NCBI GenBank assembly: GCA_016784965.1
Contig: JADHTQ010000004.1
Location: 17,990 to 81,989 of the forward strand
Length of the DNA stretch: 64,000 bases
Source of the DNA: Bacteriovoracaceae bacterium
Lineage (GTDB): Bacteria > Bdellovibrionota > Bacteriovoracia > Bacteriovoracales > Bacteriovoracaceae
Direction: 5' to 3'
In this document: positions 1 to 64,000 of the stretch, one piece after another
How the letters are laid out: each line of letters starts with the position of its first letter
Position numbering within the stretch: position 1 is the first letter of the stretch
Translations under genes and position numbers: made by a program
Notes under the pieces: model-generated
Databases searched by the model: none
What the model saw: only the letters and a program-made list of their open reading frames with translations
What the model was told of the DNA's origin: nothing

Positions 1-1
1 A

Positions 2-529
2 CAAAAAATCGAGCCTCCTGACATTGAAGTTATCACTTTAAACCCACGTGATTATAGATTTTTCTTGTTAGATTTGTGGAATATGAGAGGTAAAAACATG
101 AAAGACTTCTCTGGTGAGGAGTATAACTACAACAGAAGAGTCATCGATGACTTAAATTATGCAGATCGCGAAAAGGCCTTAACCTTTTTTATCGAACACA
201 AGATGGTACATGCAGGTTCCAACCAGTTAACTGATGCTGCAAACAAATTTCTCCTTATTGAAAAAATTGCAGATGTGGTAGATCGTGGGATGTACCAAGA
301 TGCTAGGGCCGAGTTTGGCAAAAAGATGTTGCCTGCCAGTGAGTTTTTAAAAGATGATTTTGACCGAAAGCTTGCGAAATCACTGGAAGAGCACTACCAT
401 GAAATCATTAATGGCCATTTTGGTACGATACAAAACAGTAAACTAAAAATGAGAAAAAACTGTGCCGCTCTAGTAATGAGTATAATGAATGATATCGCCC
501 ATACAAGCAAAGCAAAACCAGCAATTTGA
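2..529 (+). CDS. 5'-truncated protein, paralog of 1006..1806 (possible HD-domain family)
   Basis: The frame is open from base 2 (QKIEPPDIEVITLNPRDYRFFLLDLWNMRG...). It aligns with QKIEPPRLNSRSTNPNDFRFFLLDLWNIRG of the ORF at 1006..1806, and similarity continues to the C-terminus. The ATG at 65 on the ORF track is therefore internal and the gene starts upstream of the window. Confidence 0.6.
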   Translation, partial: QKIEPPDIEVITLNPRDYRFFLLDLWNMRGKNMKDFSGEEYNYNRRVIDDLNYADREKALTFFIEHKMVHAGSNQLTDAANKFLLIEKIADVVDRGMYQDARAEFGKKMLPASEFLKDDFDRKLAKSLEEHYHEIINGHFGTIQNSKLKMRKNCAALVMSIMNDIAHTSKAKPAI

Positions 530-674
530 AGGTAACACGCCATAACTGGAGCCCAAACTGTTTTTGCTGCAGTTTTTTCTGTTGAATGTTTTTCATTTCT
601 GAACATTTGCCCTTTACGCATAGCGCATTCCAATGTACACTGTTATTTTTTTAACAAAGCTCAAGGTAAAAGAT

Positions 675-1019
675 ATGAATTGGCTAAAGTATATGTTGGT
701 TTTTGTACTAATCTCCAGTGCCCAAGCAACCACTGGTACACTCCTAGTTATTACTACCTCGTGGTGTCCAAGTTGTAAGAAGTTTGAAAAAGAAGTAGGG
801 CAAATGTATAACAAAACTGATGAGGCCAAACAGTTACAAATGATTAGAGTTTCCAAGGAAGAACTTGAAGATAGATACTTCCTAACCGCATACATGGTTC
901 CAACTTTCATTATTATCGATTCTGCTGAAAACGAAATTAATCGTTTTAGGGGATATCACTCAAGTGAAACATTTTGGATGAATATAGGTAATGCCTTAGG
1001 TGCGCTCAAAAAGCAGTAG
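675..1019 (+). CDS. secreted thioredoxin-fold protein (CPSC active site)
   Basis: WCPSCKKFEKE is a CxxC motif in thioredoxin-like context. MNWLKYMLVFVLISSAQA looks like a signal peptide. AAGGTAAAAGAT precedes the ATG at 675, which is preferred over the ORF-track start at 633. Confidence 0.6.
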   Translation: MNWLKYMLVFVLISSAQATTGTLLVITTSWCPSCKKFEKEVGQMYNKTDEAKQLQMIRVSKEELEDRYFLTAYMVPTFIIIDSAENEINRFRGYHSSETFWMNIGNALGALKKQ

Positions 1020-1806
1020 CACTAGCGCTTGCTGAACCATTCATGATACCCATGATTGCGCCGGCACAGTGTTTTCTCTGCTTCAATCTACTGTTACTAA
1101 TGGCAACAGCATTGCTGCCTATAACTTCATCGTAGTGCTCTTCAAGTGACCGAGCAAGCTCTCGTTCTAAGTCATCTGTCAGAAACTCACTAGCAAGCAA
1201 CATCTTCTTACCAAACTCCTTGCCAGTATTTTGATGCATTCCTCTATCAACTACATCCGCAACTTTTTCAACCAAGAAAAAACTTTTTGCACTGCTAGTT
1301 AGGTGCTGGCCATGAGGTTGAACCATTCCATTGTTTATAAAAAAAGTCATCGCCTTATTGTGATCTGACTCATTAAGCTTATCAATAACATTGCGATTAT
1401 AAGTATACTCATCTCCTTCAAAGTCTTTAAGGCTCTTGCCTCTTATATTCCATAGGTCCAGTAGAAAAAATCTAAAATCATTCGGGTTTGTACTTCTACT
1501 ATTAAGCCTTGGAGGTTCAATTTTTTGTCTATCGTGAAGTTTTAAAAACATCCTTAGTCGCTTTTTATCCAAATCACCAAATCTTTTTGGATGCAGCCGA
1601 ACTAACTCGAGTCCCAAATATTCAACTCTAATAATATGAAATTCAATTTCTCTTTGAAACGTCATTATATTATTAGCGCTTTGGGTGGAAATCTGATCCA
1701 GCCGCTGTGCAGCTTCTGGACTGAAGTTTACAAACAGTGTTAAAAAAAGCCACACTATTATCTGAAATCTATAATTCACTAACGTCCCTCTACCACTGTT
1801 TGACAA
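1006..1806 (-). CDS. secreted protein, possible HD-domain phosphohydrolase fold; full-length paralog of 2..529
   Basis: N-terminal hydrophobic signal-like segment (IIVWLFLTLFVNFSPEAAQ). H...(about 35 aa)...LHDRQK spacing resembles the H-x-HD signature. High similarity to the truncated ORF at the window start. The 3' end overlaps the thioredoxin-like gene by 14 nt, convergent. Confidence 0.5.
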   Translation of the reverse strand: MSNSGRGTLVNYRFQIIVWLFLTLFVNFSPEAAQRLDQISTQSANNIMTFQREIEFHIIRVEYLGLELVRLHPKRFGDLDKKRLRMFLKLHDRQKIEPPRLNSRSTNPNDFRFFLLDLWNIRGKSLKDFEGDEYTYNRNVIDKLNESDHNKAMTFFINNGMVQPHGQHLTSSAKSFFLVEKVADVVDRGMHQNTGKEFGKKMLLASEFLTDDLERELARSLEEHYDEVIGSNAVAISNSRLKQRKHCAGAIMGIMNGSASASATAF

Positions 1807-1894
1807 CTAATCTTATAAGGGGTGATTTGAACATAACTTCATTAAGTAACTATTACAAAAGTGTGTTAGTTCGTTCATAGTGCACAGGAGTAAA

Positions 1895-3784
1895 TTATTT
1901 AACAAAAAATTTTAATTCAGCCAGCGTAAAATCTTTAGTGTAAATGCGTTTATAATTCCAATAATTTCTGAGTACTCTTTTTACATAGTTTCTAGTTTCA
2001 GGGTAAGGGATACGCTCAATGTTTTCATCCCAAGGCCCCCTGAATATTTTTTTTCTCCTCCACTTTCGTACTCTGTGCGGCCCGGCATTGTAGGCAGCAA
2101 GACTTAATATGATGTTGTTATCAAAGCGTTTCAAGAGTTTTTTAAAATATCTAGTTCCTACATATATATTAGTTTTTGGGTTAAATAATTGTTTACTTTT
2201 TTTCATTTTCCGTATTATTTGTCGACCAACTGAAGGCAAAACTTGCATGAGCCCCAGGGCATTTGCTACAGATTGTGCCTTAGGATTGTATAAAGACTCT
2301 TTTTTTATAATTCCCAGGGCCAAATATTTATCTATGGGTGAGCTCTCCAAGTACTCCAGGTGCACTTGTGGGTAAAATATTTTGGGATATTTTTTTAAAA
2401 CTGGCAATAACTCCTCTTGTGGATACTCATAAAGAAAATTAAATGATTCATAGTGTTTTCCTTGGGCATGCATCTCTTTGACTAATACAAGAGCATTGCT
2501 CAATTCTTGTTTAAAATCTTTTAGGTGCTTTAGATAGTGGTCAGACACTTCATCACTGCTTAAGCGTAAAAACCAAAGCTCCTTTGGTAGTTTGTCCACT
2601 TTAAACTCATCCACCACTACTTTTGGAACTTGTTGAATTCGAGCAGACGCTATTAGGGCATAATATCCCAAGTGGTTTATTTCAATAAGCTGCTTAAAGA
2701 CTTCTTGGGCCTCTTTCTTTTTGTTTTTCTTTCCTAGAAGTCTTGCGTACCAATAGAGAATGCGCTGCTTATCTCGCTCCCACTTTAAACGTGTTAAGTC
2801 CTGCTTGATTACTTTTTCAAGAAGCTCCAAATCTCCTTGCTGGTAAGCAAATTGGGCCACATCGAAAACTATTTTACTAAAATATTTATCCTCTTCCTTT
2901 GAAAGATATGCGGTGGACAGCTTTAAAAATCTATTGGACTCAAGTGTGCGCTTTAAGTCTCTAAGTATTAGACTTTTAACCCATAACAAGTAGGCAAAAT
3001 TTTGTTTTTTGTAGACCTTAATTAACTTCTCAATTCGTGCTAAAGCAGTCTTTTTGCGTCCTCTGGTCCAATGAGTGATTAAGGCATTGAGTGAGTGTTT
3101 AAAGTATGCTTGCTTGTCTTTAGTAAAAAATTTTGCAAATTTTTCACTCTGCTTTATATACTCATTAGATCCATGAATCAGCTTTGAAATTTGAGTAATT
3201 TCAAATGAGACTTTGGCATTTTCTTGTGGAGTAAGCTTAAGTTTTTGCCACCCCCTTTTTAAGTATTTATATGCCTTTTTGTAATTTCGATTTTTTTTGA
3301 AGTCACGTCCTACCAAAATGAAATTTGTTAGTTTTGGTCGCTTAATTAGGCGCGGAGAAATCTGCATTAAATAGGCCCGAAGTTGTGGGGTAAATTTTTT
3401 GGGTACAACTTTTATTGCATTATTAATTTGCTCTTCTGCTTTGGCCTGCTCTGGTTGTAGTTTTGCTTTTTTGATACTCAGCTTACAAAATTGATCATAA
3501 CTTTTTTGCTCAAGGGCCAAATCAGCTTTAAGTGTTAAATAAAGGGAGCTCGACCAGTGGTCAGGGGGCAACTCACTATTCATACTTGTAATAATTTTTG
3601 TGCAATAACGATCATGGTAATACTTGAAAATAGCTGCCACTTCTTTGTTTTTGTACTTAGGTTTAGAAGTTAAGTCTTTACAAGCACTTTCTTTGGATAC
3701 GATTAATTTGTCTAATAGCTCCAAAGAATCAAATGGATAAGCTAGGTAAGGGACAAATAATATTAATAATAATAAATTTCTCAT
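1895..3784 (-). CDS. slt: soluble lytic murein transglycosylase (Slt70-like)
   Basis: C-terminal SLT motifs: KKESLYNPKAQSVANALGLMQVLP (catalytic Glu-Ser, GLMQ) and AAYNAGPHRV. Long helical-repeat N-terminal region and a signal peptide. Confidence 0.8.
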   Translation of the reverse strand: MRNLLLLILFVPYLAYPFDSLELLDKLIVSKESACKDLTSKPKYKNKEVAAIFKYYHDRYCTKIITSMNSELPPDHWSSSLYLTLKADLALEQKSYDQFCKLSIKKAKLQPEQAKAEEQINNAIKVVPKKFTPQLRAYLMQISPRLIKRPKLTNFILVGRDFKKNRNYKKAYKYLKRGWQKLKLTPQENAKVSFEITQISKLIHGSNEYIKQSEKFAKFFTKDKQAYFKHSLNALITHWTRGRKKTALARIEKLIKVYKKQNFAYLLWVKSLILRDLKRTLESNRFLKLSTAYLSKEEDKYFSKIVFDVAQFAYQQGDLELLEKVIKQDLTRLKWERDKQRILYWYARLLGKKNKKKEAQEVFKQLIEINHLGYYALIASARIQQVPKVVVDEFKVDKLPKELWFLRLSSDEVSDHYLKHLKDFKQELSNALVLVKEMHAQGKHYESFNFLYEYPQEELLPVLKKYPKIFYPQVHLEYLESSPIDKYLALGIIKKESLYNPKAQSVANALGLMQVLPSVGRQIIRKMKKSKQLFNPKTNIYVGTRYFKKLLKRFDNNIILSLAAYNAGPHRVRKWRRKKIFRGPWDENIERIPYPETRNYVKRVLRNYWNYKRIYTKDFTLAELKFFVK

Positions 3785-3909
3785 TATGTTAAAACATTAT
3801 ACCTAAGCAGAGTATAAGGGCCAGGATCATCTAATCAATTTGATTTATTGCAAGTTTCTTTGTAATGTGTGAGTTCGTTTTATATGGGTGTTTTGCTGGA
3901 GGAAGAGCT

Positions 3910-5598
3910 ATGAGTCAAAAAAAAATGGGAACTGATATTCAAATTGCACGCGAAGCGTCAATGAGGCCAATTCAAGAAATTGGTAAGATACTTAATATCC
4001 CAGATGAGGATCTCTTTCAGTATGGACCCCACAAGGCCAAAATTAGTGGGCGCTACATAAACTCACTGCAAAGCAAGCAAGATGAAGGAAAACTGATTCT
4101 TGTAACCGCCATTACTCCCACACCTGCAGGCGAGGGTAAAACGACCACAACCATAGGGTTAGGAGACGCCTTAAACCGTATCGGTAAAAAAGCAATTATG
4201 TGTCTTAGAGAGCCAAGTCTTGGTCCGTGTTTTGGCGTTAAAGGTGGTGCCGCTGGTGGAGGATACTCACAAGTTGTTCCCATGGAGGACATTAACCTGC
4301 ACTTTACAGGTGACTTTCATGCAATTGGGGCAGCCAATAATTTGTTGGCAGCTGCTATTGATAATCATATTTATTGGGGCAATGAGCTGCAAATTGATGA
4401 GCGGCGAATTGAGTGGAATCGCGTTGTCGACATGAACGATCGCGCTTTAAGAAATGTCGTGTGTTCTCTTGGGGGCTTAAGTAACGGTTATCCCAGAGAA
4501 GATAGCTATGATATTACAGTTGCCAGTGAGGTGATGGCAATTTTTTGTTTAGCAGAAACTCTAGATGATCTACAAAAAAAGTTGGGAAATATTATCGTCG
4601 CATACACTAGAGGCAAAAAACCCATTACGGCCCGGGACCTTAAGATGGACGGTGCTATGACTGTTTTACTTAAAGATGCTTTTATGCCCAATTTGGTACA
4701 AACTCTAGAAAATAATCCCGTGATGATTCATGGTGGGCCATTTGCCAATATCGCTCATGGATGCAACTCTGTGATCGCCACAAAATCAGCGCTAAAAATG
4801 GCAGATTATGTGGTAACTGAAGCTGGCTTTGGAGCTGATCTCGGTGCTGAGAAATTTTTTAACATAAAGTGCAGAAAAGCTAAGCTTAAACCTGCTGCAA
4901 CAGTTGTAGTTGGTACAATTAGAGCTTTAAAGATGCAAGGTGGAGTGAAAAAGGCCGATCTTGCGCTGGAAAATACTGCTGCCTTAAAAGATGGCTTTGT
5001 AAACCTTGCACGTCATATTGAAAATATTAGAAAATTTAAAGTTCCAGTTGTGGTGGCCATTAATAAATTTGTTAGCGATACAGATGAAGAAGTTCAAACT
5101 CTTACAAAGTGTTGTAATGATATAAATGTGGATGTATTTTTATGTACCCACTGGTCAGACGGTGGCGCTGGCACGCAAGAGCTTGCCGAGCATGTCGTTA
5201 AAATGGTTGATAAGCATGATAGCGACTTTAAGTATTTGTACCAAGATGACTTAGAGCTGATTGAAAAGGTGAGAACCATTGCCCAGGATATTTATGGCGC
5301 TGATGATATCTCTTTAGACAAAAAAGTAACAAAAAAGCTTTCTGATCTGCAGGGCAGCGGCTTTGGACATCTACCTGTTTGTATGGCAAAAACTCAATAT
5401 AGTTTTTCTACCGATCCAAAAGCATTGGGTGCGCCATCAAAATTTATTGTACCCATCAAAAATGTCCGTTTATCGGCCGGTGCTGAGTTTGTGGTTATTA
5501 TAACTGGAGATGTTATGACTATGCCGGGCCTTCCACGGGTTCCTGCTGCAAACCATATCGGACTCGACAGCAATGGTAACGTTGAAGGACTTTTTTAA
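3910..5598 (+). CDS. fhs: formate--tetrahydrofolate ligase
   Basis: [16 protein letters not shown]-loop and full-length FTHFS-like sequence. GGAGG precedes the ATG at 3910 ([16 protein letters not shown]), preferred over the ORF-track start at 3865. Confidence 0.93.
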
Positions 5599-5657
5599 AT
5601 TTCAATCGAACTATTATAAAATCTTAATTATTTATTCATAATTCTTACTTACCAGCT

Positions 5658-6647
5658 ATGTATATAACTTTTATGTACAAATTGCTTATGCTACTCACTC
5701 TGATTATTTATCACGCCCAGCAAGTTGCACTTGGAACAACAGGGCTTATGACCAACTGTCACAGCAATTTAATGCATCTATTATTTGACCGAACCATTGA
5801 CAGTGCGATGCAAGCGCCCCTACCAATAAAGCAAACTGTGCGGGGGTTGTTTCCTGAAGAACTTTTTCAAACAGGGATTGTGTACTTTAAAGATGAACGG
5901 ATAGGTCCTTTGGAAAATGGTGAATACATATATCTTATTGATCACCATGACCGCATCAATATTGCTTTGCGCGTACCGACGCTTCAAGCAAATAGTGAGC
6001 GCTACCTTGCCTCTCACCTAGGCCTTCATAATCATTTGTTGCAAATTGCTCATGTTAGAGGACAACTAGGTGTCGTATCTCCTACTCTTAAAAAGTCAAT
6101 AAAAACACCATTACGCCAACTATTTGTACTCGCAGCTGGAGAATTTCGAGTAGTTAATAAAACTGTTATAAAAATGAACAACCGTTCTGGCTCGTGGAGA
6201 GGAAACAACACTCATTTGGATTATGCTCGTTATAAACTAGCTAATGCTGGTTTAGAGATTCACCCTGAAGCAAGAATATTAGATGAAGGGAAAAAAGCAA
6301 GTAACTTGGAGCATGTAGATGCCAGAAAAAAGGGCAAAATTATCTATCAAATACGTAGTGATGAGCACTCAAACTATACTGCAGAAAAAATTAACACATT
6401 TTATAATTTATTAATGACAAGGTTTGCAACTGGCCAACCTGGGGATTTCGACATCAATAAACTTCTTGAGGTCATACATGTTAATAAAATGCCAGATGAG
6501 TATTTTGTAACAATCCTAGGAGCACATGGATCGATAATGAGTGAGGGGGTTGAGTATTTTCTCTATCAAGTTAACAAGCCAAACAGTCATTTTCCACTTG
6601 ATAAGCTACTTGAAACCATCGATATTTTAACCAATATACTCAATTAG
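5658..6647 (+). CDS. hypothetical secreted protein
   Basis: 329-aa ORF with a hydrophobic N-terminus (LLMLLTLIIYHAQQVALG). No recognisable motifs. Its stop overlaps the convergent giant gene by 4 nt. Confidence 0.45.
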   Translation: MYITFMYKLLMLLTLIIYHAQQVALGTTGLMTNCHSNLMHLLFDRTIDSAMQAPLPIKQTVRGLFPEELFQTGIVYFKDERIGPLENGEYIYLIDHHDRINIALRVPTLQANSERYLASHLGLHNHLLQIAHVRGQLGVVSPTLKKSIKTPLRQLFVLAAGEFRVVNKTVIKMNNRSGSWRGNNTHLDYARYKLANAGLEIHPEARILDEGKKASNLEHVDARKKGKIIYQIRSDEHSNYTAEKINTFYNLLMTRFATGQPGDFDINKLLEVIHVNKMPDEYFVTILGAHGSIMSEGVEYFLYQVNKPNSHFPLDKLLETIDILTNILN

Positions 6648-9600
6648 TATTCAATAGGAGTAGCACATCTAAAGCCAATTTCCTCTGAGTCATACTTATA
6701 AGGACTCACTACTTCTAGTGAATATCTACCGGCATTGCCTTTATTAGGCTCTTCATTAGGCTCTTCGACATCATACCTAAAGCTTCCTCCCGTTACAAAA
6801 CCACCAACGCCTGGATTTATAATTTCAGGAAACAAAGATAGCACTTCCAAACCATTAACTTCTGCTGTGATAAATAGATCATTAGAGGTCAAAGTGAGAC
6901 CCCACGATGGGCTTTGAGGTTGATAAATGGGAAGTCCTGCATTATGAGGAACTGTACGATCAATTAGGTTGACAATTACTAAACCGTTATTTCTATCTGA
7001 AATGTAGACATAATTATTTTTAACCTCTATGTATCTAGCATCTGGATTTGTTGCATAACCTGAGAATGTGCTAACCACCTCTTTTGGTGAAGAGCTAAGG
7101 TCGACCACCATTAATCCCTCTACCCCGTAAGCAACATAAGCGTAATTTGCATCCATGGCCACATCATAAGCAATTGCAGTGGCATTTTCTGACACAATTG
7201 TGTTGCTATCACTGACAGGGGCATTAGGTAGTGTTATATCGACAAACACCACACCATTTACTCCGTCGGCCACTACTGCCAAATTGCCATTTACATCTAC
7301 ACCTAGGGCCTGTTGTGATTCTATATATGTAGATAGAAGCTGTGGGGTATTGCCGCTGGCCAGTAGTGCTTGAGTGACATTTAAAATGACAAGTCCGCCC
7401 TGATCATCAGCTACATAAGCAACATCTTGACCAATGCCGTCGTGGTATTGGTGAATGATATCTTTTGCACTACCTAGTGTATCATATGTATTTAAATTAC
7501 TTGAGTCAAAAATACTAGCACTATCTCTAAGCCCCATCGTTATAATACCATCTGGTCCAAACGCACCCAATACATTTGATGTGCCAACCAATGCTAGTTT
7601 TAAAGCAGGCCCTGCAAGTGAGGTGTAACTATCCACTCCACTGCCATCTTCTGTTTTATAGACACGCAACCCTGCTAACCCTTCAGCTACTATTGCATAT
7701 TCAGTACCATCATTTTTATTGACGACTACCACATCTTGCACAGTCCCCCCCCCTGTGGCGGCTATAGTATAACTGAGCTTGGGTTCTGGCATTGTGGTCT
7801 CATCTAACAGTAATTTGTCGGTATCAAATATATAAACGTCATCGTGAAGGTTCTCCGCTGGCAGAGTAGCACCTTCTCCTGTAAGCAAAAAGGTGCTAAA
7901 GTCTGGAGAAGCTTGACTATCGGCCGGAAGCCCCATGGGTAGAAAGAATTTCTTGGCATCAAACTGGGGTTCTGCAATTTTCCATGAACCAATGGCAGTA
8001 TTGGGGTCACACACACCGTCTGGTTCTATCTTGCCCTCAGCATCTAAAACATCGGCACATGGACCAGTTATTTGACTAACATTTGGGTCACCTAGACTGT
8101 AGCGAAAAGGGATACCCTTGCTAAAAAAACTAAAGTCATCACTGGCACCTGCTAAAAAGTACTCCTCATTAAAATCTTCGGAAACTTGTGAACAATACCT
8201 ACCATCTTCTAACGCGCAAAAAATACGATCACTCGTCCACTCTTTGACGTTGCCTACCATGTCTTGTACACCATATCTTGAAACGCAGGACCTAGTGTTT
8301 GTCGAGGCGGTCACTACTAATCTAATGCCTGTTGAGTAAATTCCTGGTAAATAATCACCAAGACCTGACGCAGGTAAGTTTGTATTGGTAAATAAAAGTC
8401 CATCTAGCAAATCAGTGTTACAGACTTCTTCTTCAACGTTAGCAATCGATGCATGATCTGTACTATTCCAAGCCGTTGTTGCAATTTGCTCCTTTCTACT
8501 AAGTAGACGTGCAGAAAATGCTAAGGAGCTAAGCTGGGTAAAGTTTAGATCGTTTACTGTCGAGTTGCACATTAGTTGAGCTTCTAATTGGTTGAGGTGA
8601 GTAAGTGGTGGAAGTTTGGCCTTATTAAATTGCATGTTTATGAATGCGCCCATATCAGCTGGATCAGTGGAGTCGTGCTGTCCTCTTCTAACATCGGCTA
8701 TGGTTTCCCACTCCGTGCTGCCGGCCGATATGCTGGTTAGACATTCGCCAGTAGAGCGGTCGTAGTAGAATCTGTCGGCTTCCTGGGCAACAACGTTATC
8801 TGACGGGTCTGTAACCCCTAAACAACCATTGCCAGAACAAACTGTAGTGCCACTAAAATTACAACCTGCTTCAAAACGATCTACCAACAGGTCGTAACCT
8901 AGATCGTAGTAGTCAGTATAGCCATTACTAGCGGGGTCAGTAATCTCTCTAAAATTACCAGGTCCTGAGTATTCACACCTAAAATGGTTAAAGCGATCGG
9001 TTTCTCTACCAATCTTACCACAAATTTCTTGGTTGACACTCCACCGATGTATTAAGGCCTTGTTAGGAGGCGGTATTACTATACGTACGCTTTTTAAATC
9101 CACTTCATTTGTGGCGGTTATTATCCCATTAATCACAGGACGCACGCGGTACCACTTAACTTCTCCAGTTGTCAGATCTGGGTCGACTAGATTTGTATCG
9201 CTGTAAGTCCTACTAGCACTATCTTCCAAAATGAGTATGGGACTGGCAAAATCAAAATTGTTATCGTTGCTATCTGGAGCCATCTTCCTAGAGCGATATA
9301 CCGCCCAGCCTGTTGAAGATACGGGTGTTATGACATCGTCAATATTTTCATAAGCTATAACGTCAGACCAGTTAAATTTTAATTGCGCTTTTCCGGCATC
9401 TCCATCTTGAAGAATATCATTGGCATCTCGCTTGCTGCCAATTGCACCGATAAAGCCCCAACCACCATGAGTGGCGACCGCATTTTGTACAGACACTTTA
9501 ATTGTCTCAGTCACTATCTCTGTCGGGGTTGCATCATCTCTGATTTCAATGATTATGTTGGCATCTCCAATGTGTGTCCCACTTTCCAAGTCAGTATTTG

Positions 9601-12600
9601 GAACGATGTCTAAAAACATTTTACCACTCATAAGTGAGAGATCGTTGGCGTCTAATACATTGTAATTTGGGTCTAGATCATTAGTATCATCGATGTAGTT
9701 TGTATCAATCGTTGCACGGTCAAAGATCAGGTCTGTAAAGTCTGTGCCGTTAACATTGATTCGATTAGTCCACGCCATGGCCCGATTCTTTCCAAAATAG
9801 ACACGTATATTATCACTGGGAAATAATGTGGGATTATCAACCGAAACTCTGACTTCTACGCCTTGAATATCCTCGTCAATGCCTCCACCTTCATCTACAT
9901 CGAAGGAAAGATAGATTCCAGAACTGCGATTTGTTTTAAATACTTCGTCTTCTAAGACTATATAACTGTCATTCGCTGTATTGCGAGCAATTGTGGGTTT
10001 GTCATTAACTGACGTTACATCGAGCTTAAAAACTGCAGCAACGGTATTTACATCCCAACACTGAGGATCTGGCAGCCCATCTTGATCACATACATCAACA
10101 GTAAAAATAATACCGTTGGTGTCTTGTGTGGAATAATTGTCATTGGGGGTAACCTTTAATTGCACGCTTGCACTGTTGGCGTCAAGACCTCGATCATTTA
10201 CTGTAAAATAACTCACCGTCGTCGTAGAGGTCTGTGACATGGAGGTTCCACCCCATGTTGCCTCTAGGGTAAAGTTATCAAGCATATTTGTATCGTTGGG
10301 GTTGTCCACTGGTGTTGAGGTAACTTTAAGCTTCATTCCTTGATAGTCTTCACTTACTCCCCCTCCCTCATCAATTTGAAAGGCCACATCTAAGGTGTTA
10401 TTTTCTAAAATAGTGAACGCATTGGGATCACTGGGCACTAAAGCTATGGTGGGCAAGTCATCATTTGGATCCCAGTCAATTGTAAAAGTCTGATAAACGT
10501 CAAAGGTCCGTGGTGTTGCACTTTCATCAGATAACTCTACCTTAAACTCTACTGTCCCATTGTAATCAACATTGGAGCTAAGAGAGATTTCTACTGGTAT
10601 GTTGGCATCACTGTCATGAGTACTAGCACCTGCTGCCTCTGTACTGGTATATACATTTGATCCACTGCCACCTACATTGATATCCAGCTCATCATTTACT
10701 ACACTTTGATCGCTTGATGTAATCCTAATGGTTACTTGTTGATCATCTTCATCAGCTCCCCCACCTTCATCCAAGGTTAGAAAAAAGTTTACTGGACTGC
10801 CTTCTGGTATATTGTTGCGATTGAGCAAAACATTTGGTTCATAAAAAACAGGAGGGTCATCAACTGGTTGAATTGTCACCCTTAGTGTAACATTGGGATC
10901 CTCATCGATATCTGGAACTTGTCCATCATCACTGATGCAAATTGTAAGGTCTACAGGTGTGGGGGGATCTTGGCTAGTGGTGTTTATGTCTGGGTTTGCC
11001 GGTAAAAAAGAAAGTGTCAGAAGTGATGAGTTGGCATCACTACTTCCATCGCCCACATAATAGACCAGGTAATTAGGGTCAGTGTTGCTTCTAAGTAAAG
11101 TCGTGCCTCCCCACTTGGCCTGTATATCTGAGAGACTAACAAAGTTTGAGTCACTTGTATAAACTCTCAGAAAAATGCTTTGTGAGTCTTCAGCACTGCC
11201 TCCACCTTCGTCTATTAGAAGGTTGGCATCATGTGGGATAGTGATACCTTCATCTATAGTTATGTTAAAGTTTTCTTGCGAAGAAATTGTTGGCTCATCA
11301 TTTACATCTAAAACAATAATTTTAAAGTTTTTGCTCACAACTCCAGGTTCGGCTGGATCCCAAGTCATCGTCTCTGAATCTTTAAGAAGCATTGTAAATG
11401 AAACTGGTGTTTCAGAGTAGACATGTTCCCCATTTGCCACTAACTCCAACCGCAGTGGAAAGTTTGAGGAATCTACACTGCCATCACCTATAGCAAAAAC
11501 ACCATTTCCATCTGCCACGATACTACTGCCGTTCCAAGAGGCAGTAACATCATTGATATCAAAAACACTTGGATTGCTGCTTGATAATTTAAACTCTAAC
11601 GACTGATAGTTTTCAAAATCCAAGCCTCCTTCATCTGTAGTGAAACTAACAACTGCATTATTTGGATCATCTTCATTAATTGTTAATGCCTCACCAGTAT
11701 AATCTGGATCTGAAATAGTCGGAGGATCGTTTACTGGGTTTATCGTTACATTAAATGATACTTTTTGTGATGTAGGCCAGTCATCGTTATCATTGGACTC
11801 GTTGACTGTGACCGTAATCAAAACAGGTTCAATATTTCCGGTTACAAGTGAAGTTGAGGTGGCATCAGTTGGAGGTGTTATATTTAGCTGCAAATCACTA
11901 ATGAGAGCATCCATATTACCATCTCCCACAAAAAACGTTTCGGTGGGAGTGTCGCCTGATCTACTTAAAGTAACTCCATTCCATACTGCACTAATTGCAG
12001 AAGTTGGTATTTGCTGGATATTACTCGATGTTACCTGTATTGCTAATGATTGGTAGTTTTCACCGCTACTGCCCCCCTCATCTATTCTAAATTTGTGGCC
12101 TATTAAACTAGTATCTTCGAGGATATTGGCGTCACCAGACAGGTTTACTATGGTTGGCCGGTCATCAATTGATGCCCATGTAAGCTGTCTTGTCTCTATC
12201 GTCTTATTGATGCCATCATCTACTTCGATCGTAAAATTTAAAGTCCCTTCAAAGTCGGGATTTACTCCGGGAGTAACTTTCACGGAAATTAACGAAGAGT
12301 TTGCATCCTCATCGTCAGGCTCAATAAATGTATTGGTTCTTGTATCATTTACATCAATGTGGGCCCTACTATCTACTACCGCCTGATTTGGTGCAGTTAT
12401 TGTAACCTGTACTCTTTGTCCATCTTCATCTTCTCCTCCACCTTCATCAACACGAATATTAAAGTTAATATCTGCTCCCTCAGAAGCACGAAGCAAATCT
12501 GGGGTCACACTAACTAATTTTGGCGAATCATTATCTGCATTAATTGTCCAGTTCAAAAAGGCAGGACCAGCATAAGTAGGGGCAAAATTTGGGTCACCAC

Positions 12601-13912
12601 TATCTCTGTCTCTGATATATGCCCACACGGTAACCGGAGTCGAAGATTCTGTGGTCGTTGTGTTTTTGTTAAGGTTTGGCATTATATTTAGATAAAATGG
12701 ATGCAGGGATGCATCTGCAGTCCCGACATCATTAACGTTAAATAATCTGCCCCACCTTTGGCCTTGATCAACACAAATACTTTCATTTTCTAAGGTGGGA
12801 TCTACACAGCCTTCTCCGGCAACAATTAGGGGTATTATTCCCCACGAGGCAGTTATGTTATTTAAATCTACAATTTCACGGGAGGTATCACTAGTGGCTA
12901 TTAGTACTTGTAAGTCTTGCGAGTCTTCGGATGGACCACCACCTTCGTCAATACCAAAAGGGTGAGCAAAAAGCATTGTATCTTCATCGGTGATAACATT
13001 GTAAATTAGAGAATCTCCTGAAATTAAATTCACTATTGAGGGAGGATCAGAGTTTGGTGGCTCTATGGATACAATCAAATCCGAGCGATCATACCAAGTT
13101 TGGCCATTATCATCAGTGACAACTATTGTGATAGTGACGGGGCCACTGTCAACAGTGTTAACATTGGCGTCTGCAGGATTAACGGTTAGGGTTATAGGGG
13201 TAATATTGGCGTCAAGGTTACCATCACTTAAAGAATAGGTACCATACTCTGATTGCATTGCACCTACCATCAGGTCTGACACCTTAATAATGTCTTCATT
13301 GCTGGATGAAATTTTTAGGCCCAAGCTTTGAACATCTTCATAAGGGCCTCCTCCCTCATCAACCTTGAAGGTAACAGAACCATTTGCACCCTCTGCAAAG
13401 CCAAGGGTACTGGGCAAATCTGAAATCGTTGGGGCATCATTTACGGAGATTATATTTATAGTGACAACAGCAACCTGCTCTGAACGCATCACACCGTCAA
13501 AGACCTTGTAAGAAAAAGAAAGCTGGCCAAAAGCATCCCCTACAGGATCATAGGTGCAGTTTCGACTATAGCGGTCAACAAAGTTCAAGCAGCCTGTCAG
13601 CTCATTAATTAGTGGTGGCCAAAATAGTTCATACTGGAGAAGACCATAAATCGAACTGGTTCCAGCTTCTAGAGGAAATGATATTGCCGTATCTTCATAC
13701 GTATTAAATACTTGATTATTGCCAACAGTAGGAGCGATCCAGGAAGGTTGTGGAGCAGGTGGATCAATTGGCCCTCTATTGGGATCAACTTCATCCAGTC
13801 CTTTATTTTGAGTTTTATCAACCAAGCACCCCTGTAAAATTAGGAACATCGCAAGTATTAGGGAAAAGGTTTTTACCAAATTAATTTGTCTCATTCTTAT
13901 ATTTTCCGACAT
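6644..13912 (-). CDS. giant surface lipoprotein: 9 cadherin-like repeats + FGE-sulfatase-type domain + LVIVD beta-propeller repeats
   Basis: Continuous 2460-codon ORF. The likely start is the ATG at 13912 or 13894 (MSENIRMRQINLVKTFSLILAMFLILQGC, a signal peptide with a lipobox-like LQGC). Nine repeats each carry a xNDxPT boundary motif and a DEGGGxxED.Q core. RYGVQDMVGNVKEWTSDR and the terminal GFRCATP are FGE-type motifs. There are five to six LVIVD-like strands. Confidence 0.85.
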   Translation of the reverse strand: MSENIRMRQINLVKTFSLILAMFLILQGCLVDKTQNKGLDEVDPNRGPIDPPAPQPSWIAPTVGNNQVFNTYEDTAISFPLEAGTSSIYGLLQYELFWPPLINELTGCLNFVDRYSRNCTYDPVGDAFGQLSFSYKVFDGVMRSEQVAVVTINIISVNDAPTISDLPSTLGFAEGANGSVTFKVDEGGGPYEDVQSLGLKISSSNEDIIKVSDLMVGAMQSEYGTYSLSDGNLDANITPITLTVNPADANVNTVDSGPVTITIVVTDDNGQTWYDRSDLIVSIEPPNSDPPSIVNLISGDSLIYNVITDEDTMLFAHPFGIDEGGGPSEDSQDLQVLIATSDTSREIVDLNNITASWGIIPLIVAGEGCVDPTLENESICVDQGQRWGRLFNVNDVGTADASLHPFYLNIMPNLNKNTTTTESSTPVTVWAYIRDRDSGDPNFAPTYAGPAFLNWTINADNDSPKLVSVTPDLLRASEGADINFNIRVDEGGGEDEDGQRVQVTITAPNQAVVDSRAHIDVNDTRTNTFIEPDDEDANSSLISVKVTPGVNPDFEGTLNFTIEVDDGINKTIETRQLTWASIDDRPTIVNLSGDANILEDTSLIGHKFRIDEGGSSGENYQSLAIQVTSSNIQQIPTSAISAVWNGVTLSRSGDTPTETFFVGDGNMDALISDLQLNITPPTDATSTSLVTGNIEPVLITVTVNESNDNDDWPTSQKVSFNVTINPVNDPPTISDPDYTGEALTINEDDPNNAVVSFTTDEGGLDFENYQSLEFKLSSSNPSVFDINDVTASWNGSSIVADGNGVFAIGDGSVDSSNFPLRLELVANGEHVYSETPVSFTMLLKDSETMTWDPAEPGVVSKNFKIIVLDVNDEPTISSQENFNITIDEGITIPHDANLLIDEGGGSAEDSQSIFLRVYTSDSNFVSLSDIQAKWGGTTLLRSNTDPNYLVYYVGDGSSDANSSLLTLSFLPANPDINTTSQDPPTPVDLTICISDDGQVPDIDEDPNVTLRVTIQPVDDPPVFYEPNVLLNRNNIPEGSPVNFFLTLDEGGGADEDDQQVTIRITSSDQSVVNDELDINVGGSGSNVYTSTEAAGASTHDSDANIPVEISLSSNVDYNGTVEFKVELSDESATPRTFDVYQTFTIDWDPNDDLPTIALVPSDPNAFTILENNTLDVAFQIDEGGGVSEDYQGMKLKVTSTPVDNPNDTNMLDNFTLEATWGGTSMSQTSTTTVSYFTVNDRGLDANSASVQLKVTPNDNYSTQDTNGIIFTVDVCDQDGLPDPQCWDVNTVAAVFKLDVTSVNDKPTIARNTANDSYIVLEDEVFKTNRSSGIYLSFDVDEGGGIDEDIQGVEVRVSVDNPTLFPSDNIRVYFGKNRAMAWTNRINVNGTDFTDLIFDRATIDTNYIDDTNDLDPNYNVLDANDLSLMSGKMFLDIVPNTDLESGTHIGDANIIIEIRDDATPTEIVTETIKVSVQNAVATHGGWGFIGAIGSKRDANDILQDGDAGKAQLKFNWSDVIAYENIDDVITPVSSTGWAVYRSRKMAPDSNDNNFDFASPILILEDSASRTYSDTNLVDPDLTTGEVKWYRVRPVINGIITATNEVDLKSVRIVIPPPNKALIHRWSVNQEICGKIGRETDRFNHFRCEYSGPGNFREITDPASNGYTDYYDLGYDLLVDRFEAGCNFSGTTVCSGNGCLGVTDPSDNVVAQEADRFYYDRSTGECLTSISAGSTEWETIADVRRGQHDSTDPADMGAFINMQFNKAKLPPLTHLNQLEAQLMCNSTVNDLNFTQLSSLAFSARLLSRKEQIATTAWNSTDHASIANVEEEVCNTDLLDGLLFTNTNLPASGLGDYLPGIYSTGIRLVVTASTNTRSCVSRYGVQDMVGNVKEWTSDRIFCALEDGRYCSQVSEDFNEEYFLAGASDDFSFFSKGIPFRYSLGDPNVSQITGPCADVLDAEGKIEPDGVCDPNTAIGSWKIAEPQFDAKKFFLPMGLPADSQASPDFSTFLLTGEGATLPAENLHDDVYIFDTDKLLLDETTMPEPKLSYTIAATGGGTVQDVVVVNKNDGTEYAIVAEGLAGLRVYKTEDGSGVDSYTSLAGPALKLALVGTSNVLGAFGPDGIITMGLRDSASIFDSSNLNTYDTLGSAKDIIHQYHDGIGQDVAYVADDQGGLVILNVTQALLASGNTPQLLSTYIESQQALGVDVNGNLAVVADGVNGVVFVDITLPNAPVSDSNTIVSENATAIAYDVAMDANYAYVAYGVEGLMVVDLSSSPKEVVSTFSGYATNPDARYIEVKNNYVYISDRNNGLVIVNLIDRTVPHNAGLPIYQPQSPSWGLTLTSNDLFITAEVNGLEVLSLFPEIINPGVGGFVTGGSFRYDVEEPNEEPNKGNAGRYSLEVVSPYKYDSEEIGFRCATPIEY
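6650..9070 (-). other. FGE-sulfatase-like domain apparently interrupted by an LVIVD-repeat propeller (domain-level annotation of the giant CDS)
   Basis: FGE-like motifs lie N-terminal to the insert: LVDRFEAGC, RLLSRKEQIATTAW and GVQDMVGNVKEWTSDR. LVIVD-like strands follow (GGLVILNVT, NGVVFVDIT, EGLMVVDLS, NGLVIVNLI, NGLEVLSLF). The FGE closing motif comes only afterwards (TGGSFRYD...AGRYSLEV...EEIGFRCATP). Boundaries are approximate. Confidence 0.5.
9480..13456 (-). repeat. nine tandem ~130-aa cadherin-like coding repeats (boundary VNDAPTI/VNDPPTI/VNDEPTI/VDDPPVF/VNDKPTI; core DEGGGxxEDxQ)
   Basis: Nine DEGG cores counted: VDEGGGPYEDVQ, IDEGGGPSEDSQ, VDEGGGEDEDGQ, IDEGGSSGENYQ, TDEGGLDFENYQ, IDEGGGSAEDSQ, LDEGGGADEDDQ, IDEGGGVSEDYQ, VDEGGGIDEDIQ. 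Each is followed by a (S/T)S(S/T)(N/D)-type strand. The copies are divergent at the DNA level. Boundaries are approximate. Confidence 0.8.
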
Positions 13913-14030
13913 CGCGGACAATCCTCCGCATAATTTATCGGTATTTTTGGCATTTAACTTTAAAATCAAAGGGTTGTTGTGGCCCTGTTTGCCAATTTTT
14001 AAGTGCCTAGGGCCCAAACAAAGCATTTAG

Positions 14031-15383
<1,353 letters not shown>

Positions 15384-15397
15384 ACCGGAGGCACATT

Positions 15398-15934
15398 GTG
15401 AGTGTGGTGGAATATATTTCCAAAAAAGAAATTGATAAAGCTGTTTCTAGGTTAGCAAAAAAAATCACCTCTGATTATAACGATGAAGAGCTTGTTATAA
15501 TAGGTATTTTAAATGGTAGTTTTATTTTTTGTGCAGATCTGGTGCGTAAGATTCAGTTACCTCTTATAGTAGAGTTTTTGGCCGCTTCATCTTATGGTGA
15601 TAACACTACAAGCTCTGGTAAAGTTGATATCACCTATGACCTGAAAAAAAATATTTATGATAAACATGTTCTAATTGTCGAAGACTTAATCGACACAGGA
15701 CATACCATCAAATACTTACAAGAATACCTCAAATGTAGAAGACCTAAGTCTTTAAAAGTGGCAACCTTACTTACCAAACCTGCAAGAAGAGTGCACAACC
15801 TCAAGATTGATTATATTGGACTTGAAATTGAAGATCGCTTTGTAATCGGTTATGGTCTCGATTTTGCGGGCAAATACCGAGAGCTACCATTTATTGGCGT
15901 TTATCAAGAAGATGCTGATGAAACCCCTTCTTAA
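15398..15934 (+). CDS. hpt: hypoxanthine(-guanine) phosphoribosyltransferase
   Basis: VLIVEDLIDTGHT PRPP-binding motif, 178 aa, typical Hpt length and layout. GTG start preceded by GGAGG. Confidence 0.85.
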   Translation: MSVVEYISKKEIDKAVSRLAKKITSDYNDEELVIIGILNGSFIFCADLVRKIQLPLIVEFLAASSYGDNTTSSGKVDITYDLKKNIYDKHVLIVEDLIDTGHTIKYLQEYLKCRRPKSLKVATLLTKPARRVHNLKIDYIGLEIEDRFVIGYGLDFAGKYRELPFIGVYQEDADETPS

Positions 15935-15940
15935 GTTAAA

Positions 15941-17425
15941 TTAGCGGGATATCACACCTGATGCTTCAGAATGCTCACTTCTGGCCCTTTTTGATCTTGG
16001 CACAGACCAGTGTAATAGCTCAGCTTGACATGCCCTAAAGTCTTTTGCGTTTTTACATGTGCAAAGTAGCAGCTGGGATGTAAATGGTTCCCTTGTAAGT
16101 GAGCCACTATCTTGTGTACACCGAATTGGATGGGCACATAAATCACAATCAGACATTCCCTGTGTGGTATCTTTTGCTGGTGAAAAATCACTTACACAGG
16201 TATTACCTGGAAAAACGGGGACACCGCCCTGACAGGCCTTATCTGTTAAAAAATCTTCTTGAAAGTTACTAATGGCAAGCTTTTTGTTTACTTGCAGTGG
16301 TTTTAATTGCTCAATCATCTTTGGACTTGCATAACCGACAGTGGTTAGATCTTCAGTCATACCTCTAAGTTTTGCATGCCAGTTCACGCACTTAACTAAA
16401 ACTTTGTTACAACCCCACTCATTATTCATCTCTTCCACCTGACAGTTTTGCTTACTCATAAGTGGCCTCATAACCATCTGTATTCTTTTTTTCAAAGTGG
16501 TGCAAGGATCAGTATACCCCTTTTTGGAGGCCTTTCTATCAATTTTTTTATCACAATATAAAAGTACTTGCTGCCTTAAATTTTTAAACTTATTAAACTT
16601 ATCTTCATTATTTAAAATTTCATTTATAATTTCTTCACTGTTGTCTCCAGCAACTTCAGAGCAGGTATCACTAAGATTTTTATAGCGACTCTTGCGCCAG
16701 AAATCTCCACTTTTTGATAGTACACAAAATCCTTTTGTACCTTTGATACCAGAAGCATTTCGAATGAGGTTGCCCTTGGGTTTGTTGCCAAAAAGCACCG
16801 GATTACAGCGAATAGCGCCCTTTTTGCCACAACTTTTGTATGCCTGAGACTCAAGTTTTACACCGCTGGCAGAAAGCATCTGCTGCCTTTTACTTTTGAT
16901 ATTTCTATTCCATGGTGAGTAACAAACTCTATTGTTTGTAGTGGTAACAGATGGCCAACCCCCAAAAAAGCAAACACTACGACTATTTCTCGCGTATACA
17001 ACATCTAAAACATAACTCTCAAAGTAGGTGGTCACTTGCTCAGCAGTACTGGGGATGTGTGGTGTAAACTCACCTTTTTCATACTCTATGACAAAATCAA
17101 CATAAGCTCGATGGAGTTTTGCGAGCGCTGGTATTTTCATGGCCCGAATAACTGGATCGGGCAAATCTAAGTAATCAAACTTGTGAGGTGGAGTAAACTT
17201 ATTTATAAACTGAACTTTTTGATTTTGATGAAGTTTATTAGTAGAAATAATATCTTTTCTTAAAACCTCGTATACTTGACCGCGATAGTCTTCAATGATT
17301 ACTCGTTTTTTATCAAAACTCTTAATCAAACCATCAACTATGTTTTTTTTGAAGTGTCCAGCAATGCTATGCTGGCAATTTACAACCACTAAAACAATAA
17401 GTAACTGCTTTATCATTTTTTTCAT
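15941..17425 (-). CDS. secreted cysteine-rich hypothetical protein
   Basis: Signal peptide MKKMIKQLLIVLVVVNCQHSIAG. Many Cys residues are spread over 494 aa, and no known motif is recognised. Confidence 0.5.
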   Translation of the reverse strand: MKKMIKQLLIVLVVVNCQHSIAGHFKKNIVDGLIKSFDKKRVIIEDYRGQVYEVLRKDIISTNKLHQNQKVQFINKFTPPHKFDYLDLPDPVIRAMKIPALAKLHRAYVDFVIEYEKGEFTPHIPSTAEQVTTYFESYVLDVVYARNSRSVCFFGGWPSVTTTNNRVCYSPWNRNIKSKRQQMLSASGVKLESQAYKSCGKKGAIRCNPVLFGNKPKGNLIRNASGIKGTKGFCVLSKSGDFWRKSRYKNLSDTCSEVAGDNSEEIINEILNNEDKFNKFKNLRQQVLLYCDKKIDRKASKKGYTDPCTTLKKRIQMVMRPLMSKQNCQVEEMNNEWGCNKVLVKCVNWHAKLRGMTEDLTTVGYASPKMIEQLKPLQVNKKLAISNFQEDFLTDKACQGGVPVFPGNTCVSDFSPAKDTTQGMSDCDLCAHPIRCTQDSGSLTREPFTSQLLLCTCKNAKDFRACQAELLHWSVPRSKRARSEHSEASGVISR

Positions 17426-17437
17426 ACATTCCTCATT

Positions 17438-18232
17438 TTAATCATCAAGGTCACCAACCCATAGATCATGGCCAAAACCGCGTCCACGTTTTTTATTGAT
17501 AGACTTGATAATCGCAATCTCTTCTTTACCACTAAAAGTTGACTTTTTTCCTGTAAATCTGGAAGACCCTTGGGGAGAGCCAACACAGCGAAAGTCCTCT
17601 AAAGAAGCTGTTTCAATTTTACCAGTTTGTATATTTTCCACAAATAATCGACTATGACCACTACCTCGCAATATTTCTTTGGCCCGATAGTTTTTATTTT
17701 TTGCAACAACTCCATGGCTACAAAGTAGATTCTGTCCAAGAGTACTAGTGCCCATATGCTTTGGAGACAGTGATATCCACTCACTTCCACTATAAATGAT
17801 TTGGCTATTAAATTGCTTTTGAAACTCATCTTCTAGAGTTGGCCAGTTAAAAGATGGGGTATTTAAAAACTTACAACCTCTTGATCTACCCATTAAGTAT
17901 GAACTTAAAGCACTTGGACAACTATTACTGGTTACCCTACAAGAAATCATACGATATGCTGTCGTACCAGTTGGTGCCAACAAGTAGTTGACTCTATCTC
18001 TTTTTTTTATACGAGCAATATTTTTTTTGCTTGCTGTACATTTTGCCATTCCTACACAAAACTTATTTCTGTTAAATTTACATTTTGCATTACTAGCATC
18101 TGTCTCACAGCTAACAAGAGACGGCTCTCCACTTGACCAACGACAACTATAAGCAGAAACAGAAGCAGCAGCATATATGGAGTAACTAAAAAAAATAGAT
18201 AGGCCCAAAGTAATTAGACATTTTTGCATCAT
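17438..18232 (-). CDS. secreted cysteine-rich hypothetical protein
   Basis: The start is placed at the ATG at 18232, 8 nt after AAGAGG. Signal peptide MMQKCLITLGLSIFFSYSIYAAAS. Many Cys in the mature part. Separated by 12 nt from the downstream Cys-rich gene. Confidence 0.5.
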   Translation of the reverse strand: MMQKCLITLGLSIFFSYSIYAAASVSAYSCRWSSGEPSLVSCETDASNAKCKFNRNKFCVGMAKCTASKKNIARIKKRDRVNYLLAPTGTTAYRMISCRVTSNSCPSALSSYLMGRSRGCKFLNTPSFNWPTLEDEFQKQFNSQIIYSGSEWISLSPKHMGTSTLGQNLLCSHGVVAKNKNYRAKEILRGSGHSRLFVENIQTGKIETASLEDFRCVGSPQGSSRFTGKKSTFSGKEEIAIIKSINKKRGRGFGHDLWVGDLDD

Positions 18233-18413
18233 TTTCATTTCCTCTTTAAAACGACTACAACAGTCGGTCTTTAACACACCCTCACCCCATAATCTTATGA
18301 CATATAATGATGAATTGCAGGAGGCAATATTTGCACATTAACCCTTAAAAATTGCCCACTGACAACATTGACCAAAAGCTGAGAATACAATACCCTATTA
18401 CTTAATACATCTC

Positions 18414-19328
18414 ATGGAAGAAGCGTATATGAAGGAAACCAAAATACCTACGGGCAAAGTACAGCTTGAATTAGACATTGAAACTCCTAAAGAAAAGGAT
18501 CGCAATTTTGATAAAGGTGGAAGAAGTTTTTACTTTTTTGACTTTGATGACAATATTTTAAACCTGTTAACTCCTATTGTACTATTTCACAAAGAGACCA
18601 AAGAAGAAAAGTTAATAAGCTCAGAGGCCCTAGCAAAAGAGGGGCAAAATGTTGGCAAAAGTGGGGAATATCAAAATTATGAATTTGATTATGACGACAG
18701 CATTGGTTCTTTCCGCTATTTTCGAGACCTTAAATTGGGAGTACTCGAGCGGCTTAGAGGAAGAAAACAATATTTTGTCAATGATGTCGCCAAAGCGTTG
18801 ACAAGGCCCCATGAGGAGTGGAAAGGTCCCTCATGGGACTACTTTACATATGCAGTTTATAACAAAAGACCTATTTCAATTATTACAGCAAGGGGCCATA
18901 ACCCGCGCACAATTAAAGACGGCATTAGGGTACTACTAAATGAAGGACACCTTACCAATCCACCAAACTACCTATCAATTTTTCCTGTAAGTAATCCCGA
19001 CATACGTAGACAATTGTTAGGGTATGATGGAATGGCCGATACAGCTGCCTTGAAAAAATTGGCCATAAAAAAATCTGTAGAAACTGCTATCTTACAATAC
19101 GGCAACAATCCCCACCATCGCTTTGGCATGAGCGATGACGACATAAAAAATATCGAGTTAATTACTCAGGCAATGGTTGATTTAAAAAAAGAGTATCCTC
19201 TTATGTCTTTTTTTGTTTTTAACACCAGTGGTGGAATTTGTCGGCGTACTGAAATTTTTGAAGATCACTTAGATATAAAAGAAGATGAGGTATTGGTTGA
19301 TGGCCACCCCTCTCTTTTTGATTTTTAA
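18414..19328 (+). CDS. hypothetical protein, possible HAD-superfamily hydrolase
   Basis: FYFFDFDDNIL resembles HAD motif I (DxDx[T/N]). IITARG resembles motif II and GMSDDD resembles motif IV. The start could also be the ATG at 18429. Confidence 0.35.
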   Translation: MEEAYMKETKIPTGKVQLELDIETPKEKDRNFDKGGRSFYFFDFDDNILNLLTPIVLFHKETKEEKLISSEALAKEGQNVGKSGEYQNYEFDYDDSIGSFRYFRDLKLGVLERLRGRKQYFVNDVAKALTRPHEEWKGPSWDYFTYAVYNKRPISIITARGHNPRTIKDGIRVLLNEGHLTNPPNYLSIFPVSNPDIRRQLLGYDGMADTAALKKLAIKKSVETAILQYGNNPHHRFGMSDDDIKNIELITQAMVDLKKEYPLMSFFVFNTSGGICRRTEIFEDHLDIKEDEVLVDGHPSLFDF

Positions 19329-19400
19329 AATTTGATTTAAAAATTATATTTATTGCTTTATACTTTGTAAGTAATAAAAATTCTTCAACTTAAGGTAGAG

Positions 19401-20648
19401 ATGAAGCTATTTCAACAATTTGTCCTCTTGAGTATCTTTGTACTATTACCCCGCTTTGCATATGCAATCATAAGTGTTCAGACAACAGCATCAAGTGGCT
19501 ACTATAAGGATATAAATCAACAAGAGCACGTTTCAATGTTTTTAAATTGGAGAGTAAATCACATTCACCAAAGTGGAATTGAAACTGTACTAGATTTTGG
19601 TTTAGACAACAATTTCATACGCGATAAATGGGCCATATACCCGTATCAACTCTATGTTACATACCCGCTTAGTAATGGTTTTGCACATGCTCCTTTTTAT
19701 AGATCTAGAATTCAGCTGGGCCGCCAATTATTGACTGAAGGGTTTGAGTTAGATGTAATTGATGGCGCGGTTATACCTTATTATTTTACCCCAGAATTTG
19801 GAATTAAGATATTTGCAGGTGGAGTTCACATCCCAGAAGAGACCAATTTAACTTTTGAAGACCAAATTTATGGAACCTCCATTTTTCTTAAAAAATGGGA
19901 TACTCTAATTCGCTTTGGGCCAATCATTAAGCAATCGAAGGTTAATGGTGGTTATAATGGCACCTATCAAGCATTTTTGTCCTTGGCCAAAACTTGGGAT
20001 CATTTATATTTGTCACCTACACTTCTACTTAAAGATCAGTGGGATATTGAATATGTTAAACATGACCAGGCTTTAGCCGAACTGCAATTATCTAGGAAAC
20101 GAAACTTCCTCGCTTTAAGTTATACATCTCGTCGATTAGAGTCTAATTTTTTAAAAGATCGAAGTTTTATTTTCAAGTTATTTTCAATCTCAGCGGGAAA
20201 AACGGCTTCAATCTCTTATCTATATGATTGGCCTATTCAAGATAATGTTAGGCTACAAATAAATGCCAAAGCAATGAAGGTCGACTACATTTCTCCCAAG
20301 GGAGAAGAAACCGGTGATAAAGAAGAGCTTAGCGCCAACTTGTGGTTTGATAAAATTAATATTGCTCCAGTAATCACTAGAATTTCTTCTTATGGTGGAG
20401 AACTTTGGGATTTTGGTTGTGTCTTTAAGTATGCCTTTAATCCCGAGATGGTTCTAAGGGTCGAGGGTGATGCTTTGTGGGTAGACAAAATTAATGGAAT
20501 AAAGGGATGGGCCTATAATGTAAGAAGTGGCTTGGACTTTGATATTTTACCGCGTTTTCGTACCAATCTATTGGTAGAAGTGCAAAGAAATCATCTTTTT
20601 GAATTTGATGTAAGGGCGATAGCATATGTTACGCATTTTTATTACTAA
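19401..20648 (+). CDS. outer-membrane beta-barrel protein (porin-like), first gene of the multihaem cytochrome operon
   Basis: Signal peptide (LSIFVLLPRFAYA), alternating amphipathic beta-like segments and an aromatic C-terminus (AYVTHFYY). AAGGTAGAG RBS. Confidence 0.55.
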   Translation: MKLFQQFVLLSIFVLLPRFAYAIISVQTTASSGYYKDINQQEHVSMFLNWRVNHIHQSGIETVLDFGLDNNFIRDKWAIYPYQLYVTYPLSNGFAHAPFYRSRIQLGRQLLTEGFELDVIDGAVIPYYFTPEFGIKIFAGGVHIPEETNLTFEDQIYGTSIFLKKWDTLIRFGPIIKQSKVNGGYNGTYQAFLSLAKTWDHLYLSPTLLLKDQWDIEYVKHDQALAELQLSRKRNFLALSYTSRRLESNFLKDRSFIFKLFSISAGKTASISYLYDWPIQDNVRLQINAKAMKVDYISPKGEETGDKEELSANLWFDKINIAPVITRISSYGGELWDFGCVFKYAFNPEMVLRVEGDALWVDKINGIKGWAYNVRSGLDFDILPRFRTNLLVEVQRNHLFEFDVRAIAYVTHFYY

Positions 20649-21258
20649 GCAACTGCTTACCATTAGTATGGTTGTTTTTACAAGTTATGCGATGTCTTTT
20701 GACGGCCATCAAGGACAGGTCCTATCTTCTTACCAAATACCAAAAATGGTAAAGCCATTATCAAAGCTTTTTTCACATAAAGCGCATATGCCTCATCTTG
20801 AAACACTCAATTTAACTTGCCAAAATTGTCACAATTTCTCTATTAAAAACAAAATTAAAGGACCACTGTCAAAGCCTGTCCAGGGACGATATTTAAAACC
20901 GGCAAAGGCCATTTGTCACCAATGTCACTTGGGTAGAATTTCTCTGCCAAAACGTAACCAGTGCACCCTCTGCCATAAAAACAAAAGCCAAGGATTAAAG
21001 CCAATCGATCACGCCGTAGACTGGGCGGCAAGACATGGTAGAATTGCTCAATTTGATTCAGACTCTTGTACTAAATGTCACAGAAAAAATGACTGTTCTG
21101 ATTGCCACCTGCACAGAATGCCAATGAAAAAAAATGTTCATAGAGCAAATTTTAGATTTTCTCACTCTATTGAGGCAAGGTTAAATCCACAAAAGTGTAC
21201 CAGTTGTCACCAATATGCAAGGTTTTGTATGAATTGCCACTTAGGAAAGGCCCAATGA
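20626..21258 (+). CDS. periplasmic heptahaem c-type cytochrome
   Basis: Seven CXXCH motifs: CQNCH, CHQCH, CTLCH, CTKCH, CSDCH, CTSCH, CMNCH. Signal-like N-terminus. Overlaps the upstream barrel gene by 23 nt. Confidence 0.8.
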   Translation: MLRIFITKQLLTISMVVFTSYAMSFDGHQGQVLSSYQIPKMVKPLSKLFSHKAHMPHLETLNLTCQNCHNFSIKNKIKGPLSKPVQGRYLKPAKAICHQCHLGRISLPKRNQCTLCHKNKSQGLKPIDHAVDWAARHGRIAQFDSDSCTKCHRKNDCSDCHLHRMPMKKNVHRANFRFSHSIEARLNPQKCTSCHQYARFCMNCHLGKAQ

Positions 21259-21530
21259 AAATAATAATTATTTTTATCAGCGTTCTAATTTTATCATGTG
21301 ATGTAGATCGACAATTTGAAAAGAATAATTTTGATACAACTAACTTAAACCTAACACAACAAAATCATCCATACGGATATGCTAAAAAAGAGTGCTTTTA
21401 TTGCCATGTAAGGTCCAACATTCATCAACAAAATACTTTAGGAACAGATCTTTTAGATGCTGCTCGCGGTTATACAATGATTGGTGACGTTACAAGGTGC
21501 AAAGACTGTCATGGGGACAATGGGCTATGA
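21255..21530 (+). CDS. small dihaem c-type cytochrome, lipoprotein-like
   Basis: ATG at 21255 forms an ATGA overlap with the upstream stop. MKIIIIFISVLILSC is lipobox-like. Two CXXCH motifs (CFYCH, CKDCH). Confidence 0.7.
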   Translation: MKIIIIFISVLILSCDVDRQFEKNNFDTTNLNLTQQNHPYGYAKKECFYCHVRSNIHQQNTLGTDLLDAARGYTMIGDVTRCKDCHGDNGL

Positions 21531-22030
21531 AAAATCGACCTTCTGCTTTAATCATAGTTCTTATTTGCTGGATTAATGTTTCCAGTGCTTATGGAAATAG
21601 CTCTGGGAGATTAGATCCTCATGGAAAAAAAGAGATTACATCTGTTAATTTTAATCAGGTCACATGTAGTATTTGCCATGAAGAAAACAAGTTACATACA
21701 GTAAGTGCCAAGATCATTTCTCACTGCCAAACTTGCCACAATAAATCTCCACATAGTGGGCTCAAAGAGCACCTAGGCAAAGATTTGACTAAATTGAACA
21801 TTGGCATAAAGGGCAATTTAAATTGCCTTTCATGCCATCGCCCCCATCGCTTTGTTATCAAAGATAAAAAGCAACATAAATTGATAAAAAGCAACAAATC
21901 TCCATCTTTAATTTTGCGACAAAAGTGGACAAAGGAAGAACTTGCTGACAATTTTATAGTTAAAGAAAACAAAACCCCCATGTTAAGAAGATCTTGTAGT
22001 GATTGCCACACCAAGGAAAATTTACAATGA
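21527..22030 (+). CDS. periplasmic tetrahaem c-type cytochrome
   Basis: ATG at 21527 forms an ATGA overlap with the upstream stop. Signal peptide MKNRPSALIIVLICWINVSSAYG. Four CXXCH motifs (CSICH, CQTCH, CLSCH, CSDCH). Confidence 0.75.
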   Translation: MKNRPSALIIVLICWINVSSAYGNSSGRLDPHGKKEITSVNFNQVTCSICHEENKLHTVSAKIISHCQTCHNKSPHSGLKEHLGKDLTKLNIGIKGNLNCLSCHRPHRFVIKDKKQHKLIKSNKSPSLILRQKWTKEELADNFIVKENKTPMLRRSCSDCHTKENLQ

Positions 22031-24009
22031 ATACCTCAAATCTTCTTTTTTGTTCAATGCTTTTATTGCTAAGCTCTAGGCTGCTTGCCGGTGGAGAGCT
22101 GCAGTTGCGCTATAAATTTAGAACAAAAGTAATTTCACCATCGATCACAACAAGATGTGGTACTGATATTTGTGTATATAGCTTGTACAACAATCAAATT
22201 ATTAGGCTTGATAAAAACTCGGGGAAAGTAAAGTACAACATTGATCTAGGCAAAAGGATATCTAACAATTTTAAAGCGACTGCTATCGAATTCTTGCAAA
22301 ATAGTTTTCTAATTGCAGGAGTATTAAAATCTGACCCAAAAAGCTATCCTCTCTACCTGTTACCTCTAACTGATAGTGCAAAAAAAATCACTTGGCCAGG
22401 TGAGCAAAAAACCCATATTAGAGATATTAACTGCACCCAAAGAGGTTGCTTGCTGTTTGCAAACAAAGTCCATATCAGCAAAAACCAAAAAAATTGGCAA
22501 GTGTTCTCTATTCCACGAAGTGTTGACATATTGCCGGTTGGCGGCGATCTAAAGAGCAACCCATTTTTTAATTGGCAAGAAAAATTTATCGTAAGCAGAG
22601 GGAGGTATACAAGTAGTACCACGGATAATGATAATAACTTATTTGTTTTAAACTCCCTACGCAGCACTGTTGCATTTACAGATGATTCAAAGTGGGATAA
22701 CTGGAAAAAATGGGGAAAGTGGGGCGTTTGGGAAGGACAAATGATGTCTCCTAAGGCCATAGCCTACCTTAATAACTACAATGCTGTAGCAGTCGCCGAC
22801 TCCGGTCTCAAATTCATTTTTGTCTTCGATAGACAAGGCCTATATATCGGTAAAATTTCTAGCAATCCAGATAATGAAAGGCGCTTTTTATATCCTATTG
22901 ATGTGGTGGCCATTAATGATGATCTGTTTGTCGCAGATTTTTTTGCTGGTGAGCTGATTGCAATCAATATTGTTAGTCTCACTAAACCAGATAACAAAAG
23001 GCCAAAAACTGTAGACGAATTTCTCCACAAAGACTTACTAAAAGACCTACTAGACACTCCACAAGCAAAACTTAATTACTCTAAAGAAAAATGTCTAGCT
23101 TGCCATGATGGCTCTGAGAGTTTTAACTTAGATAAGTTTGTAGGTATAAAAAATCACCACCCAATAAATGTTGAAGTAAAATCAACAATTAGCTTGCCTT
23201 TAAAAGATGGAAAGTTCATCGCTTGTAATACATGTCACGATCAACATCACGACAAAACTTTGCGCAAAGAATATAAGAGTCTATGCCTTACATGCCACCA
23301 GGATAAAGCTAAACAATCTTCCAATCATTTCAACCTAAACCTGGATTTAAAGTCAAAATTAGTGCCAGGGAAAAAAGTTTCAACTTGTAAGTCGTGTCAC
23401 GCTATCCATGAAAGTGAACATAACCTAAAAATAAAAACTAACTCCCAGTTATGCTTAGACTGTCATGGAACAAAGCAAGCACCAATCTCCCATCCTTTTA
23501 AAGAAGATCACGTCCATTGCCTATCATGTCACGCACTCCATGGAGCAAAAAAATCACATAAATTTGCAAGGCATTCCAAGCCAGAAGTTAGTGATACCTG
23601 TGTAACTTGTCACTATCAGCTAAAAGTTCACCTGGGCAAAAATAAGCATTTATCTAAAAAAGATGGAAAAGTTGCCCATCCCTGGCCAGGTGGTGAAGGC
23701 GTTTGTATGGATTGTCATAATCCCCACAAGCGTAAAAAGACGGTTAAAAAACTATGTCTTAGCTGTCATAAAGACAAAAAAAGAAGCCATGTCAAAAATA
23801 ACATTATCAGTAAAACAAAAAGGGCGAAAACGGTAAAACTTGATAAGGGTCAAATGAGCTGTTTTACATGTCACAACCACCACGGAATAAGTGAGAATAA
23901 AAAATTCATAAACAACAAAAAAGATATTTTAGGGTTTTGTTCAAGCTGCCATGGGGCGAAGTCCTCTAAACTACTTAATAATTATCATAAAAGATTAAAA
24001 AGAAAGTGA
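22027..24009 (+). CDS. NHL/beta-propeller-like domain fused to an undecahaem c-type cytochrome
   Basis: ATG at 22027 forms an ATGA overlap with the upstream stop, followed by a signal peptide. The N-terminal ~330 aa has NHL-like strands (YPIDVVAINDDLFVADFFAGELIAINI). The C-terminal half has 11 CXXCH motifs, many in CxxCHxxH paired context. Confidence 0.75.
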   Translation: MNTSNLLFCSMLLLLSSRLLAGGELQLRYKFRTKVISPSITTRCGTDICVYSLYNNQIIRLDKNSGKVKYNIDLGKRISNNFKATAIEFLQNSFLIAGVLKSDPKSYPLYLLPLTDSAKKITWPGEQKTHIRDINCTQRGCLLFANKVHISKNQKNWQVFSIPRSVDILPVGGDLKSNPFFNWQEKFIVSRGRYTSSTTDNDNNLFVLNSLRSTVAFTDDSKWDNWKKWGKWGVWEGQMMSPKAIAYLNNYNAVAVADSGLKFIFVFDRQGLYIGKISSNPDNERRFLYPIDVVAINDDLFVADFFAGELIAINIVSLTKPDNKRPKTVDEFLHKDLLKDLLDTPQAKLNYSKEKCLACHDGSESFNLDKFVGIKNHHPINVEVKSTISLPLKDGKFIACNTCHDQHHDKTLRKEYKSLCLTCHQDKAKQSSNHFNLNLDLKSKLVPGKKVSTCKSCHAIHESEHNLKIKTNSQLCLDCHGTKQAPISHPFKEDHVHCLSCHALHGAKKSHKFARHSKPEVSDTCVTCHYQLKVHLGKNKHLSKKDGKVAHPWPGGEGVCMDCHNPHKRKKTVKKLCLSCHKDKKRSHVKNNIISKTKRAKTVKLDKGQMSCFTCHNHHGISENKKFINNKKDILGFCSSCHGAKSSKLLNNYHKRLKRK

Positions 24010-24016
24010 ACATTTT

Positions 24017-24181
24017 ATGACTAAAAACTTAGAACACATTCTATCAACAATATTGGCAAAAAAGACTAACAGAATTTTACTGGCCATTGTTTCTGTCGGG
24101 TTGGGCCTATTTATATCTTTATTTACGGTGTTTCAAGTTCTATTTTTGGCCAAAGTTCTTCCCCATGGAGGTCTTTGGTGA
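24017..24181 (+). CDS. unannotated 54-aa single-pass membrane protein
   Basis: Below the ORF-track size cutoff. ATG at 24017, 8 nt after the preceding stop. Translation is MTKNLEHILSTILAKKTNRILLAIVSVGLGLFISLFTVFQVLFLAKVLPHGGLW, with one clear TM helix. Its TGA overlaps the GTG at 24178 of the next gene (GTGA). Confidence 0.5.
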   Translation: MTKNLEHILSTILAKKTNRILLAIVSVGLGLFISLFTVFQVLFLAKVLPHGGLW

Positions 24182-24906
24182 AACCAATTTGGAAACATAC
24201 CATAACAATCTTCAAGTATATGCTGCCCTTTTTGGCCTTTGGCGCCCTACTTGGAGTCTATCCTGGCTATAAAGTTTACGAGCATGTTTGGAAAGACTCC
24301 AGCTTTTGTTTTAACTGCCACGTTCACGATTATGCTCATGTATCATGGACCCAAAGCTCTCACAAGGAGTTAACCACTTGCCACGATTGTCACCATCAGC
24401 CCTTGAAGGCCTATATGCTAGATGCTTACCATTATTTTATTCATGGTGCAAAATTCCCTAGAGACTTAGATCATGTTCCTCATGTTCCCAAAGATATCTG
24501 TGAAGCATGTCACTTAACCAACCCAAAAGATACCTCAACAATTACAGGTCCACTTTCGATGGACGAGATAAAGAAACTACCAAAGGTAGACCAGAAATAT
24601 CTACACAGGGTACACCTGGCAAAGAAAGTAAAACTAAAACTTTTCAAAGAATATAAAATGGGTATGAAAGAGAGAAGGGCCGAAGAAGTTGTCCTTCCCC
24701 TAACCACTCAAAAAGCAGACAAGGCAAGGCCCGTTACCTGTTCTGATTGTCATGGAGGCCTTCCCAATCGTGGACACAATTTTTCAGTAGCGGATAACTC
24801 ATGCTTACGATGCCATCCAAAAATTCACAATACCAAAATGGGGCAAAAATATGGATGTCGAAATTGTCATTTTCAAGACTTCATTAAACTATATGAGAGG
24901 AAATAA
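24178..24906 (+). CDS. NapC/NirT/NrfH-like membrane-anchored multihaem quinol dehydrogenase (six CXXCH)
   Basis: N-terminal TM helix (YMLPFLAFGALLGVYPGY) is followed directly by CFNCH, as in the NapC/NirT family. Five further CXXCH motifs follow (CHDCH, CEACH, CSDCH, CLRCH, CRNCH). Start is non-ATG: GTG at 24178 or TTG at 24175. Confidence 0.65.
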   Translation: MKPIWKHTITIFKYMLPFLAFGALLGVYPGYKVYEHVWKDSSFCFNCHVHDYAHVSWTQSSHKELTTCHDCHHQPLKAYMLDAYHYFIHGAKFPRDLDHVPHVPKDICEACHLTNPKDTSTITGPLSMDEIKKLPKVDQKYLHRVHLAKKVKLKLFKEYKMGMKERRAEEVVLPLTTQKADKARPVTCSDCHGGLPNRGHNFSVADNSCLRCHPKIHNTKMGQKYGCRNCHFQDFIKLYERK

Positions 24907-25706
24907 TGAATAAATTAATATTGATATTAGTAGTGACATTTTTTTGTATTCAACAAGTATTTGCTGACCAAAAGTTTGTCTATAAGGCCCGCAAGTCATT
25001 TGTTTTTTCTGCTAAATTTATTTATACCGTAAAAGAGTCGCAAATTGATCAAACAAAAGTTAAAACCGTAGAGACTTCAGGCAACATAAAGGCATTTGGA
25101 ATTTCAGTATCTACAATTCAACACCGAAGCATCAACAATCACAGCGACTTTCTTCCAGTTATCAACACCCAGTGTGATATTTCATCTGATCGCAAAAAGT
25201 GCTATTCACAAAAATTTACAACTCTGCCTAACGATCCCTACACTACTGTCTTAAAAGAAGATGGGCTCTATTTATTTAGACAACACAATGACGAACCATT
25301 TGGTCTTAAAAACTTCGATGAAACTTTTGCCAACACTCAATCTGTAGATATCGCACACTTTTATCCAAGTTTTGATCCACTCACCGATAGGTTACATGAT
25401 TTTTCCTCAATTATACTAACGGCCAAAGACTTACAGTTATCAAATCAGTGGCCAGAATCATATGCTTTCATTGCAAACCAAGAAAATGTGGTCAAAATTA
25501 AGTTCACTCTAGTAAAACAAAGCAATAACTTGCAAGAAATTAAATTAGATATTGTGCCCTCACCCAATGTTGAAGTGAGGGCCAAAAACCTTCCCAATAA
25601 GATTCTTTTGGATACTAAAAAAGGGGTCGTATTACAAATTCACGGCAATGTCCCAAAAGCTGGTGCATATACCCTCAAACTTGATAAATCAGCAAGCTCT
25701 TATTGA
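24906..25706 (+). CDS. secreted hypothetical protein, last gene of the cytochrome operon
   Basis: TAATG 1-nt overlap with the upstream stop. Signal peptide MNKLILILVVTFFCIQQVFA. No haem motifs. Confidence 0.5.
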   Translation: MNKLILILVVTFFCIQQVFADQKFVYKARKSFVFSAKFIYTVKESQIDQTKVKTVETSGNIKAFGISVSTIQHRSINNHSDFLPVINTQCDISSDRKKCYSQKFTTLPNDPYTTVLKEDGLYLFRQHNDEPFGLKNFDETFANTQSVDIAHFYPSFDPLTDRLHDFSSIILTAKDLQLSNQWPESYAFIANQENVVKIKFTLVKQSNNLQEIKLDIVPSPNVEVRAKNLPNKILLDTKKGVVLQIHGNVPKAGAYTLKLDKSASSY

Positions 25707-25855
25707 TTCACATAAATTGGATACTGTATATGCAGAGATACGGATTTAATGTCAAATACATCAACCAACGTAACTGGTCGCATTTTTAGAGTTATAGAAT
25801 AAAAAACAGGCAGTTTTTCTCTTTTTATAATGAGTTTTTTACTCTCTAGTTTATC

Positions 25856-25901
25856 ATCGAATGTTCCCAAATTTGGGTACCCAAAAATGGGAACATTCGA
25901 T
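25856..25901. repeat. 46-bp near-perfect palindrome between convergent genes
   Basis: ATCGAATGTTCCCA-AA-TTTGGGTACCCAAA-AA-TGGGAACATTCGAT: 14-nt outer arms are exact reverse complements and the inner 14-mer is self-complementary. No T-tract follows. Confidence 0.8.
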
Positions 25902-26014
25902 TATGAAATAGAAGCAAAATAAGCTTTCTTCATGCAGTATGAAATGTTTCCTGAAATAACCTGATTGATGATAGTAAAGTCGTTCTATGATTTAAGTAAT
26001 TATACGTAAAAGCC

Positions 26015-26275
26015 TTATGCCTTTTTGTCGCTTATAAATACTTTTCTAAGAACATCATTAATTAGAGAAGTGTAAGAAACATTATTCTTTTTTGCGATAC
26101 TTCTAATTGTCTCAAGTAGGTCTGCGTCAAAATTAGCGGTAATTTTTTCCTTGGTTGGCTTACTAAAACAAGGGAGCGACTTAATATCAATGTCTATTTT
26201 TCCAAAATAACTATCTGACATATTGTCTACCTTATTCAAAGCATTTTTCAAGTTAGGTTTATTTCTTTTTGCCAT
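26015..26275 (-). CDS. ribbon-helix-helix antitoxin-like protein (BrnA/CopG-like)
   Basis: The C-terminal ITANFDADLLETIRSIAKKNNVSYTSLINDVLRKVF matches the BrnA/RHH pattern (beta strand, helix, helix). GGGAGG lies 6 nt before the ATG. Overlaps the upstream small gene by 17 nt. Confidence 0.6.
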   Translation of the reverse strand: MAKRNKPNLKNALNKVDNMSDSYFGKIDIDIKSLPCFSKPTKEKITANFDADLLETIRSIAKKNNVSYTSLINDVLRKVFISDKKA

Positions 26276-26516
26276 GAAGGACCTCCCACTGATTCATTAA
26301 GAGATCATAGTTTCTGTAAACATATCTGATGATCCCTTTAACCGATTTTTTAGAAAACCTGGTCTTTCCCGATACTTCCAAGGTTTCTAGATATATCTTT
26401 ACTTCGGCATTGTCTCCTTTAGAGATAATATGTACATGTGGAGAACCATGTTCACGAGGGGGAGAATATACCTTTATTTGCCATTTATTGTTTTCTAAAA
26501 CGGTTCTTGTTTTCAC
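26259..26516 (-). CDS. DUF4160-family small protein (toxin-like partner)
   Basis: IKVYSPPREHGSPHVHIISKGDNAEVKIYLETLEVSG...NYDLLMNQWEVLHG follows the DUF4160 pattern (H-x-PPHxH, then a helical C-terminus ending in W). The ORF has no ATG. Candidate starts are GTG at 26516, or TTG at 26594 / GTG at 26591, and none has a clear SD. Confidence 0.55.
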   Translation of the reverse strand: MKTRTVLENNKWQIKVYSPPREHGSPHVHIISKGDNAEVKIYLETLEVSGKTRFSKKSVKGIIRYVYRNYDLLMNQWEVLHGKKK

Positions 26517-26785
26517 TGATAAATTATACCATATATTAATATGGCATTCAAGACATATATTGTTCCATATAAAGGTATGGCTGTATGGCACCAAGGTTTA
26601 TGAAATAACAGTAGCTTGGTAGTAAATTAGCTCTATGAAAAAAGTACAATTACACAGTGTTTTTCCTATTAACATAAATACATCAAAGAAAAGTTAAAGG
26701 TGGCAACCTAACTTTTTATTTTAAGTATAGGGCCTAACCGACAAAAAGTATTTTGTTTGGTTCTTGTTACTTATTAAGATTAACT

Positions 26786-27088
26786 CTAATTCTCAACTTG
26801 TAATTTTGTTTCCAACTCTACGATACGGTCCTCAAGAGTATTTATCGTTTTTATCATTTTTTGCATAACTTTTATTAAGCTATGAATGTCGGGCACTTCT
26901 ACTGTTGATATTGGTGACCAACTACAGAGATGTCCGTTAATTCCTGAATCAAAATCAGAAACATACTTCCAATTAGTACATGGATTAAAGCGATGATAAG
27001 TTACCACGTCCTCGCCAATAAGTTGTTCTTGAGCAAACACAGAGGTTGAAGTCAATAGTAAAAAAGCTGCAATTAATAATTGTTTCAT
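26786..27088 (-). CDS. small secreted protein with a C-terminal helical segment
   Basis: Signal peptide MKQLLIAAFLLLTSTSVFAQE and AAGGAG RBS. The C-terminal LIKVMQKMIKTINTLEDRIVELETKLQ is heptad-like. Confidence 0.5.
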   Translation of the reverse strand: MKQLLIAAFLLLTSTSVFAQEQLIGEDVVTYHRFNPCTNWKYVSDFDSGINGHLCSWSPISTVEVPDIHSLIKVMQKMIKTINTLEDRIVELETKLQVEN

Positions 27089-27516
27089 CTTTTGTCTCCT
27101 TGGTAAAATGTACTAAAATGGTCACTCACAAAAACTGTAAAGTCAAAATTATTTTAGCTTTACTACCCAAGTAATCGCCTTAAATTATGGCCTTGCTAGG
27201 CAAAATAATCCTGGTGTCAAGATGAAACCACTTGTAAATTTCACACTCTCAACACACTGCTCAGCCCTTAATAAATGACTACTTAGCCCTACAGTTCGAT
27301 TAAAGGCGCCTGTAGGCCTTTATTGGCCCAAAATTGTATTCACCTGAATACTTTTCTATGTATAATTATCTAGACTCTTATAAAGATCTCAAGGGGAGGG
27401 GGTTTTTAAAAAAAAGTTTAACAATTATCAAATGGCGTATTTTAAGGAGGATTACAAACACGCATTAAAAAACTTTTAATTAAAAACAATGATCATAAAT
27501 AGGAAGGAGTCTTATT

Positions 27517-29037
27517 ATGTTAAAAAAAATGGCGCTTGTATTTTTGCTTCCATTTGTTTTTTACAGCTGTGGCAAAGAGGAAATATCCAAGGAAAATTTA
27601 AAACTTAATCTCTCAGGTATTATTGTCGGTGACCTTGACTGGACTAGCATCACTACCCTGCCCACCACTGATCCAAAACGGATTGTAGGAAGTGCTGTTG
27701 GTGATGTGGCAATTCCAGCAAGAGGAACTAGGTGTACTGGCTTTTTAATTACTCCCAATGTTGTAATGACAAATCAACATTGTATTAGGTCTGCCAGTGA
27801 CGCAGAAGGTGTAACAGTTGCTTTTAAACACCTCGAAGGAGTGTCTGAAAGTAATTGGGAAAAGATTGATTGTAGTACTTTTATTGGTAACAATACAACG
27901 TTGGACTTTGCACTGCTTGAGTGTGTCGGGAATCCTGGAGAACGCTTTGGTGTAGCTTCTTTGGCATCAAGAGAAGCTGTGGTAGATGAATCAATTTATG
28001 TCGTTCAACAAAACTGTGATTATTATAATGACAGAGACTGTGATTGGAGTAAAAAGTTTTCGCTGGGAAAAGTGCTCGAAGTTGATGATGAAGTATCTCA
28101 TAATGCAGATACTCTCGGTGGCTCTTCTGGTAGCCCTGTTTTATCTGCACAGGACAATCTGGTAATAGCTATCCACCATGCAGGCTATGGCAACAATGGT
28201 TATGGCCGTGGATATAAAAACACCGGTGTTGCTATGTCATCTATTGTGCCCGTTTTAATTGCTAACTACCCCCAGTTAAACTTAGGAGGTACAGATCCTG
28301 TGGACCCCGTTGATCCGGTTGATCCGGTAGACCCAGTCGATCCACCACCTACAGATCAAACAGAACCCAATAATGATTCGCAATCGGCAACATTGATCAG
28401 TAGTACTCCGGCAGAGATTACAGACAAGGCCATTGATGAAAGTGGTGACCTCGATTACTACAAAGTGGTAATTGATGGCAGTGGCAAACTAACTGTAAAT
28501 TTAAGCTTTACTCACAGAAATGGTGATCTTGATTTAAAAATCTTAGATGCAAGCAAGAGCGTTGTGGGCACTTCTGCAGGAGTTAAAAACTCGGAAAAAA
28601 TTGAAATTGATGTCGAGTCTGGCGAGTATTTTATCATGGTTTATGGTTACAGAGATGCCGCAGGTGCATATCAACTCAATGTCGATACCCAGCTTACAGT
28701 GGTAACAAATGATGAGCCAAACGATTCAAGGGAAACGGCAACCAAAGTCGCTCTGCCTTATAGTGGGACTGAAAAAGAGATTCATGATAGCAGTGATGTG
28801 GATTATTATAAGTTTACTATAGGAAGCGCAAAATCTGTCTCTGCGAAGATCATGTTTTCCCATAGTGTCGGAGACCTTGATTTAAAACTATACAACAGCA
28901 GCAATAAGCTTGTAGCAAGTAGTACCAGTGTCAAAAATGAGGAAAAGATTGTTAAGTTTTTGGCAGCTGGAAGCTACTATCTTCGTGTATATGGATACAG
29001 AGGGGCAGTAGGCGAGTATGACATGCTGCTAGAGTAA
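27517..29037 (+). CDS. secreted trypsin-fold serine endopeptidase (V8/Glu-specific-like) with two PPC (pre-peptidase C-terminal) domains
   Basis: TGFLITPNVVMTNQHC (catalytic His) and GGSSGSPV (catalytic Ser). A (PVD)5 linker. Two ~100-aa modules start with EPNNDSQSAT / EPNDSRETAT and contain DLDYYK / DVDYYKF and GDLDLK motifs. AGGAAGGAG RBS and lipobox-like FYSC. Confidence 0.75.
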   Translation: MLKKMALVFLLPFVFYSCGKEEISKENLKLNLSGIIVGDLDWTSITTLPTTDPKRIVGSAVGDVAIPARGTRCTGFLITPNVVMTNQHCIRSASDAEGVTVAFKHLEGVSESNWEKIDCSTFIGNNTTLDFALLECVGNPGERFGVASLASREAVVDESIYVVQQNCDYYNDRDCDWSKKFSLGKVLEVDDEVSHNADTLGGSSGSPVLSAQDNLVIAIHHAGYGNNGYGRGYKNTGVAMSSIVPVLIANYPQLNLGGTDPVDPVDPVDPVDPVDPPPTDQTEPNNDSQSATLISSTPAEITDKAIDESGDLDYYKVVIDGSGKLTVNLSFTHRNGDLDLKILDASKSVVGTSAGVKNSEKIEIDVESGEYFIMVYGYRDAAGAYQLNVDTQLTVVTNDEPNDSRETATKVALPYSGTEKEIHDSSDVDYYKFTIGSAKSVSAKIMFSHSVGDLDLKLYNSSNKLVASSTSVKNEEKIVKFLAAGSYYLRVYGYRGAVGEYDMLLE

Positions 29038-29046
29038 ATTAATTTT

Positions 29047-29087
29047 ATGCGTGTAAAATAGATCTAGTTATGCTATTTTGCACGCAT
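29047..29087 (+). promoter_or_regulatory. 14-bp-stem hairpin whose 3' arm includes the first two bases of the PHP gene start codon
   Basis: ATGCGTGTAAAATA (29047-29060) pairs with TATTTTGCACGCAT (29074-29087), giving 13 Watson-Crick pairs plus one G-U with a 13-nt loop. The ATG of the next CDS begins at 29086. Confidence 0.5.
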
Positions 29088-29925
29088 GTCACAAAAGTTT
29101 GCCGATTTACATATTCACACCGTTTTTTCTGACGGACAAAGTACTCCTGAAGAAATTGTGCAACTTGCAAAACAAAATAACCTACAGGCCATTGCCATTT
29201 CTGATCACGATACATTTGGTGCACTAGAGAGGGCAAAGGCGTGTGCTGGTGACGACTTGATGATCATTCCCGCAGTTGAGTTATCTACAGAGCAGGATCA
29301 AAATGATATCCATATCTTGGCCTATTTTGTAGATCACAACAATACACTTTTGGCCAAAGAGGTGGAGGCCTTTCGGGAGACCAGAACCACAAGGGCCAAA
29401 AAAATGGTCCAAAAATTAAATGAGTTAATGAATATTCCTATCGACTACGCCCTGGTATTAAAGTTTGCTGGCAGTGGAGCTGTGGGGCGGCCACACATTG
29501 CCAGAGCACTCATCGATATGAAGGTAACTGAAACTTTTCAAGAAGCATTCACAAAATACTTAGGTGTTGACTCTCCAGCATACTTTCCAAAGCATAAAAT
29601 AACCCCCCAAAAGGCCATTGAACTAATTAAACAAGCGGGAGGGATACCAGTTTGGGCCCATCCAGGCACCAATCAAGTTGATCATATGTTGGAAGATTTT
29701 GTTTCTCATGGATTAATGGGGATTGAGGCTTACCACTACACCCATTATGTTGGCGAAAGTATCGATCACTACATCCATCTTGCTAACAAATTTGACCTGC
29801 TCATTACCGGAGGATCTGATTTCCACGGAAAAGCAACAGATCACTATGATCCAGAGTTTGGAGTTACCAAAGCTGATTTTGACCGCTTAATGAATAAATA
29901 CAACAGTCTAAGCAAGTTAAAGTGA
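29086..29925 (+). CDS. PHP-domain metal-dependent phosphoesterase (TrpH/YciV-like)
   Basis: ADLHIHTVFSDG N-terminal PHP motif, ISDHDT, WAHPG and GGSDFHG motifs, 279 aa. Confidence 0.75.
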   Translation: MSQKFADLHIHTVFSDGQSTPEEIVQLAKQNNLQAIAISDHDTFGALERAKACAGDDLMIIPAVELSTEQDQNDIHILAYFVDHNNTLLAKEVEAFRETRTTRAKKMVQKLNELMNIPIDYALVLKFAGSGAVGRPHIARALIDMKVTETFQEAFTKYLGVDSPAYFPKHKITPQKAIELIKQAGGIPVWAHPGTNQVDHMLEDFVSHGLMGIEAYHYTHYVGESIDHYIHLANKFDLLITGGSDFHGKATDHYDPEFGVTKADFDRLMNKYNSLSKLK

Positions 29926-31956
29926 AGCTGGTGTGCGCATTAGGGCATCCTGCTGATATTTGGCAATAATTCCAAGGCCCGTGAAAGTACCTTCATTAAA
30001 ATAAGTTAAAAAAGGCACCTTTTGTTTGGTCATGGCCTTCAGTGAACCATTAAAATATACATTCTCAGCTCCAAAAATCCTGGTCAAATCATGTCTGTGA
30101 TCAGAATACTTATTAAAATATCGCAAAAAATCCTTCAGTTTCCAAAGCGGAATCTCTTGCGTTTGATTGAGTTCACTTAGATATGAAACAAATTTTTTAG
30201 TCAATTTTTTATAACAGCGCGTGCTTTTTGATGAGTAGGAGCTAAACCACCCAAAACCACTTTTTTTATAGCGACAGACACTGGCGAGTATATCAAACAT
30301 GTGCGAAATAGATATATTATTAAAATGGGTTATTCCTGGCTCATCAATTCTGGCGGTAACTTCCATCGAAAGTGGGCCTATAATTTTTTTGCGCTTTATA
30401 TGCTTTATTACGTCTGATGGTAGATTAGTAAAGTTTTTGGCAAAATGAACTGCATATCTTCTATACTTTCTGTTAAAAAATCCTTTGGTCTTTTTAGTGC
30501 TAAAGTTGTGGGAAATTTTTATTGATAGATCTGCTTCTGATTCGATATAAATGTCTTTTGTAGCATGTGGTGTAGTTGACTCTTGGAACTCCATGGTAAG
30601 CTTGCGGGCCCTGGTAGATTTATATTTACTAAAAAACGAAAAGGGCAAAAACCTAGCAACCAAAGCATTTAAAATGGTTCCAAATAATCCCCTTACGTAT
30701 TTGATTTCCTCTGAACGGTTGGTAAAAAAAGTTTCTATTATACCATTTTTTTGAAATGTAACCTGCTCAGTATTATATTTTTTTGCGCCTCCAAATAGTA
30801 AAATACCATAGTAAGTGTTTGATTTTTCGGATATTCTTCTCTCTGTAGATACGATATAAGGGGCCAAAATTTCAGTGTTAGAAGGCCTTAATTTTAATAC
30901 TTCACAGACGGCAGAAAAAACAGGTGTTCCAACAATTAAGTTATCTAGATCATCTTCGTAAAAACTAAAATATAGTTTACTGGCCCTTGAATACTCCGAC
31001 TCTCGTTCATAGGAAAGAAGGGTTAACTTTAATAAGTTAAAAAATTCGAACTTTAAGGATAATTCACTAGATCTGGTTTTTACCTCCTCTTTTTCAAAGG
31101 ATAATCTAAGCTTCTCACCTACTTCTTTGATGTCACTGGGACCAAGGGCCAAAATTGAAGCAGATGCGATACGAGTTTTAAGGGCCATTGCCCCTGCCCT
31201 CAAGCGACCAAAACTGGTGATTGGAATGTTGCCATATGCTCCAACACTGGTTGTCAGATAATCCTCTTTTACCAGGTATTCATAGGGCCTAAGTTTGGTA
31301 AAATTTCCACCTCTAAAATTGGTAAAACTAAAAAATAGTTTATTAAAATCCTTTTTCAAACCATCTTCAAAACTACCTGCAAAATGGACATAGCGATACT
31401 CTCTTCGAAAAACAATTCCAGCAAATGCTGCCAATTGCTTTTTACTAATTTCGATCGTACCATCTTCGTTTAAATTGTGCAGATAAGTGTGAGCATCGAT
31501 ATTCAATATAAATTTATCGGTAACAATCCACCTAGTGTCGTCAAAAAGGTCAGGGGCCAGTTGTCGGTCTACCCCAATTACAAAGTTGCCCATAGGTTTT
31601 TGCCAAACAAAGCCAGAGTAGTTTCTTTTACCGAGATTAAATTGCTTGTTCTTTTGCATTATAGAGGTAGCAAGACTGTCTCCTACCTGTTGATAGTTAG
31701 GACGCAAAAAACTAGCAATTTGCTCAAACATACCATTTTCATTATCGTCCTCATCGGGAGCTGAAAATTCAATTGGAGTATGTTCTTTGATAGATGATGA
31801 GTGAAATTTGTTGAGTGCACTAGCAGTTTTGTTATTTTTTACTTGTAACTTAGGTCCCAATTTAAAACTTTGAAACTTATATCCAGATGCAAAAGAGAGG
31901 TTAACTATACAAAAAGCACAAAGAACGTATGCAGCGCGTCGTAGGGTGTCTTCCAT
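29917..31956 (-). CDS. large hypothetical secreted protein
   Basis: 679-aa ORF with AAGGAGGAA RBS and a hydrophobic N-terminus (AAYVLCAFCIVNLSFASG). No recognisable motif. Confidence 0.45.
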   Translation of the reverse strand: MEDTLRRAAYVLCAFCIVNLSFASGYKFQSFKLGPKLQVKNNKTASALNKFHSSSIKEHTPIEFSAPDEDDNENGMFEQIASFLRPNYQQVGDSLATSIMQKNKQFNLGKRNYSGFVWQKPMGNFVIGVDRQLAPDLFDDTRWIVTDKFILNIDAHTYLHNLNEDGTIEISKKQLAAFAGIVFRREYRYVHFAGSFEDGLKKDFNKLFFSFTNFRGGNFTKLRPYEYLVKEDYLTTSVGAYGNIPITSFGRLRAGAMALKTRIASASILALGPSDIKEVGEKLRLSFEKEEVKTRSSELSLKFEFFNLLKLTLLSYERESEYSRASKLYFSFYEDDLDNLIVGTPVFSAVCEVLKLRPSNTEILAPYIVSTERRISEKSNTYYGILLFGGAKKYNTEQVTFQKNGIIETFFTNRSEEIKYVRGLFGTILNALVARFLPFSFFSKYKSTRARKLTMEFQESTTPHATKDIYIESEADLSIKISHNFSTKKTKGFFNRKYRRYAVHFAKNFTNLPSDVIKHIKRKKIIGPLSMEVTARIDEPGITHFNNISISHMFDILASVCRYKKSGFGWFSSYSSKSTRCYKKLTKKFVSYLSELNQTQEIPLWKLKDFLRYFNKYSDHRHDLTRIFGAENVYFNGSLKAMTKQKVPFLTYFNEGTFTGLGIIAKYQQDALMRTPASL

Positions 31957-32125
31957 ACCTTATTCCTCCTTTTAATCGGCCACTAGATCGAGTATACTCT
32001 TTTGTGCCTTTTATAAAGAGTAGCGAGCATAATTATTATAACGCAACGCGCGTCAATGTGTAGCTTTTTCTTCGCTTGTCAAGTCCAACGCATTTTCAGC
32101 ACGTTGTGTAGGAGGTAGTTGTTAA

Positions 32126-32386
32126 ATGCATTATAAAAATGCCAACTTTATGGGCCTATTGGATTCAAGGTATCAATGGCCTGCCAAATATCGTTTTAAG
32201 TTTATTGTTACAAGTGATAACTTAGCACCTTTATCTGACCTATTAGAAGGAGGAAAGCTCACAACCAAACCATCTAAAAATGGAAAATATATAAGTGTTA
32301 CTTATGAGTTGACCATGAACTCCAGTGATGAAGTTGTGGCCATTTATAAAAAGGCCAGTAAAATAGATGGCATTATATCTTTATAA
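32126..32386 (+). CDS. DUF493/YbeD-like small protein
   Basis: 86 aa. YQWPAKYRFKFIV resembles the YbeD F-P-x-x-F-x-F-K-V opening strand. GGAGG RBS. Confidence 0.4.
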   Translation: MHYKNANFMGLLDSRYQWPAKYRFKFIVTSDNLAPLSDLLEGGKLTTKPSKNGKYISVTYELTMNSSDEVVAIYKKASKIDGIISL

Positions 32387-32407
32387 TTATTTTTAGGAGT
32401 TAGTTCT

Positions 32408-33448
32408 ATGATTAAAAAATATAAAACTTGCTTACTTATAGGTGCAGGTGCATTTGGTACTTCTATTGCATCAGTCTTGGCCAATAATTTTCAAAGAGTT
32501 ATTTTAAAAGTAAGATCAGCTGATGTGTATGAAGGGCTAAAAAGTGGTGAGAATAAAATCTATTTACCGGGTAAAAAGTTGCCATCAAATATCACTCCCG
32601 CTCTTACATGGGAAGAGGTCGACCAACTGGCAACATCTGAGGTCCAGCTCATAGTTTCTGGTCTTCCCACAACTGCCATCTCAGGATATTTAGCAGATCA
32701 CTATGATCATGTGGCAAAATATTTTAATACTACAACTCCAGTAGTTTCTCTATCTAAAGGAATTGATCCGGTAACTCTAGAGCTTTCTGATGATCTCTTT
32801 TTTAACTTCTTTCCCGAGGCAGTCGACCAGTTTGTATTTTTATCGGGACCGTCTTTTGCAAAAGAAATTCTAGACCAACAAATTACTTTGGCCTCCATAG
32901 CTGGCAGATCAAAGAAAATGCTAGAGTTAGTATACGACATGTTTGGTACATCATATTTTAAGCTCTTTCCCAGTTATGATGTAAAAGGTGTACTGCTTGG
33001 TGGAGCTCTAAAAAACATTTTAGCAATTGCAGGGGGCATAATTAGAGGTCTAGGGTTTACCAACAATACCAATGCAGCAATGATTACCAGAGGCATAGGT
33101 GAAATGTTACGTTATGGGAAAATTTTTAATGCCAGACCTGAGACCTTTTATGGACTTAGTGGAATGGGTGATCTAATTTTGACCACAACAGGAGATTTAA
33201 GTCGCAATCGACAATTTGGTCTAGAGATTGCCAAAGGTAGATCTGCTCAAGAGATTATTGACTCACAAAGAACGGTAGTCGAAGGATATAAAACAACAAA
33301 AGCGGTTCACCGCCTCTCTGAAAAATATGATATTAGGGCCAGGATATTTAATGGTGTTTACTCTGTATTATACGAAGATAGACGTCCCAAAGAGGTTTTG
33401 CAAGAGCTTATGACCGTTCCATCAAGTTTTGAAATTGATTTAATGTAG
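32408..33448 (+). CDS. gpsA: NAD(P)H-dependent glycerol-3-phosphate dehydrogenase
   Basis: GAGAFGTSIASVLA Rossmann motif, LSGPSFAKE, GALKN and LSRNRQFG motifs, 346 aa. Confidence 0.9.
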   Translation: MIKKYKTCLLIGAGAFGTSIASVLANNFQRVILKVRSADVYEGLKSGENKIYLPGKKLPSNITPALTWEEVDQLATSEVQLIVSGLPTTAISGYLADHYDHVAKYFNTTTPVVSLSKGIDPVTLELSDDLFFNFFPEAVDQFVFLSGPSFAKEILDQQITLASIAGRSKKMLELVYDMFGTSYFKLFPSYDVKGVLLGGALKNILAIAGGIIRGLGFTNNTNAAMITRGIGEMLRYGKIFNARPETFYGLSGMGDLILTTTGDLSRNRQFGLEIAKGRSAQEIIDSQRTVVEGYKTTKAVHRLSEKYDIRARIFNGVYSVLYEDRRPKEVLQELMTVPSSFEIDLM

Positions 33449-33451
33449 CAC

Positions 33452-34780
33452 TTAGAGTGATTTAGAGATATTTTCTAACTCTTTTTTGATTAGGTTCTCT
33501 GCCAAATCGGGGATAACATCCCAAGCTACTTGCTCTACAGTTTTTTCACAAAATTGTTTAACCATTGCTTCTATGGCAGGAGATAGCGATTCTTTCAATG
33601 CATTCACCAATGCTTCTTTATCAATTGGTTCTTGTGCTGATTGTGTCTCATTAATTTCTGGCCCATTTTGCTTCTTGGGTGTCAGCTGAATTGGTCGAGC
33701 ATCTGTTTGACTTTCAGGTGCATTTGTATCGTCATCTCGATCAACTGCCCAAAACTCATCCGGTGACATATCCTTTTGAATTTCTTCTTCTAAATCAAAG
33801 CCATCTGATGAATCAAAGTTGTTTTCCTCGTTGAGTCCTAGAAAGTCAATTTCTTCTTCAGTCATACTCAATTTATCTGAAAGATCTAGTGGCCGAACCA
33901 CTTCTTCTTGATCACTTGGTTGTTTGTCTGCCTCAATATCTTCGAGCTCATCTGGTGTAATGGACTCCTGAGGTTGTATCGGTTCCTCAGGCTCAATAAT
34001 TGGTTCCTCAGGCTGAATCATGGGCTCATCTTGCTCCTTAACTGCTTCAAAACTTATAGAATCTATGAGGTTCTCAATGCCCTGGGAAATGACTGGCGGA
34101 ATTTCTAACATTTTTGCTTCATCTTCTACTTGTTCTACGCCATCAATCACTTCTGGGATCTTGATACCCCACTGCTCTATTTCTTCAGATAACATATTAG
34201 TATCAGTCTCATTTTCTAAAGGAGTCTCTTCTACTTCTAGGGGATTGTCATCTTCAACATCCATAGAAGGAGTATCAACTTCTGAGCTATCTTCAACAAT
34301 AGGTGCGTTTAGGGTCCATTCTTGATCTTTATCCTCTGGTGTCTCATCTTCAATTGCTTCAAGTTCAACTTCTCCACCAATATCTTGTTCAACAGGCCCG
34401 GAATCAATAGTAATTCCCTCACCTAACAATTTTTCACAAGTACTAATAAACTGACGGCCTTCAAAGGGTTTTACTATAGTATCGTCAACACCAACTTCTC
34501 GCAAAATATTTTCGTCAACTGTATCAAATGTTCCAAGTAGTGCCATAACTTTGCATTTTGGATTAAGGTCTTTGATACCTTTTGTAAGTTCATGGCCAGA
34601 CTTATTTTCAGACAAGGTAAAGTCTAGTAGTACTAAATCAAAGTTTGCATCCTTTAACTTGTCAAATAGGGCTTCCTCACTTGTACACTCTGTAATTTCG
34701 TATGGAGAATTTGCCAAGGTAATGCGGACAACTTTTTGGATAGTTGGACTATCATCTGCCACTAATATTTTTGATACCAT
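33452..34780 (-). CDS. response regulator: receiver domain + long acidic/Pro-rich linker + conserved C-terminal helix (RomR-like architecture)
   Basis: ILVADDSPTIQKV...DLVLLDFTL...KPF receiver motifs. The ~250-aa linker is rich in E/D/P with IQPEEPIIEPEEPIQPQE repeats. C-terminal VEQVAWDVIPDLAENLIKKELENI. GGAGG RBS. Confidence 0.7.
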   Translation of the reverse strand: MVSKILVADDSPTIQKVVRITLANSPYEITECTSEEALFDKLKDANFDLVLLDFTLSENKSGHELTKGIKDLNPKCKVMALLGTFDTVDENILREVGVDDTIVKPFEGRQFISTCEKLLGEGITIDSGPVEQDIGGEVELEAIEDETPEDKDQEWTLNAPIVEDSSEVDTPSMDVEDDNPLEVEETPLENETDTNMLSEEIEQWGIKIPEVIDGVEQVEDEAKMLEIPPVISQGIENLIDSISFEAVKEQDEPMIQPEEPIIEPEEPIQPQESITPDELEDIEADKQPSDQEEVVRPLDLSDKLSMTEEEIDFLGLNEENNFDSSDGFDLEEEIQKDMSPDEFWAVDRDDDTNAPESQTDARPIQLTPKKQNGPEINETQSAQEPIDKEALVNALKESLSPAIEAMVKQFCEKTVEQVAWDVIPDLAENLIKKELENISKSL

Positions 34781-34834
34781 TTTGTACCTCCATACATATT
34801 TTCTATCAATTTCAACTAGTTTTCAACTATAACT

Positions 34835-35578
34835 TTAATACTGCAACAGAACTGTCGTTTGATTGTCCATATTGCCTCTTGAATTAGAAATCTTAAACAA
34901 TTCTTCAATTTTGCTCTCTAAGTTGCTATGTGCAGCTTCTAAAATATACCTAACCTCCTTATCACTTATTCTGCCATAAACCCCATCTGTCATCATAATG
35001 ATTAAATCACCTGGCAAGATCCTATATTCTTTAATCATAAGCCCCAGTTGATCAAACATTCCAAACCCATTAAGTGGAGTCGTATAGAGGTGTCTGGAGT
35101 TAAAATAGTCTTGTGCAAGAGTACCTATACTTTCAGGATTTATAATTGTCTCCAGTGCTCCTTTTCGCAGAAGCAAGGTTTTGCAGTTACCAACATAAGC
35201 AAATGTTGCTACATTTTCGGCCATGGCTAAACAAATGGCCGATGCCCCTCCTTTACCAGACATTTCCTGCTTTGAATTTTCATTTTTAATTAATTCATGT
35301 GAGTGATGCATGGAATTTATTAGAGCATTTCCTTCTACTAAATATTTTGGACTATAAAAAAAAGGAAAGGTAGAATCTGGGTCGCCCCCGATTTTGGTAT
35401 ACATTGCTTTAATGTTTTCTTTTAACAGTTTGACACATTTATCTCCAACTCCAGTACCACCAAAACCATCGTAAATAGCATATAGTTTGTTCAACAAATC
35501 AATATCATAATCGTCTTCATTTACCTGAAGATATGGTCCCTGGGAAGTCTTTGCACAGTAGCTTTTAAGTGTCATCAT
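34835..35578 (-). CDS. PP2C-family Ser/Thr protein phosphatase
   Basis: YAIYDGFGGTGVG, IIMMTDGVY and NMDNQTTVLLQY match the PPM motifs. 247 aa. Confidence 0.8.
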   Translation of the reverse strand: MMTLKSYCAKTSQGPYLQVNEDDYDIDLLNKLYAIYDGFGGTGVGDKCVKLLKENIKAMYTKIGGDPDSTFPFFYSPKYLVEGNALINSMHHSHELIKNENSKQEMSGKGGASAICLAMAENVATFAYVGNCKTLLLRKGALETIINPESIGTLAQDYFNSRHLYTTPLNGFGMFDQLGLMIKEYRILPGDLIIMMTDGVYGRISDKEVRYILEAAHSNLESKIEELFKISNSRGNMDNQTTVLLQY

Positions 35579-35581
35579 AAT

Positions 35582-37825
35582 TTAGTCCAAATAGTCTTTT
35601 AGTTTTTCATCTGCCTTGCGATAATATTCGCCATCAGATGGTGAAATTTGCTTCACTTCCTGTAGTTTTTCTTTTGCATCTTCAAATAAACTTAATGACT
35701 CTGAGATAATTGCTTCCCGATAAACTTTCTTGGCCCTATTTTTGAGAGTTCTTTTAATCTCCCCCATAGATGCCAGTGATTCACTATTGGATGGGTCATG
35801 ATTTAAAATTTCTAAATAATTTTCATAAGCTCCTTTTAAATCTCTTCCCTCTCTTAATGATCTGGCTTTGCCAAGCATGGGTGCCACTACTGCTTCAAGC
35901 TCCTTTTTTGAGTCTTTTAACATTTCAATACCCTGCTTGGTCAAGTCTTCATCCATCTCTTTTATTTGCAAAAATTCATCTAATTTAATTATGGCATTAT
36001 ACCATTCTTTGCGCAGAAAGTACTTTCTGCTAGGGATTAGCATCGCCTCTTTTCGTTTTCTTTCTGCTTCTTTTGCGGCTTTTTCTCTGGCTATTTTCTC
36101 CTGCTCTTTTTGCCAAGCTTGCAATTCATTTCTAAGCAGTGGAACTTCAAAATTTTCTGGATCCATTTCTAAAATTTTGGAAAATAGCCCCTCAGCTAGT
36201 GCCATATTTCTCTCTTTTGCCGCTTTTGTCGCCCTCTCCACCAATGTTTTAATTTTATCAGCTCTTTGTTTGCGCTCTAGCTCCTCTTGTTTTTTCCTTT
36301 CAATCTCTTCTAATCTAGCTACCCCATGCTTTGCTAGCTCATACATATCTTTTGAGTGTTTATACTCCTTATCAACTGGAAACATTAGTTCAAATTCATA
36401 TATAGCATTATTGTATTTTCCACTTTCAAAATGAGATTTTGCGACTTGATAGTGGGATTCTAAAAACTCTATCTGTTCGGGAGTTAACTTCTTTTTCAAC
36501 TTGGCCATTTTTGTGCTGTTTGGATCGATATTATTAAGCAATCGAGACTTCTTCGGTTTGCCCTTTTTACCCGTTTGCTTCTTACCTCCCTCATCATCAC
36601 CCATTACCAGCCATAATACTGCAAGGCCCACAAGACCATATATTAATTTTTTTCTCTTGACCGGATCTTTTAAAATTGAAGTTTTTTCTCCTGGCTTGAC
36701 TTCAGCTCCGGTTGATCCATCTTCTCCTTCCATCCCCTCTTCAAAGGCACCACTTACTTCTACAACTTCTTCTACCTCAACAATTTGGTTTTCCTCCACC
36801 GGCATTAAGCGTTCTTCTTCTGAACTAATCAGATCAGAAGTAATCCGAACGGTGAAAGTAGTGCTACCAATTATAAATTCGTCTTCATTAATTATCTCAG
36901 AACTATTAACCCTAACTCCGTTTAACAACGTTCCATTGGCAGATTGCAAATCTGTAATGCTTACCGCACCTTTTGCTTTTTTTATTACAGCATGGGTGCT
37001 AGAGACTTCTGGATCATTGAGGATTATCTGGCACTTATCTGCATCTCTACCAATTACCACATCTTGATCTTCAATGGTAAAACTGTCATATGGAGCATAC
37101 TCGCCAAATAATTCTAATGTATATCTAGAAAAAAACTGTACTATTTGAGTGCCACCATCGCTATCATCAAATGTATCTACTGGATATTCATCGGAAGTAT
37201 CTTCACCAGAATCATCCATTTGAAATTCGCTTGCAGATCCTTCTTGGTCGCTACTAAATTCATCGCCGCCTACTTGAGAATCATCATCACTGCTTGATTC
37301 ACTATCAAATGATTGGTCTTGTTCATCACTATCAGCGTCACTCTCATTATCACCACCGATGTCGCTCTCACCCTCGGCATCGCTGCCCGGCTCACCTTCT
37401 ACTTCACTTTCACTGTCATCTTGTAAACTCTCATCCCCCTCGCCAGCTTGTTCTTCTTTGGTAGTAGTAGTCTGTGTTTCCTCACTTTCATTAGTTTTTT
37501 TTTGAGCAAAGACTTGCTCAAGCATTACATAAATCGTGTACGGACCAACACTGATAATATCTCCTGCTGCAAGCTCCTTACTTGTGATAGTGTTGCCGTT
37601 GACAAGAAGCGTGGCAAAAGTTGCAATTTTTTCAATTTTCCATTGACTATTGTAAAAAGATATTTCCGCATGTTCGCGAGAAATTTGTTTGTCATCTAAA
37701 ATTACATGGCACTCTGGCGACCGACCAATATAGAACGAAACCTTATAGTCTTTGATATTTTTAACTTCATCAGTTAAATCTAGGTCTGTTTGTTTGTTGC
37801 CATTTTTATAAATACTAAGTCTCAT
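35582..37825 (-). CDS. double-FHA domain, single-pass membrane protein with TPR-like C-terminal region
   Basis: FHA1: FYIGRSPECHVILDDKQISREHAEI...NGN. An acidic Ser/Asp/Glu linker follows. FHA2: VVIGRDADKCQIILNDPEVSSTHAVI...SANGTLLNG. TM helix LIYGLVGLAVLWLVMG, then helical-repeat/coiled-coil sequence. Confidence 0.8.
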   Translation of the reverse strand: MRLSIYKNGNKQTDLDLTDEVKNIKDYKVSFYIGRSPECHVILDDKQISREHAEISFYNSQWKIEKIATFATLLVNGNTITSKELAAGDIISVGPYTIYVMLEQVFAQKKTNESEETQTTTTKEEQAGEGDESLQDDSESEVEGEPGSDAEGESDIGGDNESDADSDEQDQSFDSESSSDDDSQVGGDEFSSDQEGSASEFQMDDSGEDTSDEYPVDTFDDSDGGTQIVQFFSRYTLELFGEYAPYDSFTIEDQDVVIGRDADKCQIILNDPEVSSTHAVIKKAKGAVSITDLQSANGTLLNGVRVNSSEIINEDEFIIGSTTFTVRITSDLISSEEERLMPVEENQIVEVEEVVEVSGAFEEGMEGEDGSTGAEVKPGEKTSILKDPVKRKKLIYGLVGLAVLWLVMGDDEGGKKQTGKKGKPKKSRLLNNIDPNSTKMAKLKKKLTPEQIEFLESHYQVAKSHFESGKYNNAIYEFELMFPVDKEYKHSKDMYELAKHGVARLEEIERKKQEELERKQRADKIKTLVERATKAAKERNMALAEGLFSKILEMDPENFEVPLLRNELQAWQKEQEKIAREKAAKEAERKRKEAMLIPSRKYFLRKEWYNAIIKLDEFLQIKEMDEDLTKQGIEMLKDSKKELEAVVAPMLGKARSLREGRDLKGAYENYLEILNHDPSNSESLASMGEIKRTLKNRAKKVYREAIISESLSLFEDAKEKLQEVKQISPSDGEYYRKADEKLKDYLD

Positions 37826-38859
37826 TACTTACTATCCCGACTTTTATCACCAAAACATTCTGTCGTTCCGACCTCAACACCCATTTTTTCTTCTACTGTA
37901 GTAATATTTTTAAGTGCTGCTTGATAGTCTTCGTGTTCTGGATATTTTTCCAATAGTCGAATTACAGAACAATAAGAAATAAATGCCGATTCATATTTCA
38001 AAGCTTCTGTTTCCTGCCTGGCCCTTTGAAAATGTACATCTATTTCAGCATCTAAATTTTGTTGGGCCTTATTTAAATAATAACTAGCACGACCATTTTT
38101 GGGGCTTAAAATAAGCGCTAAGTTAAATTCTGCTATGGCCCTAAAGAAATTACCTTCGCGCAACTCTCTTTGCCCGCGATGAAGTATCACATCTAATTTG
38201 CCTTTAATTTCATTGTCCTCTTCACGCATTTTTTTTTGCACAAGCTCAGTAAAGCTGTCTGTTGCGTCCTGCAAACCCGTCATGTTTTTTTTACTATAAA
38301 CTCTTTTCTTTTTTGGTTTTTCATCTCCCATAAACATATAAAGCAATACTCCCACACAACCAAACAGTACCAACCTAACACGGGTTTTTTGTTTTTGTTT
38401 CTCAGCTAATTCGTGCTCACTAAGGTTTGTCTCTTTTGTGTCCTCTTCCTCCTCGTCATCATCTTCATCTGTATTTTTTGCCTCTACTAGTGCCTTTTTT
38501 TGGGGATCATCTACATTAACTATATTGTACTTAAAAACTGTTTTGCCAATTATAATCGTATCTGCGTCTTTTAAACTTTGTTGTCCAATTTTTAAATCAT
38601 TAACTATCAAACCATTTTGTGAACCTAGGTCTGTGACCACATAAGTATTTTTAAATCTTTGTAGTTCTGCATGCTCTCTGGATGATTTATTATCTATGAC
38701 CATAATATCAGCTTTATCACCTCTGCCCATAACAACTCTGTTACCCTCAAGAAAGTATGACACTCCTTTGTTTTTTCCCGTCATGCATAGCAGGCGGTGA
38801 TGAATACCTGGCGCTGTCGGTAACTTGAAATTGCTAAGCTGTGTTACATTTTTGGACAT
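37825..38859 (-). CDS. FHA domain, single-pass membrane protein with TPR-like C-terminal region
   Basis: VVMGRGDKADIMVIDNKSSREHAEL...SQNGLIVN FHA motifs, DEDDDEEEED linker, TM helix VRLVLFGCVGVLLYMFMG and TPR-like repeats. 1-nt TAATG overlap with the downstream FHA gene. Confidence 0.8.
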   Translation of the reverse strand: MSKNVTQLSNFKLPTAPGIHHRLLCMTGKNKGVSYFLEGNRVVMGRGDKADIMVIDNKSSREHAELQRFKNTYVVTDLGSQNGLIVNDLKIGQQSLKDADTIIIGKTVFKYNIVNVDDPQKKALVEAKNTDEDDDEEEEDTKETNLSEHELAEKQKQKTRVRLVLFGCVGVLLYMFMGDEKPKKKRVYSKKNMTGLQDATDSFTELVQKKMREEDNEIKGKLDVILHRGQRELREGNFFRAIAEFNLALILSPKNGRASYYLNKAQQNLDAEIDVHFQRARQETEALKYESAFISYCSVIRLLEKYPEHEDYQAALKNITTVEEKMGVEVGTTECFGDKSRDSK

Positions 38860-38866
38860 TTACTTT

Positions 38867-40432
38867 TTAACTCTCCTGGATAAAGGTTATATAAAATGCC
38901 TTGGCAAAATTATCCTTTCCCATAATTGAGGTTACATATAAATTAAAATTCCTACCTGTAAGCTCATAACTACCATCTTGGCTAGTACCTCCATTGTTTG
39001 CAGAATTATCACATAGCTCAATTAAAGTTGCAGCAAATCCTCTCTCTTTGGCCACATCTAGAATGTTTTGTCCTTGAGAGACTGACATTCTAATACCGGT
39101 AATGTCTTCAGCATCTACATTTAACCGTTGTACATTTTTGGAAGAATCCAAAATCATAACCGGGACACCTGCTCCATTCATAAATTCTGCCAAAGATGTT
39201 ACATAAGGGGCATCATCTTCGGCTTCACCAAATTCTTCCTCTGTTCCATCACTTTGCAATTCTCTAATTCGCTGCAAAGTAGTATTTACTGCATTTTTTA
39301 AACTATCCAGCTCACCCATTAAATATTTGCCTTCAATCCCTTTTCTTTTGCCCCTTAGGGCCTCTTCCATTTGTAATGTCAGCTCTTCGATCGGTCTTAA
39401 AGTTAAAAAATAAATTACACCAAAAAATAACACTGCCACCAAAGCAGAAGTGGTGAGCGATTCTAAGTATGCCTTCGAATTTTTTGCGGCCTCTATCGCC
39501 AAAGATTTTGGACGAAATCTAATGGCAATTATTCCAACGGGCTCCATCGCCCCAGATTTAGCGTTATAGGCCATAATCCTTCCGGCAATACCGATTTGTC
39601 CACCTGGGAGCATTTTCTTTATAATACTGGTTCCTTCCCCCTTTACATTAACTGCCCACTCTCTGGCTTGAATGGAGAATGTATCTGAAATGAAATCATT
39701 GAGCTGTCCAATTGGCCTAACAATTCTACCTTCCAAATCAAACAGTTCGTAAGAAGCGACTCCCTGTTCTTTTTCCAAAAAGTTGGTGTTAACATTATCA
39801 AGATTATTTTGCTCAAGGGCGACAGCATTCATCCTGGCTATCTCATCAGCAAAGTGCTCCCCTCTTTTTGCAGTTTCCCATAGCAGAAGCTTCTTGCTAT
39901 CTTGTAAAACTGGAAAAATTGTAAGAGTAATTGTCACAAAGACAAATAAAGTAAGAATTAGCGCTATTAATATTTTCCACTCATATTCCTCATTGATTCC
40001 ATAAAGCAAAAGCATCAGCTTATACTTGAATTTATGCTTAATTTTTGCAATTAAACCAACAGGTACTTCATTACTACCATCAAGTGCTAACTGGGCACCA
40101 TCTTCATCGCTTTCTACTTCTTTGTGGATAATGATCTTTTTTTCCTTAACCAAAACTACTTGAATAATCAAGTTAGGTAGAGCAATTTTATCACCGCTTT
40201 TAACCGTCGCTCTTTTGATCATTTTTCCGTTCAAAAAAGTACCATTGGCACTTCCTTGATCTTCAACATACATTGCATCTTCTGTCACTGTAACACTAAG
40301 ATGTTTTTTAGAAACTCCAGGAACATCTATGCTTATATCTGCATCGGGGTCTCTTCCTAAAATATTTTCTCCCTCAGCAAGCTCAAACTCTTGCCCCCTT
40401 AATTTCCCAGCAACAATTACTAATTTATACAT
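38867..40432 (-). CDS. FHA domain, two-TM sensor-like protein with HAMP-like and PAS-like C-terminal regions
   Basis: NILGRDPDADISIDVPGVSKKHLSV...SANGTFLNG FHA motifs. Two TM helices flank a ~150-aa loop. An amphipathic HAMP-like linker precedes a C-terminal ~110-aa alpha/beta module. Confidence 0.7.
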   Translation of the reverse strand: MYKLVIVAGKLRGQEFELAEGENILGRDPDADISIDVPGVSKKHLSVTVTEDAMYVEDQGSANGTFLNGKMIKRATVKSGDKIALPNLIIQVVLVKEKKIIIHKEVESDEDGAQLALDGSNEVPVGLIAKIKHKFKYKLMLLLYGINEEYEWKILIALILTLFVFVTITLTIFPVLQDSKKLLLWETAKRGEHFADEIARMNAVALEQNNLDNVNTNFLEKEQGVASYELFDLEGRIVRPIGQLNDFISDTFSIQAREWAVNVKGEGTSIIKKMLPGGQIGIAGRIMAYNAKSGAMEPVGIIAIRFRPKSLAIEAAKNSKAYLESLTTSALVAVLFFGVIYFLTLRPIEELTLQMEEALRGKRKGIEGKYLMGELDSLKNAVNTTLQRIRELQSDGTEEEFGEAEDDAPYVTSLAEFMNGAGVPVMILDSSKNVQRLNVDAEDITGIRMSVSQGQNILDVAKERGFAATLIELCDNSANNGGTSQDGSYELTGRNFNLYVTSIMGKDNFAKAFYITFIQES

Positions 40433-40767
40433 ACAACCTCTAACTTTTCCCCTTTAGTGGCATCTGGTGGGAATTGCCCCCCAGGTAACTCTAAGACCTG
40501 AGTCGCACCAAAGTATGGCAGTGTCATACGCCACGGGGACATGTTGGTAAGAACTTTTATGATTTTAAACTCTGAATCTAAAAATATAACATCAATTTTA
40601 TAGTACATAAAACAGGTATGAACCGAGTTACATGTTTTAATTATTAACCCGTCATACCCCTCCATTTTTTTTTTAAACATAAGTCCAATAAATCTAGTCA
40701 TAAACTTATCTGCAATTTTTACATTTTGGGCAATTTCACTTCCCCTAAATTGTACCTTGTATCGCAT
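40420..40767 (-). CDS. DUF192-family protein
   Basis: RFIGLMFKK...DVIFLDSEFKIIKV...ATQVLELPGG follows the DUF192 pattern. 115 aa. Overlaps the downstream FHA gene by 13 nt. Confidence 0.6.
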   Translation of the reverse strand: MRYKVQFRGSEIAQNVKIADKFMTRFIGLMFKKKMEGYDGLIIKTCNSVHTCFMYYKIDVIFLDSEFKIIKVLTNMSPWRMTLPYFGATQVLELPGGQFPPDATKGEKLEVVCIN

Positions 40768-40887
40768 AAATTGCTTCCCATCATCTTGGACTATGCTCTT
40801 TAATATATTTTGCTTACAACTATTATGATATCAAACAACTAGAGAAAGTCATAGTGCGTGATACTTTTGCAGGGGGCATGGCATCAA

Positions 40888-41958
40888 TCAGATAACTTGA
40901 ATCCGTTCGGCCAACTCTTCCAAAAAAACCTGAGAGGACCTAGCATTGATTTTATCACTAATTTTTGGGATATAAACCGGTTGGTATTCTGATAAATTTC
41001 GTCTTTTACAGTCGAGAATTCTTTCAATCTTTTCATTAAAAGCGTCGTTTTTAATTACCTTTGTTTTCATAGCATCCTTGATGCCAGCTATGGCCTGCTT
41101 TGCTACTTCACTATCCCGATATAATAAAACATCGGCACCCGCGTTTAAGGCCAAAACGGCAGCTTCTTCAGCGCTATAGCGATCAGCGATGGCCTTCATT
41201 TGCATATCATCGGTAATAATAATTTTTTTAAACTTCAAATCAGAGCGCAACAGTTGATAGAGTTTTGGACTCAAGCTACAAGGTAGCTGCGGATCAATGG
41301 CATCAACTAATAGGTGAGCTACCATCATAAACTCAACTCGCGAGCGAACAGCACGACTAAAAGGAATAAACTCCTTGCTTTTTAAATCATCTAGAGATGT
41401 TTTGACAATAGGGAGTTCATAATGTGAATCTTTAGTAGTAGAGCCGTGTCCGGGAAAATGTTTGCTACATGCTAATACATTATTTGTTTGCAATCCTCTT
41501 ATTGCTGCCGAAATAAACTTAGATACTTCTTCTGGCTCGTCTCCAAAAGATCTATTGCCTATTACTTTATTGTTTTTGTTTGTTAAAATGTCACAACAGG
41601 GAGAATAGCTAACATTAATGCCGCACACCGAAAGCTCTGTTGCCATGATTTTATGCACATGAAAGCAGATCTTTGGAGAATCTAGTTTTGCCAGGTCCTC
41701 CATTGCTGGAAATTGGGAAAAATATTTTTTAAAGCGAATTACTCGTCCACCTTCATGGTCAACTGAAATAAAAAGAGGATATTCCTTTCTGGTTTGTTGA
41801 ATGTTGTTAACGAGTTCAGCTAGCTGAGCAGGAGTTTCAAAATTATGAGAAAATAAAATCACTCCCCCAACATCTTCTTCTTCAAGAAATGCTCTTTCTT
41901 GCGGGCCTAATGCAATTCCTTTAATTCCTGTAATTATTAGCTGTCCAACATTGCTCAT
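40888..41958 (-). CDS. nagZ: beta-N-acetylhexosaminidase (GH3, NagZ-like)
   Basis: KHFPGHGSTTKDSHYELP and SVDHEGGRV motifs, 356 aa. Confidence 0.85.
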   Translation of the reverse strand: MSNVGQLIITGIKGIALGPQERAFLEEEDVGGVILFSHNFETPAQLAELVNNIQQTRKEYPLFISVDHEGGRVIRFKKYFSQFPAMEDLAKLDSPKICFHVHKIMATELSVCGINVSYSPCCDILTNKNNKVIGNRSFGDEPEEVSKFISAAIRGLQTNNVLACSKHFPGHGSTTKDSHYELPIVKTSLDDLKSKEFIPFSRAVRSRVEFMMVAHLLVDAIDPQLPCSLSPKLYQLLRSDLKFKKIIITDDMQMKAIADRYSAEEAAVLALNAGADVLLYRDSEVAKQAIAGIKDAMKTKVIKNDAFNEKIERILDCKRRNLSEYQPVYIPKISDKINARSSQVFLEELAERIQVI

Positions 41959-41963
41959 AATTA

Positions 41964-42800
41964 TTATTCCTTGCTTGAATGAGGGTCAAGGTAGTCTCTT
42001 AACCCATCTCCTAAAAGGTTCAATCCCATTATAGGCAATACCATCGATAAACTCAAGATTATCACTAAATATGGTGCTTCTAAAAGCACATTCTTGGCCA
42101 TAGAGAGCATTGTCCCCCAAGAATATTCGCTACCACCTAAACCTAAAAAACCCAAAGTAGCTTCAGAGATTATAACTCCACTAATACCCATTACAAAATG
42201 CACAAGCAAAAGAGGTAAAATTGAGGGTAACACTACAGTAAAAAACAATCGCATATCTGACATGCCGACGGCCTTTGCACTTTCTACATAAGCTAGACCC
42301 ATAACTCTCATCGTTTCCCCTCTGGCAATCTTGGCATAACCGGGCCAGCTAGTTATCACTAGTGCAAACAAGAGCCCAGCAAATGACTGGCCAGTCACTG
42401 ACATGATCATAATGGCAATTAAGATTCTTGGAAAGATGAATATGAGGTTGGTCGACAAATCGCTGACAACTCTTACCCACTTGTGTCCCACAACAGATAA
42501 ATACCCTACAATAATCCCAATCGAGACCGCACTAAAGCTCACCAGCAAGGCCATGCTAAGAGAATACGACAAGCCTATTGATAGGATCTCTAGGACAGAA
42601 CGACCATATATATCAGTCCCAAGTAAATAGTCTCCACTGCCAGGCGGGATTAACTCTTTTTGGATATTTGATGCTGGAGTATAGGGACTTAAAAAACTGC
42701 CCATAACAAATCGGCCATAAAGTTCCCAACCAATAGACCAGAAAACTAAAAAAGCAATAATTATAATTCCCAAACTAATTTCTGTGTTAATTTTTTTCAA
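41964..42800 (-). CDS. ABC transporter permease (DppC/OppC-like)
   Basis: Six-TM protein with the EAA-loop region YVESAKAVGMSDMRLFFTVVLPS, typical of the binding-protein-dependent family. Confidence 0.8.
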   Translation of the reverse strand: MKKINTEISLGIIIIAFLVFWSIGWELYGRFVMGSFLSPYTPASNIQKELIPPGSGDYLLGTDIYGRSVLEILSIGLSYSLSMALLVSFSAVSIGIIVGYLSVVGHKWVRVVSDLSTNLIFIFPRILIAIMIMSVTGQSFAGLLFALVITSWPGYAKIARGETMRVMGLAYVESAKAVGMSDMRLFFTVVLPSILPLLLVHFVMGISGVIISEATLGFLGLGGSEYSWGTMLSMAKNVLLEAPYLVIILSLSMVLPIMGLNLLGDGLRDYLDPHSSKE

Positions 42801-43708
42801 AACTCTATCCTGGGATCTATCAGACTATTTAAGTAATCTATTAAAAAATAAACACACATATAAATAATCGTTGAATAGATAATCACTCCTTGCACTATGG
42901 GATAATCTCTATTTTGAATCCCTTCAAATAAAAGGCTACCCATACCTGGTATATCAAAAATTGTCTCTGAAATCATAGCACCTGCTAAAACAATTGATAG
43001 CTGTATTGCCACTACATTCAAAATTGATGGTAAGCAAACTTTAACCAATCTTAAAAAAACACCAAACTCACTCATTCCTTTTGCTTTTAATACGGTAATC
43101 CATGGAGCAGAAGATTCTTCTAAATATTTATTTCTGGCAACTCTTAAAATAATAGAAGACAGTGGTATCACCAAGGTTACAACGGGCAGTATAGCATGTC
43201 TAATTTCCCCCCACTCAGATACCGGTACAAGCTTCAGCTTTATGGCAAATATGTACACCAAAATTGGAGCAAGTGAAAAGATGGGAAAGGATAATGCAAG
43301 CAAAGAGATGGTCCTTGATACATTATCATATGTTTTGGACTTATAAAAAGCAGCAAGAGCACCCAAAAATGTCCCCAGGATACAAGATATAAAAATTGAA
43401 AGCAGTGCTAAAGTAAATGTTGGTATCATCCGGGCCTTAATCAGTGAGAACACATCCTTTTTTTTATAAAGGGAGCTGCCCAAGTCTCCTTTACTCAAGT
43501 TTAGAAAGTAAGTTATATATTGTTTATATAAAGGCAAATCTAGTCCAAGTTGTTGGCGATACAAAAAAACCTCTTCTAAGGAAGCCTCAGGTCCTAAGAT
43601 CCTACTTACAGGGTCTCCAGGGGCCATCCGAATTACAAAAAAAATGGCGGTTACTGCCAAAATAATTGTAAAAAAAGAATATGCAAGCCTTTTAACAACA
43701 TTCTTCAT
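42797..43708 (-). CDS. ABC transporter permease (DppB/OppB-like)
   Basis: N-terminal FFVIRMAPGDP motif and the EAA-like region WITVLKAKGMSEFGVFLRLVKVCLPS. 4-nt overlap with the downstream permease. Confidence 0.8.
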   Translation of the reverse strand: MKNVVKRLAYSFFTIILAVTAIFFVIRMAPGDPVSRILGPEASLEEVFLYRQQLGLDLPLYKQYITYFLNLSKGDLGSSLYKKKDVFSLIKARMIPTFTLALLSIFISCILGTFLGALAAFYKSKTYDNVSRTISLLALSFPIFSLAPILVYIFAIKLKLVPVSEWGEIRHAILPVVTLVIPLSSIILRVARNKYLEESSAPWITVLKAKGMSEFGVFLRLVKVCLPSILNVVAIQLSIVLAGAMISETIFDIPGMGSLLFEGIQNRDYPIVQGVIIYSTIIYMCVYFLIDYLNSLIDPRIEF

Positions 43709-43715
43709 GGGTTAA

Positions 43716-44510
43716 TTATTTCTTTTTAATGCGTACCAAAGATACACCTTGTTCCACCCAAAACATCTTCTTAAAATCCATACTAGAATCGAGATGATAT
43801 TGGATAATTTGATCTGCAATAGTTAGTTCAAAGCGAACATCTCCAAGTTTTGACTGACCTACATAAACAAAATTGGCCATACTAAAAACGGCCTCGGGTA
43901 CATGGCCATATTGCTGCTGAAAATATGGATAGCCATCCCAAATCACATGAAACGTCATTTGTCCCACTTTGCGTGAGGTAGCTTCTGTAAAAAAATTAGT
44001 TGCCTTCACACATTCAATCAACTGAGAAAAAAAGCAAAATACACCCGTACCTTTAGGAAATGGAATACTTTGGGTTCCATTCCACTGCTTTTTGGGAGAA
44101 TTCAATCTAATATCCAAGTTTCTTGTATAGGTATTAATCTTAAGTTCAGAAAAATACTTTTTTTTATCAAACCACACTGTGTATTGTGAAATATTTGGTC
44201 TTAGAGATGGAATCTTATTCAACATACCCGGTGTTGAAAAGCTGATATTTTTTTCTAAAACCTTACTCTGATTCTCTTTATCTACAACTTTTCTCTTTAA
44301 AACAAAGTTTTTTGTTTTGCTATCAAAAAAACGCTCCCTTATCTCTACGTATTGTCCAGACTTATCAGTTAAATAGTACTTAGACTGCCGATGTGAGAGT
44401 TTTTTTTTCAAAGAGTGAGGTGATGTTGCCTTGGGCGAAGAAGGCGCCCAAATTGCACATGAAGTAGCAAGTGTGATATTAAACCATGTAATGATAAACA
44501 AATTGTTCAT
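43716..44510 (-). CDS. hypothetical exported protein
   Basis: 264-aa ORF with a hydrophobic N-terminus (FIITWFNITLATSCA). 4-nt overlap with the upstream gene. No motif recognised. Confidence 0.45.
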   Translation of the reverse strand: MNNLFIITWFNITLATSCAIWAPSSPKATSPHSLKKKLSHRQSKYYLTDKSGQYVEIRERFFDSKTKNFVLKRKVVDKENQSKVLEKNISFSTPGMLNKIPSLRPNISQYTVWFDKKKYFSELKINTYTRNLDIRLNSPKKQWNGTQSIPFPKGTGVFCFFSQLIECVKATNFFTEATSRKVGQMTFHVIWDGYPYFQQQYGHVPEAVFSMANFVYVGQSKLGDVRFELTIADQIIQYHLDSSMDFKKMFWVEQGVSLVRIKKK

Positions 44511-45340
44511 ACAAACTCTTCAAATTCCTTCAAAGCCCCATCATTATTAAACTCTTGACCTAGAAGTTCTTTTATAGTGGTGTTTAATAAGTCCCCTATC
44601 CTTTCAAAGTGCATCCCAATTTTTTTCATGGAAATTGCAGGAAACCTGGAATCTATATAATCTAGACGATATTTGACTGAAGCATTTTTAATTGGAAACT
44701 CATCTTTGTTAAGTGTGATAGAAAAATCATATCCACCAGAGTCCTTGTTAAAAAAATAGTCAAACTCTGTTTGATTAACAATAAAGGATATTCCTTTAAC
44801 CGAAAGGTCCATCACACGAAATCTACAGATATTATCGCCTTGCTCACTTTTTTGCTCTACGAATTTTTTAATCATCTCCACATTGGATTTTTCACTTTTA
44901 TTTAAATAGAGCAGGTTGTTTGAAGAGCTTTTGCCTGATTCTACACTGAAATTGGCATAGGCTTCGTGATGAGGAAAAAGCAGTAAGCGCTCTTTGTCTC
45001 TTTTTTCATGCTTAAACACTGATTCGGTCAGCTTAAGCTGAAACTCTCCAACCACGGGGTGTGGAGTTGTTTGAATAGTCCCTTTTGAAAAATAGGCAAC
45101 GGGTCCAATTGTTAACTTCATGAAGTATATATCTTTGACTTTAATTAGATCTTCTTGGTTGCATCTTAAATAAATTATTGCGTTATTATCTTCAAAGGAT
45201 GTTTGCAAGATATCGCAACTTAGAGCGGCAGCTGTTTTTTGCCAAATTAGCACATTTGAAATCGACTTCAAATTGGAGATCTTGCGAATTGTTTCTGGTC
45301 TAGATAACTTGATAAACAAAGGCCCATCGCTTCCTTGCAT
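44507..45340 (-). CDS. hypothetical protein, possible PilZ/YcgR-like c-di-GMP receptor
   Basis: KRDKER (RxxxR-like) and RVMDLSVKGISF (DxSxxG) are present, but the spacing between them is longer than in canonical PilZ domains. Lies immediately downstream of mreB. Confidence 0.3.
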   Translation of the reverse strand: MQGSDGPLFIKLSRPETIRKISNLKSISNVLIWQKTAAALSCDILQTSFEDNNAIIYLRCNQEDLIKVKDIYFMKLTIGPVAYFSKGTIQTTPHPVVGEFQLKLTESVFKHEKRDKERLLLFPHHEAYANFSVESGKSSSNNLLYLNKSEKSNVEMIKKFVEQKSEQGDNICRFRVMDLSVKGISFIVNQTEFDYFFNKDSGGYDFSITLNKDEFPIKNASVKYRLDYIDSRFPAISMKKIGMHFERIGDLLNTTIKELLGQEFNNDGALKEFEEFV

Positions 45341-45365
45341 GACAGCTTCCTTACTACAAAAGTTT

Positions 45366-46403
45366 TTAAGATATCATGGTTACCTGTTTGAGAAGAGAGA
45401 TCGTCTCAAGACACTTTCCACATCCCCTTACAACACTTGTTAGTGGATCTTCGGCCAAAGAAACTGGTAACCCTGTTTTTTCTTTAATTAAAATATCTAA
45501 ATTAGCTAGCAGCGAGCCTCCCCCTGCTAAAATAATTCCATTATCTACTATATCGGCCGCTAACTCGGGAGGTGTTTTTTCTAATGCAACTTTAATGGCC
45601 TCTACCACTTCTGAAACTGGGTCTGACAGCGCATCTCTTATTTCATCAGAGGTCACTTCAATAATTTTTGGAGCCCCTGCTATCAAATCTCGCCCCTTTA
45701 CTTCGTGGGTTTTGGTATCATCTTCAAATGGGTACGCATTTCCAATATTAATTTTTATCGCCTCAGCTGTCCGCTCTCCAATTAATAGAGAATATTTTTT
45801 CTTGATATAGGATGAAATCGCGTCATCAAATTTGTCTCCGGCAACTCTGACTGACTTTGAAAAGACAATGCCTCCCAGAGAAATTACCGCCACCTCAGTA
45901 GTGCCTCCACCAATATCAACAATCATGTTACCAGATGGCTCGGTAATGGGTAGGTCGGCTCCAATCGCCGCGGCCATTGGCTCCTCGATAAGATAAACCT
46001 CTCTGGCCCCTGCTTGCTCTGCAGACTCTTTAACCGCTCTTTTTTCAACTTGAGTAATACCAAAGGGGATACATATAATAATTCTTGGCTTAATCAGTTT
46101 AGATCCTGCCATTGATTTTTGAATAAAGTAGCGCAACATTGCCTGAGTGACTTCAAAGTCAGCAATTACTCCATCCTTCATCGGTCTAATTGCCTTAATA
46201 GAGCCAGGTGTTCTACCCAACATCAGTTTGGCCTCTTTGCCTACGGCAAGTACTTTACTAACCCCGCCCATCCCTTGGTGCACCGCCACAACTGAGGGCT
46301 CATTTACAATAATCCCCCGATCCTTGGCGTAAACTAAGGTATTTGCGGTTCCAAGGTCAATGGCCAGATCATTTGAAAACCAATCTAAAAATTTTGAAAA
46401 CAT
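45366..46403 (-). CDS. mreB: rod shape-determining protein MreB
   Basis: [37 protein letters not shown] and [11 protein letters not shown] actin-fold motifs, 345 aa. Confidence 0.95.
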
Positions 46404-46415
46404 GAATAATTCCTT

Positions 46416-47348
46416 TTACCAACGATAGTGTCTAATCTTTTCACCACGTGAGGCAATATCCGCCATCGCCTCAATCCCGAGCTCTAAATGTGTATCGGTA
46501 TATTTTCTAAAAACGCTTTTTGCTGATTTTTTGGTCTTAATTCCACCTTTTTTAAAAGGGCAATCTGATACAAGAAGAAGTGCACCAATATTAACCTTAC
46601 TCACAAAGCATGCCGTAAATAGTGCCGCAGTTTCCATCTCCACAGCAAGGACTCGCTCTTTGATTACTTCGGCCTTGAATGTTTCATCAAATTCCCAAAA
46701 CCGATAATCTGTTGAGTGAATGGTTCCAGTACGGTATTCATGACCATTTTCTACCAGAATTTGACTGACAAATTTTTGAATTTTAAAGGTAGGCAAAGCA
46801 GGAACTTGCGGTGGTAAAAAATGATCTGAAACTCCCTCTGCCCTTATCGATGCAACTGGTAGAACAAAGTCACCAACCTTTAGCGAAGAATGTACTCCTC
46901 CACACATTCCCAAAAATAAAACTGCTCGCGGTTTGGCCACCGCCAATAGTTCTCCAATTAGGGCCGCCATGGCAGAACCGATGCCAAACTCCACAATAGT
47001 GACACCGGCTTTCTTGGAAGATGCGGCGCAAAACGCAGATCCCTTAGTAAACTTGGTGTCATCGAGTATGCTACAAAAGCGCTTTGTATAGTAATTAAAA
47101 TTGGTAATGATAATATGCTTATGGAACATATCGAGAGTATGGCCTGTATAGCGCTCTAACATATCAATCGCTACTTTCTTTTTGGCCTCATTACCATGGA
47201 TACGCCTAGACCTCAAAAGAACGCGGAGTGGATCTAGGTAATCCTTCTCTATAACGTCGTCAAGGCCCTCTTGAGGAATATCTTTTTCCTCTACAGATTT
47301 TATTGAAAAGGTCCTCTTGGACAACATTTTTTTCTTTTTAATTCCCAT
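46416..47348 (-). CDS. AMP nucleosidase-like / PNP-UDP family nucleosidase
   Basis: The FLGMCGG motif, VEMETAALF and overall PNP_UDP_1-like layout match the catalytic domain of short-form AMP nucleosidases. Confidence 0.55.
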   Translation of the reverse strand: MGIKKKKMLSKRTFSIKSVEEKDIPQEGLDDVIEKDYLDPLRVLLRSRRIHGNEAKKKVAIDMLERYTGHTLDMFHKHIIITNFNYYTKRFCSILDDTKFTKGSAFCAASSKKAGVTIVEFGIGSAMAALIGELLAVAKPRAVLFLGMCGGVHSSLKVGDFVLPVASIRAEGVSDHFLPPQVPALPTFKIQKFVSQILVENGHEYRTGTIHSTDYRFWEFDETFKAEVIKERVLAVEMETAALFTACFVSKVNIGALLLVSDCPFKKGGIKTKKSAKSVFRKYTDTHLELGIEAMADIASRGEKIRHYRW

Positions 47349-47514
47349 GGCTTAAACGTGACCCTCAAAATCAAGAATAATTGTTTTTAATCTACATAAA
47401 ATCTAACACTTACTTTTTGACTTGCCAATAGTAAGAACTTCAAATAATATCCATGAGCCTGCTAATTTGAGATTATAAATACTAACTACAGCATCAATTA
47501 AAGAGAGCAATGAC

Positions 47515-47622
47515 ATGGGAATGGGTCGCAAGAAATCAGTACTTAAGATGAAAAGAAAAAAAGCACAAGCCAAGACGAAACAAAGAAGAAAGAGTAAAGT
47601 CGTTACCGCTAGTAAAAAATAA
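47515..47622 (+). CDS. candidate 35-aa highly basic peptide (unannotated)
   Basis: Translation is MGMGRKKSVLKMKRKKAQAKTKQRRKSKVVTASKK. It lies in an otherwise empty 450-nt intergenic region, preceded by a weak purine-rich stretch (AAAGAGAG). Not on the ORF track because of its size. Confidence 0.25.
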   Translation: MGMGRKKSVLKMKRKKAQAKTKQRRKSKVVTASKK

Positions 47623-47799
47623 GTTCTATATAAGTCCTAAAATCCAGCTTATTGCAATGCAGCCACCTGTTAATGTGCAATGCCATCTCATGGCCGTCCA
47701 AGTCTTTTATGACTGCAATGCTTTAATTTTGCCTTCCATTTAAAAATATATGCGATATCCTTAAAATCTAATAATTAAATTGGGATTAAGGCACAAATT

Positions 47800-49161
47800 A
47801 TGACCGCACAAGATTTACTATTTTACAGCACGAATAAAATTTCTAAGCCACTCAACTTCTTCCAAGCGATATTAGAGGGACTGGCTCCCGATCGTGGACT
47901 TTATATGCCTGAGTCGATACCTGTTATCTCTAAAGAGGTTATCAAAGATATGCATGGGTTGGAATATCACCAAATTGCCCACCTCATTTTAGAGCAATTC
48001 ATGGAGGATCCTCAGCAAGACTTAAAGCAAAAATGCCAAGATGCGTATTCTTTTTTTCCACGACTTGAAGCGGTTAGTCCTTCCAATCATCTCTTGTGGT
48101 TGGACACAGGGCCGACTGCCTCCTTTAAAGACTTTGCTGCTCAAATGATGTCGCGCTTGATGGGAACCAAACTAGACAAAGATAAAAAGTTACTAATTTT
48201 AACTGCCACTTCAGGGGATACAGGATCGGCCATTGCCCGGGCCTTTTATCAAATTCCCAATATCAACTTGGTTATTTTATTTCCCATATCTGAAGTTTCA
48301 GATAGTCAAAGAAAGCAGATGACTACACTTGGTGGCAATGTTGACGTTATCGGAATTGATGGAAAATTTGACGACGCCCAAGCGCTTGTCAAGAGGGCCT
48401 TTACCGACAGGGCCTTAACCAAACTCAACTTAACTTCAGCAAACTCTATTAACATTGCCAGACTCCTGCCACAATCAGTGTACTATTTTTGGGCATATTC
48501 TCGCTTAATAAAAAATGCCGATGCCGAGATAATTTTTTCCATCCCCTCTGGAAATTTTGGCGACATGATGGGGGCAATTCTGGCATGGAAGATGGGACTT
48601 CCCATCAAGAAATTAATTGTTGCCACAAATGCTAATGATGAGTTTCCCAAATTTTTACAAACTGGTGAGTATCAAAAAGTTGAACCCTCCAGAAAATGCA
48701 TCTCCAACGCCATGAATGTCGGCCACCCCAGCAATCTGGCCAGACTAATCGATATCTTTGGTGGAGCTATGGACGAAAATGGAGAGGTAAATATTGAGCC
48801 AGATTTAGACAAAATGAGACAGCTTATCTACTCTTGTTCTGTTAGCGATGAGCAAACCAGACAAACCATGCAAACAGTATATAAAAAACACAATATTATT
48901 TTAGATCCTCATGGGGCAGTCGGCTGGTTTGGGATGACAAAATTCCTTAAAGAAAATCCATTGGATGCAGACGTTAAATCCGTCTGCCTGGAGACGGCCA
49001 ATCCTGCCAAGTTTAAAGAAGAGGTTAATAAAATTCTAGGTGTCACACCACCTATTCCACCATCTCTTGCCAATATCGACCAAGCTGATGAACATTTTTT
49101 AAAGATGTCATCAAATTACGAAGATTTTGCCAAATATCTTTTGGAGCATAAATTAAAATGA
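47800..49161 (+). CDS. thrC: threonine synthase
   Basis: GPTASFKDFAAQ (PLP lysine motif), TSGDTGSA and long-form ThrC layout, 453 aa. Confidence 0.9.
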   Translation: MTAQDLLFYSTNKISKPLNFFQAILEGLAPDRGLYMPESIPVISKEVIKDMHGLEYHQIAHLILEQFMEDPQQDLKQKCQDAYSFFPRLEAVSPSNHLLWLDTGPTASFKDFAAQMMSRLMGTKLDKDKKLLILTATSGDTGSAIARAFYQIPNINLVILFPISEVSDSQRKQMTTLGGNVDVIGIDGKFDDAQALVKRAFTDRALTKLNLTSANSINIARLLPQSVYYFWAYSRLIKNADAEIIFSIPSGNFGDMMGAILAWKMGLPIKKLIVATNANDEFPKFLQTGEYQKVEPSRKCISNAMNVGHPSNLARLIDIFGGAMDENGEVNIEPDLDKMRQLIYSCSVSDEQTRQTMQTVYKKHNIILDPHGAVGWFGMTKFLKENPLDADVKSVCLETANPAKFKEEVNKILGVTPPIPPSLANIDQADEHFLKMSSNYEDFAKYLLEHKLK

Positions 49162-50357
49162 AACGACTAATAATAGTGATCGATGGAGTTGCAGATTACC
49201 CCATAAAATCACTTGGGGGTAAAACTCCGCTAATGCAGGCCCATACTCCCCATATGGATCAACTGGCAAAAGAGGGGGTTACTGGAAAGTTTATCACCGT
49301 TCCAGAGGGACTTTTACCAGGGTCAGAAGTGGCAAACCTCTCCATAATGGGATATTGCCCCGTCGAAAACTTTTGCCAGCGGGGAGTCTTGGAGGCCGCT
49401 AGCCTCGGTGTTGAGTTATCGGACCATCAAGTTGCCATGCGTTGTAATCTGGTTTATATCAAAGACCAAAAAATGTGCAACCACTCCGGGGGAGACCTAG
49501 AGCACGAAGACGCAAAACAGTTCATTTGTGCCCTTAACCAAAAACTGGGCAATGATAGATTTCATTTTTATCAGGGAGTCCATTATCGTCATTTGTTAGT
49601 TGTCGATCGCGGAGATTCCCATATTACTTGCTGGCCCCCACACGATCATCTAGGAAAGACTCTTGAACAGTTGCAAATAACTGCAAATACCAAAGAGGCC
49701 CAGGAAACTGCCGATGCGCTTAACAAGTTAATTTTAGATTCACAAGCAGTACTCCAGAATGTGCCCTACAATCAAAATATATCGAGTGAATTAAAGCACC
49801 CCAATTATATCTGGCCCTGGGCAGCTGGTGAAAAACCCAAAATGCAGCCTATTGCAGAACTTACTGGACTTAGAGGTGCAGTTATCACTGCTGTGGACCT
49901 AATAAAAGGACTGGGAATATACGCGGGTATGAAGGTAATCCCTGTGGAAGGGGCTACTGGTAATTATCAAACTAATTACGAAAACAAAGCTACCGCTGCA
50001 ATCAAAGCGCTTAATGACTACGACTATGTTTTTTTACATGTGGAAGCCGCCGATGAAGCTTCTCATGATGGAGACTTAGACTTAAAAATTAAAGTTATTA
50101 ACGATTTAGATTCTAGGCTTTTGGCCAACATCATGAAAGAAGTTAAATCACAGAACTTGGATGTGTCCATTGCACTACTTCCCGATCACCCAACTCCAGT
50201 GGAGCTGCGCTGCCACGTAAGTGATCCTGTACCTCTTGTTATCTGGGGTGGAGCAAGATCTGATCAAGTAGTGGAGTATAGCGAAGAAAGTACCAAACAG
50301 GGCGCTTTGGGCACTATTGATCAAAAAACGTTTTTTAATTATTTTTTTATAGATTAG
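49158..50357 (+). CDS. ApgM-type cofactor-independent phosphoglycerate mutase family protein, possibly the alternative homoserine kinase
   Basis: MKRLIIVIDGVADYPIKSLGGKTPLMQAHTPHMDQLAKEG and VEAADEASHDGD are metalloenzyme-superfamily motifs. ATGA overlap with the thrC stop. Confidence 0.75.
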   Translation: MKRLIIVIDGVADYPIKSLGGKTPLMQAHTPHMDQLAKEGVTGKFITVPEGLLPGSEVANLSIMGYCPVENFCQRGVLEAASLGVELSDHQVAMRCNLVYIKDQKMCNHSGGDLEHEDAKQFICALNQKLGNDRFHFYQGVHYRHLLVVDRGDSHITCWPPHDHLGKTLEQLQITANTKEAQETADALNKLILDSQAVLQNVPYNQNISSELKHPNYIWPWAAGEKPKMQPIAELTGLRGAVITAVDLIKGLGIYAGMKVIPVEGATGNYQTNYENKATAAIKALNDYDYVFLHVEAADEASHDGDLDLKIKVINDLDSRLLANIMKEVKSQNLDVSIALLPDHPTPVELRCHVSDPVPLVIWGGARSDQVVEYSEESTKQGALGTIDQKTFFNYFFID

Positions 50358-50361
50358 GTTT

Positions 50362-50637
50362 ATGGAAAAAAAAGCAATAAAAATTAAAGTTAATGGAAGA
50401 GTACAAGGGGTTTGTTATCGTCACAATGCGGCCAAGATGGCCAAAAAGTTAGGTATTGTAGGGTATGCCAAAAATTTACCTGATGGGTCCGTTGAGCTTG
50501 TCGCCCAAGGCAATCAGCAAGGTATTACCCAATTTATAAACTGGTGCGGACAAGGTCCTACCATGTCTAAGGTAGATGAGCTGACCCAAGAAGCAATTGT
50601 CGTTGATAATGATTTTATTAACTTTGAAACCTACTAA
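50362..50637 (+). CDS. acyP: acylphosphatase
   Basis: VNGRVQGVCYRHNAAKMAKKLGIVGYAKNLPDGSVE matches the V-x-G-x-V-Q-G-V-x-F-R acylphosphatase signature. 91 aa. Confidence 0.85.
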   Translation: MEKKAIKIKVNGRVQGVCYRHNAAKMAKKLGIVGYAKNLPDGSVELVAQGNQQGITQFINWCGQGPTMSKVDELTQEAIVVDNDFINFETY

Positions 50638-50712
50638 TTAACCTTTGACATTCAAGAAGTAGTGGGCCATACCGTTTTTACCTACAATTTATTTTAGGAG
50701 GTCTACTTAAAG

Positions 50713-51201
50713 ATGACTACCACACAGAGTAATGTCCCCAAACTACATCACGAAAAATTACAATCACTTATTACACAAAAGTCAGCATTATTTGATTTTA
50801 ATGAAAGCTTCATTGCTCAAGTCAATGAAGATGTACAAGTGCTAGACTCATACCTTCGATCCAAAACTGTCACCACCCAATGGTCAATTAGTGATTGGTA
50901 CAAACTGTTTTCAAAAAGTGTAATCCCTGATGACGTCATTATTTTTAATGATAAGCACACTCTCGAAGTTGCCCTTTGGAAGGAAGATGAAAAGAGTAAA
51001 ACTCTTCAGTTAACCTGGTGTCGAGCAAAAATTCAGTGGGACGCCAGCTGTTCTAGTAAATTCATATATACTGTGCAAGAAAGTGGTCCTTTGATAAGTG
51101 CTCCAATCGCTGTAAAAACCAAGCTATATAAACAGCTCCCCATCTTGTTGGAGTTTCTCTCAGAAAAAATCGCTAATAATACTGGTTATTTAGAACAATA
51201 A
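50713..51201 (+). CDS. hypothetical protein
   Basis: 162-aa ORF with AGGAGG RBS. No signal peptide and no motif recognised. Confidence 0.45.
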   Translation: MTTTQSNVPKLHHEKLQSLITQKSALFDFNESFIAQVNEDVQVLDSYLRSKTVTTQWSISDWYKLFSKSVIPDDVIIFNDKHTLEVALWKEDEKSKTLQLTWCRAKIQWDASCSSKFIYTVQESGPLISAPIAVKTKLYKQLPILLEFLSEKIANNTGYLEQ

Positions 51202-51406
51202 TTGGGGTCAATATGACACTAAATTTATAGTTTTTTACTACTAAAATATTACTAATCATTGTAATTAATACAAATACTTGAAAATTCCATCCGATACATT
51301 GACAAGTTATGTTGCGAGTGCAAAAGTCGCTCAATTATTTCTTCAGCATCTTTAATGGATTGCTGAGCAGATAAACTTTCAACATAACTTTTTAAGGAGA
51401 ATAAAA

Positions 51407-51634
51407 ATGGCAAAACAAGTTAGATTACTAAAATGTAAAATTGGAAAACCTTTCAGTGAGATCACTACAAGGTATGCAGTTGTTAGACCAAGCTCACTTC
51501 CAGACATGGTCACTCGTTATGGAATTATGCCTATGCCACCAAGGCCCTCATCAAACACTGTAAAAGTGGGAAGAACTTATAACATTGAATGTGAAAATGT
51601 CTTTACAAGAGACACTTACAGTGATGAAGAATAG
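51407..51634 (+). CDS. 75-aa candidate RiPP precursor peptide
   Basis: Strong RBS (AAGGAG 7 nt before the ATG). Lies immediately upstream of the radical SAM/SPASM gene. Internal duplicated motif TRYAVV-RPSS / TRYGIMPMPP-RPSS. Acidic C-terminal tail. Confidence 0.5.
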   Translation: MAKQVRLLKCKIGKPFSEITTRYAVVRPSSLPDMVTRYGIMPMPPRPSSNTVKVGRTYNIECENVFTRDTYSDEE

Positions 51635-51681
51635 GTCATAAAAATCTTTTACATATCTTAATTGATATGTAGTATAAATTA

Positions 51682-51722
51682 GGGTCAGGTTTGTTTTTTA
51701 AAAAGACAAATTTGGCCCTTTT
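51682..51722 (+). terminator. hairpin plus short T-run between precursor candidate and maturase (possible attenuating terminator)
   Basis: GGGUCAGGUUUGU (51682-51694) pairs with ACAAAUUUGGCCC (51706-51718): 13 bp including three G-U pairs and an 11-nt loop, followed by TTTT. A second 8-bp hairpin, TACATATC/GATATGTA, lies just upstream. Confidence 0.4.
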
Positions 51723-51748
51723 AAATTAAGTTAAGGGAAGGGAATGTC

Positions 51749-52837
51749 ATGGTCTCACAAATATCGAAACTATATAAGCCAGACTTTAAACCGTCTGAAC
51801 TACCACCTGAATATACCCCAAGGTCCGTGGTTTTAGAGACCACTTTTGCCTGCAATATGAGGTGCCGCCATTGTGGGACTTCGTGTGGTGATATTAAAAC
51901 TGATGAGTTATCTCTAACAGAACACTTACAGTTAGCTAGTGAGCTGGCGTCTCTGGGTACCAAAGAAATATTTCTTTCTGGTGGAGAAGCATTGATGAAT
52001 CCCGACTGGATCACAATCGCCAATAAGTACGACGAGCTTGGAGTTCGCGTAGTTTTGCTATCTAATGGACTCTTAATTCCAAAAAATATTGAGGCAATTA
52101 AAAAGGCCCCTTTAGATCAAATTGCTATCAGCATTGATGGAATGGAAAAGACCCATGACCATATAAGAAAAGTTAAAGGCTCTTTTAAAAAATGCCTAGA
52201 AGCAATCACACTGATTGAAAAACAAACATCAATTAATACCTCAGTCATAACCACAGTATCAAAGTGGAATATCTCTGAGCTAGAAGATCTATATCAGGCG
52301 TTAATTGCTGTAGATAATCGTTTATGGCAACTACAAAGAGTCTTCCCCACCGGTAGAATGGATAAAGATTTCATTTTAGATTTTGATGATATTGAAAAGC
52401 TTCACAAATTTATCCATGATAAAAGACAAAATCAGTCTAAAATGATTATCACTGCTGCTTGTGATGCAACGCCGTTTTCTAAGTACAATACCAGGGATAT
52501 TGGCGACCAATATATGGGGTGTCCTGCAGGACTTGTCTGTTTGGGAATTGAGGCAAATGGCAACGTTAAAGGCTGCTTGACTCAATCTGAAGAATTTATA
52601 GAAGGAAATGTACGAAAGAAGGGGTTAACTGAAATTTGGAATAACCCTTATAATTTTGCATATAATCGTTTTTTTCACGACGATAAAGTAAAAAAGGGGT
52701 GTGTTGGTTGCGCTTATCTTGAAGATTGTCGTTGCGGTTGTGCCATCCAAGCATTTGCTGAGTCTGGTGACCGCTATGATCAGCTATTTTGTCTAAACTC
52801 ACAATATTTCAAAGACTATAATGAACAAAATAAATGA
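51749..52837 (+). CDS. radical SAM enzyme with C-terminal SPASM domain (peptide-modifying maturase-like)
   Basis: CNMRCRHC (CX3CX2C) near the N-terminus. C-terminal Cys-rich region GCPAGLVCLGIEANGNVKGC...GCVGCAYLEDCRCGCA is typical of SPASM auxiliary clusters. 362 aa. Confidence 0.8.
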   Translation: MVSQISKLYKPDFKPSELPPEYTPRSVVLETTFACNMRCRHCGTSCGDIKTDELSLTEHLQLASELASLGTKEIFLSGGEALMNPDWITIANKYDELGVRVVLLSNGLLIPKNIEAIKKAPLDQIAISIDGMEKTHDHIRKVKGSFKKCLEAITLIEKQTSINTSVITTVSKWNISELEDLYQALIAVDNRLWQLQRVFPTGRMDKDFILDFDDIEKLHKFIHDKRQNQSKMIITAACDATPFSKYNTRDIGDQYMGCPAGLVCLGIEANGNVKGCLTQSEEFIEGNVRKKGLTEIWNNPYNFAYNRFFHDDKVKKGCVGCAYLEDCRCGCAIQAFAESGDRYDQLFCLNSQYFKDYNEQNK

Positions 52838-54953
52838 TGAAAAACGATATTCATATGCTTATTTACTAAAATATTTCTACTCATTTGTAAAAAAATACAT
52901 CTTACAAGAATTTGCCGTTACACTCTTAATTGGACTAAGTATCACCGTTAATATCGGCATTCCTCTTATCAATAAAACCTTGGTAGATGATGCTATTATT
53001 GCCAAAGATCTATCTCTGCTTTTTAATATCTTATATATCTACATCGGTATCATTTTGGGGGGACAGCTAATTAACGTCACTATGGAGTACTTGCAAAACA
53101 GTGTGCAAGAGAAGATCTCCATGGATATTTATAAAATGCTGTTTAAAAAAATGCTTAGTATGAAGATGCTACCTCTTAACAACTTTTCCAACACAGAGAT
53201 AGTTAATCGCTTTATCATGGATGCAGATGCCATCAAATCTTTAATCGCTGACTTTTTTATTACGGTACTCACCCAAATAATTTATTTTTTGGGTATCCTG
53301 GTGGTGATGCTGTCGCTTTCATGGAAGCTAACTATACTGGCATTAATTCCAGTCCCCATTTACCTGGTCACTTTTTTATTCTTTAATAAAAAGATCAGAG
53401 TTATTTCTAGGCTCCTTCGCAATAAGTTTGATAACTTAACCCAATTTATTAATGAGAGTTTTTTGGGGTCTACTGAGATAAGAATTTCAGGTAGCACCAA
53501 TTTTGTGTATTCAAAGTTTCAAGATAAAATCCTCTCTATTTTCAATGTGGCAATGAAAAGTGTCGTCCAAAGTAATGCCATTTCAGTAGTCATAGGTCTT
53601 ATAACCGCTTCGGGCAACTTGATTTTATGGTTTTATGGAGGATATTTAGTTATCGAAGGCCAGCTAAGCTTGGGCACCCTCTTTGCGCTTTCTGCTTATA
53701 TCGGTCAATTATACGATCCCATAAATATCTTGGCAGGTAGAAATTTTAAAATTCAATCTTCAATCTTTGCCATCGAGCGAATCCATGATTTTTTAAACCA
53801 ACCCCAGGAGCCCCTTTGGGATCAAAGCGAGTCTAAATATGAAAAAGGCTTTAGGGATTCTATCAAAGTATCAGGACTATCATTTAATTACCCAGAATCA
53901 ACTGATCTTGTAATCGATAATAAATCATTTGAGATAAATAAGGGTGATCGAATTTTGTTAACCGGTGCTAATGGATCGGGCAAGTCTACATTCATCAATA
54001 TTTTACTTCGCTTATATGATCACCAGCTAGGTGTAATTAAAATTGATAACACAAACATCCAACAAATTCCCATCCAGCAGTATAGAAGCCTATTTGCTTA
54101 TGTGCCTCAACACCCCTTTTTATTTGAAGGAACTGCTACCAGTAACATCTCGATGTTAGATACAAACGCTAACTTAAACAATTTTAAAAAATTCTTATCT
54201 AGGCTGCCTTTTTTAGACTTCTTCTCTAAAAAAAGTGGTCCCTATTCGGTCAGCAACAATGGCAACAACTTATCAGGTGGACAAAAGCAAAAGCTCAGCC
54301 TACTTAGATCTCTATACAAAGATGCACCAATAATCATTATAGATGAAGGGACTTCCAATATTGATGCCGAGTCTCTTTCTAAATTTGATCAATTTATTGA
54401 AAATAATTTGCAAGACAAAACTATCATCAGGGTTTCCCATAACCAAAATGAACATCTAAAAAATTATAAATTTATCCATTTTGACCGCATCATGCCCCAA
54501 GTATATCAAGATAAAATTATAAAATTAATACAAGAAAATAAACTAGACAGTGCAAAAGAGGCAATTGAGTCCCTGTTAAAGCATTATCAAGACATCAATT
54601 TATTTAAAAACTTGGCCTTTATAAAGTATATGCAAGGCAATTTCTCTGAATGCCTTACACTTAATCAAAAGGCATTACAAATTGATCCCGGTGATGTCTA
54701 CGCCACCAAGGGGCTAGGTCTGGCCTTCGCTAAACTGGGAGACTTAGAAAAAGGAATAGAGCATTTAAAGTCGGCCCAAACCCTTGATTCGACATACTTT
54801 GATCCATTTTACGACATGGCCGTAATATACTACGAAAATGGACAATTTGAAAATGCCTTAAAAACACTAAAGTTGACTCCTGTTAGCTCAAATGAGGAGC
54901 GGGACTTAGTTGCAAACTTTATCCAGAGTATAAAAAAAGATGACAAGATATAA
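52821..54953 (+). CDS. ABC exporter (fused TMD-NBD) with C-terminal TPR extension
   Basis: Six predicted TM helices, Walker A GANGSGKST, signature LSGGQKQKLSLLRSL and Walker B IIIIDEGTS. A ~150-aa TPR-like tail follows (FKNLAFIKYMQGNFSECLTLNQKALQIDP...). No N-terminal C39 peptidase domain. Overlaps the rSAM gene by 17 nt. Confidence 0.8.
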   Translation: MNKINDEKRYSYAYLLKYFYSFVKKYILQEFAVTLLIGLSITVNIGIPLINKTLVDDAIIAKDLSLLFNILYIYIGIILGGQLINVTMEYLQNSVQEKISMDIYKMLFKKMLSMKMLPLNNFSNTEIVNRFIMDADAIKSLIADFFITVLTQIIYFLGILVVMLSLSWKLTILALIPVPIYLVTFLFFNKKIRVISRLLRNKFDNLTQFINESFLGSTEIRISGSTNFVYSKFQDKILSIFNVAMKSVVQSNAISVVIGLITASGNLILWFYGGYLVIEGQLSLGTLFALSAYIGQLYDPINILAGRNFKIQSSIFAIERIHDFLNQPQEPLWDQSESKYEKGFRDSIKVSGLSFNYPESTDLVIDNKSFEINKGDRILLTGANGSGKSTFINILLRLYDHQLGVIKIDNTNIQQIPIQQYRSLFAYVPQHPFLFEGTATSNISMLDTNANLNNFKKFLSRLPFLDFFSKKSGPYSVSNNGNNLSGGQKQKLSLLRSLYKDAPIIIIDEGTSNIDAESLSKFDQFIENNLQDKTIIRVSHNQNEHLKNYKFIHFDRIMPQVYQDKIIKLIQENKLDSAKEAIESLLKHYQDINLFKNLAFIKYMQGNFSECLTLNQKALQIDPGDVYATKGLGLAFAKLGDLEKGIEHLKSAQTLDSTYFDPFYDMAVIYYENGQFENALKTLKLTPVSSNEERDLVANFIQSIKKDDKI

Positions 54954-55878
54954 CTTTATAACCTTACTTACAATAGCTACTTTTTTAATCAACACAAGCG
55001 CTACTGCTCTTAACATTACCCTCGACCACAATTTATCTGCCAAACTTGAGGCGGGATATCTCTATCAAAAAAGCTCTAAGACCTCTAAGTTTTTTTTACA
55101 AAGGTTCTATTTGGGCCAAAATTTATTTATTGATCAACAAAGTAAAATCAAGCTTGGAGCAGACCTATATGCTGATAACTATCAAAGTAGTTCCAAGCAG
55201 TTTAAGCTCATCTACGGCTACTATGAAAAAAAACTTTCATCTATTTCAAAAAGTAAATTTAGGATTGGTTTGCTACAAACCCCATGGATTAGCTGGATGG
55301 ATAATTTCTGGGGTAATCAAGTCATCTCAAGTTCGACCCTTTTGCAAATGCAGCACACTCACAGTCAAGTAGACACGCTACCTGAAAAAAGTGAAGTAGG
55401 ACTTTCTTTTGAACAATGGAAAAATAAATTTAATTACTACTTAAGTGTTACTAACAAACTAGATGCCTTAGATCCTACATTTTCTTTTAGAATGGGTTAT
55501 TTTCCCTACGTAAATGAGAAATCACTTAGTAAAAATAGCATCCTTGTATACAGCAGATTAAGTACCAACAGACAAGTTGAATCCAATATTGTTGGAGGTG
55601 TGATCTCCACTGGGTACCAAGATACTTTTCACCTCTACTTTGAGTCAATGTACTTCTTTTTGCCCAAAATTCACTCAAGTGGTATCTACCTAAATGTCAA
55701 GTTACTAGATGAGCTCTACAGTTTTTTTAGATATGTATATAATGATGATAACCTGAACCTCGATTCATCTAATGTTTTTGATATGGGCTTTAAGTATAAA
55801 TTAGACAAATCAACGACGCTATTTCTTTCTTTGGCGAATAGATCCGCCTGGTCCCTCTTTCTAACAGCAAAATTTTAA
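54940..55878 (+). CDS. outer-membrane beta-barrel (porin-like) protein
   Basis: Signal peptide (ITLLTIATFLINTSATA), alternating beta-like segments and a terminal Phe (LFLTAKF). Overlaps the ABC gene by 14 nt. Confidence 0.5.
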   Translation: MTRYNFITLLTIATFLINTSATALNITLDHNLSAKLEAGYLYQKSSKTSKFFLQRFYLGQNLFIDQQSKIKLGADLYADNYQSSSKQFKLIYGYYEKKLSSISKSKFRIGLLQTPWISWMDNFWGNQVISSSTLLQMQHTHSQVDTLPEKSEVGLSFEQWKNKFNYYLSVTNKLDALDPTFSFRMGYFPYVNEKSLSKNSILVYSRLSTNRQVESNIVGGVISTGYQDTFHLYFESMYFFLPKIHSSGIYLNVKLLDELYSFFRYVYNDDNLNLDSSNVFDMGFKYKLDKSTTLFLSLANRSAWSLFLTAKF

Positions 55879-55882
55879 AAAT

Positions 55883-57043
55883 TTAGATCCAGACTCCGGG
55901 TATCTGCTCGCCACAGGAGCACTTGCCACCTTGTAATAAATTATTTTGGATACTATATCCATTTCTTTTAATTACATGGGTTTTGCATTTTGGGCAGATT
56001 GTATCTTGATAGTCACTACCTGGGACATTTCCTACATAAACAAAATGAAGGCCTGCAACTTTGGCCACTCTGTAGGCTTCCTCTAAAAGGGGGATCGGGG
56101 TAGAAGGAAGATAGCGCAAATTGTACGCTGGATGAAATCGAGAAAAATGCAGTGGCACATCCCTGCCTAAATTTTCTACAATCCACTTACACATCTGCTC
56201 TATATCTTTTAAATCATCTGAGTGGTGGGGAACAACTAACCTGGTGATCTCTATCCAAACATCATTTTGTCGCATAATCTCAAGGCCCTTTAAAACTGGG
56301 GCAAGCTGAGCATTGGTCATTTTTTTATAAAAAGAATTACTAAAACTTTTTAAATCTACATTGGCGGCATCAATTGATTTACATAACTGCTTTAAGGGTG
56401 ACTCGTTTATATATCCCGCTGTTACTAACACATTTTTAACATTATTGTTTTTGGCCACAAGGGCCGTATCTTCTACATATTCATAAAAAATTATGGGCTC
56501 TGAGTAGGTATAGGCAATTGAAGTAAGTTTTTTCGCTTTTGTTAGCTCCACTACCTTTTGTGGCATTAGGTCCATATTTGTAGTTTCGCCTGGACGAGAT
56601 TGAGATATTTCCCAGTTTTGACAGTTTGAGCAGCGCAAATTACAACCGGCAGTGGCCAAGGATAAAATACCTGTTCCGGGTAAAAAATGATAAAGGGGCT
56701 TTTTTTCTATGGGATCAATGTGCAAGGCACAGGGGTTACCATAGGCCACAGTATACAACTGATTATTTTTAACTACCCTTGTTCGACAAAAACCTCGATC
56801 ATTTTCGGCCAATATGCATTGATGAGGACATAAACTACATTCCACCATACCACCAACACTACTTTGCCATAGGGCCTTTTTAGACCACTTCCACAAATTT
56901 GCTGGTGCATCGTTATAAAACCCTACTCTGAGCCCATAACGATTATTTCCAGTTATTATGTCATTGATCGTATAAGCGCCTAAAGCTGTGCCACCTGTGG
57001 CTATGATGAACTTTTTTAAAAATGTTCGTCTGGTGACTGACAA
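55883..57043 (-). CDS. AmmeMemoRadiSam-type (PflA-like) radical SAM enzyme carrying an N-terminal twin-arginine signal
   Basis: CSLCPHQCILAENDRGFCRTR, CNLRCSNCQNWEIS (CX3CX2C) and C-terminal CPKC...CSCGEQIPGVW match that family's pattern. The N-terminus (M)SVTRRTFLKKFIIATGGTALGAYT fits the (S/T)RRxFLK Tat consensus. TTG start 7 nt after AAGGAA. Confidence 0.7.
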   Translation of the reverse strand: MSVTRRTFLKKFIIATGGTALGAYTINDIITGNNRYGLRVGFYNDAPANLWKWSKKALWQSSVGGMVECSLCPHQCILAENDRGFCRTRVVKNNQLYTVAYGNPCALHIDPIEKKPLYHFLPGTGILSLATAGCNLRCSNCQNWEISQSRPGETTNMDLMPQKVVELTKAKKLTSIAYTYSEPIIFYEYVEDTALVAKNNNVKNVLVTAGYINESPLKQLCKSIDAANVDLKSFSNSFYKKMTNAQLAPVLKGLEIMRQNDVWIEITRLVVPHHSDDLKDIEQMCKWIVENLGRDVPLHFSRFHPAYNLRYLPSTPIPLLEEAYRVAKVAGLHFVYVGNVPGSDYQDTICPKCKTHVIKRNGYSIQNNLLQGGKCSCGEQIPGVWI

Positions 57044-57121
57044 GATTTCATTCCTTAAAAAAGGTTGGAATCATTTATTCTATCATGAAAACTTGTCTTG
57101 TCATTATTTGCAAGAAGGTAT

Positions 57122-58099
57122 TTAGAAGGCTTTTTTGATCACATTGTCTCGAATGGGGATTGGATCTTGCAAATATTGGTTCAGGGCAGAAACTAGCTTT
57201 TCAATGCTTTCTGATTGTCCCTGTAGAGATCTTACAAGATGTGACATATTTACTACGCCACCTTTATCTTTTGCATGATACCCAACTTTATCCCACAAGG
57301 CCTTAAGGCACTCTTCAAAATCCTCAATGGTTTGGTCTTGCAAGGCATCCGTTGCAAAAAATCCATTTAGTAAGGTTAACACTATAGAGAAAGTAATACC
57401 TACAATACTTGAGTTTAGGGCAAAAGAAATTTGGGTTAAAAAACTTGCAATTACCTCTTTGGCCGATCCCGGATCACCAACTAAGTCAAGTCCGCCAATA
57501 ATGGGCAGAGCACCCATCATTCCCAAAAATGTTCCAAGAATACCAAACACAATCATCAGGCCTGGAATAATTTGTAAAAAGCGACTAAGTGAAGGAATTG
57601 GAAGTATTCCAAATAAAACATTACTATTATTTGATTGCGAAAATATTCTGTGGGAAAACTCTTCAAAATTTGGAGTTCCATCACTTTGGCTGTACAATTC
57701 TTTATGGTGAACATCTTGCACTAGTTCATACAAGCTTATATCATATTTAAAAATAACATCCAACCTAGTCCTACTTTTATCAAACCTTCTGTGTTGATGA
57801 GCTCTTCTTTTGGTTACATACGAATCAAGTGCCTTATCACAAACCTTGTGTACAACCTCTTTATACCTATCGATTATTGACTCATTGTCATGTATATCAT
57901 CTTCTAAGGTTCCCTCTTTGTTGTAATAGTCCATTTCCTTTTTAATAAATACGACAAACCTATTATCGATCTTAAAGCTTTGTTTAATTAACACTTTAAG
58001 GATTATTGAGACAAAAAAGACCACTATCATAGCAGGGACTAAGTTGTTCATGAGACCTAGAACATAAATATTATAAATTTCGCGAAAAATATTTTCCAT
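57122..58099 (-). CDS. MotA/TolQ/ExbB-family proton-channel protein (3-TM ExbB-like topology)
   Basis: IIPGLMIVFGILGTFLGMMGAL carries the family G-x-L-G-T-x-x-GM motif. A second C-terminal TM pair partner is ISFALNSSIVGITFSIVLTLLNG. One N-terminal TM helix and a ~130-aa loop. RBS GAGG lies 13 nt after the upstream stop. Confidence 0.7.
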   Translation of the reverse strand: MENIFREIYNIYVLGLMNNLVPAMIVVFFVSIILKVLIKQSFKIDNRFVVFIKKEMDYYNKEGTLEDDIHDNESIIDRYKEVVHKVCDKALDSYVTKRRAHQHRRFDKSRTRLDVIFKYDISLYELVQDVHHKELYSQSDGTPNFEEFSHRIFSQSNNSNVLFGILPIPSLSRFLQIIPGLMIVFGILGTFLGMMGALPIIGGLDLVGDPGSAKEVIASFLTQISFALNSSIVGITFSIVLTLLNGFFATDALQDQTIEDFEECLKALWDKVGYHAKDKGGVVNMSHLVRSLQGQSESIEKLVSALNQYLQDPIPIRDNVIKKAF

Positions 58100-58112
58100 C
58101 TCTATTACCTCA

Positions 58113-60620
58113 TCACAGTTTTATAGTGTCTAAATATTCTAAATCCTTCTTTGTGAGTGCTTTTACCAGGGAAAGTTTAATTTCTACTCTCCTTGATAAT
58201 CGACAATCATAGGGCCCACATCTTTGTTTATCTGCAACACTGGCCAGCTGTCGTGTAGGAGCAGATAAAACAATGGACTCCGCGTGAGAGCTGCCCTTTA
58301 TAGATGCTATATTTTGCATTTTCCCTCTGTTTTTTAAACTGATGGGAAAAGTTTTATGCTTGTTTATAAATAAAAAGCGGTAAACAGCGGCAGCACGCTG
58401 AAGACTTAGGTCCATATTGTAAGAATGAGCTACCTTATTTACTGCCGTCGGAGAAACATAATGTCCAACGTATCTGGGACTTGAGTGCCCTTCGATGAGA
58501 ATCTTGTCCACTTTGGCCCTTATTTGTTTGTTAGAAAAAAAGTACCTTAAAATTATTTTAGAGGTACGCAAAAGCCTCATTTTCATCCTGGTGCTGAGTA
58601 GATAACTATCAACTTTAAAAAGTAAGTCATTTACAAAGACAAATGAAATTTCATTTTTAATTCTGTCATATTTGACTATGGCATTACCACCAACTGCTCT
58701 TGTTAGTAAGGTCTCTAACTTGTCATAGTTGTTTACTTCTGCAGGGGTGAGAGTTCTATATTTTTGCAGCTGTTGGTTAGCTCGCCTCAAATGACCGAGG
58801 CTCTCTCTTAAAGTGGAGTTGTCCTTACTTAGATCTCTATTTTTTTTGCCTAATCTATCAAGCCCCAATAACTTTAAAAGAGACTTCTCCTGCTGTTTGG
58901 CCTGCTTTGCAAAAGCTCCCCTTTTTAGAGTTTGAAATGGATCAACAGCAGACTGAGCTCGTACAATTTGAGCAGATTTTTCTTTGGCCTTTACTAGTTG
59001 TCTTCGCAGTTTTCCAATTACATTTCTGCTGTTTTGAATTGCCTTATCATTTTCACCAATCATCTCTTTGAGCTGCCCATTGGTCTTTGCTATGCCTTCT
59101 AACTTCTGTCTAACTTTACCACCCATAAGCTTACTCTCGCCCAGGGCATTCTTCAGATCACCAATTTGTTTACGCAGAGCTGACAACATTTCTTGCTGTC
59201 TTTTGACCTGACCGGCAGCATTTTTATTTAACTCCTCCAGTGCCTGCTTTTGACTTTTTGCAACTGAAGCTGTTTTGCGACTTGCCTCTATCATTTTTTC
59301 TTTGGCATGTAGTTGGGCAGTCTTCTCGTTGATTTCATTTTGATTCTTCTGCAGCATCTGTTTATATTTTTCATTAGCCGCTTTTAAATTATTTAACTCA
59401 AGTTGTGCGGCTGTTGCTGTTTTGCGACTTGCCTCTATCATTTTTTCTTGTGCATTTAGTTGGGCCGTCTTCTCATTGATCTCATTTTGATTCTGCTGCA
59501 CCATTTGTTTATATTTCTCATTGGCGACTCTTAAAGTATCTAACTCTTTTTGAGCACTGGCATTTGTCATCTCCCTTTGTTGCAGGGCACTTTTTGCTTC
59601 CGCCATGTCTTTTGAAATTTTATCAATTTTAGCTTTTCTTATTTTTGCTAGCTCTATACTTTTTTGATATTCATCTTTATAGTCTTCTAGTACCTTCTTA
59701 CTATGAACTAGCTCTAATTTAGCGAGTTTTGCGGCCTTGATTAGTTTATCTGTCTGCTTAATTAGCTTTTGCTTCTTACTAATTTCAAGTTGTTTTTGTT
59801 CAATTGTTTGCTTTAATTTACTATTAACTTCCTCAGTTTTAGCAAACTTTTGTTGAACTTGTGAACTCTCCAACTCTCTTTGCTTTAAGCTTTCTTTCAT
59901 CACGTCAATTTTTTTACTTAGCTGTGTTATTTGCTCTTGTTTGTTCTGTGATAGTTGTTCAACTTTTTTATAATCTTCTTCGACAATCTTTTTCTGCTGC
60001 GCCATGGCCTTTTCATGGTCCCTGGCAGCTTTTATCATTTTATTTTTAATCCTTATGACTTCTGCTTTTTTAGATATTTTTTCCTTATTATTTTCAATCT
60101 GTCTTTCATACTCTCGCTTTACATCTTCAAGTTTTTTGAGCTTCACTTTATTTTTTACTACCTTGTCAGCTTCAACTTTTAAATCACTCTCAAGCATCTT
60201 AACTTTTTGAGCAAGGGCCTCAAGTTTGGTGTGCTTTCTTTTACTAAGTGCCGCAATTTTCATGTAATCGGTCTTATAATCTTCAATGATCTTCTTTTGA
60301 TTTTTAACCGTCTCAACAAAGGTATTCATCTCCTGAAGCTTTTGTTGCCAATCTTCCATATCCTTATACGTCTGCTCTAAGGACTCGGTTCTTTTTTGTA
60401 CATTATGGGTAATTTTAGTTGGGATATCTTTGTCAACGTTGATCTTTTCGTCTTCAAATTCCTGCTTTAAAACAGCAGTATTGATCCCTTCTTTTACCGC
60501 ACTAAAAATGTACAACATCAAAAAGATGATAAACAAGACAGTAAAAAGATCACTGTAGCTTGCCCAAAACGTACCATCTTCACCTTGTTTCTTTTTTAAT
60601 TTTTTTGCTAATTTATTCAT
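58113..60620 (-). CDS. MotB-like protein: MotB-type TM/plug with conserved Asp + ~570-aa coiled coil + OmpA-like peptidoglycan-binding domain
   Basis: WASYSDLFTVLFIIFLMLYIF matches the MotB W-x-x-Y-x-D-x-x-T-x-L TM motif. A long K/E/Q-rich heptad region follows. C-terminal IEGHSSPRY...DLSLQRAAAVYRFL...LSRRVEIKL is OmpA-like. Confidence 0.7.
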   Translation of the reverse strand: MNKLAKKLKKKQGEDGTFWASYSDLFTVLFIIFLMLYIFSAVKEGINTAVLKQEFEDEKINVDKDIPTKITHNVQKRTESLEQTYKDMEDWQQKLQEMNTFVETVKNQKKIIEDYKTDYMKIAALSKRKHTKLEALAQKVKMLESDLKVEADKVVKNKVKLKKLEDVKREYERQIENNKEKISKKAEVIRIKNKMIKAARDHEKAMAQQKKIVEEDYKKVEQLSQNKQEQITQLSKKIDVMKESLKQRELESSQVQQKFAKTEEVNSKLKQTIEQKQLEISKKQKLIKQTDKLIKAAKLAKLELVHSKKVLEDYKDEYQKSIELAKIRKAKIDKISKDMAEAKSALQQREMTNASAQKELDTLRVANEKYKQMVQQNQNEINEKTAQLNAQEKMIEASRKTATAAQLELNNLKAANEKYKQMLQKNQNEINEKTAQLHAKEKMIEASRKTASVAKSQKQALEELNKNAAGQVKRQQEMLSALRKQIGDLKNALGESKLMGGKVRQKLEGIAKTNGQLKEMIGENDKAIQNSRNVIGKLRRQLVKAKEKSAQIVRAQSAVDPFQTLKRGAFAKQAKQQEKSLLKLLGLDRLGKKNRDLSKDNSTLRESLGHLRRANQQLQKYRTLTPAEVNNYDKLETLLTRAVGGNAIVKYDRIKNEISFVFVNDLLFKVDSYLLSTRMKMRLLRTSKIILRYFFSNKQIRAKVDKILIEGHSSPRYVGHYVSPTAVNKVAHSYNMDLSLQRAAAVYRFLFINKHKTFPISLKNRGKMQNIASIKGSSHAESIVLSAPTRQLASVADKQRCGPYDCRLSRRVEIKLSLVKALTKKDLEYLDTIKL
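59269..59562 (-). repeat. tandem duplication, 2 x 147 nt (49 aa), inside the coiled-coil region
   Basis: GCTGTTTTGCGACTTGCCTCTATCATTTTTTC... recurs at 59269 and 59416. The protein copies are ANEKYKQMVQQNQNEINEKTAQLNAQEKMIEASRKTA and ANEKYKQMLQKNQNEINEKTAQLHAKEKMIEASRKTA. Confidence 0.85.
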
Positions 60621-60690
60621 AAAAACTCTTTTGCAAAAATACCTCGTCCTCTTATCGAGGTTTCTGCTGAAAACTTAAGTAATTTTTGAC

Positions 60691-63537
60691 TCATCGCGCC
60701 AAGCGACTGAAATTAGTTACTATGCCAATAGGACACAGCAGACGACAAAAACTTCTGCGAATAAATATAGACAAAATATTGAAAAAAATGACAGCACCCA
60801 CGATTGTAGCACTGGTGGTGTAGCTGTTATGAAAAAAATAATTATACCAGTCAAAATTAGATGAAGACAGCGATTTAGAGGGACCATCAACTTTTATATA
60901 TAGCCCAATAACCACAATGACAATTACAGCTGAAACAAAGCTGATCAACTTTGATTTTTTTAAACTACTGCGACAAATTTGGGCCTGACCATCTTCTAAA
61001 GTGCCGATGGGACACATTCCATAGCACCACATCTGGCGGTCTAAGTTGATAAGCAGTGCCGCTGGGATAAAATATGCTCGCATAATGCCAAAAACACACT
61101 TTCTAGGACATGCATGACAAAAAATATAAGGTACACTAAAGTAGCATCTAAACAATGGATAAATTGCTAAAGGCCAAAAAGCAAAAAAATAAATCCATGA
61201 AGTATACTTCACATTGAATTGCCATTTGGGGTTGTAGGCGACAGTAATTTTCCAAGCAAGTATTATCAACAAAACATAGTGCAACCAGGGCCTAAGAGAA
61301 AAGGCATACACAATTGCATTGGTTTTTGGTATAACCATTGAAAGTCCAATCCCCCAAAAGATAAATAACATCAATCCATAACTTAAAAATTGCTCTAAAT
61401 TTACGTCCTTAAATGGCCTATAAGCGGATGTAACTTTTGGGATTACAACTAATCCCAAAATTGATGTGATCTTTATAAGCATAATGATCAACAAGGACTT
61501 GTGAATTCCCAAATAGGGGATCATAAATGCACTTATTAAAAATGCTCCCAGCGCTCCTCCCAAAAAATCTAAAGCATAGACAAATCCAGCGGTTTCAGTG
61601 GCGTTTACGGGTGACGTTTTTGCAATGTAGGCCAACTGGCCCCCCAATAAAATACCAAATAGGGTGTTATAAACTGGTGTTGCAAATGCTGAAGATAAGG
61701 GGCCAATTACAATTACAAAAATAAACAAAACAATCAAAAAGTCAGCTTTTAAAAGCAGCCTGGAGGTGTTTAACTTAGATCCAAAGAAGGCACCAATTGC
61801 CAAGCCAAGAATAAAACATGTAATAATAAAACTTAGTTGGTTGTAAAGATATCCAAAACGTATTTGGTATAGCAAAATGAGAATTACTTGCATTCCCATT
61901 GCACTAAAGCTACTAGACAAAAGAGTAAATGAATCCGCAAGCTCACTGCTTTTTGCTAATAAAATAAAGACAACAATAACAATTCCCAAAATTAATAATA
62001 TGGGAATTAAAAGAGTTGCATCTAGCTTTTTTAACCAGTATTGAAAATGATAGTAGTATCCAATGGGTGATAGATCCCGATTTACAAGTGAGTTCGACTG
62101 CACTAAAACTTTTGCCTGTCTTAAGCGATCTGGGGTTAAGATACTTTTTAGATAATTGGAATTGACAAACTTGGTATCTAACTTCTCTTTTTTAATTTTG
62201 TCACCAATGTTGTAACTTAAAGCACTAGCAGATGCCAGAAAATAGTTTTGACCCCCTGGAATTATTATTATCTGCTCAAAACAATTTGCCAGGGCCTTAT
62301 AAACTGATGATGAAAATTGCTTTAACTCTTCAGAGTCGTAATTGGCAGAACTGCTAAGGGCAAAAGACAAAATACCACCTTTACCAAGTGCACCTTTTAC
62401 AATTTTAAAAAATTCTTGAGTATAAAACCTTCCAATTTGTGCATTGATTGGATCGGGCAGATCAATTATAACGACATCGTATTTATGCTCACCTGAAGTG
62501 TTTGCCAAAAATTTGATAGCATCACCACTAATGAAATTAACTTTTGGTTTAGTGATAGTTGATGCTTGTTTTTTGGCAAGAGCTAAAATTAATGGGTTTT
62601 GTTCTACCAGATCAATACTGTTAGCGTCATGGTATTTGGCAACTTCAAATATCAAATTATTAACACCTCCAGAAACAAGCAAAACCCTCTTAGGCAAGGG
62701 GTGTTGAATCATGGCATAATGAACTATCTCTTCTGACTGGCCAACATGAGGTATTGAAGCAATTGGAGTTCCATTTTCATAAATACTTACTTGACCTCTA
62801 TCTTCAGTTATAGCAACAACACCATAAGGAGTTGATTGATGTAGCAATATTTTTTTTGTGGGATATTGTGCTTTTAGTATTTTTTCTTCTAAGGAACCGC
62901 TCACAATTACAACCGGTACAACAATGGCCAGCAAAGTGGCAACTATGCTTAAGCTCTTATACTGGTAGTAATAAGTTAAAACTGCGGCCACAAGCAAGTT
63001 TATTACACACAACAAGACCAATGTTTGGAAGGAGTCCAAAAAATAAACAAGACAAAAACTAAAAAGCAATCCCCCAACTAAATCGCCAAGAGAATCTAGA
63101 AAATATATTTTAGCAACTCCTGCACCTTCTTGATAATCCTTAGTGATTATAAAAACAAAAAAGGTCATTAGGGCACCAGAGAGCAAACAAATTGGCAAAA
63201 GTCCCACAAAAGAGAGCCAAAAGGCTTGAAACAATCCGACAGAAATGCCTACAACAATGATACTTTTGTAAATCGTTAACGCCCAAAACAAAAGCAGTGG
63301 CAAGATGGCGAGGATAAATTGACAAATAATTAAAAGGACTTTTGTATTTTTAATCTTCTGGCCAAATTGGCCAATAAATGCACCCGTGCCTTGAAGAAGC
63401 GCCCAGTTGCCTAAAACCAGACCAATGGTTAGCTCATTGCCAGAAAATAGTGTGAGAAATTCTCTAAGAAAAACAAACTGAGTGATTAAAGCAGAGATTC
63501 CAAGTGAAGTGATACACAAATATATTACATAACTCAT
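60691..63537 (-). CDS. polytopic membrane fusion: N-terminal multi-TM + spermidine-synthase-like (SAM-fold) domain + second multi-TM block + C-terminal CX3CP (NapH/NosR/CcoG-like) module
   Basis: VLLVSGGVNNLIFEVAKY...DLVEQNP...YDVVIIDLPDP...FYTQEFF are SpeE-like motifs flanked by many TM helices. The C-terminal ~200 aa contains FCHACPRKC, WCYGMCPIG and FCRLLCPIG between TM helices. Confidence 0.65.
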   Translation of the reverse strand: MSYVIYLCITSLGISALITQFVFLREFLTLFSGNELTIGLVLGNWALLQGTGAFIGQFGQKIKNTKVLLIICQFILAILPLLLFWALTIYKSIIVVGISVGLFQAFWLSFVGLLPICLLSGALMTFFVFIITKDYQEGAGVAKIYFLDSLGDLVGGLLFSFCLVYFLDSFQTLVLLCVINLLVAAVLTYYYQYKSLSIVATLLAIVVPVVIVSGSLEEKILKAQYPTKKILLHQSTPYGVVAITEDRGQVSIYENGTPIASIPHVGQSEEIVHYAMIQHPLPKRVLLVSGGVNNLIFEVAKYHDANSIDLVEQNPLILALAKKQASTITKPKVNFISGDAIKFLANTSGEHKYDVVIIDLPDPINAQIGRFYTQEFFKIVKGALGKGGILSFALSSSANYDSEELKQFSSSVYKALANCFEQIIIIPGGQNYFLASASALSYNIGDKIKKEKLDTKFVNSNYLKSILTPDRLRQAKVLVQSNSLVNRDLSPIGYYYHFQYWLKKLDATLLIPILLILGIVIVVFILLAKSSELADSFTLLSSSFSAMGMQVILILLYQIRFGYLYNQLSFIITCFILGLAIGAFFGSKLNTSRLLLKADFLIVLFIFVIVIGPLSSAFATPVYNTLFGILLGGQLAYIAKTSPVNATETAGFVYALDFLGGALGAFLISAFMIPYLGIHKSLLIIMLIKITSILGLVVIPKVTSAYRPFKDVNLEQFLSYGLMLFIFWGIGLSMVIPKTNAIVYAFSLRPWLHYVLLIILAWKITVAYNPKWQFNVKYTSWIYFFAFWPLAIYPLFRCYFSVPYIFCHACPRKCVFGIMRAYFIPAALLINLDRQMWCYGMCPIGTLEDGQAQICRSSLKKSKLISFVSAVIVIVVIGLYIKVDGPSKSLSSSNFDWYNYFFHNSYTTSATIVGAVIFFNILSIFIRRSFCRLLCPIGIVTNFSRLAR

Positions 63538-63625
63538 CCTTAGAATTTTATAAATTTTTAAACATAATTGACATCGGTTTTATTGTCACAATGAAAAAAA
63601 ATTTTAAAAATTTGATACCTTCGCT

Positions 63626-64000
63626 TTATAGTTCAGTATTGAGCTTACAAGTTAAAAGAACGTCTCCAAAATCTTCAAGCTGCATTTTGCCTGTAATCAA
63701 AACTTCATCATCTGAAGCAACAGCAAGCTTCAACCAAAAGCGATGAATAGTTTCACCACCGTTTACTTCACCATCATCTGCATCAAATGCAAACGAGCCA
63801 TCTATTTTTTCAGGAAGCCCCATATCTTCTTTTGTTTTTGCTAAAAATGGTCCTGTTGCCAGCATAAAATGCACATCATCTATCTGTTGTGATAGTGCAG
63901 CTATGAAAGTTGGTCTTTTGGTATCGGGGCTGCTGATTTTGGCCACATCTGCTAGAATTCTCAATGTAACCTTTACTTTTTCCTCCTCAAATTGAGCTGA
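63626..64000 (-). CDS. hypothetical protein, probably 5'-truncated by the window edge
   Basis: The frame stays open to base 64000 (SAQFEEEKVKVTLRILADV...). The TTG at 63964 on the ORF track lies 17 nt after GGAGG, which is poor spacing. No motif recognised. Confidence 0.35.
   Translation of the reverse strand, partial: SAQFEEEKVKVTLRILADVAKISSPDTKRPTFIAALSQQIDDVHFMLATGPFLAKTKEDMGLPEKIDGSFAFDADDGEVNGGETIHRFWLKLAVASDDEVLITGKMQLEDFGDVLLTCKLNTEL

Follow-up and report, generated by a model that had tools for sequence, protein, structure and literature searches.

Does the multihaem cytochrome cluster described here move electrons across the cell envelope, or does it serve a reaction inside the periplasm? 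The cluster lies within a 64-kb stretch of DNA (the window) from a Bacteriovoracaceae MAG, in keeping with the Bdellovibrio-like host surmised in the initial annotation; the family is a predatory lineage. All eight open reading frames of that annotation are present, and all are labelled 'hypothetical' in the public record:

19336..19364, + strand: weak sigma-70-like promoter match, TTTAAA-17-TATACT (9/12 match); candidate only
19401-25706, + strand: eight co-directional, overlapping ORFs, g1-g8
19401..20648, + strand: g1, outer-membrane beta-barrel (AlphaFold2 model), 415 aa, signal peptide
20626..21258, + strand: g2, secreted heptahaem cytochrome of the c7-repeat type, 7 CXXCH
21255..21530, + strand: g3, dihaem lipoprotein, 91 aa, 2 CXXCH, lipobox LILSC
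21527..22030, + strand: g4, secreted tetrahaem cytochrome, c3-type, 4 CXXCH
22027..24009, + strand: g5, signal peptide, NHL propeller and 11-haem domain, 11 CXXCH
24017..24181, + strand: g6, membrane micropeptide, 54 aa, one helix
24178..24906, + strand: g7, membrane-anchored hexahaem cytochrome, 6 CXXCH
24906..25706, + strand: g8, secreted haem-free protein, 266 aa, signal peptide

The 30 CXXCH motifs reported earlier were recovered on recount (0/7/2/4/11/0/6/0 in g1-g8; 7+2+4+11+6 = 30, spread over five ORFs). Their accumulation here is not a chance effect, because the remaining ORFs of the window that reach 100 aa carry, in 18,778 residues altogether, just one such motif. The 23-nt overlap of g1 and g2 (20626 versus 20648), the ATGA overlaps at g2/g3 (21255), g3/g4 (21527) and g4/g5 (22027), the GTGA overlap at g6/g7 (24178) and the 1-nt TAATG overlap at g7/g8 (24906) are as first described; the gap between g5 and g6, given as 8 nt, is 7 nt long (24010-24016). 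A purine-rich Shine-Dalgarno-like stretch lies 6-14 nt 5' of all eight starts. In public gene calls, g5 begins at 22057 (650 aa) and g7 at 24220 (228 aa); for g7, we favour the earlier GTG start because GGAGG precedes it and the longer product completes the membrane helix that every orthologue has. The candidate promoter sits in the AT-rich 72-nt gap upstream of g1, and matches of this kind are no more frequent in the region than expected from shuffling. No sigma-54 consensus was found in that gap.

Predicted proteins of the cluster

The proposed barrel of about 400 aa was borne out by an AlphaFold2 model of g1 built on a 16-sequence alignment (pLDDT 81, pTM 0.71), which has 22 strands from residue 23, no plug and a longest loop of ~21 aa. 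The protein ends in an aromatic C-terminal signal (...YVTHFYY). Its backbone diameter, calculated from standard barrel geometry, is ~40 Å, and a pore that is this wide and empty in the model would need an occupant. At E<1e-3, the family of g1 comprises 158 representatives. The protein matches no family in Pfam or NCBIfam and, as a point against a conduit, has no detectable homology to known conduit barrels. Foldseek returned generic barrels only (TM 0.4-0.5), the nearest being the substrate channels and ushers AlgE, Occ/OpdK and FimD.

The cytochrome g2 scored over the cut-off of Cytochrome_C7 (33.6 bits), the top PDB match of its family profile was the dodecahaem GSU1996 (3OV0, E 7e-13), and six of its non-motif His are invariant; on sequence grounds, it falls, like GSU1996, into the c7-repeat class of periplasmic carriers. 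Likewise, g4 passed the cut-off of Cytochrom_c3_2 (29.9 bits), with four His and one Met conserved outside the CXXCH motifs. The lipoprotein nature assigned to g3 is upheld by its lipobox Cys, kept in 9/9 orthologues and also in high-GC relatives; two distal His are invariant and the C-terminus reads CHGxNGV. As the sole lipoprotein cytochrome of the cluster, with 2 haems and ~75 mature residues, g3 is far smaller than MtrC, OmcB and ExtC, which argues against a conduit. In E. coli, a lipoprotein with Asp at +2 is held in the inner membrane; g3 of this genome has Asp at this position, a second point against a conduit.

The anticipated fusion of an NHL propeller with an 11-haem domain was found in g5. 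Residues ~25-320 form a six-bladed NHL beta-propeller (predicted pLDDT >90; TM 0.78 to the TRIM3 NHL domain) in which D258 is the sole invariant polar residue, and residues ~350-660 form an MtrA/DmsE-like haem wire. The score against Paired_CXXCH_1 was 90.7 bits, and those against the DmsE-family model TIGR03508 (62.9 bits, cut-off 192) and the GSU2203-family model (62 bits, cut-off 325) fell short. With a profile built from Bdellovibrionota sequences only, the closest solved relative of the haem domain in the PDB was MtrA (6R2Q chain A, E 1.3e-19), the cytochrome inside the MtrB barrel in the MtrCAB complex. Thirteen non-motif His are conserved in g5, and across the cluster conserved distal His are enough for nearly all haems, which speaks for electron transfer and not for catalysis.

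The transmembrane peptide g6 has a single helix; in five aligned orthologues it is kept between g5 and g7, with a conserved C-terminus (VLPHGG[LIF]W), and its counterparts in distant high-GC relatives are peptides of 37-38 aa. In g7, CFNCH directly follows the N-terminal helix. Its description as a NapC/NirT-like anchor gained sub-threshold backing: 17 bits against PF03264 (cut-off 24), a model matched at E<=0.01 by 30 of the 31 family members, 33 bits against NrfH (TIGR03153, cut-off 134), and a profile alignment to the NrfH structure 2J7A_C (E 0.0065) spanning the membrane helix and haems 1-3. We regard g7 as a candidate distant NapC/NirT/NrfH relative that may act as quinol dehydrogenase or quinone reductase. 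The curated thresholds of the Mtr, DmsE, GSU2203 and NrfH families were reached by no protein of the cluster.

Conservation and modularity

The order g1-g7 and the haem counts 7/2/4/11/6 are kept in at least nine Bdellovibrionota genomes, spanning Bacteriovoracaceae, Bdellovibrionales and Oligoflexia at just 30-50% identity. No reading frame is broken, several lineages share both the 4-nt overlaps and the 23-nt overlap of g1 with g2, and independent samples yielded the same contig. The conserved unit thus has seven genes, not the eight first proposed: g8 is missing from all orthologous loci, was found in the same species from other samples and has no relatives in Pfam, NCBIfam or the PDB. Judged by this distribution, it is a lineage-specific passenger of the operon; a 304-aa ORF upstream of g1 is lineage-specific too. 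In two genomes of 68-69% GC, g2, g3, g5, g6 and g7 recur with their order kept, preceded by a protein of ~410-430 aa, for which homology to g1 was not demonstrable.

The cluster consists of two sub-modules, g1-g4 and g5-g6-g7. The latter occurs without g1-g4 in three genomes, so this half functions without the barrel; the parts list of the initial annotation holds, but these barrel-less copies show that the outer-membrane conduit would not take in the whole set. At one locus, g1-g4 are joined to a 26-haem protein in place of g5-g7, an arrangement that fits an outer-membrane module taking different periplasm-spanning partners. ResB/CcsA lie downstream of an Oligoflexia copy, and System II cytochrome maturation genes adjoin the module in one relative (L003). 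A ferruginous-spring bacterium has an MtrB_PioB barrel 6-8 kb away from a g5-g7 relative, and at locus L013 the module has molybdoenzyme genes on one side and an FeS/molybdopterin-like/NrfD complex on the other. Neither orthology to a known periplasmic reductase system, which the initial annotation had named as a ground for refutation, nor a catalytic subunit near the cluster or within the window was found.

Comparison with known systems

The parallel drawn earlier with the Pcc/Ext and Mtr conduits holds for the parts list and the roles, but not for family membership at curated thresholds, and two closer analogues, the Uet cluster and the NHL/cytochrome clusters of Desulfovibrio ferrophilus, had not been named. 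By parts list, the closest described one appears to be the predicted extracellular electron-uptake module uetABCDEFGHIJ of 'Ca. Tenderia electrophaga'/Tenderiales and some Gallionella (bioRxiv 10.1101/2022.05.06.490989, PMC10734462). There, a doubled-CXXCH undecahaem gene comes right after a six-bladed NHL gene (UetI-UetJ), the pair that is fused in g5; c7-type periplasmic cytochromes (UetD/E/G) correspond to g2, the tetrahaem UetA to g4 and, likened by description, the barrel UetC to g1, and the maturation genes at L003 add a further likeness. However, gene order differs, the strand count predicted for UetC is 28 versus 22 in g1, the present cluster is without the peptidyl-prolyl isomerase (UetB), the cupredoxin (UetF) and a second NHL protein, and Uet is without a NapC-like anchor, a micropeptide and a dihaem lipoprotein.

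The Geobacter order ombB-omaB-omcB (barrel, periplasmic multihaem, lipoprotein cytochrome) is that of g1-g2-g3, with a barrel of ~400 aa and a periplasmic cytochrome of 7 versus 8 haems. Together with ExtABCD, ExtEFG and ExtHIJKL, these conduits also share the barrel size class of ~20 strands and c7-type periplasmic carriers, but their lipoproteins have 5-12 haems versus 2 in g3 and no family-level match was found, with the GSU2203-family score below its cut-off. The present operon adds the NHL-undecahaem fusion and its own quinol-side module; the Geobacter ImcH, CbcL and CbcBA genes lie elsewhere than the conduit operons.

MtrCAB, MtoAB and PioAB have in common with the cluster the logic of a barrel that houses a haem wire, and the g5 haem domain is a remote, profile-level homologue of MtrA; g7 would be a NapC/NirT-type partner like CymA. 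In contrast to MtrB/PioB, g1 is without a PF11854 match and smaller (22 versus 26 strands, 415 versus ~700 aa); g5 differs from MtrA/DmsE by 11 haems and a propeller, and an MtrC/OmcA decahaem is absent here. With NrfH, NapC and CymA, g7 shares a single N-terminal helix, with the first CXXCH directly behind it and the second ~20 residues further on, but it has six haems versus four, its first motif is CxxCHVH rather than CxxCHxM, and it always stands behind the conserved micropeptide.

In Desulfovibrio ferrophilus IS5, the clusters DFE_0448-0451 and DFE_0461-0465 (PMC5815863, PMC9769857) also, by description, encode multihaem cytochromes and NHL beta-propeller proteins together, but they lack a barrel and make the NHL proteins as polypeptides of their own. 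When these clusters were deleted, no Fe(III)-oxide phenotype was seen (PMC9769857), a finding that speaks against a conduit. The initial annotation called a conduit unexpected in Bdellovibrio-like bacteria; this is only partly true, given that FeGenie 'DFE variants' have been reported from a Bacteriovoracia genome (bioRxiv 10.1101/2022.03.26.485925) and that magnetotactic Bdellovibrionota are reported to have true MtrAB homologues (PMC13200544).

A candidate electron pathway and its alternatives

On balance, we lean towards reading g1-g7 as a two-part, porin-cytochrome-type electron pathway across the cell envelope, between the quinone pool and the outside, by which the cluster may perform extracellular electron transfer. 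In the inner-membrane part (g5-g6-g7), g7 with the micropeptide g6 would trade electrons with the quinone pool and pass them to g5, in which the 11 bis-His haems would form an MtrA-like wire and the propeller may be a docking platform. The cytochromes g2 and g4 would ferry electrons through the periplasm. The g1 barrel would hold a haem wire as MtrB holds MtrA, and g3 at the outer membrane would be the terminal contact. The part of the wire could fall to g2, to g4 or else to the MtrA-like domain of g5. Flow could be outward to Fe(III), Mn(IV) or humics at low oxygen, or inward as proposed for Uet/Mto.

We consider doubtful a periplasmic respiratory or detoxifying system in which g7/g6 would oxidise quinol, g5 would be the terminal module and use its NHL domain to bind a substrate, soluble or colloidal, g2 and g4 would be carriers or electron stores, and g1 a substrate porin. 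The solitary g5-g6-g7 trio does resemble an NrfH-NrfA-type pair and the flanking genes at L013 suit a reductase system, but the g5 haem domain resembles MtrA most and no reductase, and the window is without a catalytic subunit. The conserved bis-His ligands of nearly all haems leave no obvious open catalytic haem, and the propeller, with its single invariant polar residue, has no catalytic constellation. A substrate porin would agree with the Foldseek neighbours of g1 and with the lack of a large surface cytochrome; however, solute porins have 16-18 strands and are far narrower than a 22-strand barrel without plug or long constricting loop.

The same architecture run in reverse, as an uptake conduit of the kind proposed for Uet, Mto and Pio, we judge quite unlikely. 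Fe(II), reduced minerals or reduced humics would supply the electrons, which would pass through g1 to the quinone pool or a high-affinity oxidase in a microaerobic lifestyle, with g7 as quinone reductase. CymA-type proteins can run in reverse, but NapC/NrfH relatives are usually quinol dehydrogenases. Bdellovibrionota are generally aerobic or microaerobic; for the FG MAGs, this is reported in PMC13200544. Such a habit would suit uptake, as would the likeness of the parts to Uet, a cluster associated with cathode oxidation (bioRxiv 10.1101/2022.05.06.490989; PMC10734462), the ResB/CcsA genes after the Oligoflexia copy, like ccsAB after uet, and the MtrB_PioB barrel near the ferruginous-spring relative. 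Against this, Pfam and NCBIfam searches revealed no cupredoxin or Cyc2-type partner here, and no sequence feature sets the direction of flow. Finally, a chance adjacency of porin and cytochrome genes or a decaying remnant, as the separate occurrence of the sub-modules and the unconserved g8 might suggest, is highly improbable and effectively refuted by the synteny at 30-50% identity, alongside the intact frames, recurrent overlaps and repeated recovery of the contig.

The cluster, which we read as a probable electron pathway between the quinone pool and the outside of the cell, is conserved yet so far unannotated in Bdellovibrionota.

Gene content and surroundings of the operon

The eight-gene operon proposed in the initial annotation is real and unannotated, and its first seven genes are conserved as a unit. 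Eight co-directional ORFs (g1 to g8) are present in the ORF listing:

19401-20648, + strand: g1, beta-barrel protein, 415 aa
20626-21258, + strand: g2, seven-haem cytochrome, 210 aa
21255-21530, + strand: g3, two-haem lipoprotein, 91 aa
21527-22030, + strand: g4, four-haem cytochrome, 167 aa
22027-24009, + strand: g5, NHL propeller fused to an 11-haem domain, 660 aa
24017-24181, + strand: g6, micropeptide, 54 aa
24178-24906, + strand: g7, six-haem membrane anchor, 242 aa
24906-25706, + strand: g8, secreted orphan, 266 aa

The CXXCH counts of g1 to g8 (0, 7, 2, 4, 11, 0, 6 and 0) give the 30 motifs originally claimed, and no CXXXCH or CXXCK variants occur in any of the eight genes. Only one further CXXCH occurs in the 18,778 residues of the window's other ORFs of at least 100 aa, so chance clustering of the motif was rejected. 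The overlapping and closely spaced junctions between the genes are also as first described, except that the gap between g5 and g6 is 7 nt and not 8. A purine-rich stretch resembling a ribosome-binding site lies upstream of every start. The public gene calls place the start of g5 30 nt later and that of g7 42 nt later; the earlier GTG of g7 lies behind a GGAGG and completes a membrane helix seen in all orthologues.

In the public annotation of this metagenome-assembled Bacteriovoracaceae genome, all nine proteins from the upstream 304-aa ORF (g0) to g8 (ISR65_02485-02525) are called 'hypothetical protein', and current annotation pipelines therefore miss the system. When the nine proteins were scanned against Pfam and NCBIfam, g1, g8 and the upstream ORF remained without a family, and the cytochromes matched specific named families only below threshold. 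The AT-rich gap of 72 nt 5' of g1 contains a weak sigma-70-like match as a candidate promoter; promoter and terminator consensus matches did not exceed shuffle expectation, and no sigma-54 site was found upstream of g1. A sigma-54 response-regulator activator follows a Bdellovibrionales copy of the module (locus L001, 16930-18366).

Genes of housekeeping or unrelated function surround the operon (purine metabolism, a giant LVIVD-repeat protein, proteases, an FHA/PP2C signalling set, ABC transporters and MreB). A search of the window for a possible catalytic partner among molybdoenzyme, NrfA-like, copper and NrfD genes found none. An NrfHA-type nitrite reductase was rejected on the lack of CXXCK and of any NrfA match, and an alternative complex III or Qrc on the lack of NrfD, FeS or molybdopterin-like genes in the window. 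Several other features of the surroundings were recorded:

6644-14026, - strand: 2460-aa ORF with LVIVD repeats about 5 kb upstream of the operon, probably a giant surface/adhesion protein
15941-18277, - strand, and 27517-29037, + strand: two cysteine-rich secreted proteins without a family (494 and 279 aa), and a secreted trypsin-like protease that has two PPC domains and a (DPV)n linker
26015-26594, - strand: small CopG-antitoxin-like gene overlapping a DUF4160 gene, on the strand opposite to the operon and just past its 3' end; the two may form a toxin-antitoxin-type pair
33452-40432, - strand: response regulator, PP2C phosphatase and three FHA/YscD-like-domain proteins of 344-747 aa
51749-54953, + strand: radical-SAM/SPASM enzyme and, after it, an ABC exporter carrying a TPR tail; with the small ORFs upstream, the arrangement is that of a modified-peptide (RiPP-type) cluster

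An LVIVD-repeat protein is mentioned as an attachment factor in a preprint on the uet cluster of Tenderiales (bioRxiv 10.1101/2022.05.06.490989).

Barrel, cytochromes and membrane anchor

The barrel assignment of g1 held when its structure was modelled. With 16 homologues, AlphaFold2 produced a 22-strand beta-barrel (mean pLDDT 81, pTM 0.71) that begins directly after the signal peptide, has no plug domain and no loop longer than about 21 residues, and ends in an aromatic-rich strand (…YVTHFYY). The standard barrel-geometry relation for 22 tilted strands gives a backbone diameter of about 40 Å, by our own calculation and not as a tool result. TonB-dependent receptors belong to the same size class and have to be closed by a plug of about 150 residues. 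A pore this wide that has no plug calls for an occupant. Foldseek searches of the PDB with the model returned generic barrels only (AlgE, pilus ushers and Occ channels, TM 0.4-0.5), and MtrB was absent from the top 50 matches. The family is small. In the 90% database it forms 16 clusters, and those that carry a name all come from Bdellovibrionota; the 50% library has 158 representatives at E<1e-3, of which 57 fall below 1e-30. Scanning species-representative genomes with a five-sequence alignment yielded seven loci, six from genomes titled Bdellovibrionota, Bdellovibrio or Oligoflexia and one from an unclassified 'uncultured bacterium' MAG.

Four multihaem proteins follow the barrel. g2 has a signal peptide and exceeds the Pfam cut-off for Cytochrome_C7 (33.6 bits), and its family profile matches the Geobacter dodecahaem GSU1996 (3OV0, E 7e-13). 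The lipobox Cys of g3 is kept in all nine orthologues and in distant high-GC relatives, with Asp at position +2 in this genome, and g4 is a c3-type tetrahaem protein. In g5, residues ~25-320 form a six-bladed propeller (model pLDDT above 90) that superposes on the NHL domains of TRIM2/TRIM3 with a TM of 0.78, NHL repeats being detected by sequence as well. Residues ~350-660 carry the 11 haem motifs (Paired_CXXCH_1, 90.7 bits). A profile of ten Bdellovibrionota orthologues of g5 found its best cytochrome match in the whole PDB in 6R2Q chain A (E 1.3e-19). The table label of this chain, 'Cystathionine beta-synthase', is misleading; the aligned sequence runs from one CXXCH motif to the next and ends in CLNCHSQVHGSN, which identifies the chain as the decahaem MtrA of the MtrCAB complex.

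On the membrane side, the micropeptide g6 has a single helix, and its C-terminal VLPHGG[LIF]W is invariant. Equivalents are found at 10439-10555 of L013 and 10484-10597 of L012, two loci on high-GC contigs, and the motif reads LPHGGAW in a 69% GC relative. The periplasm-facing His of the peptide (His51, in PHGG) may ligate a haem or contribute to a quinone site. In g7 the N-terminal helix leads directly into CFNCHVHDYA and five further haem motifs, and alignments of 7-31 orthologues show the same hydrophobic helix followed by F-C-x-x-C-H-V-H-D-Y-A. This single helix directly before the first haem motif agrees with the NapC/NirT-like anchor first suggested, but g7 stays below the curated cut-offs (PF03264, 17.2 bits against 24.1; TIGR03153, 33.3 against 134.2) and has six haems instead of four. 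The single g7 sequence retrieved nothing significant from the PDB; only the family profile reached NrfH, aligning to its helix and haems 1-3 (E 0.0065). As PF03264 nevertheless matches 30 of the 31 family members at E<=0.01 (best 7e-7), g7 is a distant relative of the NapC/NirT/NrfH superfamily and not a member of it.

Conserved His residues outside the motifs number 6 in g2, 2 in g3, 4 plus one Met in g4, 13 in g5 and 8 in g7, for 7, 2, 4, 11 and 6 haems, respectively. With these distal ligands, g2-g5 and g7 are bis-His electron-transfer chains without an evident open catalytic haem. The secreted g8 carries no haem and has no relatives in Pfam, NCBIfam or the PDB.

Conservation, modularity and comparison with known conduits

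Gene order was judged in loci that were long enough, and further full modules were sampled via g7. Across Bacteriovoracaceae, Bdellovibrionales and Oligoflexia, g1-g7 retain the same order and haem counts (7/2/4/11/6) at only 30-50% identity. The sampling via g7 added two full modules, in one of which g2 precedes g1. One Oligoflexia copy (L003) has a shortened g5 with 7 haems and no detected g6; ResB/CcsA cytochrome-maturation genes directly follow it (15272-18429). Neither g8 nor the upstream 304-aa ORF is conserved at the orthologous loci. The g7 family is broader (77 clusters), with more divergent members in different contexts.

Parts of the module also occur alone. Three genomes contain g5-g6-g7 without the barrel and without g2-g4. 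One of them is the magnetotactic Bdellovibrionota FG-1 (L014), where a true MtrB_PioB barrel and a 528-aa 14-haem cytochrome (1-3217) lie 6-8 kb upstream of the stand-alone g5-g7, with three metabolic genes in between. Conversely, an uncultured genome (L009) has no g5-g7 after its g1-g4; in their place stands a protein of 934 aa (4912-7716) that holds 26 CXXCH motifs and consists of g4-like repeats. The module thus divides into a quartet on the barrel side (g1-g4) and a trio on the membrane side (g5-g7), two sub-modules that are usually joined but can occur apart.

Outside the phylum, two contigs of 68-69% GC carry clear homologues of g2 (E 1e-32), g3 (1e-18), g5 (1e-61, 15 haems), g6 and g7. 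The gene order is kept, and a protein of 407-428 aa without a family precedes the set. The proteins at this position in the two contigs are homologous to each other (E 8e-8). Compared with g1 they gave an hhalign probability of 0.1%, phmmer against 142 representatives found no link, and a second-tier profile was marginal only (probability 39%, E 3e-4, 77 columns), so that homology of g1 to these high-GC proteins is unproven. In L013, one of the two, the module lies between molybdoenzyme genes and an FeS/molybdopterin-like/NrfD set:

L013 1-4715, upstream of the module: FeS protein, 936-aa molybdopterin enzyme and Nitrate_red_del chaperone
L013 11073-15577, downstream of the module: FeS protein, molybdopterin-like protein and NrfD protein (Qrc- or ACIII-like)

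Flanks of this kind hint at a module able to connect to different complexes on the quinone side.

The initial annotation had likened the operon to the Shewanella Mtr and Geobacter Pcc/Ext conduits. The homology of g5 to MtrA is real though remote, but the operon does not qualify as a member of the Mtr group. MtrB/PioB barrels (PF11854) have 26 strands and ~700 aa, whereas g1 has 22 strands and 415 aa and no Pfam match at E<=0.1; the PF11854 protein of L014 demonstrates that the model detects such barrels in this phylum. MtrA is a decahaem protein, unlike g5 with its 11 haems and NHL domain, which scores 62.9 bits with the DmsE/MtrA model TIGR03508 (cut-off 192). No counterpart of the surface decahaem lipoproteins MtrC/OmcA was recognized: PF22113 is sub-threshold for g3 and g4 and a 42.5-bit partial match for g5, and TIGR03507 gives 12 bits for g4.

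The Pcc/Ext parallel holds for the layout. A barrel, a periplasmic-type seven-haem protein and a lipobox two-haem protein are adjacent and overlapping, and their order (barrel, periplasmic multihaem protein, lipoprotein cytochrome) mirrors Geobacter ombB-omaB-omcB. No family-level match goes with it: a Pcc/Ext lipoprotein should have five or more haems and be able to reach extracellular acceptors, whereas the 91-aa g3 has two haems, and the NCBIfam models used as a Geobacter proxy stay far below cut-off for GSU2203 (g5, 62 bits against 325) and below it for nanowire_3heme (28 against 40).

By its parts, the nearest described system appears to be the predicted electron-uptake cluster (Uet) of Tenderiales (UetA-J, ALP54622-ALP54630), which we compared by description. 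It consists of the tetrahaem UetA, the barrel UetC, the c7 trihaems UetD/E/G, the NHL proteins UetH/I and the undecahaem UetJ (bioRxiv 10.1101/2022.05.06.490989; PMC10734462). Both systems have c7-type and tetrahaem proteins (here g2 and g4), and the propeller and doubled-CXXCH undecahaem parts, adjacent genes in Uet, are joined in g5, much like a fusion of UetI and UetJ. Downstream of uet lies ccsAB, as ResB/CcsA lies behind the L003 copy. However, UetC is predicted to have 28 strands, g0-g8 contain no domain corresponding to the isomerase UetB or the cupredoxin UetF, and Uet lacks the NapC-like anchor, micropeptide and lipoprotein that are all present in the g1-g7 module. The DFE clusters of D. 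ferrophilus pair multihaem cytochromes with NHL propellers and have no barrel; in the operon, the association of NHL and multihaem parts occurs together with one.

Such a conduit had been called unexpected if the host were a Bdellovibrio-like aerobe. To find electron-transfer genes in this phylum is not altogether surprising, given the many 'DFE variant' and CbcL hits of a FeGenie-based survey in one Bacteriovoracia genome (bioRxiv 10.1101/2022.03.26.485925) and the true MtrAB homologues of magnetotactic Bdellovibrionota (PMC13200544). For the module itself, our literature search in Bdellovibrionota returned only these general FeGenie-level mentions and the unrelated MtrAB pair, and no description of the seven genes, their barrel family or their two-part structure.

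Proposed function and significance

The folds, cofactor motifs, haem ligands, lipobox, anchor, remote homologies, synteny and modularity are best accounted for by a trans-envelope electron pathway of the porin-cytochrome kind, which is the best-supported reading. We place slightly better than even chances on a conduit across the outer membrane. The system is best filed as a new variant of this kind, outside every named family. In such a pathway, g7 together with g6 would couple to the quinone pool, the MtrA-like 11-haem chain of g5 and the c7/c3-type carriers g2 and g4 would span the periplasm, the wide plug-less barrel g1 would house a haem chain, and the dihaem lipoprotein g3 would sit at the outer membrane. 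The localisation of the parts, the quinone link, the extracellular exposure and the direction of flow are what we infer. As for the occupant of the barrel, co-occurrence points to a partner among g2-g4, because g1 is never found without them and once without g5, and g5 is found without g1; homology would point to g5, because the haem domain of this protein is similar to MtrA, which threads a barrel.

Under the main rival, g1 would be only a substrate porin within a quinol-linked system of the periplasm. The conduit reading has its weaknesses here: the trio works without the g1 barrel elsewhere, no large surface cytochrome is present, the g3 lipoprotein is tiny and carries its Asp at +2, and knock-outs of the D. 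ferrophilus NHL/cytochrome clusters had no Fe(III)-oxide phenotype (PMC9769857). On the side of the conduit stands the demand of the open g1 pore for an occupant. Electron flow into the cell, which has been proposed for Uet and Mto, would make a variant of the conduit rather than a true rival. We would give little credence to the more far-reaching reading of an unrecognised class of outer-membrane conduit, formed by a 22-strand barrel family without known-conduit relatives and an NHL-propeller/MtrA-like fusion and used by predatory Bacteriovoracaceae during predation or between prey encounters. Such a conduit could trade electrons with the envelope of the prey or with redox molecules derived from it, or an 'obligate aerobe' could turn to minerals and humics for its respiration once oxygen is gone. 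What sets the operon itself apart, whatever its use, is its unusual lineage, its new barrel family and its distinctive NHL-MtrA-like fusion, yet genome surveys regularly yield new cytochrome-barrel clusters.

For the electron-transfer field, the trans-envelope pathway would offer a compact modular design, a quinol-side trio and a barrel-side quartet, with a new barrel family and an MtrA-like wire fused to a propeller; it would also let the assembly and exchange of conduits be studied as a natural experiment. The usual picture of Bdellovibrio-like bacteria is of predators that respire oxygen. If they do possess a conserved haem wire of seven genes with an outer-membrane barrel of its own, they would be able to respire outside the cell or to gain electrons there, and the view of how they survive in sediments, biofilms and low-oxygen water would change.

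Follow-up and report, generated by a model that had tools for sequence, protein, structure and literature searches.

Which cellular machine is served by an operon that encodes three FHA proteins, a PP2C phosphatase and a RomR-like regulator, with no kinase beside them? The operon lies in a stretch of 64,000 nucleotides, here called the window, from a member of the Bacteriovoracales, and consists of six co-directional minus-strand genes in the order DUF192, FHA521, FHA344, FHA747, PP2C and RR442, with junctions of -13, +7, -1, +3 and +54 nt. A first-pass annotation of the window had given this order, strand and set of junction values, all of which agree with the ORF coordinates, and its domain assignments proved right, with Pfam matches for DUF192, FHA, PP2C and REC. 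As it had also stated, kinase and secretion-system genes are absent from the window: a profile search found no Pkinase, T2SS/T4P/Tad or T6SS domain in any ORF of at least 150 aa, and six-frame translations contained no Hanks catalytic-loop motif.

Architecture of the operon and its products

40768..40887, minus strand: nagZ-DUF192 intergenic region, 120 nt; place of a TadC-like T2SSF gene in 57/57 relatives
40420..40767, minus strand: DUF192 (COG1430) protein, 115 aa (Pfam 9.4e-17); next after tadC in relatives
38867..40432, minus strand: FHA521, FHA-sensor protein, 521 aa (Pfam FHA 3.4e-16; weak PAS match, 0.0066)
40142-40432, minus strand: cytoplasmic FHA domain of FHA521, residues 1-97
39917-39973, minus strand: TM1 of FHA521, residues 154-172, hydrophobic segment
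39446-39916, minus strand: periplasmic alpha/beta Cache/PAS-like domain of FHA521, residues ~173-329
39389-39445, minus strand: TM2 of FHA521, residues 330-348, hydrophobic segment followed by a helical HAMP-like linker
38876-39211, minus strand: cytoplasmic PAS domain of FHA521, residues 408-519
37825..38859, minus strand: FHA344, FHA-TM protein, 344 aa (Pfam FHA 1.3e-14); Bd0473 counterpart
38530-38784, minus strand: FHA domain of FHA344, residues 26-110, followed by an acidic linker
38323-38379, minus strand: TM of FHA344, residues 161-179, hydrophobic segment
35582..37825, minus strand: FHA747, FHA-FHA-TM-TPR protein, 747 aa (Pfam, two FHA stretches, 1.7e-30; weak TPR_2 match, 9e-4); Bd0474 counterpart
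37526-37750, minus strand: FHA1 of FHA747, residues ~26-100, GR and SxxH kept and SxNG loop missing, followed by a Ser/Thr/Asp/Glu-rich linker
36848-37084, minus strand: FHA2 of FHA747, residues 248-326
36599-36646, minus strand: TM of FHA747, residues ~394-409, hydrophobic segment followed by a periplasmic TPR/coiled-coil tail
34835..35578, minus strand: PP2C (PPM) Ser/Thr phosphatase, 247 aa (Pfam PP2C 28.3 bits, cutoff 20.3); Bd0475 counterpart
33452..34780, minus strand: RR442, RomR-family response regulator, 442 aa (Pfam Response_reg 7.4e-16)
34421-34780, minus strand: REC domain of RR442, residues 1-120 (D9, D10, D53, T84, K104)
Residues 121-385 of RR442, minus strand: acidic disordered linker (85 Asp + Glu in 265 residues)
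33455-33625, minus strand: conserved helical RomR-C of RR442, residues 386-442

By sequence, all three FHA proteins are N-in membrane proteins, as they lack a signal peptide, begin with an FHA domain and carry TM segments. They had been described as three FHA proteins with periplasmic repeats, which holds for the 747-aa and 344-aa proteins with their helical-repeat tails, the tail of FHA344 being probably TPR-like. It does not hold for the 521-aa protein, which has a Cache/PAS-like sensor domain: its AlphaFold model (mean pLDDT 83) comprises FHA, TM, a periplasmic alpha/beta domain, TM, a helical linker and PAS. The top fold match of FHA521 was the sensor region of the WalK kinase (Foldseek E 8.9e-14, 389 aligned columns), and no kinase core is present in FHA521.

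Conserved neighbourhood and the Tad pilus

The clustering of the six genes is far beyond chance, their order being identical in 58/58 Bacteriovoracales loci with enough sequence, with tight junctions except for ~72 nt before the regulator gene. DUF192 overlaps the next gene by a median of 13 nt in these loci and is also encoded in the Bdellovibrionota loci L083-L085. In all 57 Bacteriovoracales relatives, nagZ and DUF192 are separated by an ORF of 299-540 aa, a single-domain T2SSF in 7/7 tested; the TadC-like proteins of all 57 share ~43% identity with the T2SSF genes found in L083-L085. In L083 and L085, which represent two other Bdellovibrionota lineages, the arrangement T2SSF-DUF192-FHA/PAS-FHA-2xFHA/TPR-PP2C-like runs without a break into a complete Tad locus, as genes for Flp pilin (flp), A24 peptidase (tadV), TadE, RcpC, secretin (rcpA) and a ParA/T2SSE (tadZ-tadA) fusion follow directly. 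The window proteins match their positional counterparts in L083-L085 over their full length (E 1e-12 to 1e-60), including FHA344 with the second FHA gene (1e-24 to 1e-34) and FHA747 (1e-52 to 1e-60), and full-length orthologues of FHA521 were found in 145 representatives across Bdellovibrionota at E<=1e-30.

In B. bacteriovorus, Bd0470 (tadC) to Bd0475 form one operon, required for predation, where Bd0473 is an FHA protein of 386 aa, Bd0474 an FHA-FHA protein of 674 aa with extracytoplasmic TPR, the same architecture as FHA747, and Bd0475 a hypothetical protein of 228 aa (PMC12034629). This tadC lies outside the main tad locus, with FHA, TPR and PAS genes on its flanks (bioRxiv 10.64898/2026.07.08.737194). 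A tadC transposon mutant showed no attachment, and a Bd0474 mutant attached to prey that was neither killed nor rounded (PMC6561027). The window operon shares with Bd0470-Bd0475 the order (tadC)-small protein-FHA/PAS-FHA-FHA-FHA-TM-TPR-PP2C-sized protein (~230-250 aa), similar lengths (386 vs 344, 674 vs 747 and 228 vs 247 aa for Bd0473, Bd0474 and Bd0475 and their counterparts), a common phylum and a predatory lifestyle. The two differ in that Bd0470-Bd0475 has tadC and no appended romR, whereas the window operon has a RomR-family gene and no tadC; Bd0475 was moreover published as "hypothetical", whereas the counterparts described here can be clearly recognised as PP2C enzymes. The equivalence with Bd0471-Bd0475 is based on gene order, domains and lengths from the papers and on direct matches to other Bdellovibrionota loci.

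The idea of a module that stands alone, with no tie to a secretion or pilus machine, thus fails, as a TadC-like gene heads the operon in 57/57 relatives. Instead, a known accessory set, that of the Tad pilus, accounts for the genes, as judged from the synteny in relatives, the complete Tad loci and Bd0470-Bd0475. We regard it as highly likely that the module is the accessory set that goes with Tad, here coupled to a RomR-family gene, and as probable that the operon is the Bacteriovoracales version of the accessory/regulatory operon of tadC, belonging to a predation-associated Tad (type IVc, Kil-like) pilus. Its products would form a membrane scaffold and sensor for this pilus, gated by pThr, directed to the pole and served by an unlinked kinase. 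It would be an operon of a known but poorly understood kind, here with tadC lost and a RomR-type organiser joined at the 3' end.

No TadC-like gene was detected in the 64-kb window by tblastn with the TadC-like proteins of the 57 relatives (best E 0.046). The tadC-less operon head is unique to this genome's arrangement among the 58 related loci and is present in two independent assemblies (L001 and L002). That tadC is missing from both the operon and the whole window counts against the Tad reading and leaves a physical link to Tad putative in this organism, where the module could be uncoupled from Tad, with tadC lost or moved, and act on T4aP, gliding or general polarity via the RomR-like protein; in B. 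bacteriovorus, RomR hubs have links to T4aP components as well (PMC11025332; bioRxiv 10.64898/2026.07.08.737194). We consider such uncoupling quite unlikely, as the six remaining genes are all intact with conserved functional residues. The simpler reading is that tadC has been relocated, as B. bacteriovorus normally has its tad genes scattered over six loci (bioRxiv 10.64898/2026.07.08.737194). The nagZ-DUF192 intergenic region is probably the promoter region of the operon in this genome; promoter-like hexamers at 40852-40807 were no commoner than in shuffled sequence.

A role in cell-envelope or peptidoglycan growth, with pili uninvolved, would follow the mycobacterial fhaA-fhaB-pstP-rodA-pbpA-pknA-pknB model. 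FHA genes followed by PP2C resemble fhaA-fhaB-pstP, NCBIfam FhaB/FipA matches were obtained (1e-14 to 1e-20), and the surroundings include nagZ as the conserved neighbour and mreB 4.6 kb upstream of DUF192. The FhaB matches are, however, under the family cutoff and limited to the FHA domain, the operon contains no rodA, pbpA or kinase gene, and nagZ has the opposite orientation in L083-L085. With tadC as the first gene in the relatives, the whole Tad locus following in L083 and L085, and a Bd0474 mutant phenotype at a stage of predation (PMC6561027), this role appears very improbable.

The module was also considered as a remnant or satellite of the T6SS threonine-phosphorylation pathway (Fha/TagH-PppA-PpkA), as the best PDB match of PP2C was PppA (6jkv, 7.6e-9) and NCBIfam TagH (VI_FHA) matched FHA747 at 7e-22. 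With 78.7 bits, the TagH match stayed below the cutoff of 120, and it covered FHA regions only. Gene content effectively refutes this origin and leaves it a negligible chance: T6SS core genes and PpkA were found neither in the window nor alongside the module across 83 related loci.

Predicted phosphothreonine readers, a phosphatase and a RomR-family regulator

The pThr-binding residues G-R, S-x-x-H, S-x-N-G and N are intact in three of the four FHA domains, where at least 95% of the 59-63 orthologues retain them. The PP2C protein matched NCBIfam Stp1 over its full length (4e-17), and its residues N20, E21, D22, D37, G38, D198, G199, D238 and N239 (NED, DGxGG, DG, DN) are shared by 76-77 of 77 orthologues, with the active-site residues also kept in L083-L085; by residue conservation, the enzyme is catalytically intact. 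The first FHA domain of FHA747, without its SxNG loop, counts against a pThr-gating reading.

That missing loop would fit a purely structural use of the FHA proteins as fixed inner-membrane parts of the Tad basal body: a ring or scaffold independent of phosphorylation, like T3SS SctD (YscD/PrgH), with the FHA fold serving only for protein-protein contacts and the role of PP2C being unrelated or vestigial. All four FHA domains also match Pfam Yop-YscD_cpl (1e-13 to 3e-28), the cytoplasmic domains of YscD and PscD are among the fold matches, MXAN_4649 beside kilH has been described as PrgH-like (PMC8460266), and no kinase in cis was found in 80 related loci (1.3 Mb). Against a purely structural role stand the canonical pThr ligands (Arg, Ser, His, Asn) of the other three domains, and the best structural matches, which are true pThr readers: the FHA domain of FHA521 superposes on GarA, FhaA and DgcB at an rmsd of ~1 Å. 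The complete metal-binding site of PP2C, conserved in 77/77 loci and across Bdellovibrionota, likewise speaks against it, and we consider this role unlikely. Gating by pThr is put forward tentatively, with a chance of being correct that falls somewhat short of even.

The RomR-like regulator of the first-pass annotation turned out to be a true RomR-family member. It was compared to Myxococcaceae/Myxococcota proteins in which a REC domain (D53) is joined by a Pro-rich linker to the C-terminal helix "IAWEVVPQLAE.IIRE"; we take these to be RomR, a name that no source gives them, from the M. xanthus sequence and from agreement with published descriptors. RR442 matched one of them, P0214, at E 3e-14 in REC and 6e-8 in the C-terminus (hhalign probability 99.8%), and an HMM of RomR-C, made from 80 sequences of the window family, matched 32 of the comparison proteins (1e-6 to 4e-14). 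On sequence grounds, RR442 thus belongs to the RomR family, with REC, disordered linker and RomR-C helix. Its REC phospho-residues are conserved among orthologues, and the spacer after PP2C (54 nt here, median ~72 nt in relatives) suggests that it may have its own promoter or be transcribed independently. In Bdellovibrio, polar localisation of Tad depends on RomR, which determines the position of the Tad secretin and binds to TadZA (bioRxiv 10.64898/2026.07.08.737194); the accessible part of the published B. bacteriovorus RomR proximity network does not name Bd0470-Bd0475.

The earlier proposal of a Thr-phosphorylation-gated transmembrane scaffold with a link to polarity survives as a hypothesis on Tad-pilus control. 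The FHA proteins would present pThr readers on the cytoplasmic side of the Tad platform and extend into the periplasm, where the TPR-like tails of two of them may dock envelope proteins, as Bd0474 interacts with Bd0075 by two-hybrid (PMC12034629). FHA521 would contribute the Cache/PAS-like sensor, followed in its model by the HAMP-like linker and PAS. An unlinked Hanks-type kinase would phosphorylate Thr on one or more partners, candidate substrates being the FHA proteins' own acidic, Ser/Thr-rich linkers, the TadZ-TadA ATPase and RomR, and the trigger may be prey or envelope contact sensed by FHA521. FHA-pThr binding would then assemble or activate the Tad machine, the co-encoded PP2C would erase the mark and reset it, and the RomR-family protein would target the complex to the prey-contact pole. 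As REC keeps all phospho-acceptor residues, unlike in B. bacteriovorus RomR, a His-Asp input to RR442 is also possible.

Comparison with known systems

In Myxococcus, kilH, the Bd0470 orthologue, adjoins MXAN_4648 and MXAN_4649, FHA+TPR and FHA genes (PMC8460266, supplementary files 18 and 19). The M. xanthus Kil system (MXAN_3104, KilF, KilD, MXAN_4648, MXAN_4649; PMC8460266) thus resembles the module at the level of neighbourhood, with FHA and FHA+TPR genes at a TadC orthologue, and is, like the one proposed here, a predation-linked Tad-like machine with suspected pThr signalling. No PP2C or RomR has been reported in the kil clusters, whereas the module has both; Kil moreover assembles at lateral prey contacts rather than at a pole, and its KilF ATPase is itself FHA-fused.

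The P. aeruginosa T6SS pathway PpkA-PppA-Fha1/TagH, source of the nearest solved phosphatase to the window PP2C, shares the logic of FHA readers and a PP2C eraser governing contact-triggered assembly of an envelope-spanning machine. In contrast to it, the module lacks a co-encoded kinase and T6SS genes, and its FHA proteins are membrane-anchored with periplasmic domains. The latter topology is matched by T3SS SctD (YscD/PrgH), with a cytoplasmic FHA fold, a single TM and a periplasmic domain in the basal body; SctD, however, lacks the pThr-binding residues and has ring-building periplasmic motifs, whereas the window FHA proteins keep the residues and have helical-repeat tails. WalK-type sensor histidine kinases share TM, extracytoplasmic PAS/Cache, TM, HAMP and PAS with FHA521 (~130-520), which differs from them in the absent DHp and catalytic domains and the added N-terminal FHA.

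The RomR hub (M. xanthus MXAN_4461; B. bacteriovorus Bd2761) shares with RR442 the REC domain with D53, a non-conserved disordered linker and the ~50-aa helical RomR-C. The linker is Pro-rich in RomR and acidic in RR442, and the REC of B. bacteriovorus RomR is truncated, whereas that of RR442 is complete. The RR442 gene is joined to the Tad accessory operon, whereas romR of HD100 is the lone gene Bd2761, a single-gene operon elsewhere in the genome (PMC6428892). A precedent for gating of invasion by pThr and FHA is provided by Bdellovibrio DgcB, likewise with an unlinked kinase (PMC6733907).

Composition and conservation of the operon

The operon consists of six minus-strand open reading frames (ORFs), whose coordinates give junctions of −13, +7, −1, +3 and +54 nt in the order listed. 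Three of the products carry FHA domains and are named here by their length in amino acids; hydrophobic segments are consistent with two transmembrane (TM) helices in FHA521 and one each in FHA344 and FHA747.

Open reading frames of the operon and their Pfam matches
40420-40767, minus strand: DUF192 protein (DUF192, 9.4e-17)
38867-40432, minus strand: FHA521 (one FHA domain, 3.4e-16, and a weak PAS match)
37825-38859, minus strand: FHA344 (one FHA domain, 1.3e-14)
35582-37825, minus strand: FHA747 (two FHA domains, 1.7e-30, and a weak TPR match)
34835-35578, minus strand: PP2C protein (PP2C, 28.3 bits against a gathering threshold of 20.3)
33452-34780, minus strand: RR, a 442-aa regulator (Response_reg receiver, 7.4e-16)

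An alignment-based scan using one genome per species yielded 80 related loci, all from Bacteriovoracales, with RR homologues found in Halobacteriovorax, Bacteriovorax and Bacteriovoracaceae. When these loci were searched with the window proteins by tblastn, the six-gene order was identical in 58/58 loci with enough upstream sequence. The median junctions in the relatives were −13, 0, −38 and +2 nt, with approximately 72 nt ahead of RR, these gap lengths being approximate as starts were taken from the longest ORFs. Downstream of RR, the relatives encode housekeeping genes, namely birA on the other strand followed by rph, rdgB, smc and lolA, and RR was thus taken as the 3' boundary of the module; in the window, RR is followed by a convergent gpsA. 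A scan for promoters and terminators returned counts equal to the shuffled expectation. The operon is real and strongly conserved. For the DUF192 protein, a literature search combining the family with pili gave nothing informative, and its sole PDB match was the uncharacterised protein 3m7a (E 0.09).

Among all other window ORFs of at least 150 aa, Pfam detected no kinase and no component of a T2SS, T4P, Tad, T3SS or T6SS, and a six-frame scan of the window revealed no Hanks catalytic loop. The first-pass annotation had listed the six ORFs with their positions, order and junctions and seen no kinase or secretion gene in the window, all of which agrees with the ORF coordinates and the Pfam and Hanks-loop scans described here.

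Elsewhere in the window, a plus-strand run of multihaem c-type cytochromes (20626-24906; Cytochrome_C7/c3, Paired_CXXCH_1 and MtrC/MtrF-like domains) resembles an extracellular-electron-transfer set, which is unexpected in a Bacteriovoracales predator. A 2460-aa protein (6644-14026, minus strand), whose sole Pfam match is to LVIVD repeats near the C-terminus, may be surface- or adhesin-like. The region 51749-57043 looks like a RiPP-like peptide-maturation cluster: a radical SAM/SPASM enzyme is encoded there with an ABC exporter that is extended by TPR at its C-terminus, an uncharacterised 312-aa protein and, on the other strand, a second radical SAM enzyme. On the minus strand, the region 57122-60620 encodes a MotA/ExbB-like channel protein and then a MotB_plug...OmpA protein that is unusually long at 835 aa, and the two may form a gliding or Tol-like motor pair. 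Also on the minus strand, a 948-aa protein (60691-63537) has a spermine/spermidine-synthase domain and, at its C-terminus, a 4Fe-4S (Fer4_5) segment. At approximately 26015-26516, the gene table of L001 (an assembly with the window arrangement) lists a small pair of DUF4160 and CopG-antitoxin genes, probably a toxin-antitoxin module.

Relationship to Tad loci and the absent tadC gene

In B. bacteriovorus HD100, tadC (Bd0470) is the first gene of an operon with Bd0471-Bd0475, in which Bd0473 is a 386-aa FHA-domain protein, Bd0474 (674 aa) combines two cytoplasmic FHA domains with extracytoplasmic TPR and binds the TPR protein Bd0075 in two-hybrid assays, and Bd0475 (228 aa) is a 'hypothetical' protein and predicted partner of Bd0473 (PMC12034629); the published ipTM for the Bd0473-Bd0475 pair stands at 0.60. 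A tadC transposon mutant shows no prey attachment, and a Bd0474 mutant attaches without prey killing or rounding (PMC6561027). A 2026 preprint located the Tad machine at the invasive pole, found it essential for stable attachment and invasion, and reported that its polar localisation requires RomR, which in turn binds TadZA at its TadZ portion, and that tadC lies apart from the main tad locus, among FHA, TPR and PAS genes (bioRxiv 10.64898/2026.07.08.737194).

The co-directional order of this tadC accessory operon (DUF192, FHA/PAS sensor, FHA-TM, FHA-FHA-TM-TPR and PP2C-like genes) is also found in the window, and the window operon is taken to be the counterpart of this known and partly characterised Tad accessory operon. 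Its equivalence to Bd0471-Bd0475 was drawn from the published gene order, domains and protein sizes and from direct matches to three other Bdellovibrionota loci (L083-L085). When FHA747 was compared with the residues published as the Bd0075 contacts of Bd0474 (N382, Y384, M385 and others), the best agreement was 5/12, equal to that of shuffled sequences, and the available parts of the RomR proximity-labelling paper and its supplements do not mention Bd0470-Bd0475.

An exhaustive HMMER search with FHA521 returned 145 representatives at E≤1e-30, many of them 24-30% identical over their full length, and a second-round query with one representative led to FHA+PAS proteins of Bdellovibrionales, Bdellovibrionia, Oligoflexia and 'Bdellovibrionota FG-1/FG-2'. 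In L083-L085, the gene order is T2SSF, DUF192, FHA/PAS (~540 aa), FHA (~320-340 aa), FHA-FHA-TPR (738-819 aa) and a 247-257-aa protein, followed in L083 and L085 by genes encoding a Flp pilin, an A24 prepilin peptidase (tadV), TadE, RcpC, a secretin (rcpA) and a ParA/CbiA-T2SSE fusion, i.e. TadZ-TadA. Module and core tad genes are contiguous at 7696-19620 in L083 and 7688-19623 in L085, and in L083 the PP2C-like gene is separated from flp by an unannotated gene of 550 aa. The window proteins matched their positional counterparts over the full length, DUF192 at 1e-12 (L083 and L084) and the others in all three loci (FHA521, 1e-44 to 1e-47; FHA344, 1e-24 to 1e-34; FHA747, 1e-52 to 1e-60; PP2C, 1e-24 to 1e-28), and the T2SSF proteins of Bacteriovoracales are ~43% identical to those of L083-L085. 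In neither L083 nor L085 is the PP2C-like gene followed by an RR, and the L084 contig ends just past that gene. The contiguous arrangement of module and core tad genes in these two other Bdellovibrionota lineages is probably ancestral and suggests a single original cluster, subsequently divided in B. bacteriovorus and in Bacteriovoracales.

All relatives containing both nagZ and DUF192 (57/57) have a further ORF of 299-540 aa between the two, running in the same direction, and each of the seven such ORFs scanned encodes a single T2SSF domain. A single T2SSF domain is the signature of TadB/TadC inner-membrane platform proteins. The corresponding gap in the window is just 120 nt (40768-40887), and a tblastn search of the whole 64-kb window with the proteins from the 57 relatives detected no TadC-like gene or remnant (best E 0.046). 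As the TadC-less arrangement is identical in two independent assemblies, an assembly artefact is unlikely. The loss of tadC from the operon is a variant feature of this genome only. The nagZ gene, encoding a GH3 peptidoglycan-recycling glycosidase, keeps its place beside the module throughout the phylum, being co-directional in Bacteriovoracales and divergent in L083-L085.

In a rival, less favoured reading, the module is uncoupled from Tad in this organism. The first-pass description of an orphan phospho-module with no secretion system is superseded by that of a Tad accessory operon, through the tadC gene of the relatives and the contiguous Tad loci of L083 and L085.

Putative phosphothreonine readers, phosphatase, sensor and RomR-family regulator

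The residues typical of phosphothreonine (pThr)-binding FHA domains, namely Gly-Arg, Ser-x-x-His, Ser/Thr-x-Asn-Gly and Asn, are kept in 52-63 of 59-63 orthologues for FHA521, FHA344 and the second FHA domain of FHA747. The first FHA domain of FHA747 is partly degenerate, retaining the GR, S and H positions and missing the SxNG loop. A phospho-independent, SctD-like ring of FHA proteins is a rival reading on which both the conserved residues and the degenerate domain bear. T3SS SctD itself was rejected, since the NCBIfam model type_III_yscD scored 23-29 bits against a cutoff of 86 and matched the FHA region only, leaving out the periplasmic domains that build the SctD ring.

The FHA domain of the FHA521 model superposes at ~1 Å with those of GarA, FhaA and Bdellovibrio DgcB. 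Mycobacterial-style envelope control, another rival reading, in the form of the FhaA/FhaB-PstP-PknA/B system was rejected based on an FhaB score of 52-71 bits against 125 and on the lack of rodA, pbpA or Hanks kinase neighbours.

The PP2C motifs NED, DGxGG, DG and DN are found in 76-77 of 77 orthologues and are also present in the L083-L085 counterparts, which have no Pfam match. For the PP2C protein, full-length alignments were obtained with Stp1 and with the T6SS phosphatase PppA, the latter being the closest protein of solved structure. The last gene of the tadC operon, 'hypothetical' in published work, is predicted from these motifs to encode a conserved, catalytically intact PP2C. A T6SS-type pathway was also considered as a rival, and the T6SS threonine phosphorylation pathway was rejected as the T6SS core genes and PpkA are absent from the window and the related loci.

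An AlphaFold model of FHA521 (40-sequence alignment, mean pLDDT 83) comprises an FHA domain (1-97), a disordered linker, a first TM helix that continues as a long helix in the periplasm, an alpha/beta domain (~217-306), a second TM helix with a helical HAMP-like segment, and a confident PAS domain (408-519). The best fold match in the PDB was the sensor portion of WalK (389 columns, E 8.9e-14), and it is the sensor half alone that is alike: neither Pfam nor the model revealed a DHp (HisKA) or HATPase_c domain, and the protein ends after PAS. The first FHA protein is thereby modelled as a WalK-like transmembrane sensor without the kinase core, and a sensor histidine kinase was rejected with DHp and HATPase_c missing.

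As RomR is not named in any database, a sequence taken to be that of M. xanthus RomR served purely as a search hook. It retrieved Myxococcaceae proteins 83-91% identical to the hook, as well as full-length sequences (300-370 aa) that have D53, a linker rich in Pro and a C-terminus reading '...EKIAWEVVPQLAE.IIREE..'. RR matched the Myxococcota-type RomR-like protein P0214 by BLASTP in both the receiver (REC, 3e-14) and the C-terminus (6e-8), and profile-profile comparison (hhalign) with the Myxococcota set gave a probability of 99.8%. Furthermore, an HMM of the last 51 residues, built from 80 proteins of the window family, matched 32 hook-derived proteins (4e-14 to 2e-6), including P0244 from Myxococcaceae. 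The defining parts of RomR are a REC domain, an unstructured linker that is not conserved and a helical region that is conserved at the C-terminus (PMC3441718). In M. xanthus, D53 is the conserved phospho-acceptor Asp. In the RR receiver, D10, D53 and K104 are each conserved in 80/80 sequences, and D9, D10, D53, T84 and K104 all in at least 77/80. These complete phospho-residues contrast with the truncated REC of B. bacteriovorus RomR (PMC6428892). The RR linker (residues 121-385) is of low complexity, varies in length across relatives and is acidic, whereas that of the hook-derived Myxococcota-type proteins is Pro-rich. The initial RomR-like call thus held up through the REC and C-terminal matches, the hhalign probability and the C-terminal HMM, by which RR is assigned to the RomR family.

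Within the linker, the RR orthologues of the 80 related loci contain the short motifs W-x-V-D, E-x-W-G and F-W-A-V-D, with W155, W204 and F343-W344-A345 invariant or nearly so in a 22-sequence alignment; these may be docking motifs. A linker motif 'D/E-x-T-D/N-P' considered as a candidate pThr site was dropped, being present in 17/80 sequences and absent in the window. The RomR-family gene is joined to the operon across Bacteriovoracales (58/58 loci), while romR of HD100 is a lone gene (PMC6428892), and our literature search found no paper noting the attachment of romR to the tadC operon in Bacteriovoracales.

Proposed mechanism and relation to known systems

The reading with most support casts the module as a scaffold and sensor for the Tad pilus, gated by pThr and targeted to the pole. 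It builds on the module's membership and conservation, on its coupling to tadC and Tad in relatives, on the intact reader, eraser and receiver residues and on the sensor architecture, with the predation phenotypes and the RomR-Tad dependence taken from the Bdellovibrio literature; what we infer are the kinase and substrates, the sequence of events and the applicability where tadC is not in the operon. In a more far-reaching version, a prey- or envelope-contact signal would be sensed by the kinase-less, WalK-like FHA521 and lead to pThr marks, which the membrane FHA scaffold would read to license Tad pilus assembly at the RomR-marked pole, and the intact RomR receiver would provide a second, His-Asp input. 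In this genome, the module would work with tadC encoded elsewhere, or without it. The full proposal, that the RomR hub and the Tad FHA/PP2C module of Bacteriovoracales form one genetic unit running from contact through pThr and scaffold to polar Tad assembly, with an added His-Asp input, is tentative and we regard it as rather doubtful in its entirety.

The module matters for how obligate bacterial predators go from prey contact to pole-specific pilus action and invasion. If the proposal is true, it would be the long-sought connection of contact, polarity and the firing of the pilus in predators that invade their prey. Four points were not found stated in the literature searched: the PP2C identity, the WalK-like sensor, the RomR attachment and the contiguous tad cluster. 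With the assignments of a PP2C and a WalK-like sensor, genes that stood as hypothetical in the literature are described in more detail, and a RomR-family gene attached to the operon in a whole order is independent genomic support for the RomR-Tad connection demonstrated in Bdellovibrio. For research on predatory bacteria and on pili, the findings are useful and can be tested, with the FHA cleft, the PP2C and the RomR receiver as concrete targets for pThr control of a Tad machine.

None of the 80 related loci has a kinase within 10 kb of the module, which matches the precedent of Bdellovibrio DgcB, in which invasion is gated by pThr with an unlinked kinase (PMC6733907). In M. xanthus, the Bd0470 orthologue kilH adjoins MXAN_4648 (FHA+TPR) and MXAN_4649 (FHA, PrgH-like), and the kil clusters are FHA-rich (PMC8460266). 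The functional Tad link, by attachment or invasion phenotype and polar co-localisation, comes from B. bacteriovorus only (PMC6561027; bioRxiv 10.64898/2026.07.08.737194). The window operon is an accessory operon of the Tad pilus (type IVc, Kil-like) in Bdellovibrionota, and not a new kind of system.

Follow-up and report, generated by a model that had tools for sequence, protein, structure and literature searches.

The 64,000-nt window, the whole stretch of DNA analysed here, most likely contains an operon with which a predatory-type member of the Bacteriovoracaceae would make, cross-link and export a 75-residue peptide. We put the probability that the four genes listed below form an operon for a ribosomally made, radical SAM (rSAM)-modified and exported peptide at about 70%. 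The analysis shows the gene anatomy and domain content, the joint conservation of the precursor gene with those of maturase, exporter and TPR, and the association of the wider maturase family with peptides; we infer that the 75-aa peptide is the substrate of the rSAM enzyme. The chemistry of the modification, the role of the TPR module and the fate of the product are described below on the same conditional footing.

51394–51399, forward strand: Shine-Dalgarno sequence AAGGAG, by sequence reading, 7 nt 5′ of the small-ORF ATG
51407–51634, forward strand: small ORF (putative precursor gene), 75 aa
51650–51671, forward strand: 8-bp hairpin directly 3′ of the precursor stop codon, from the RNA fold centroid structure
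51681–51719, forward strand: 18-bp hairpin, then TTTTAAATT, from a terminator scan
51749–52837, forward strand: rSAM gene, 362 aa
52821–54953, forward strand: ABC exporter gene, 710 aa
54940–55878, forward strand: ORF of unassigned family, 312 aa

The four ORFs and their overlaps of 17 nt (rSAM/exporter) and 14 nt (exporter/312-aa ORF) were found as given in a preliminary description of this DNA, and the 312-aa ORF is translationally coupled to the exporter gene. The small ORF is separated from the rSAM gene by a spacer of 114 nt (51635–51748). In-frame codon-usage scores of 0.26 for the small ORF and 0.21 for the 312-aa ORF were coding-like, compared to means of 0.39 ± 0.16 for the genes of the window and −0.51 ± 0.19 for off-frame windows. 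The strong start ascribed to the small ORF was borne out by its ribosome-binding site, which would drive translation of the 75-aa precursor. The first hairpin has an analogue in a related locus (L004). The 18-bp hairpin gave a fold z-score of −4.0, with 0 of 200 shuffled sequences folding as well, and L004 contains an equivalent in the same position of its precursor–rSAM spacer (z = −4.6). The window hairpin is probably a partial terminator, or attenuator, that separates the precursor gene from the maturase gene. This conserved hairpin past the precursor stop would let only part of the transcripts run on, so that, judging from the anatomy, the precursor would be made in excess over the enzymes.

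The predicted precursor contains a conserved N-terminal M-x-K-x-VRL-x-x-CK segment, which may be the recognition region, and an acidic C-terminus (SDEE). Three Tyr-x-Val/Ile motifs, each a candidate modification site, are encoded at the following positions.

51473–51481, forward strand: codons of Y23-A24-V25, candidate motif 1 (RYAV), RYAI/RYAV in the homologue P0122
51518–51526, forward strand: codons of Y38-G39-I40, candidate motif 2 (VTRYGI), VTRY invariant in both precursors
51578–51586, forward strand: codons of Y58-N59-I60, candidate motif 3 (TYNIxC), TY-x-I-x-C-x-N kept in P0122 as well as the L005 remnant

P0122 was the sole homologue of the precursor, with 42% identity in a MAFFT alignment and the motif equivalents Y-A-I, Y-A-V and Y-D-I. 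At the protein level the small ORF is conserved beyond its own class of the phylum (BLASTP 9e-09), and the 27 columns invariant between the two sequences include VRL, CK, RYA, VTRY and TY-I-C-N. Both Cys residues of the precursor, C10 and C62, are invariant. The precursor had been described as belonging to no recognised family, and only two distinct sequences, all from Bdellovibrionota, were found among 5.8 billion proteins, so that the conservation statistics are thin. The operon would be a rare addition to a type of natural-product gene cluster that is already well known.

When the loci of relatives were compared, the P0122 gene was found 92 nt ahead of the rSAM orthologue in L004 and L007, while L005 and L006 contained a precursor remnant upstream of a decayed rSAM paralogue, with the second Cys kept in the L005 remnant. 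A contig edge cuts the precursor region of L003, the only other close relative, making this locus uninformative for the precursor; wherever this region is intact in a relative, the orthologous maturase gene is preceded by the small ORF. L003 and L004/L007 share the gene order rSAM, ABC exporter, TPR. The proposed RiPP-like core of precursor, rSAM/SPASM enzyme and TPR-tailed exporter is strengthened by this co-conservation of precursor and TPR, and by the association of the wider rSAM family with peptides.

Distant relatives of the rSAM (about 40% identity) adjoin small-peptide genes, mostly together with ABC exporters. The family comprises three clades, each located beside its own small-peptide family, in keeping with the peptide-maturase role first ascribed to the enzyme. 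Peptides of the form MIYLIDP...PLYG[VI]P were present at 40 of 79 non-redundant genome loci of the wider family, where a ranthipeptide-like rSAM was also common, and a third small-ORF family that lacks the Tyr-x-Val/Ile motif was present at six further loci. An ABC exporter homologue was identified in 46 of 90 loci. The sister family from Zixibacteriota and Ignavibacteria combines an rSAM/SPASM enzyme of about 40% identity, with the same seven-Cys motif, and a downstream ABC exporter with peptides that, like the window precursor, contain a Tyr-Gly/Ala-Val/Ile motif: Y[GAS][VILT] was present in all 55 unique sister-family peptides and YG[VI] in 51 of them, and Y38-G39-I40 fits the Y-G-[VI] form. 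Unlike the window precursor these peptides are Cys-rich, 31–61 aa long and often present in tandem copies, and their loci encode, as shown in L008 and L009, an additional rSAM of ranthipeptide-like type, at times joined by a B12-dependent one, with no TPR homologue detected. The Tyr-x-Val/Ile link between the clades is a motif of three residues only.

The maturase gave Pfam matches to Radical_SAM (5.5e-26; 92.1 bits, cut-off 29.5) and SPASM (3.1e-07; 31.0 bits, cut-off 21.5). The SAM-cluster motif CxxxCxxC, which in this superfamily lies in a partial TIM barrel, was located at C35-x3-C39-x2-C42 and the SPASM motif at C258-x12-G-x4-C276, C318-x2-C321-x5-C327-x3-C331 and C348, with all seven SPASM Cys conserved in a 29-sequence alignment. 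The SPASM-type C-terminal Cys cluster seen previously is in this way complete, and a SPASM domain with seven Cys accommodates two auxiliary clusters (PMC10114670). The AlphaFold2 model (pLDDT 88.9) gave rSAM folds as its top matches, and the best PDB matches by both sequence and fold were the RiPP maturases SkfB, PqqE, CteB and SuiB.

The highest NCBIfam scores were obtained with the peptide maturase models TIGR04133 (166.7 bits), TIGR04103 (160.2 bits) and TIGR03913 (158.4 bits), all far below the respective cut-offs of 425, 725 and 591.75; none of the best 25 matches reached its cut-off. These families (rSAM_w_lipo, nif11-class maturase 3 and GDL-motif peptide-associated, respectively) are peptide-associated SPASM enzymes that, like the window rSAM, have no N-terminal extension the size of an RRE domain, but the window precursor is neither nif11-like nor of the GDL type. 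To our knowledge none of the three has been functionally characterised. The window rSAM has no RRE domain, its CxxxCxxC motif being preceded by 34 residues only. The mycofactocin and PQQ maturases were rejected (MftC 104.5 against 265, PqqE 85.8 against 381), and the cassette contained no PqqD/MftB-type RRE partner or other mycofactocin or PQQ genes. The anSME family was rejected because it was missing from the best 25 NCBIfam matches, gave a mid-rank fold match only and had no sulfatase gene adjacent. No cut-off of an anSME or cofactor family was reached in the comparison with NCBIfam, leaving the first assignment to a peptide maturase in place.

The rSAM/SPASM enzyme, with a SAM cluster and a pair of auxiliary clusters, would abstract a hydrogen atom from the precursor and install oxidative cross-links, most likely at the three Tyr-x-Val/Ile motifs, to yield small Tyr-containing macrocycles as in triceptides. 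We propose such a Tyr-centred cross-link from the motifs kept here together with the Tyr-Gly-Val/Ile motif of the sister family. The triceptide class is defined by an aromatic-to-Cβ link within three-residue motifs that begin with an aromatic residue (PMC11499958), a definition that the precursor fits with Y-A-V, Y-G-I and Y-N-I at the level of sequence only. The triceptide systems of the 3-CyFEs XyeB, ChlB, HaaB and HtkB resemble the window locus in having repeated aromatic-x-x motifs and a single adjacent rSAM/SPASM enzyme, and the ChlB structure was a fold match to the window rSAM (TMq 0.67). The rSAM has no membership in the cyclophane synthases at sequence level: no YhhB, AmcB or GrrM/OscB model was among the best 25 NCBIfam matches, and ChlB was absent from the PDB sequence matches at E ≤ 0.001. 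The putative cross-link here would also involve a branched hydrophobic third position, unlike the HTK, HAA, HNR and YDR motifs (PMC11499958).

A possible, though unlikely, alternative is that the cassette is the same but its enzyme makes thioether bridges, as in sactipeptides or ranthipeptides, that join C10 and C62 to acceptor carbons, with the Tyr motifs being structural or used for recognition. Both Cys are invariant in the two precursors and the second survives in the L005 remnant. Among solved structures thioether-forming SkfB comes closest in both sequence and fold, with CteB also near. The StsB, SkfB and PapB models were among the NCBIfam matches, but their scores were far under the cut-offs (100.9 against 625, 93.3 against 300 and 71.4 against 340), and the two-Cys precursor also departs from this type. 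C10 is located in the putative leader. The thioether maturases AlbA, CteB and SkfB contain an N-terminal RRE domain, for which the 34 residues ahead of the cluster motif of the window rSAM leave no equivalent. Finally, the separate ranthipeptide-like rSAM of the sister-family loci would serve the Cys-rich part of those peptides, leaving Y-G-[VI] for the present enzyme type.

The exporter is, from its domain content, an ABC half-transporter of the TMD-NBD type with a C-terminal TPR tail, in agreement with the preliminary description. Pfam matches were obtained to ABC_membrane (residues 33–300), ABC_tran (366–511) and TPR families (594–687).

~52917–53720, forward strand: transmembrane domain (TMD) of the exporter, from Pfam
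~53916–54353, forward strand: nucleotide-binding domain (NBD) of the exporter, from Pfam
~54600–54881, forward strand: TPR region of the exporter, from Pfam

Scores against the NCBIfam MsbA and type I secretion models were all below cut-off. Assignment as a peptidase-containing ABC transporter (PCAT), the type of the bacteriocin exporters, was rejected, as there was no Peptidase_C39 match and the transmembrane domain begins at residue 33, with alignments to PCAT models starting at about model position 130–170, past the peptidase region. Pfam found no protease or C39 domain anywhere in the cassette, as had been noted before. Without an RRE domain or a protease, the cassette reading gives no explanation of substrate recognition and leader removal. 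The TPR tail is 39–44% identical to stand-alone TPR proteins of L003, L004 and L029; in relatives the TPR is encoded by its own gene 3′ of the exporter gene, whereas in the window it is fused to the exporter. This pairing suggests that the cytoplasmic TPR tail docks the peptide or the maturase, after which the ABC transporter would carry the product into the periplasm. No membrane-fusion protein or TolC-like outer-membrane factor was present among the cluster genes and the flanking genes scanned, so that a complete export route across the diderm envelope, as first proposed, is unsupported and remains conjecture, the fourth ORF having neither homologues nor a usable fold model.

The darobactin operon consists of the darA precursor gene, darBCD for an ABC-type exporter and darE for the rSAM/SPASM enzyme. 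It resembles the window operon as a diderm RiPP system in which a precursor is paired with a single rSAM/SPASM enzyme and an ABC-type exporter, no protease being dedicated to it. For the chemistry of DarE see PMC9055067. Unlike the window precursor, darobactin has a Trp-based core of seven residues, and the export machinery is tripartite, including a fusion protein but no TPR module. Among the best NCBIfam matches of the window rSAM, the models for DarW and DynA were missing.

A half-transporter of MsbA-like type without a membrane-fusion or TolC partner would suit delivery to the periplasm only. This feature, the length of the precursor (75 aa) and the lack of a protease or C39 domain would fit a product that is a small cross-linked protein of the periplasm or envelope, like the quinohemoprotein amine dehydrogenase gamma subunit, and no diffusible natural product. 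In the Qhp system the rSAM/SPASM enzyme QhpD cross-links the gamma subunit in the cytoplasm and the ABC exporter QhpF moves it across the inner membrane. QhpC/QhpD/QhpF thus share with the window cassette, likewise in a diderm, a small protein, an rSAM/SPASM enzyme and an ABC half-transporter of their own, cross-linking being putative here. Such a product is nevertheless improbable, as neither the cassette nor its relatives contain genes for a dehydrogenase or other partner subunit, the window maturase lies outside the QhpD family, with the quinohemoprotein maturase model missing from the best 25 NCBIfam matches, and the hairpin attenuator and very fast divergence of the precursor are more typical of secreted peptides.

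The conserved precursor motifs end in Val/Ile, the residues that the peptide epimerases YydG and EpeE act upon, and a maturase of this type would convert Val/Ile to the D-configuration with no change in mass. We regard this as very doubtful: EpeE (introduced in PMC13012085) was among the rSAM fold matches, but only at ranks 41–49 and weakly (TMq 0.48–0.53, rmsd about 10 Å), it was missing from the PDB sequence matches, and the invariant Tyr two residues ahead of Val/Ile would stay unaccounted for. That the rSAM acts on heme or another non-peptide cofactor in the manner of NirJ/AhbD, with the small ORF an unrelated neighbour, is highly improbable, because the NirJ2 (139.7 bits) and AhbD (136.3 bits) models, although near the top peptide-maturase score of 166.7 bits, lie about 30 bits under the top peptide-maturase models and far under their cut-offs of 500, genes of the heme or siroheme pathways are absent from the neighbourhood, the small ORF is conserved together with exporter and TPR, and each of the three rSAM clades has its own small-peptide family.

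Returning to Tyr-centred cross-linking, a more extended proposal can be made, although we hold it only tentatively and think it unlikely to be correct in full. An rSAM/SPASM lineage without sequence kinship to the cyclophane synthases would install a new Tyr-to-Val/Ile cross-link at the Tyr-x-Val/Ile motifs, a chemistry common to the widespread, undescribed peptides of Zixibacteriota and Ignavibacteria. The TPR module fused to the exporter NBD would replace the RRE in recruitment and may clamp the acidic C-terminus of the precursor, and the product would leave the predatory bacterium through a private outer-membrane channel.

The 312-aa ORF is absent from the loci of relatives, and its membership of the peptide system is uncertain. 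Its secreted product would be a lineage-specific addition, possibly an outer-membrane conduit, immunity factor or receptor. The porin-like barrel first described here was not upheld as such: the protein is an ORFan, with no homologues among 5.8e9 or 1.84e9 proteins, no Pfam or NCBIfam match and no sequence match in the PDB, and its AlphaFold2 model (pLDDT 31) was unusable. Only its sequence traits fit an outer-membrane protein. An N-terminal hydrophobic segment (19-residue mean hydropathy 1.68) forms part of a Sec-type signal peptide with predicted cleavage after ATA at about residue 23, and the hydropathy of the mature product peaks at 0.89, which indicates that there is no transmembrane helix. 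The protein contains no Cys and 15% Tyr plus Phe, has a β-type hydrophobic moment of z = 2.5 relative to shuffled sequences and terminates in W-S-L-F-L-T-A-K-F with a final Phe, in line with the aromatic C-terminal β-signal and alternating hydrophobic residues of outer-membrane barrels, suggesting that it may be a β-rich protein of the outer membrane.

The putative biosynthetic cluster was delimited as four consecutive open reading frames (ORFs), which were found at the positions claimed for them in the preliminary description.

51407-51634 (+), small ORF of 75 aa, the proposed precursor
51749-52837 (+), radical SAM (rSAM) enzyme of 362 aa, the proposed maturase
52821-54953 (+), ABC exporter of 710 aa
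54940-55878 (+), ORFan of 312 aa

The small ORF is preceded by AAGGAG 7 nt ahead of its ATG and separated from the rSAM gene by 114 nt. The next two gene pairs overlap by 17 and 14 nt, and these overlaps are as first described. The in-frame codon-usage score of all four ORFs was 0.21-0.33, compared with -0.51 ± 0.19 for off-frame windows, and their codon usage is coding-like. The cluster proteins have 100% identical entries in NCBI and ENA, labelled merely 'radical SAM protein' or 'hypothetical protein'. The model that best accounts for the cluster is that the small peptide is the substrate of the maturase and is exported, to which we assign a probability of about 0.7. The RiPP-like character originally proposed is supported for the precursor, maturase, exporter and TPR module by comparative genomics of the relatives.

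A search of 5.8 billion proteins for maturase homologues gave three relatives above 50% identity, all from Oligoflexia metagenome-assembled genomes (MAGs), which belong to another class of the same phylum, Bdellovibrionota. At two of the corresponding loci (L004 and L007) the orthologous rSAM is preceded, at a distance of 92 nt, by a 69-aa ORF whose product is 42% identical to the window peptide in a MAFFT alignment (BLASTP 9e-09), with 27 invariant positions in common. The same two assemblies contain a decayed paralogous cassette (L005 and L006) with 79% nucleotide identity to L004; its precursor gene lacks the 5' part but can still be recognised by the C-terminal part, and its rSAM is missing the CRCGC segment of the SPASM motif. 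What is left of the precursor runs in frame into the rSAM at L005:7887-9119 and in L006, and the exporter is absent. The remaining close relative, L003, could not be scored for a precursor, as the locus starts 42 nt before the rSAM. The intact ORF and the remnant together indicate that the small ORF is conserved beside orthologous maturases, one of the points on which the initial reading had been made to depend. A profile built from the two precursors recovered those two only from 5.8e9 proteins, searching the window by tblastn with the precursor gave no second copy, and scanning metagenomes with rSAM patterns specific to the clade gave no new member of it, returning only a window-identical fragment and sister-family loci. 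Judged from these searches, the precursor family is real and very rare.

The region 3' of the precursor stop contains a short hairpin, a long hairpin and a U-rich stretch, in the window and in L004 alike. The long hairpin of the window has 18 bp (51681-51719), and the fold z-scores were -4.0 for the window and -4.6 for L004, with no shuffle equalling either. Read-through terminators are classically found at such a position in bacteriocin and RiPP operons.

The maturase contains Pfam Radical_SAM and SPASM domains, with the SAM-cluster motif at C35/C39/C42 and a complete SPASM motif (C258-x12-G-x4-C276, C318-x2-C321-x5-C327-x3-C331 and C348) whose cysteines are kept throughout a 29-sequence alignment. 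Only 34 residues lie ahead of the cluster motif, so the enzyme is considered to be without an RRE domain. In the NCBIfam scan no model scored at or above its cut-off; the highest scores were those of TIGR04133, TIGR04103 and TIGR03913, all peptide-associated (158-167 bits, with cut-offs of 425-725), followed by the NirJ2 and AhbD models (approximately 140 bits against 500). The PDB sequence search placed SkfB first (1.4e-19), followed by the cytosylglucuronate decarboxylase BlsE, PqqE, MoaA, CteB and SuiB. An alignment-based AlphaFold2 model was confident (pLDDT 88.9) and gave the peptide maturases SkfB, PqqE, CteB and SuiB as best PDB fold matches, with BlsE, anSME, MoaA and the triceptide synthase ChlB next at similar TM-scores; SkfB, PqqE, CteB, SuiB, anSME and ChlB all fall at TMq 0.63-0.71, a range in which the fold search cannot separate chemistries. 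In a neighbour-joining tree of the enzyme family the window clade formed a separate long branch, and by these sequence criteria the maturase clade is divergent and falls outside the curated families.

A genome scan for the enzyme family gave 80 loci. In the full set of 90 loci compared, an ABC exporter homologue was present in 46. The largest sister group, approximately 40% identical to the window enzyme, is found in Zixibacteriota, Ignavibacteria and others. In 40 of 79 non-redundant loci the sister-family enzyme is accompanied by one to four peptides in tandem, each 31-61 aa long, which open with M[IVF][YF]L[IV]DP at the N-terminus, are rich in Cys in the middle and carry P[LMC]YG[VI]P near the C-terminus. 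A second sister group is accompanied by a different small ORF of 66-100 aa, a third precursor family in which a Cys motif and the segment 'L.E..H[DN]MG' are conserved and the tail is strongly acidic.

L008, L009, L013, L015, L017, L018 and others, approximately locus positions 3400-4600, sister-family peptides upstream of the rSAM match
L014:5155-5376, third small-ORF family, upstream of a sister-clade rSAM (as are the five below)
L059:5499-5699, third small-ORF family
L029:3489-3794, third small-ORF family
L028:5419-5775, third small-ORF family
L056:152-424, third small-ORF family
L033:379-642, third small-ORF family

Neither peptide group matched an NCBIfam model, and no literature was found on either. 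Two rSAM paralogues are encoded in L028 and L029, along with a TPR protein that shares 41% identity with the tail of the window ABC exporter; L028, L029 and L056 each have a gene for a Pro/Met/His-rich protein downstream. The association of the whole enzyme family with peptides argues against a role in a cofactor pathway. Membership of a non-peptide family such as anSME or a cofactor clade, which would have overturned the original proposal, was not obtained, the enzyme scoring below every NCBIfam cut-off and the family being peptide-associated.

Three Tyr-x-Val/Ile motifs are kept in both clade precursors, as RYAV, TRYGI and TYNI in the window peptide and RYAI, TRYAV and TYDI in the homologue from L004/L007, so that in each peptide only one of the four Tyr residues stands outside this context. 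Among the unique sister peptides Y[GAS][VILT] occurs in 55 of 55 and YG[VI] in 51 of 55. The two sister loci described in detail, L008 and L009, also encode a 445-aa Clo7bot/ranthipeptide-like rSAM, with an additional B12-dependent rSAM in L009; the Cys-rich part of the peptides is plausibly the substrate of the ranthipeptide-like enzyme, which leaves the invariant Y-G-[VI] for the homologue of the window enzyme. Motif conservation in the clade together with Y-G-[VI] in the sister family favours a Tyr-centred oxidative cross-link. Triceptide synthases join an aromatic ring to the C-beta of the third residue in three-residue motifs (PMC11499958), and the maturase would form its cross-link inside a three-residue motif in a similar manner. 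At the sequence level (NCBIfam, PDB sequence search) the window enzyme is not a member of the known cyclophane-synthase families, and the specific Tyr-x-Val/Ile cross-link is a tentative assignment that may well prove wrong. Tyr-x-Val/Ile was rejected as a family-wide motif, the third precursor family being without it. Thioether formation is a possible alternative, two Cys residues being invariant in the precursors, and epimerisation of the Val/Ile residues is possible.

The 710-aa exporter has a TMD-NBD arrangement with TPR repeats at residues 594-687, and no C39 domain was found in it with Pfam. The order rSAM, ABC exporter, TPR is kept in L003 and L004/L007, where a gene of its own, set off by a 29-nt gap or a 4-nt overlap, encodes a TPR protein 39-44% identical to the window tail. 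Two adjacent cassette genes have thus been fused in the window, and this fusion points to a link between them that is physical or functional. In Vulcanimicrobiota loci with no exporter nearby, the gene immediately upstream of sister-clade rSAMs encodes a TPR protein that stands alone and shares 41% identity with the tail, suggesting that the TPR module may accompany the maturase family rather than the transporter. Exporters of the same fold have a cytoplasmic C-terminus, which would locate the TPR tail with the precursor and maturase, where it would dock cassette components. Precursors of the TPR-linked clades end acidic (SDEE, DSENN, poly-Asp/Glu tails) and bring to mind the ligands of TPR carboxylate clamps, a speculative link. 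The fusion is a clue that the TPR module, not an RRE, couples maturation to export.

The 312-aa ORF is translationally coupled to the exporter gene and absent from the relatives. No homologues were obtained by word-index search or full phmmer against 1.84e9 representatives, no PDB sequence or Pfam match was found at E<=10, and a single-sequence AF2 model was unusable (pLDDT 31). The product begins with a signal peptide whose cleavage motif is A-T-A, contains no Cys and is 15% Tyr+Phe; the mature protein is without a hydrophobic helix, its hydrophobicity alternates (z = 2.5 against shuffles), and the C-terminus is ...LFLTAKF. These features fit a secreted, possibly outer-membrane beta-rich protein. 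In other diderms, OMP, MFP and TPR-like genes can form part of RiPP clusters (PMC10352776), which makes the outer-membrane idea reasonable. No membrane-fusion or TolC-type gene was found in the cluster or the flanking genes scanned, and neither the barrel identity nor the trans-envelope export route proposed in the preliminary description is established. The slot after the TPR module varies by lineage, with the 312-aa ORFan in the window, a 167-aa polytopic membrane protein at L003:3456-3959 (overlapping the TPR gene by 8 nt) and a beta-lactamase/S12-family protein with a signal peptide at L004:8205-9500 and in L007, and may hold lineage-specific accessory functions, for example in processing, in immunity or in passage across the outer membrane.

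The rSAM/SPASM RiPP cassette type is known, and what is new here is the precursor family, the divergent maturase clade and the TPR-fused exporter. A literature search gave no paper on rSAM RiPPs from Bdellovibrionota (Bdellovibrio) or Zixibacteria, and a compendium paper (PMC10288494) mentions neither these taxa nor TPR. rSAM/SPASM enzymes are a repeated source of new peptide cross-link chemistry, with darobactin as a new antibiotic scaffold, and the compact precursor-enzyme pair from Bdellovibrionota is directly testable by co-expression. Uncharacterised clusters of this kind are common, and if the chemistry is of a known type this would be one further example among thousands. Tyr-x-Val/Ile ties the cassette to an uncharacterised family of peptides that is far larger, such that one experiment could assign function to hundreds of clusters.

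The genes surrounding the cluster were also inspected. A 162-aa ORF at 50713-51201 (+), 205 nt upstream of the precursor on the same strand, has no family and is probably outside the cassette, because the related loci do not have it. The convergent rSAM at 55883-57043 (-) belongs to the AmmeMemoRadiSam system (387 bits against a cut-off of 220) and was rejected as part of the cluster, being of a separate well-defined family on the opposite strand. Its ORF, with TTG as the listed start, begins MSVTRRTFLKKFIIATGGTALGA, an N-terminus that looks like a putative twin-arginine export signal, which would be unexpected on a cytoplasmic Fe-S enzyme. Beyond it, a 325-aa membrane protein at 57122-58099 (-), weakly ZorA/MotA-ExbB-like, pairs with an 835-aa protein at 58113-60620 (-) that has an N-terminal MotB plug, a coiled coil of approximately 600 aa with weak SMC/Rad50 matches, and a C-terminal OmpA-like domain; this stator-like pair is unusual in the long coiled coil of its B-type subunit. 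Elsewhere the window encodes a 2460-aa protein with LVIVD repeats at 6644-14026 (-), a multihaem cytochrome with MtrC/MtrF-like domains at 22003-24009 (+), and two FHA-domain proteins at 35582-37825 (-) and 38867-40432 (-).
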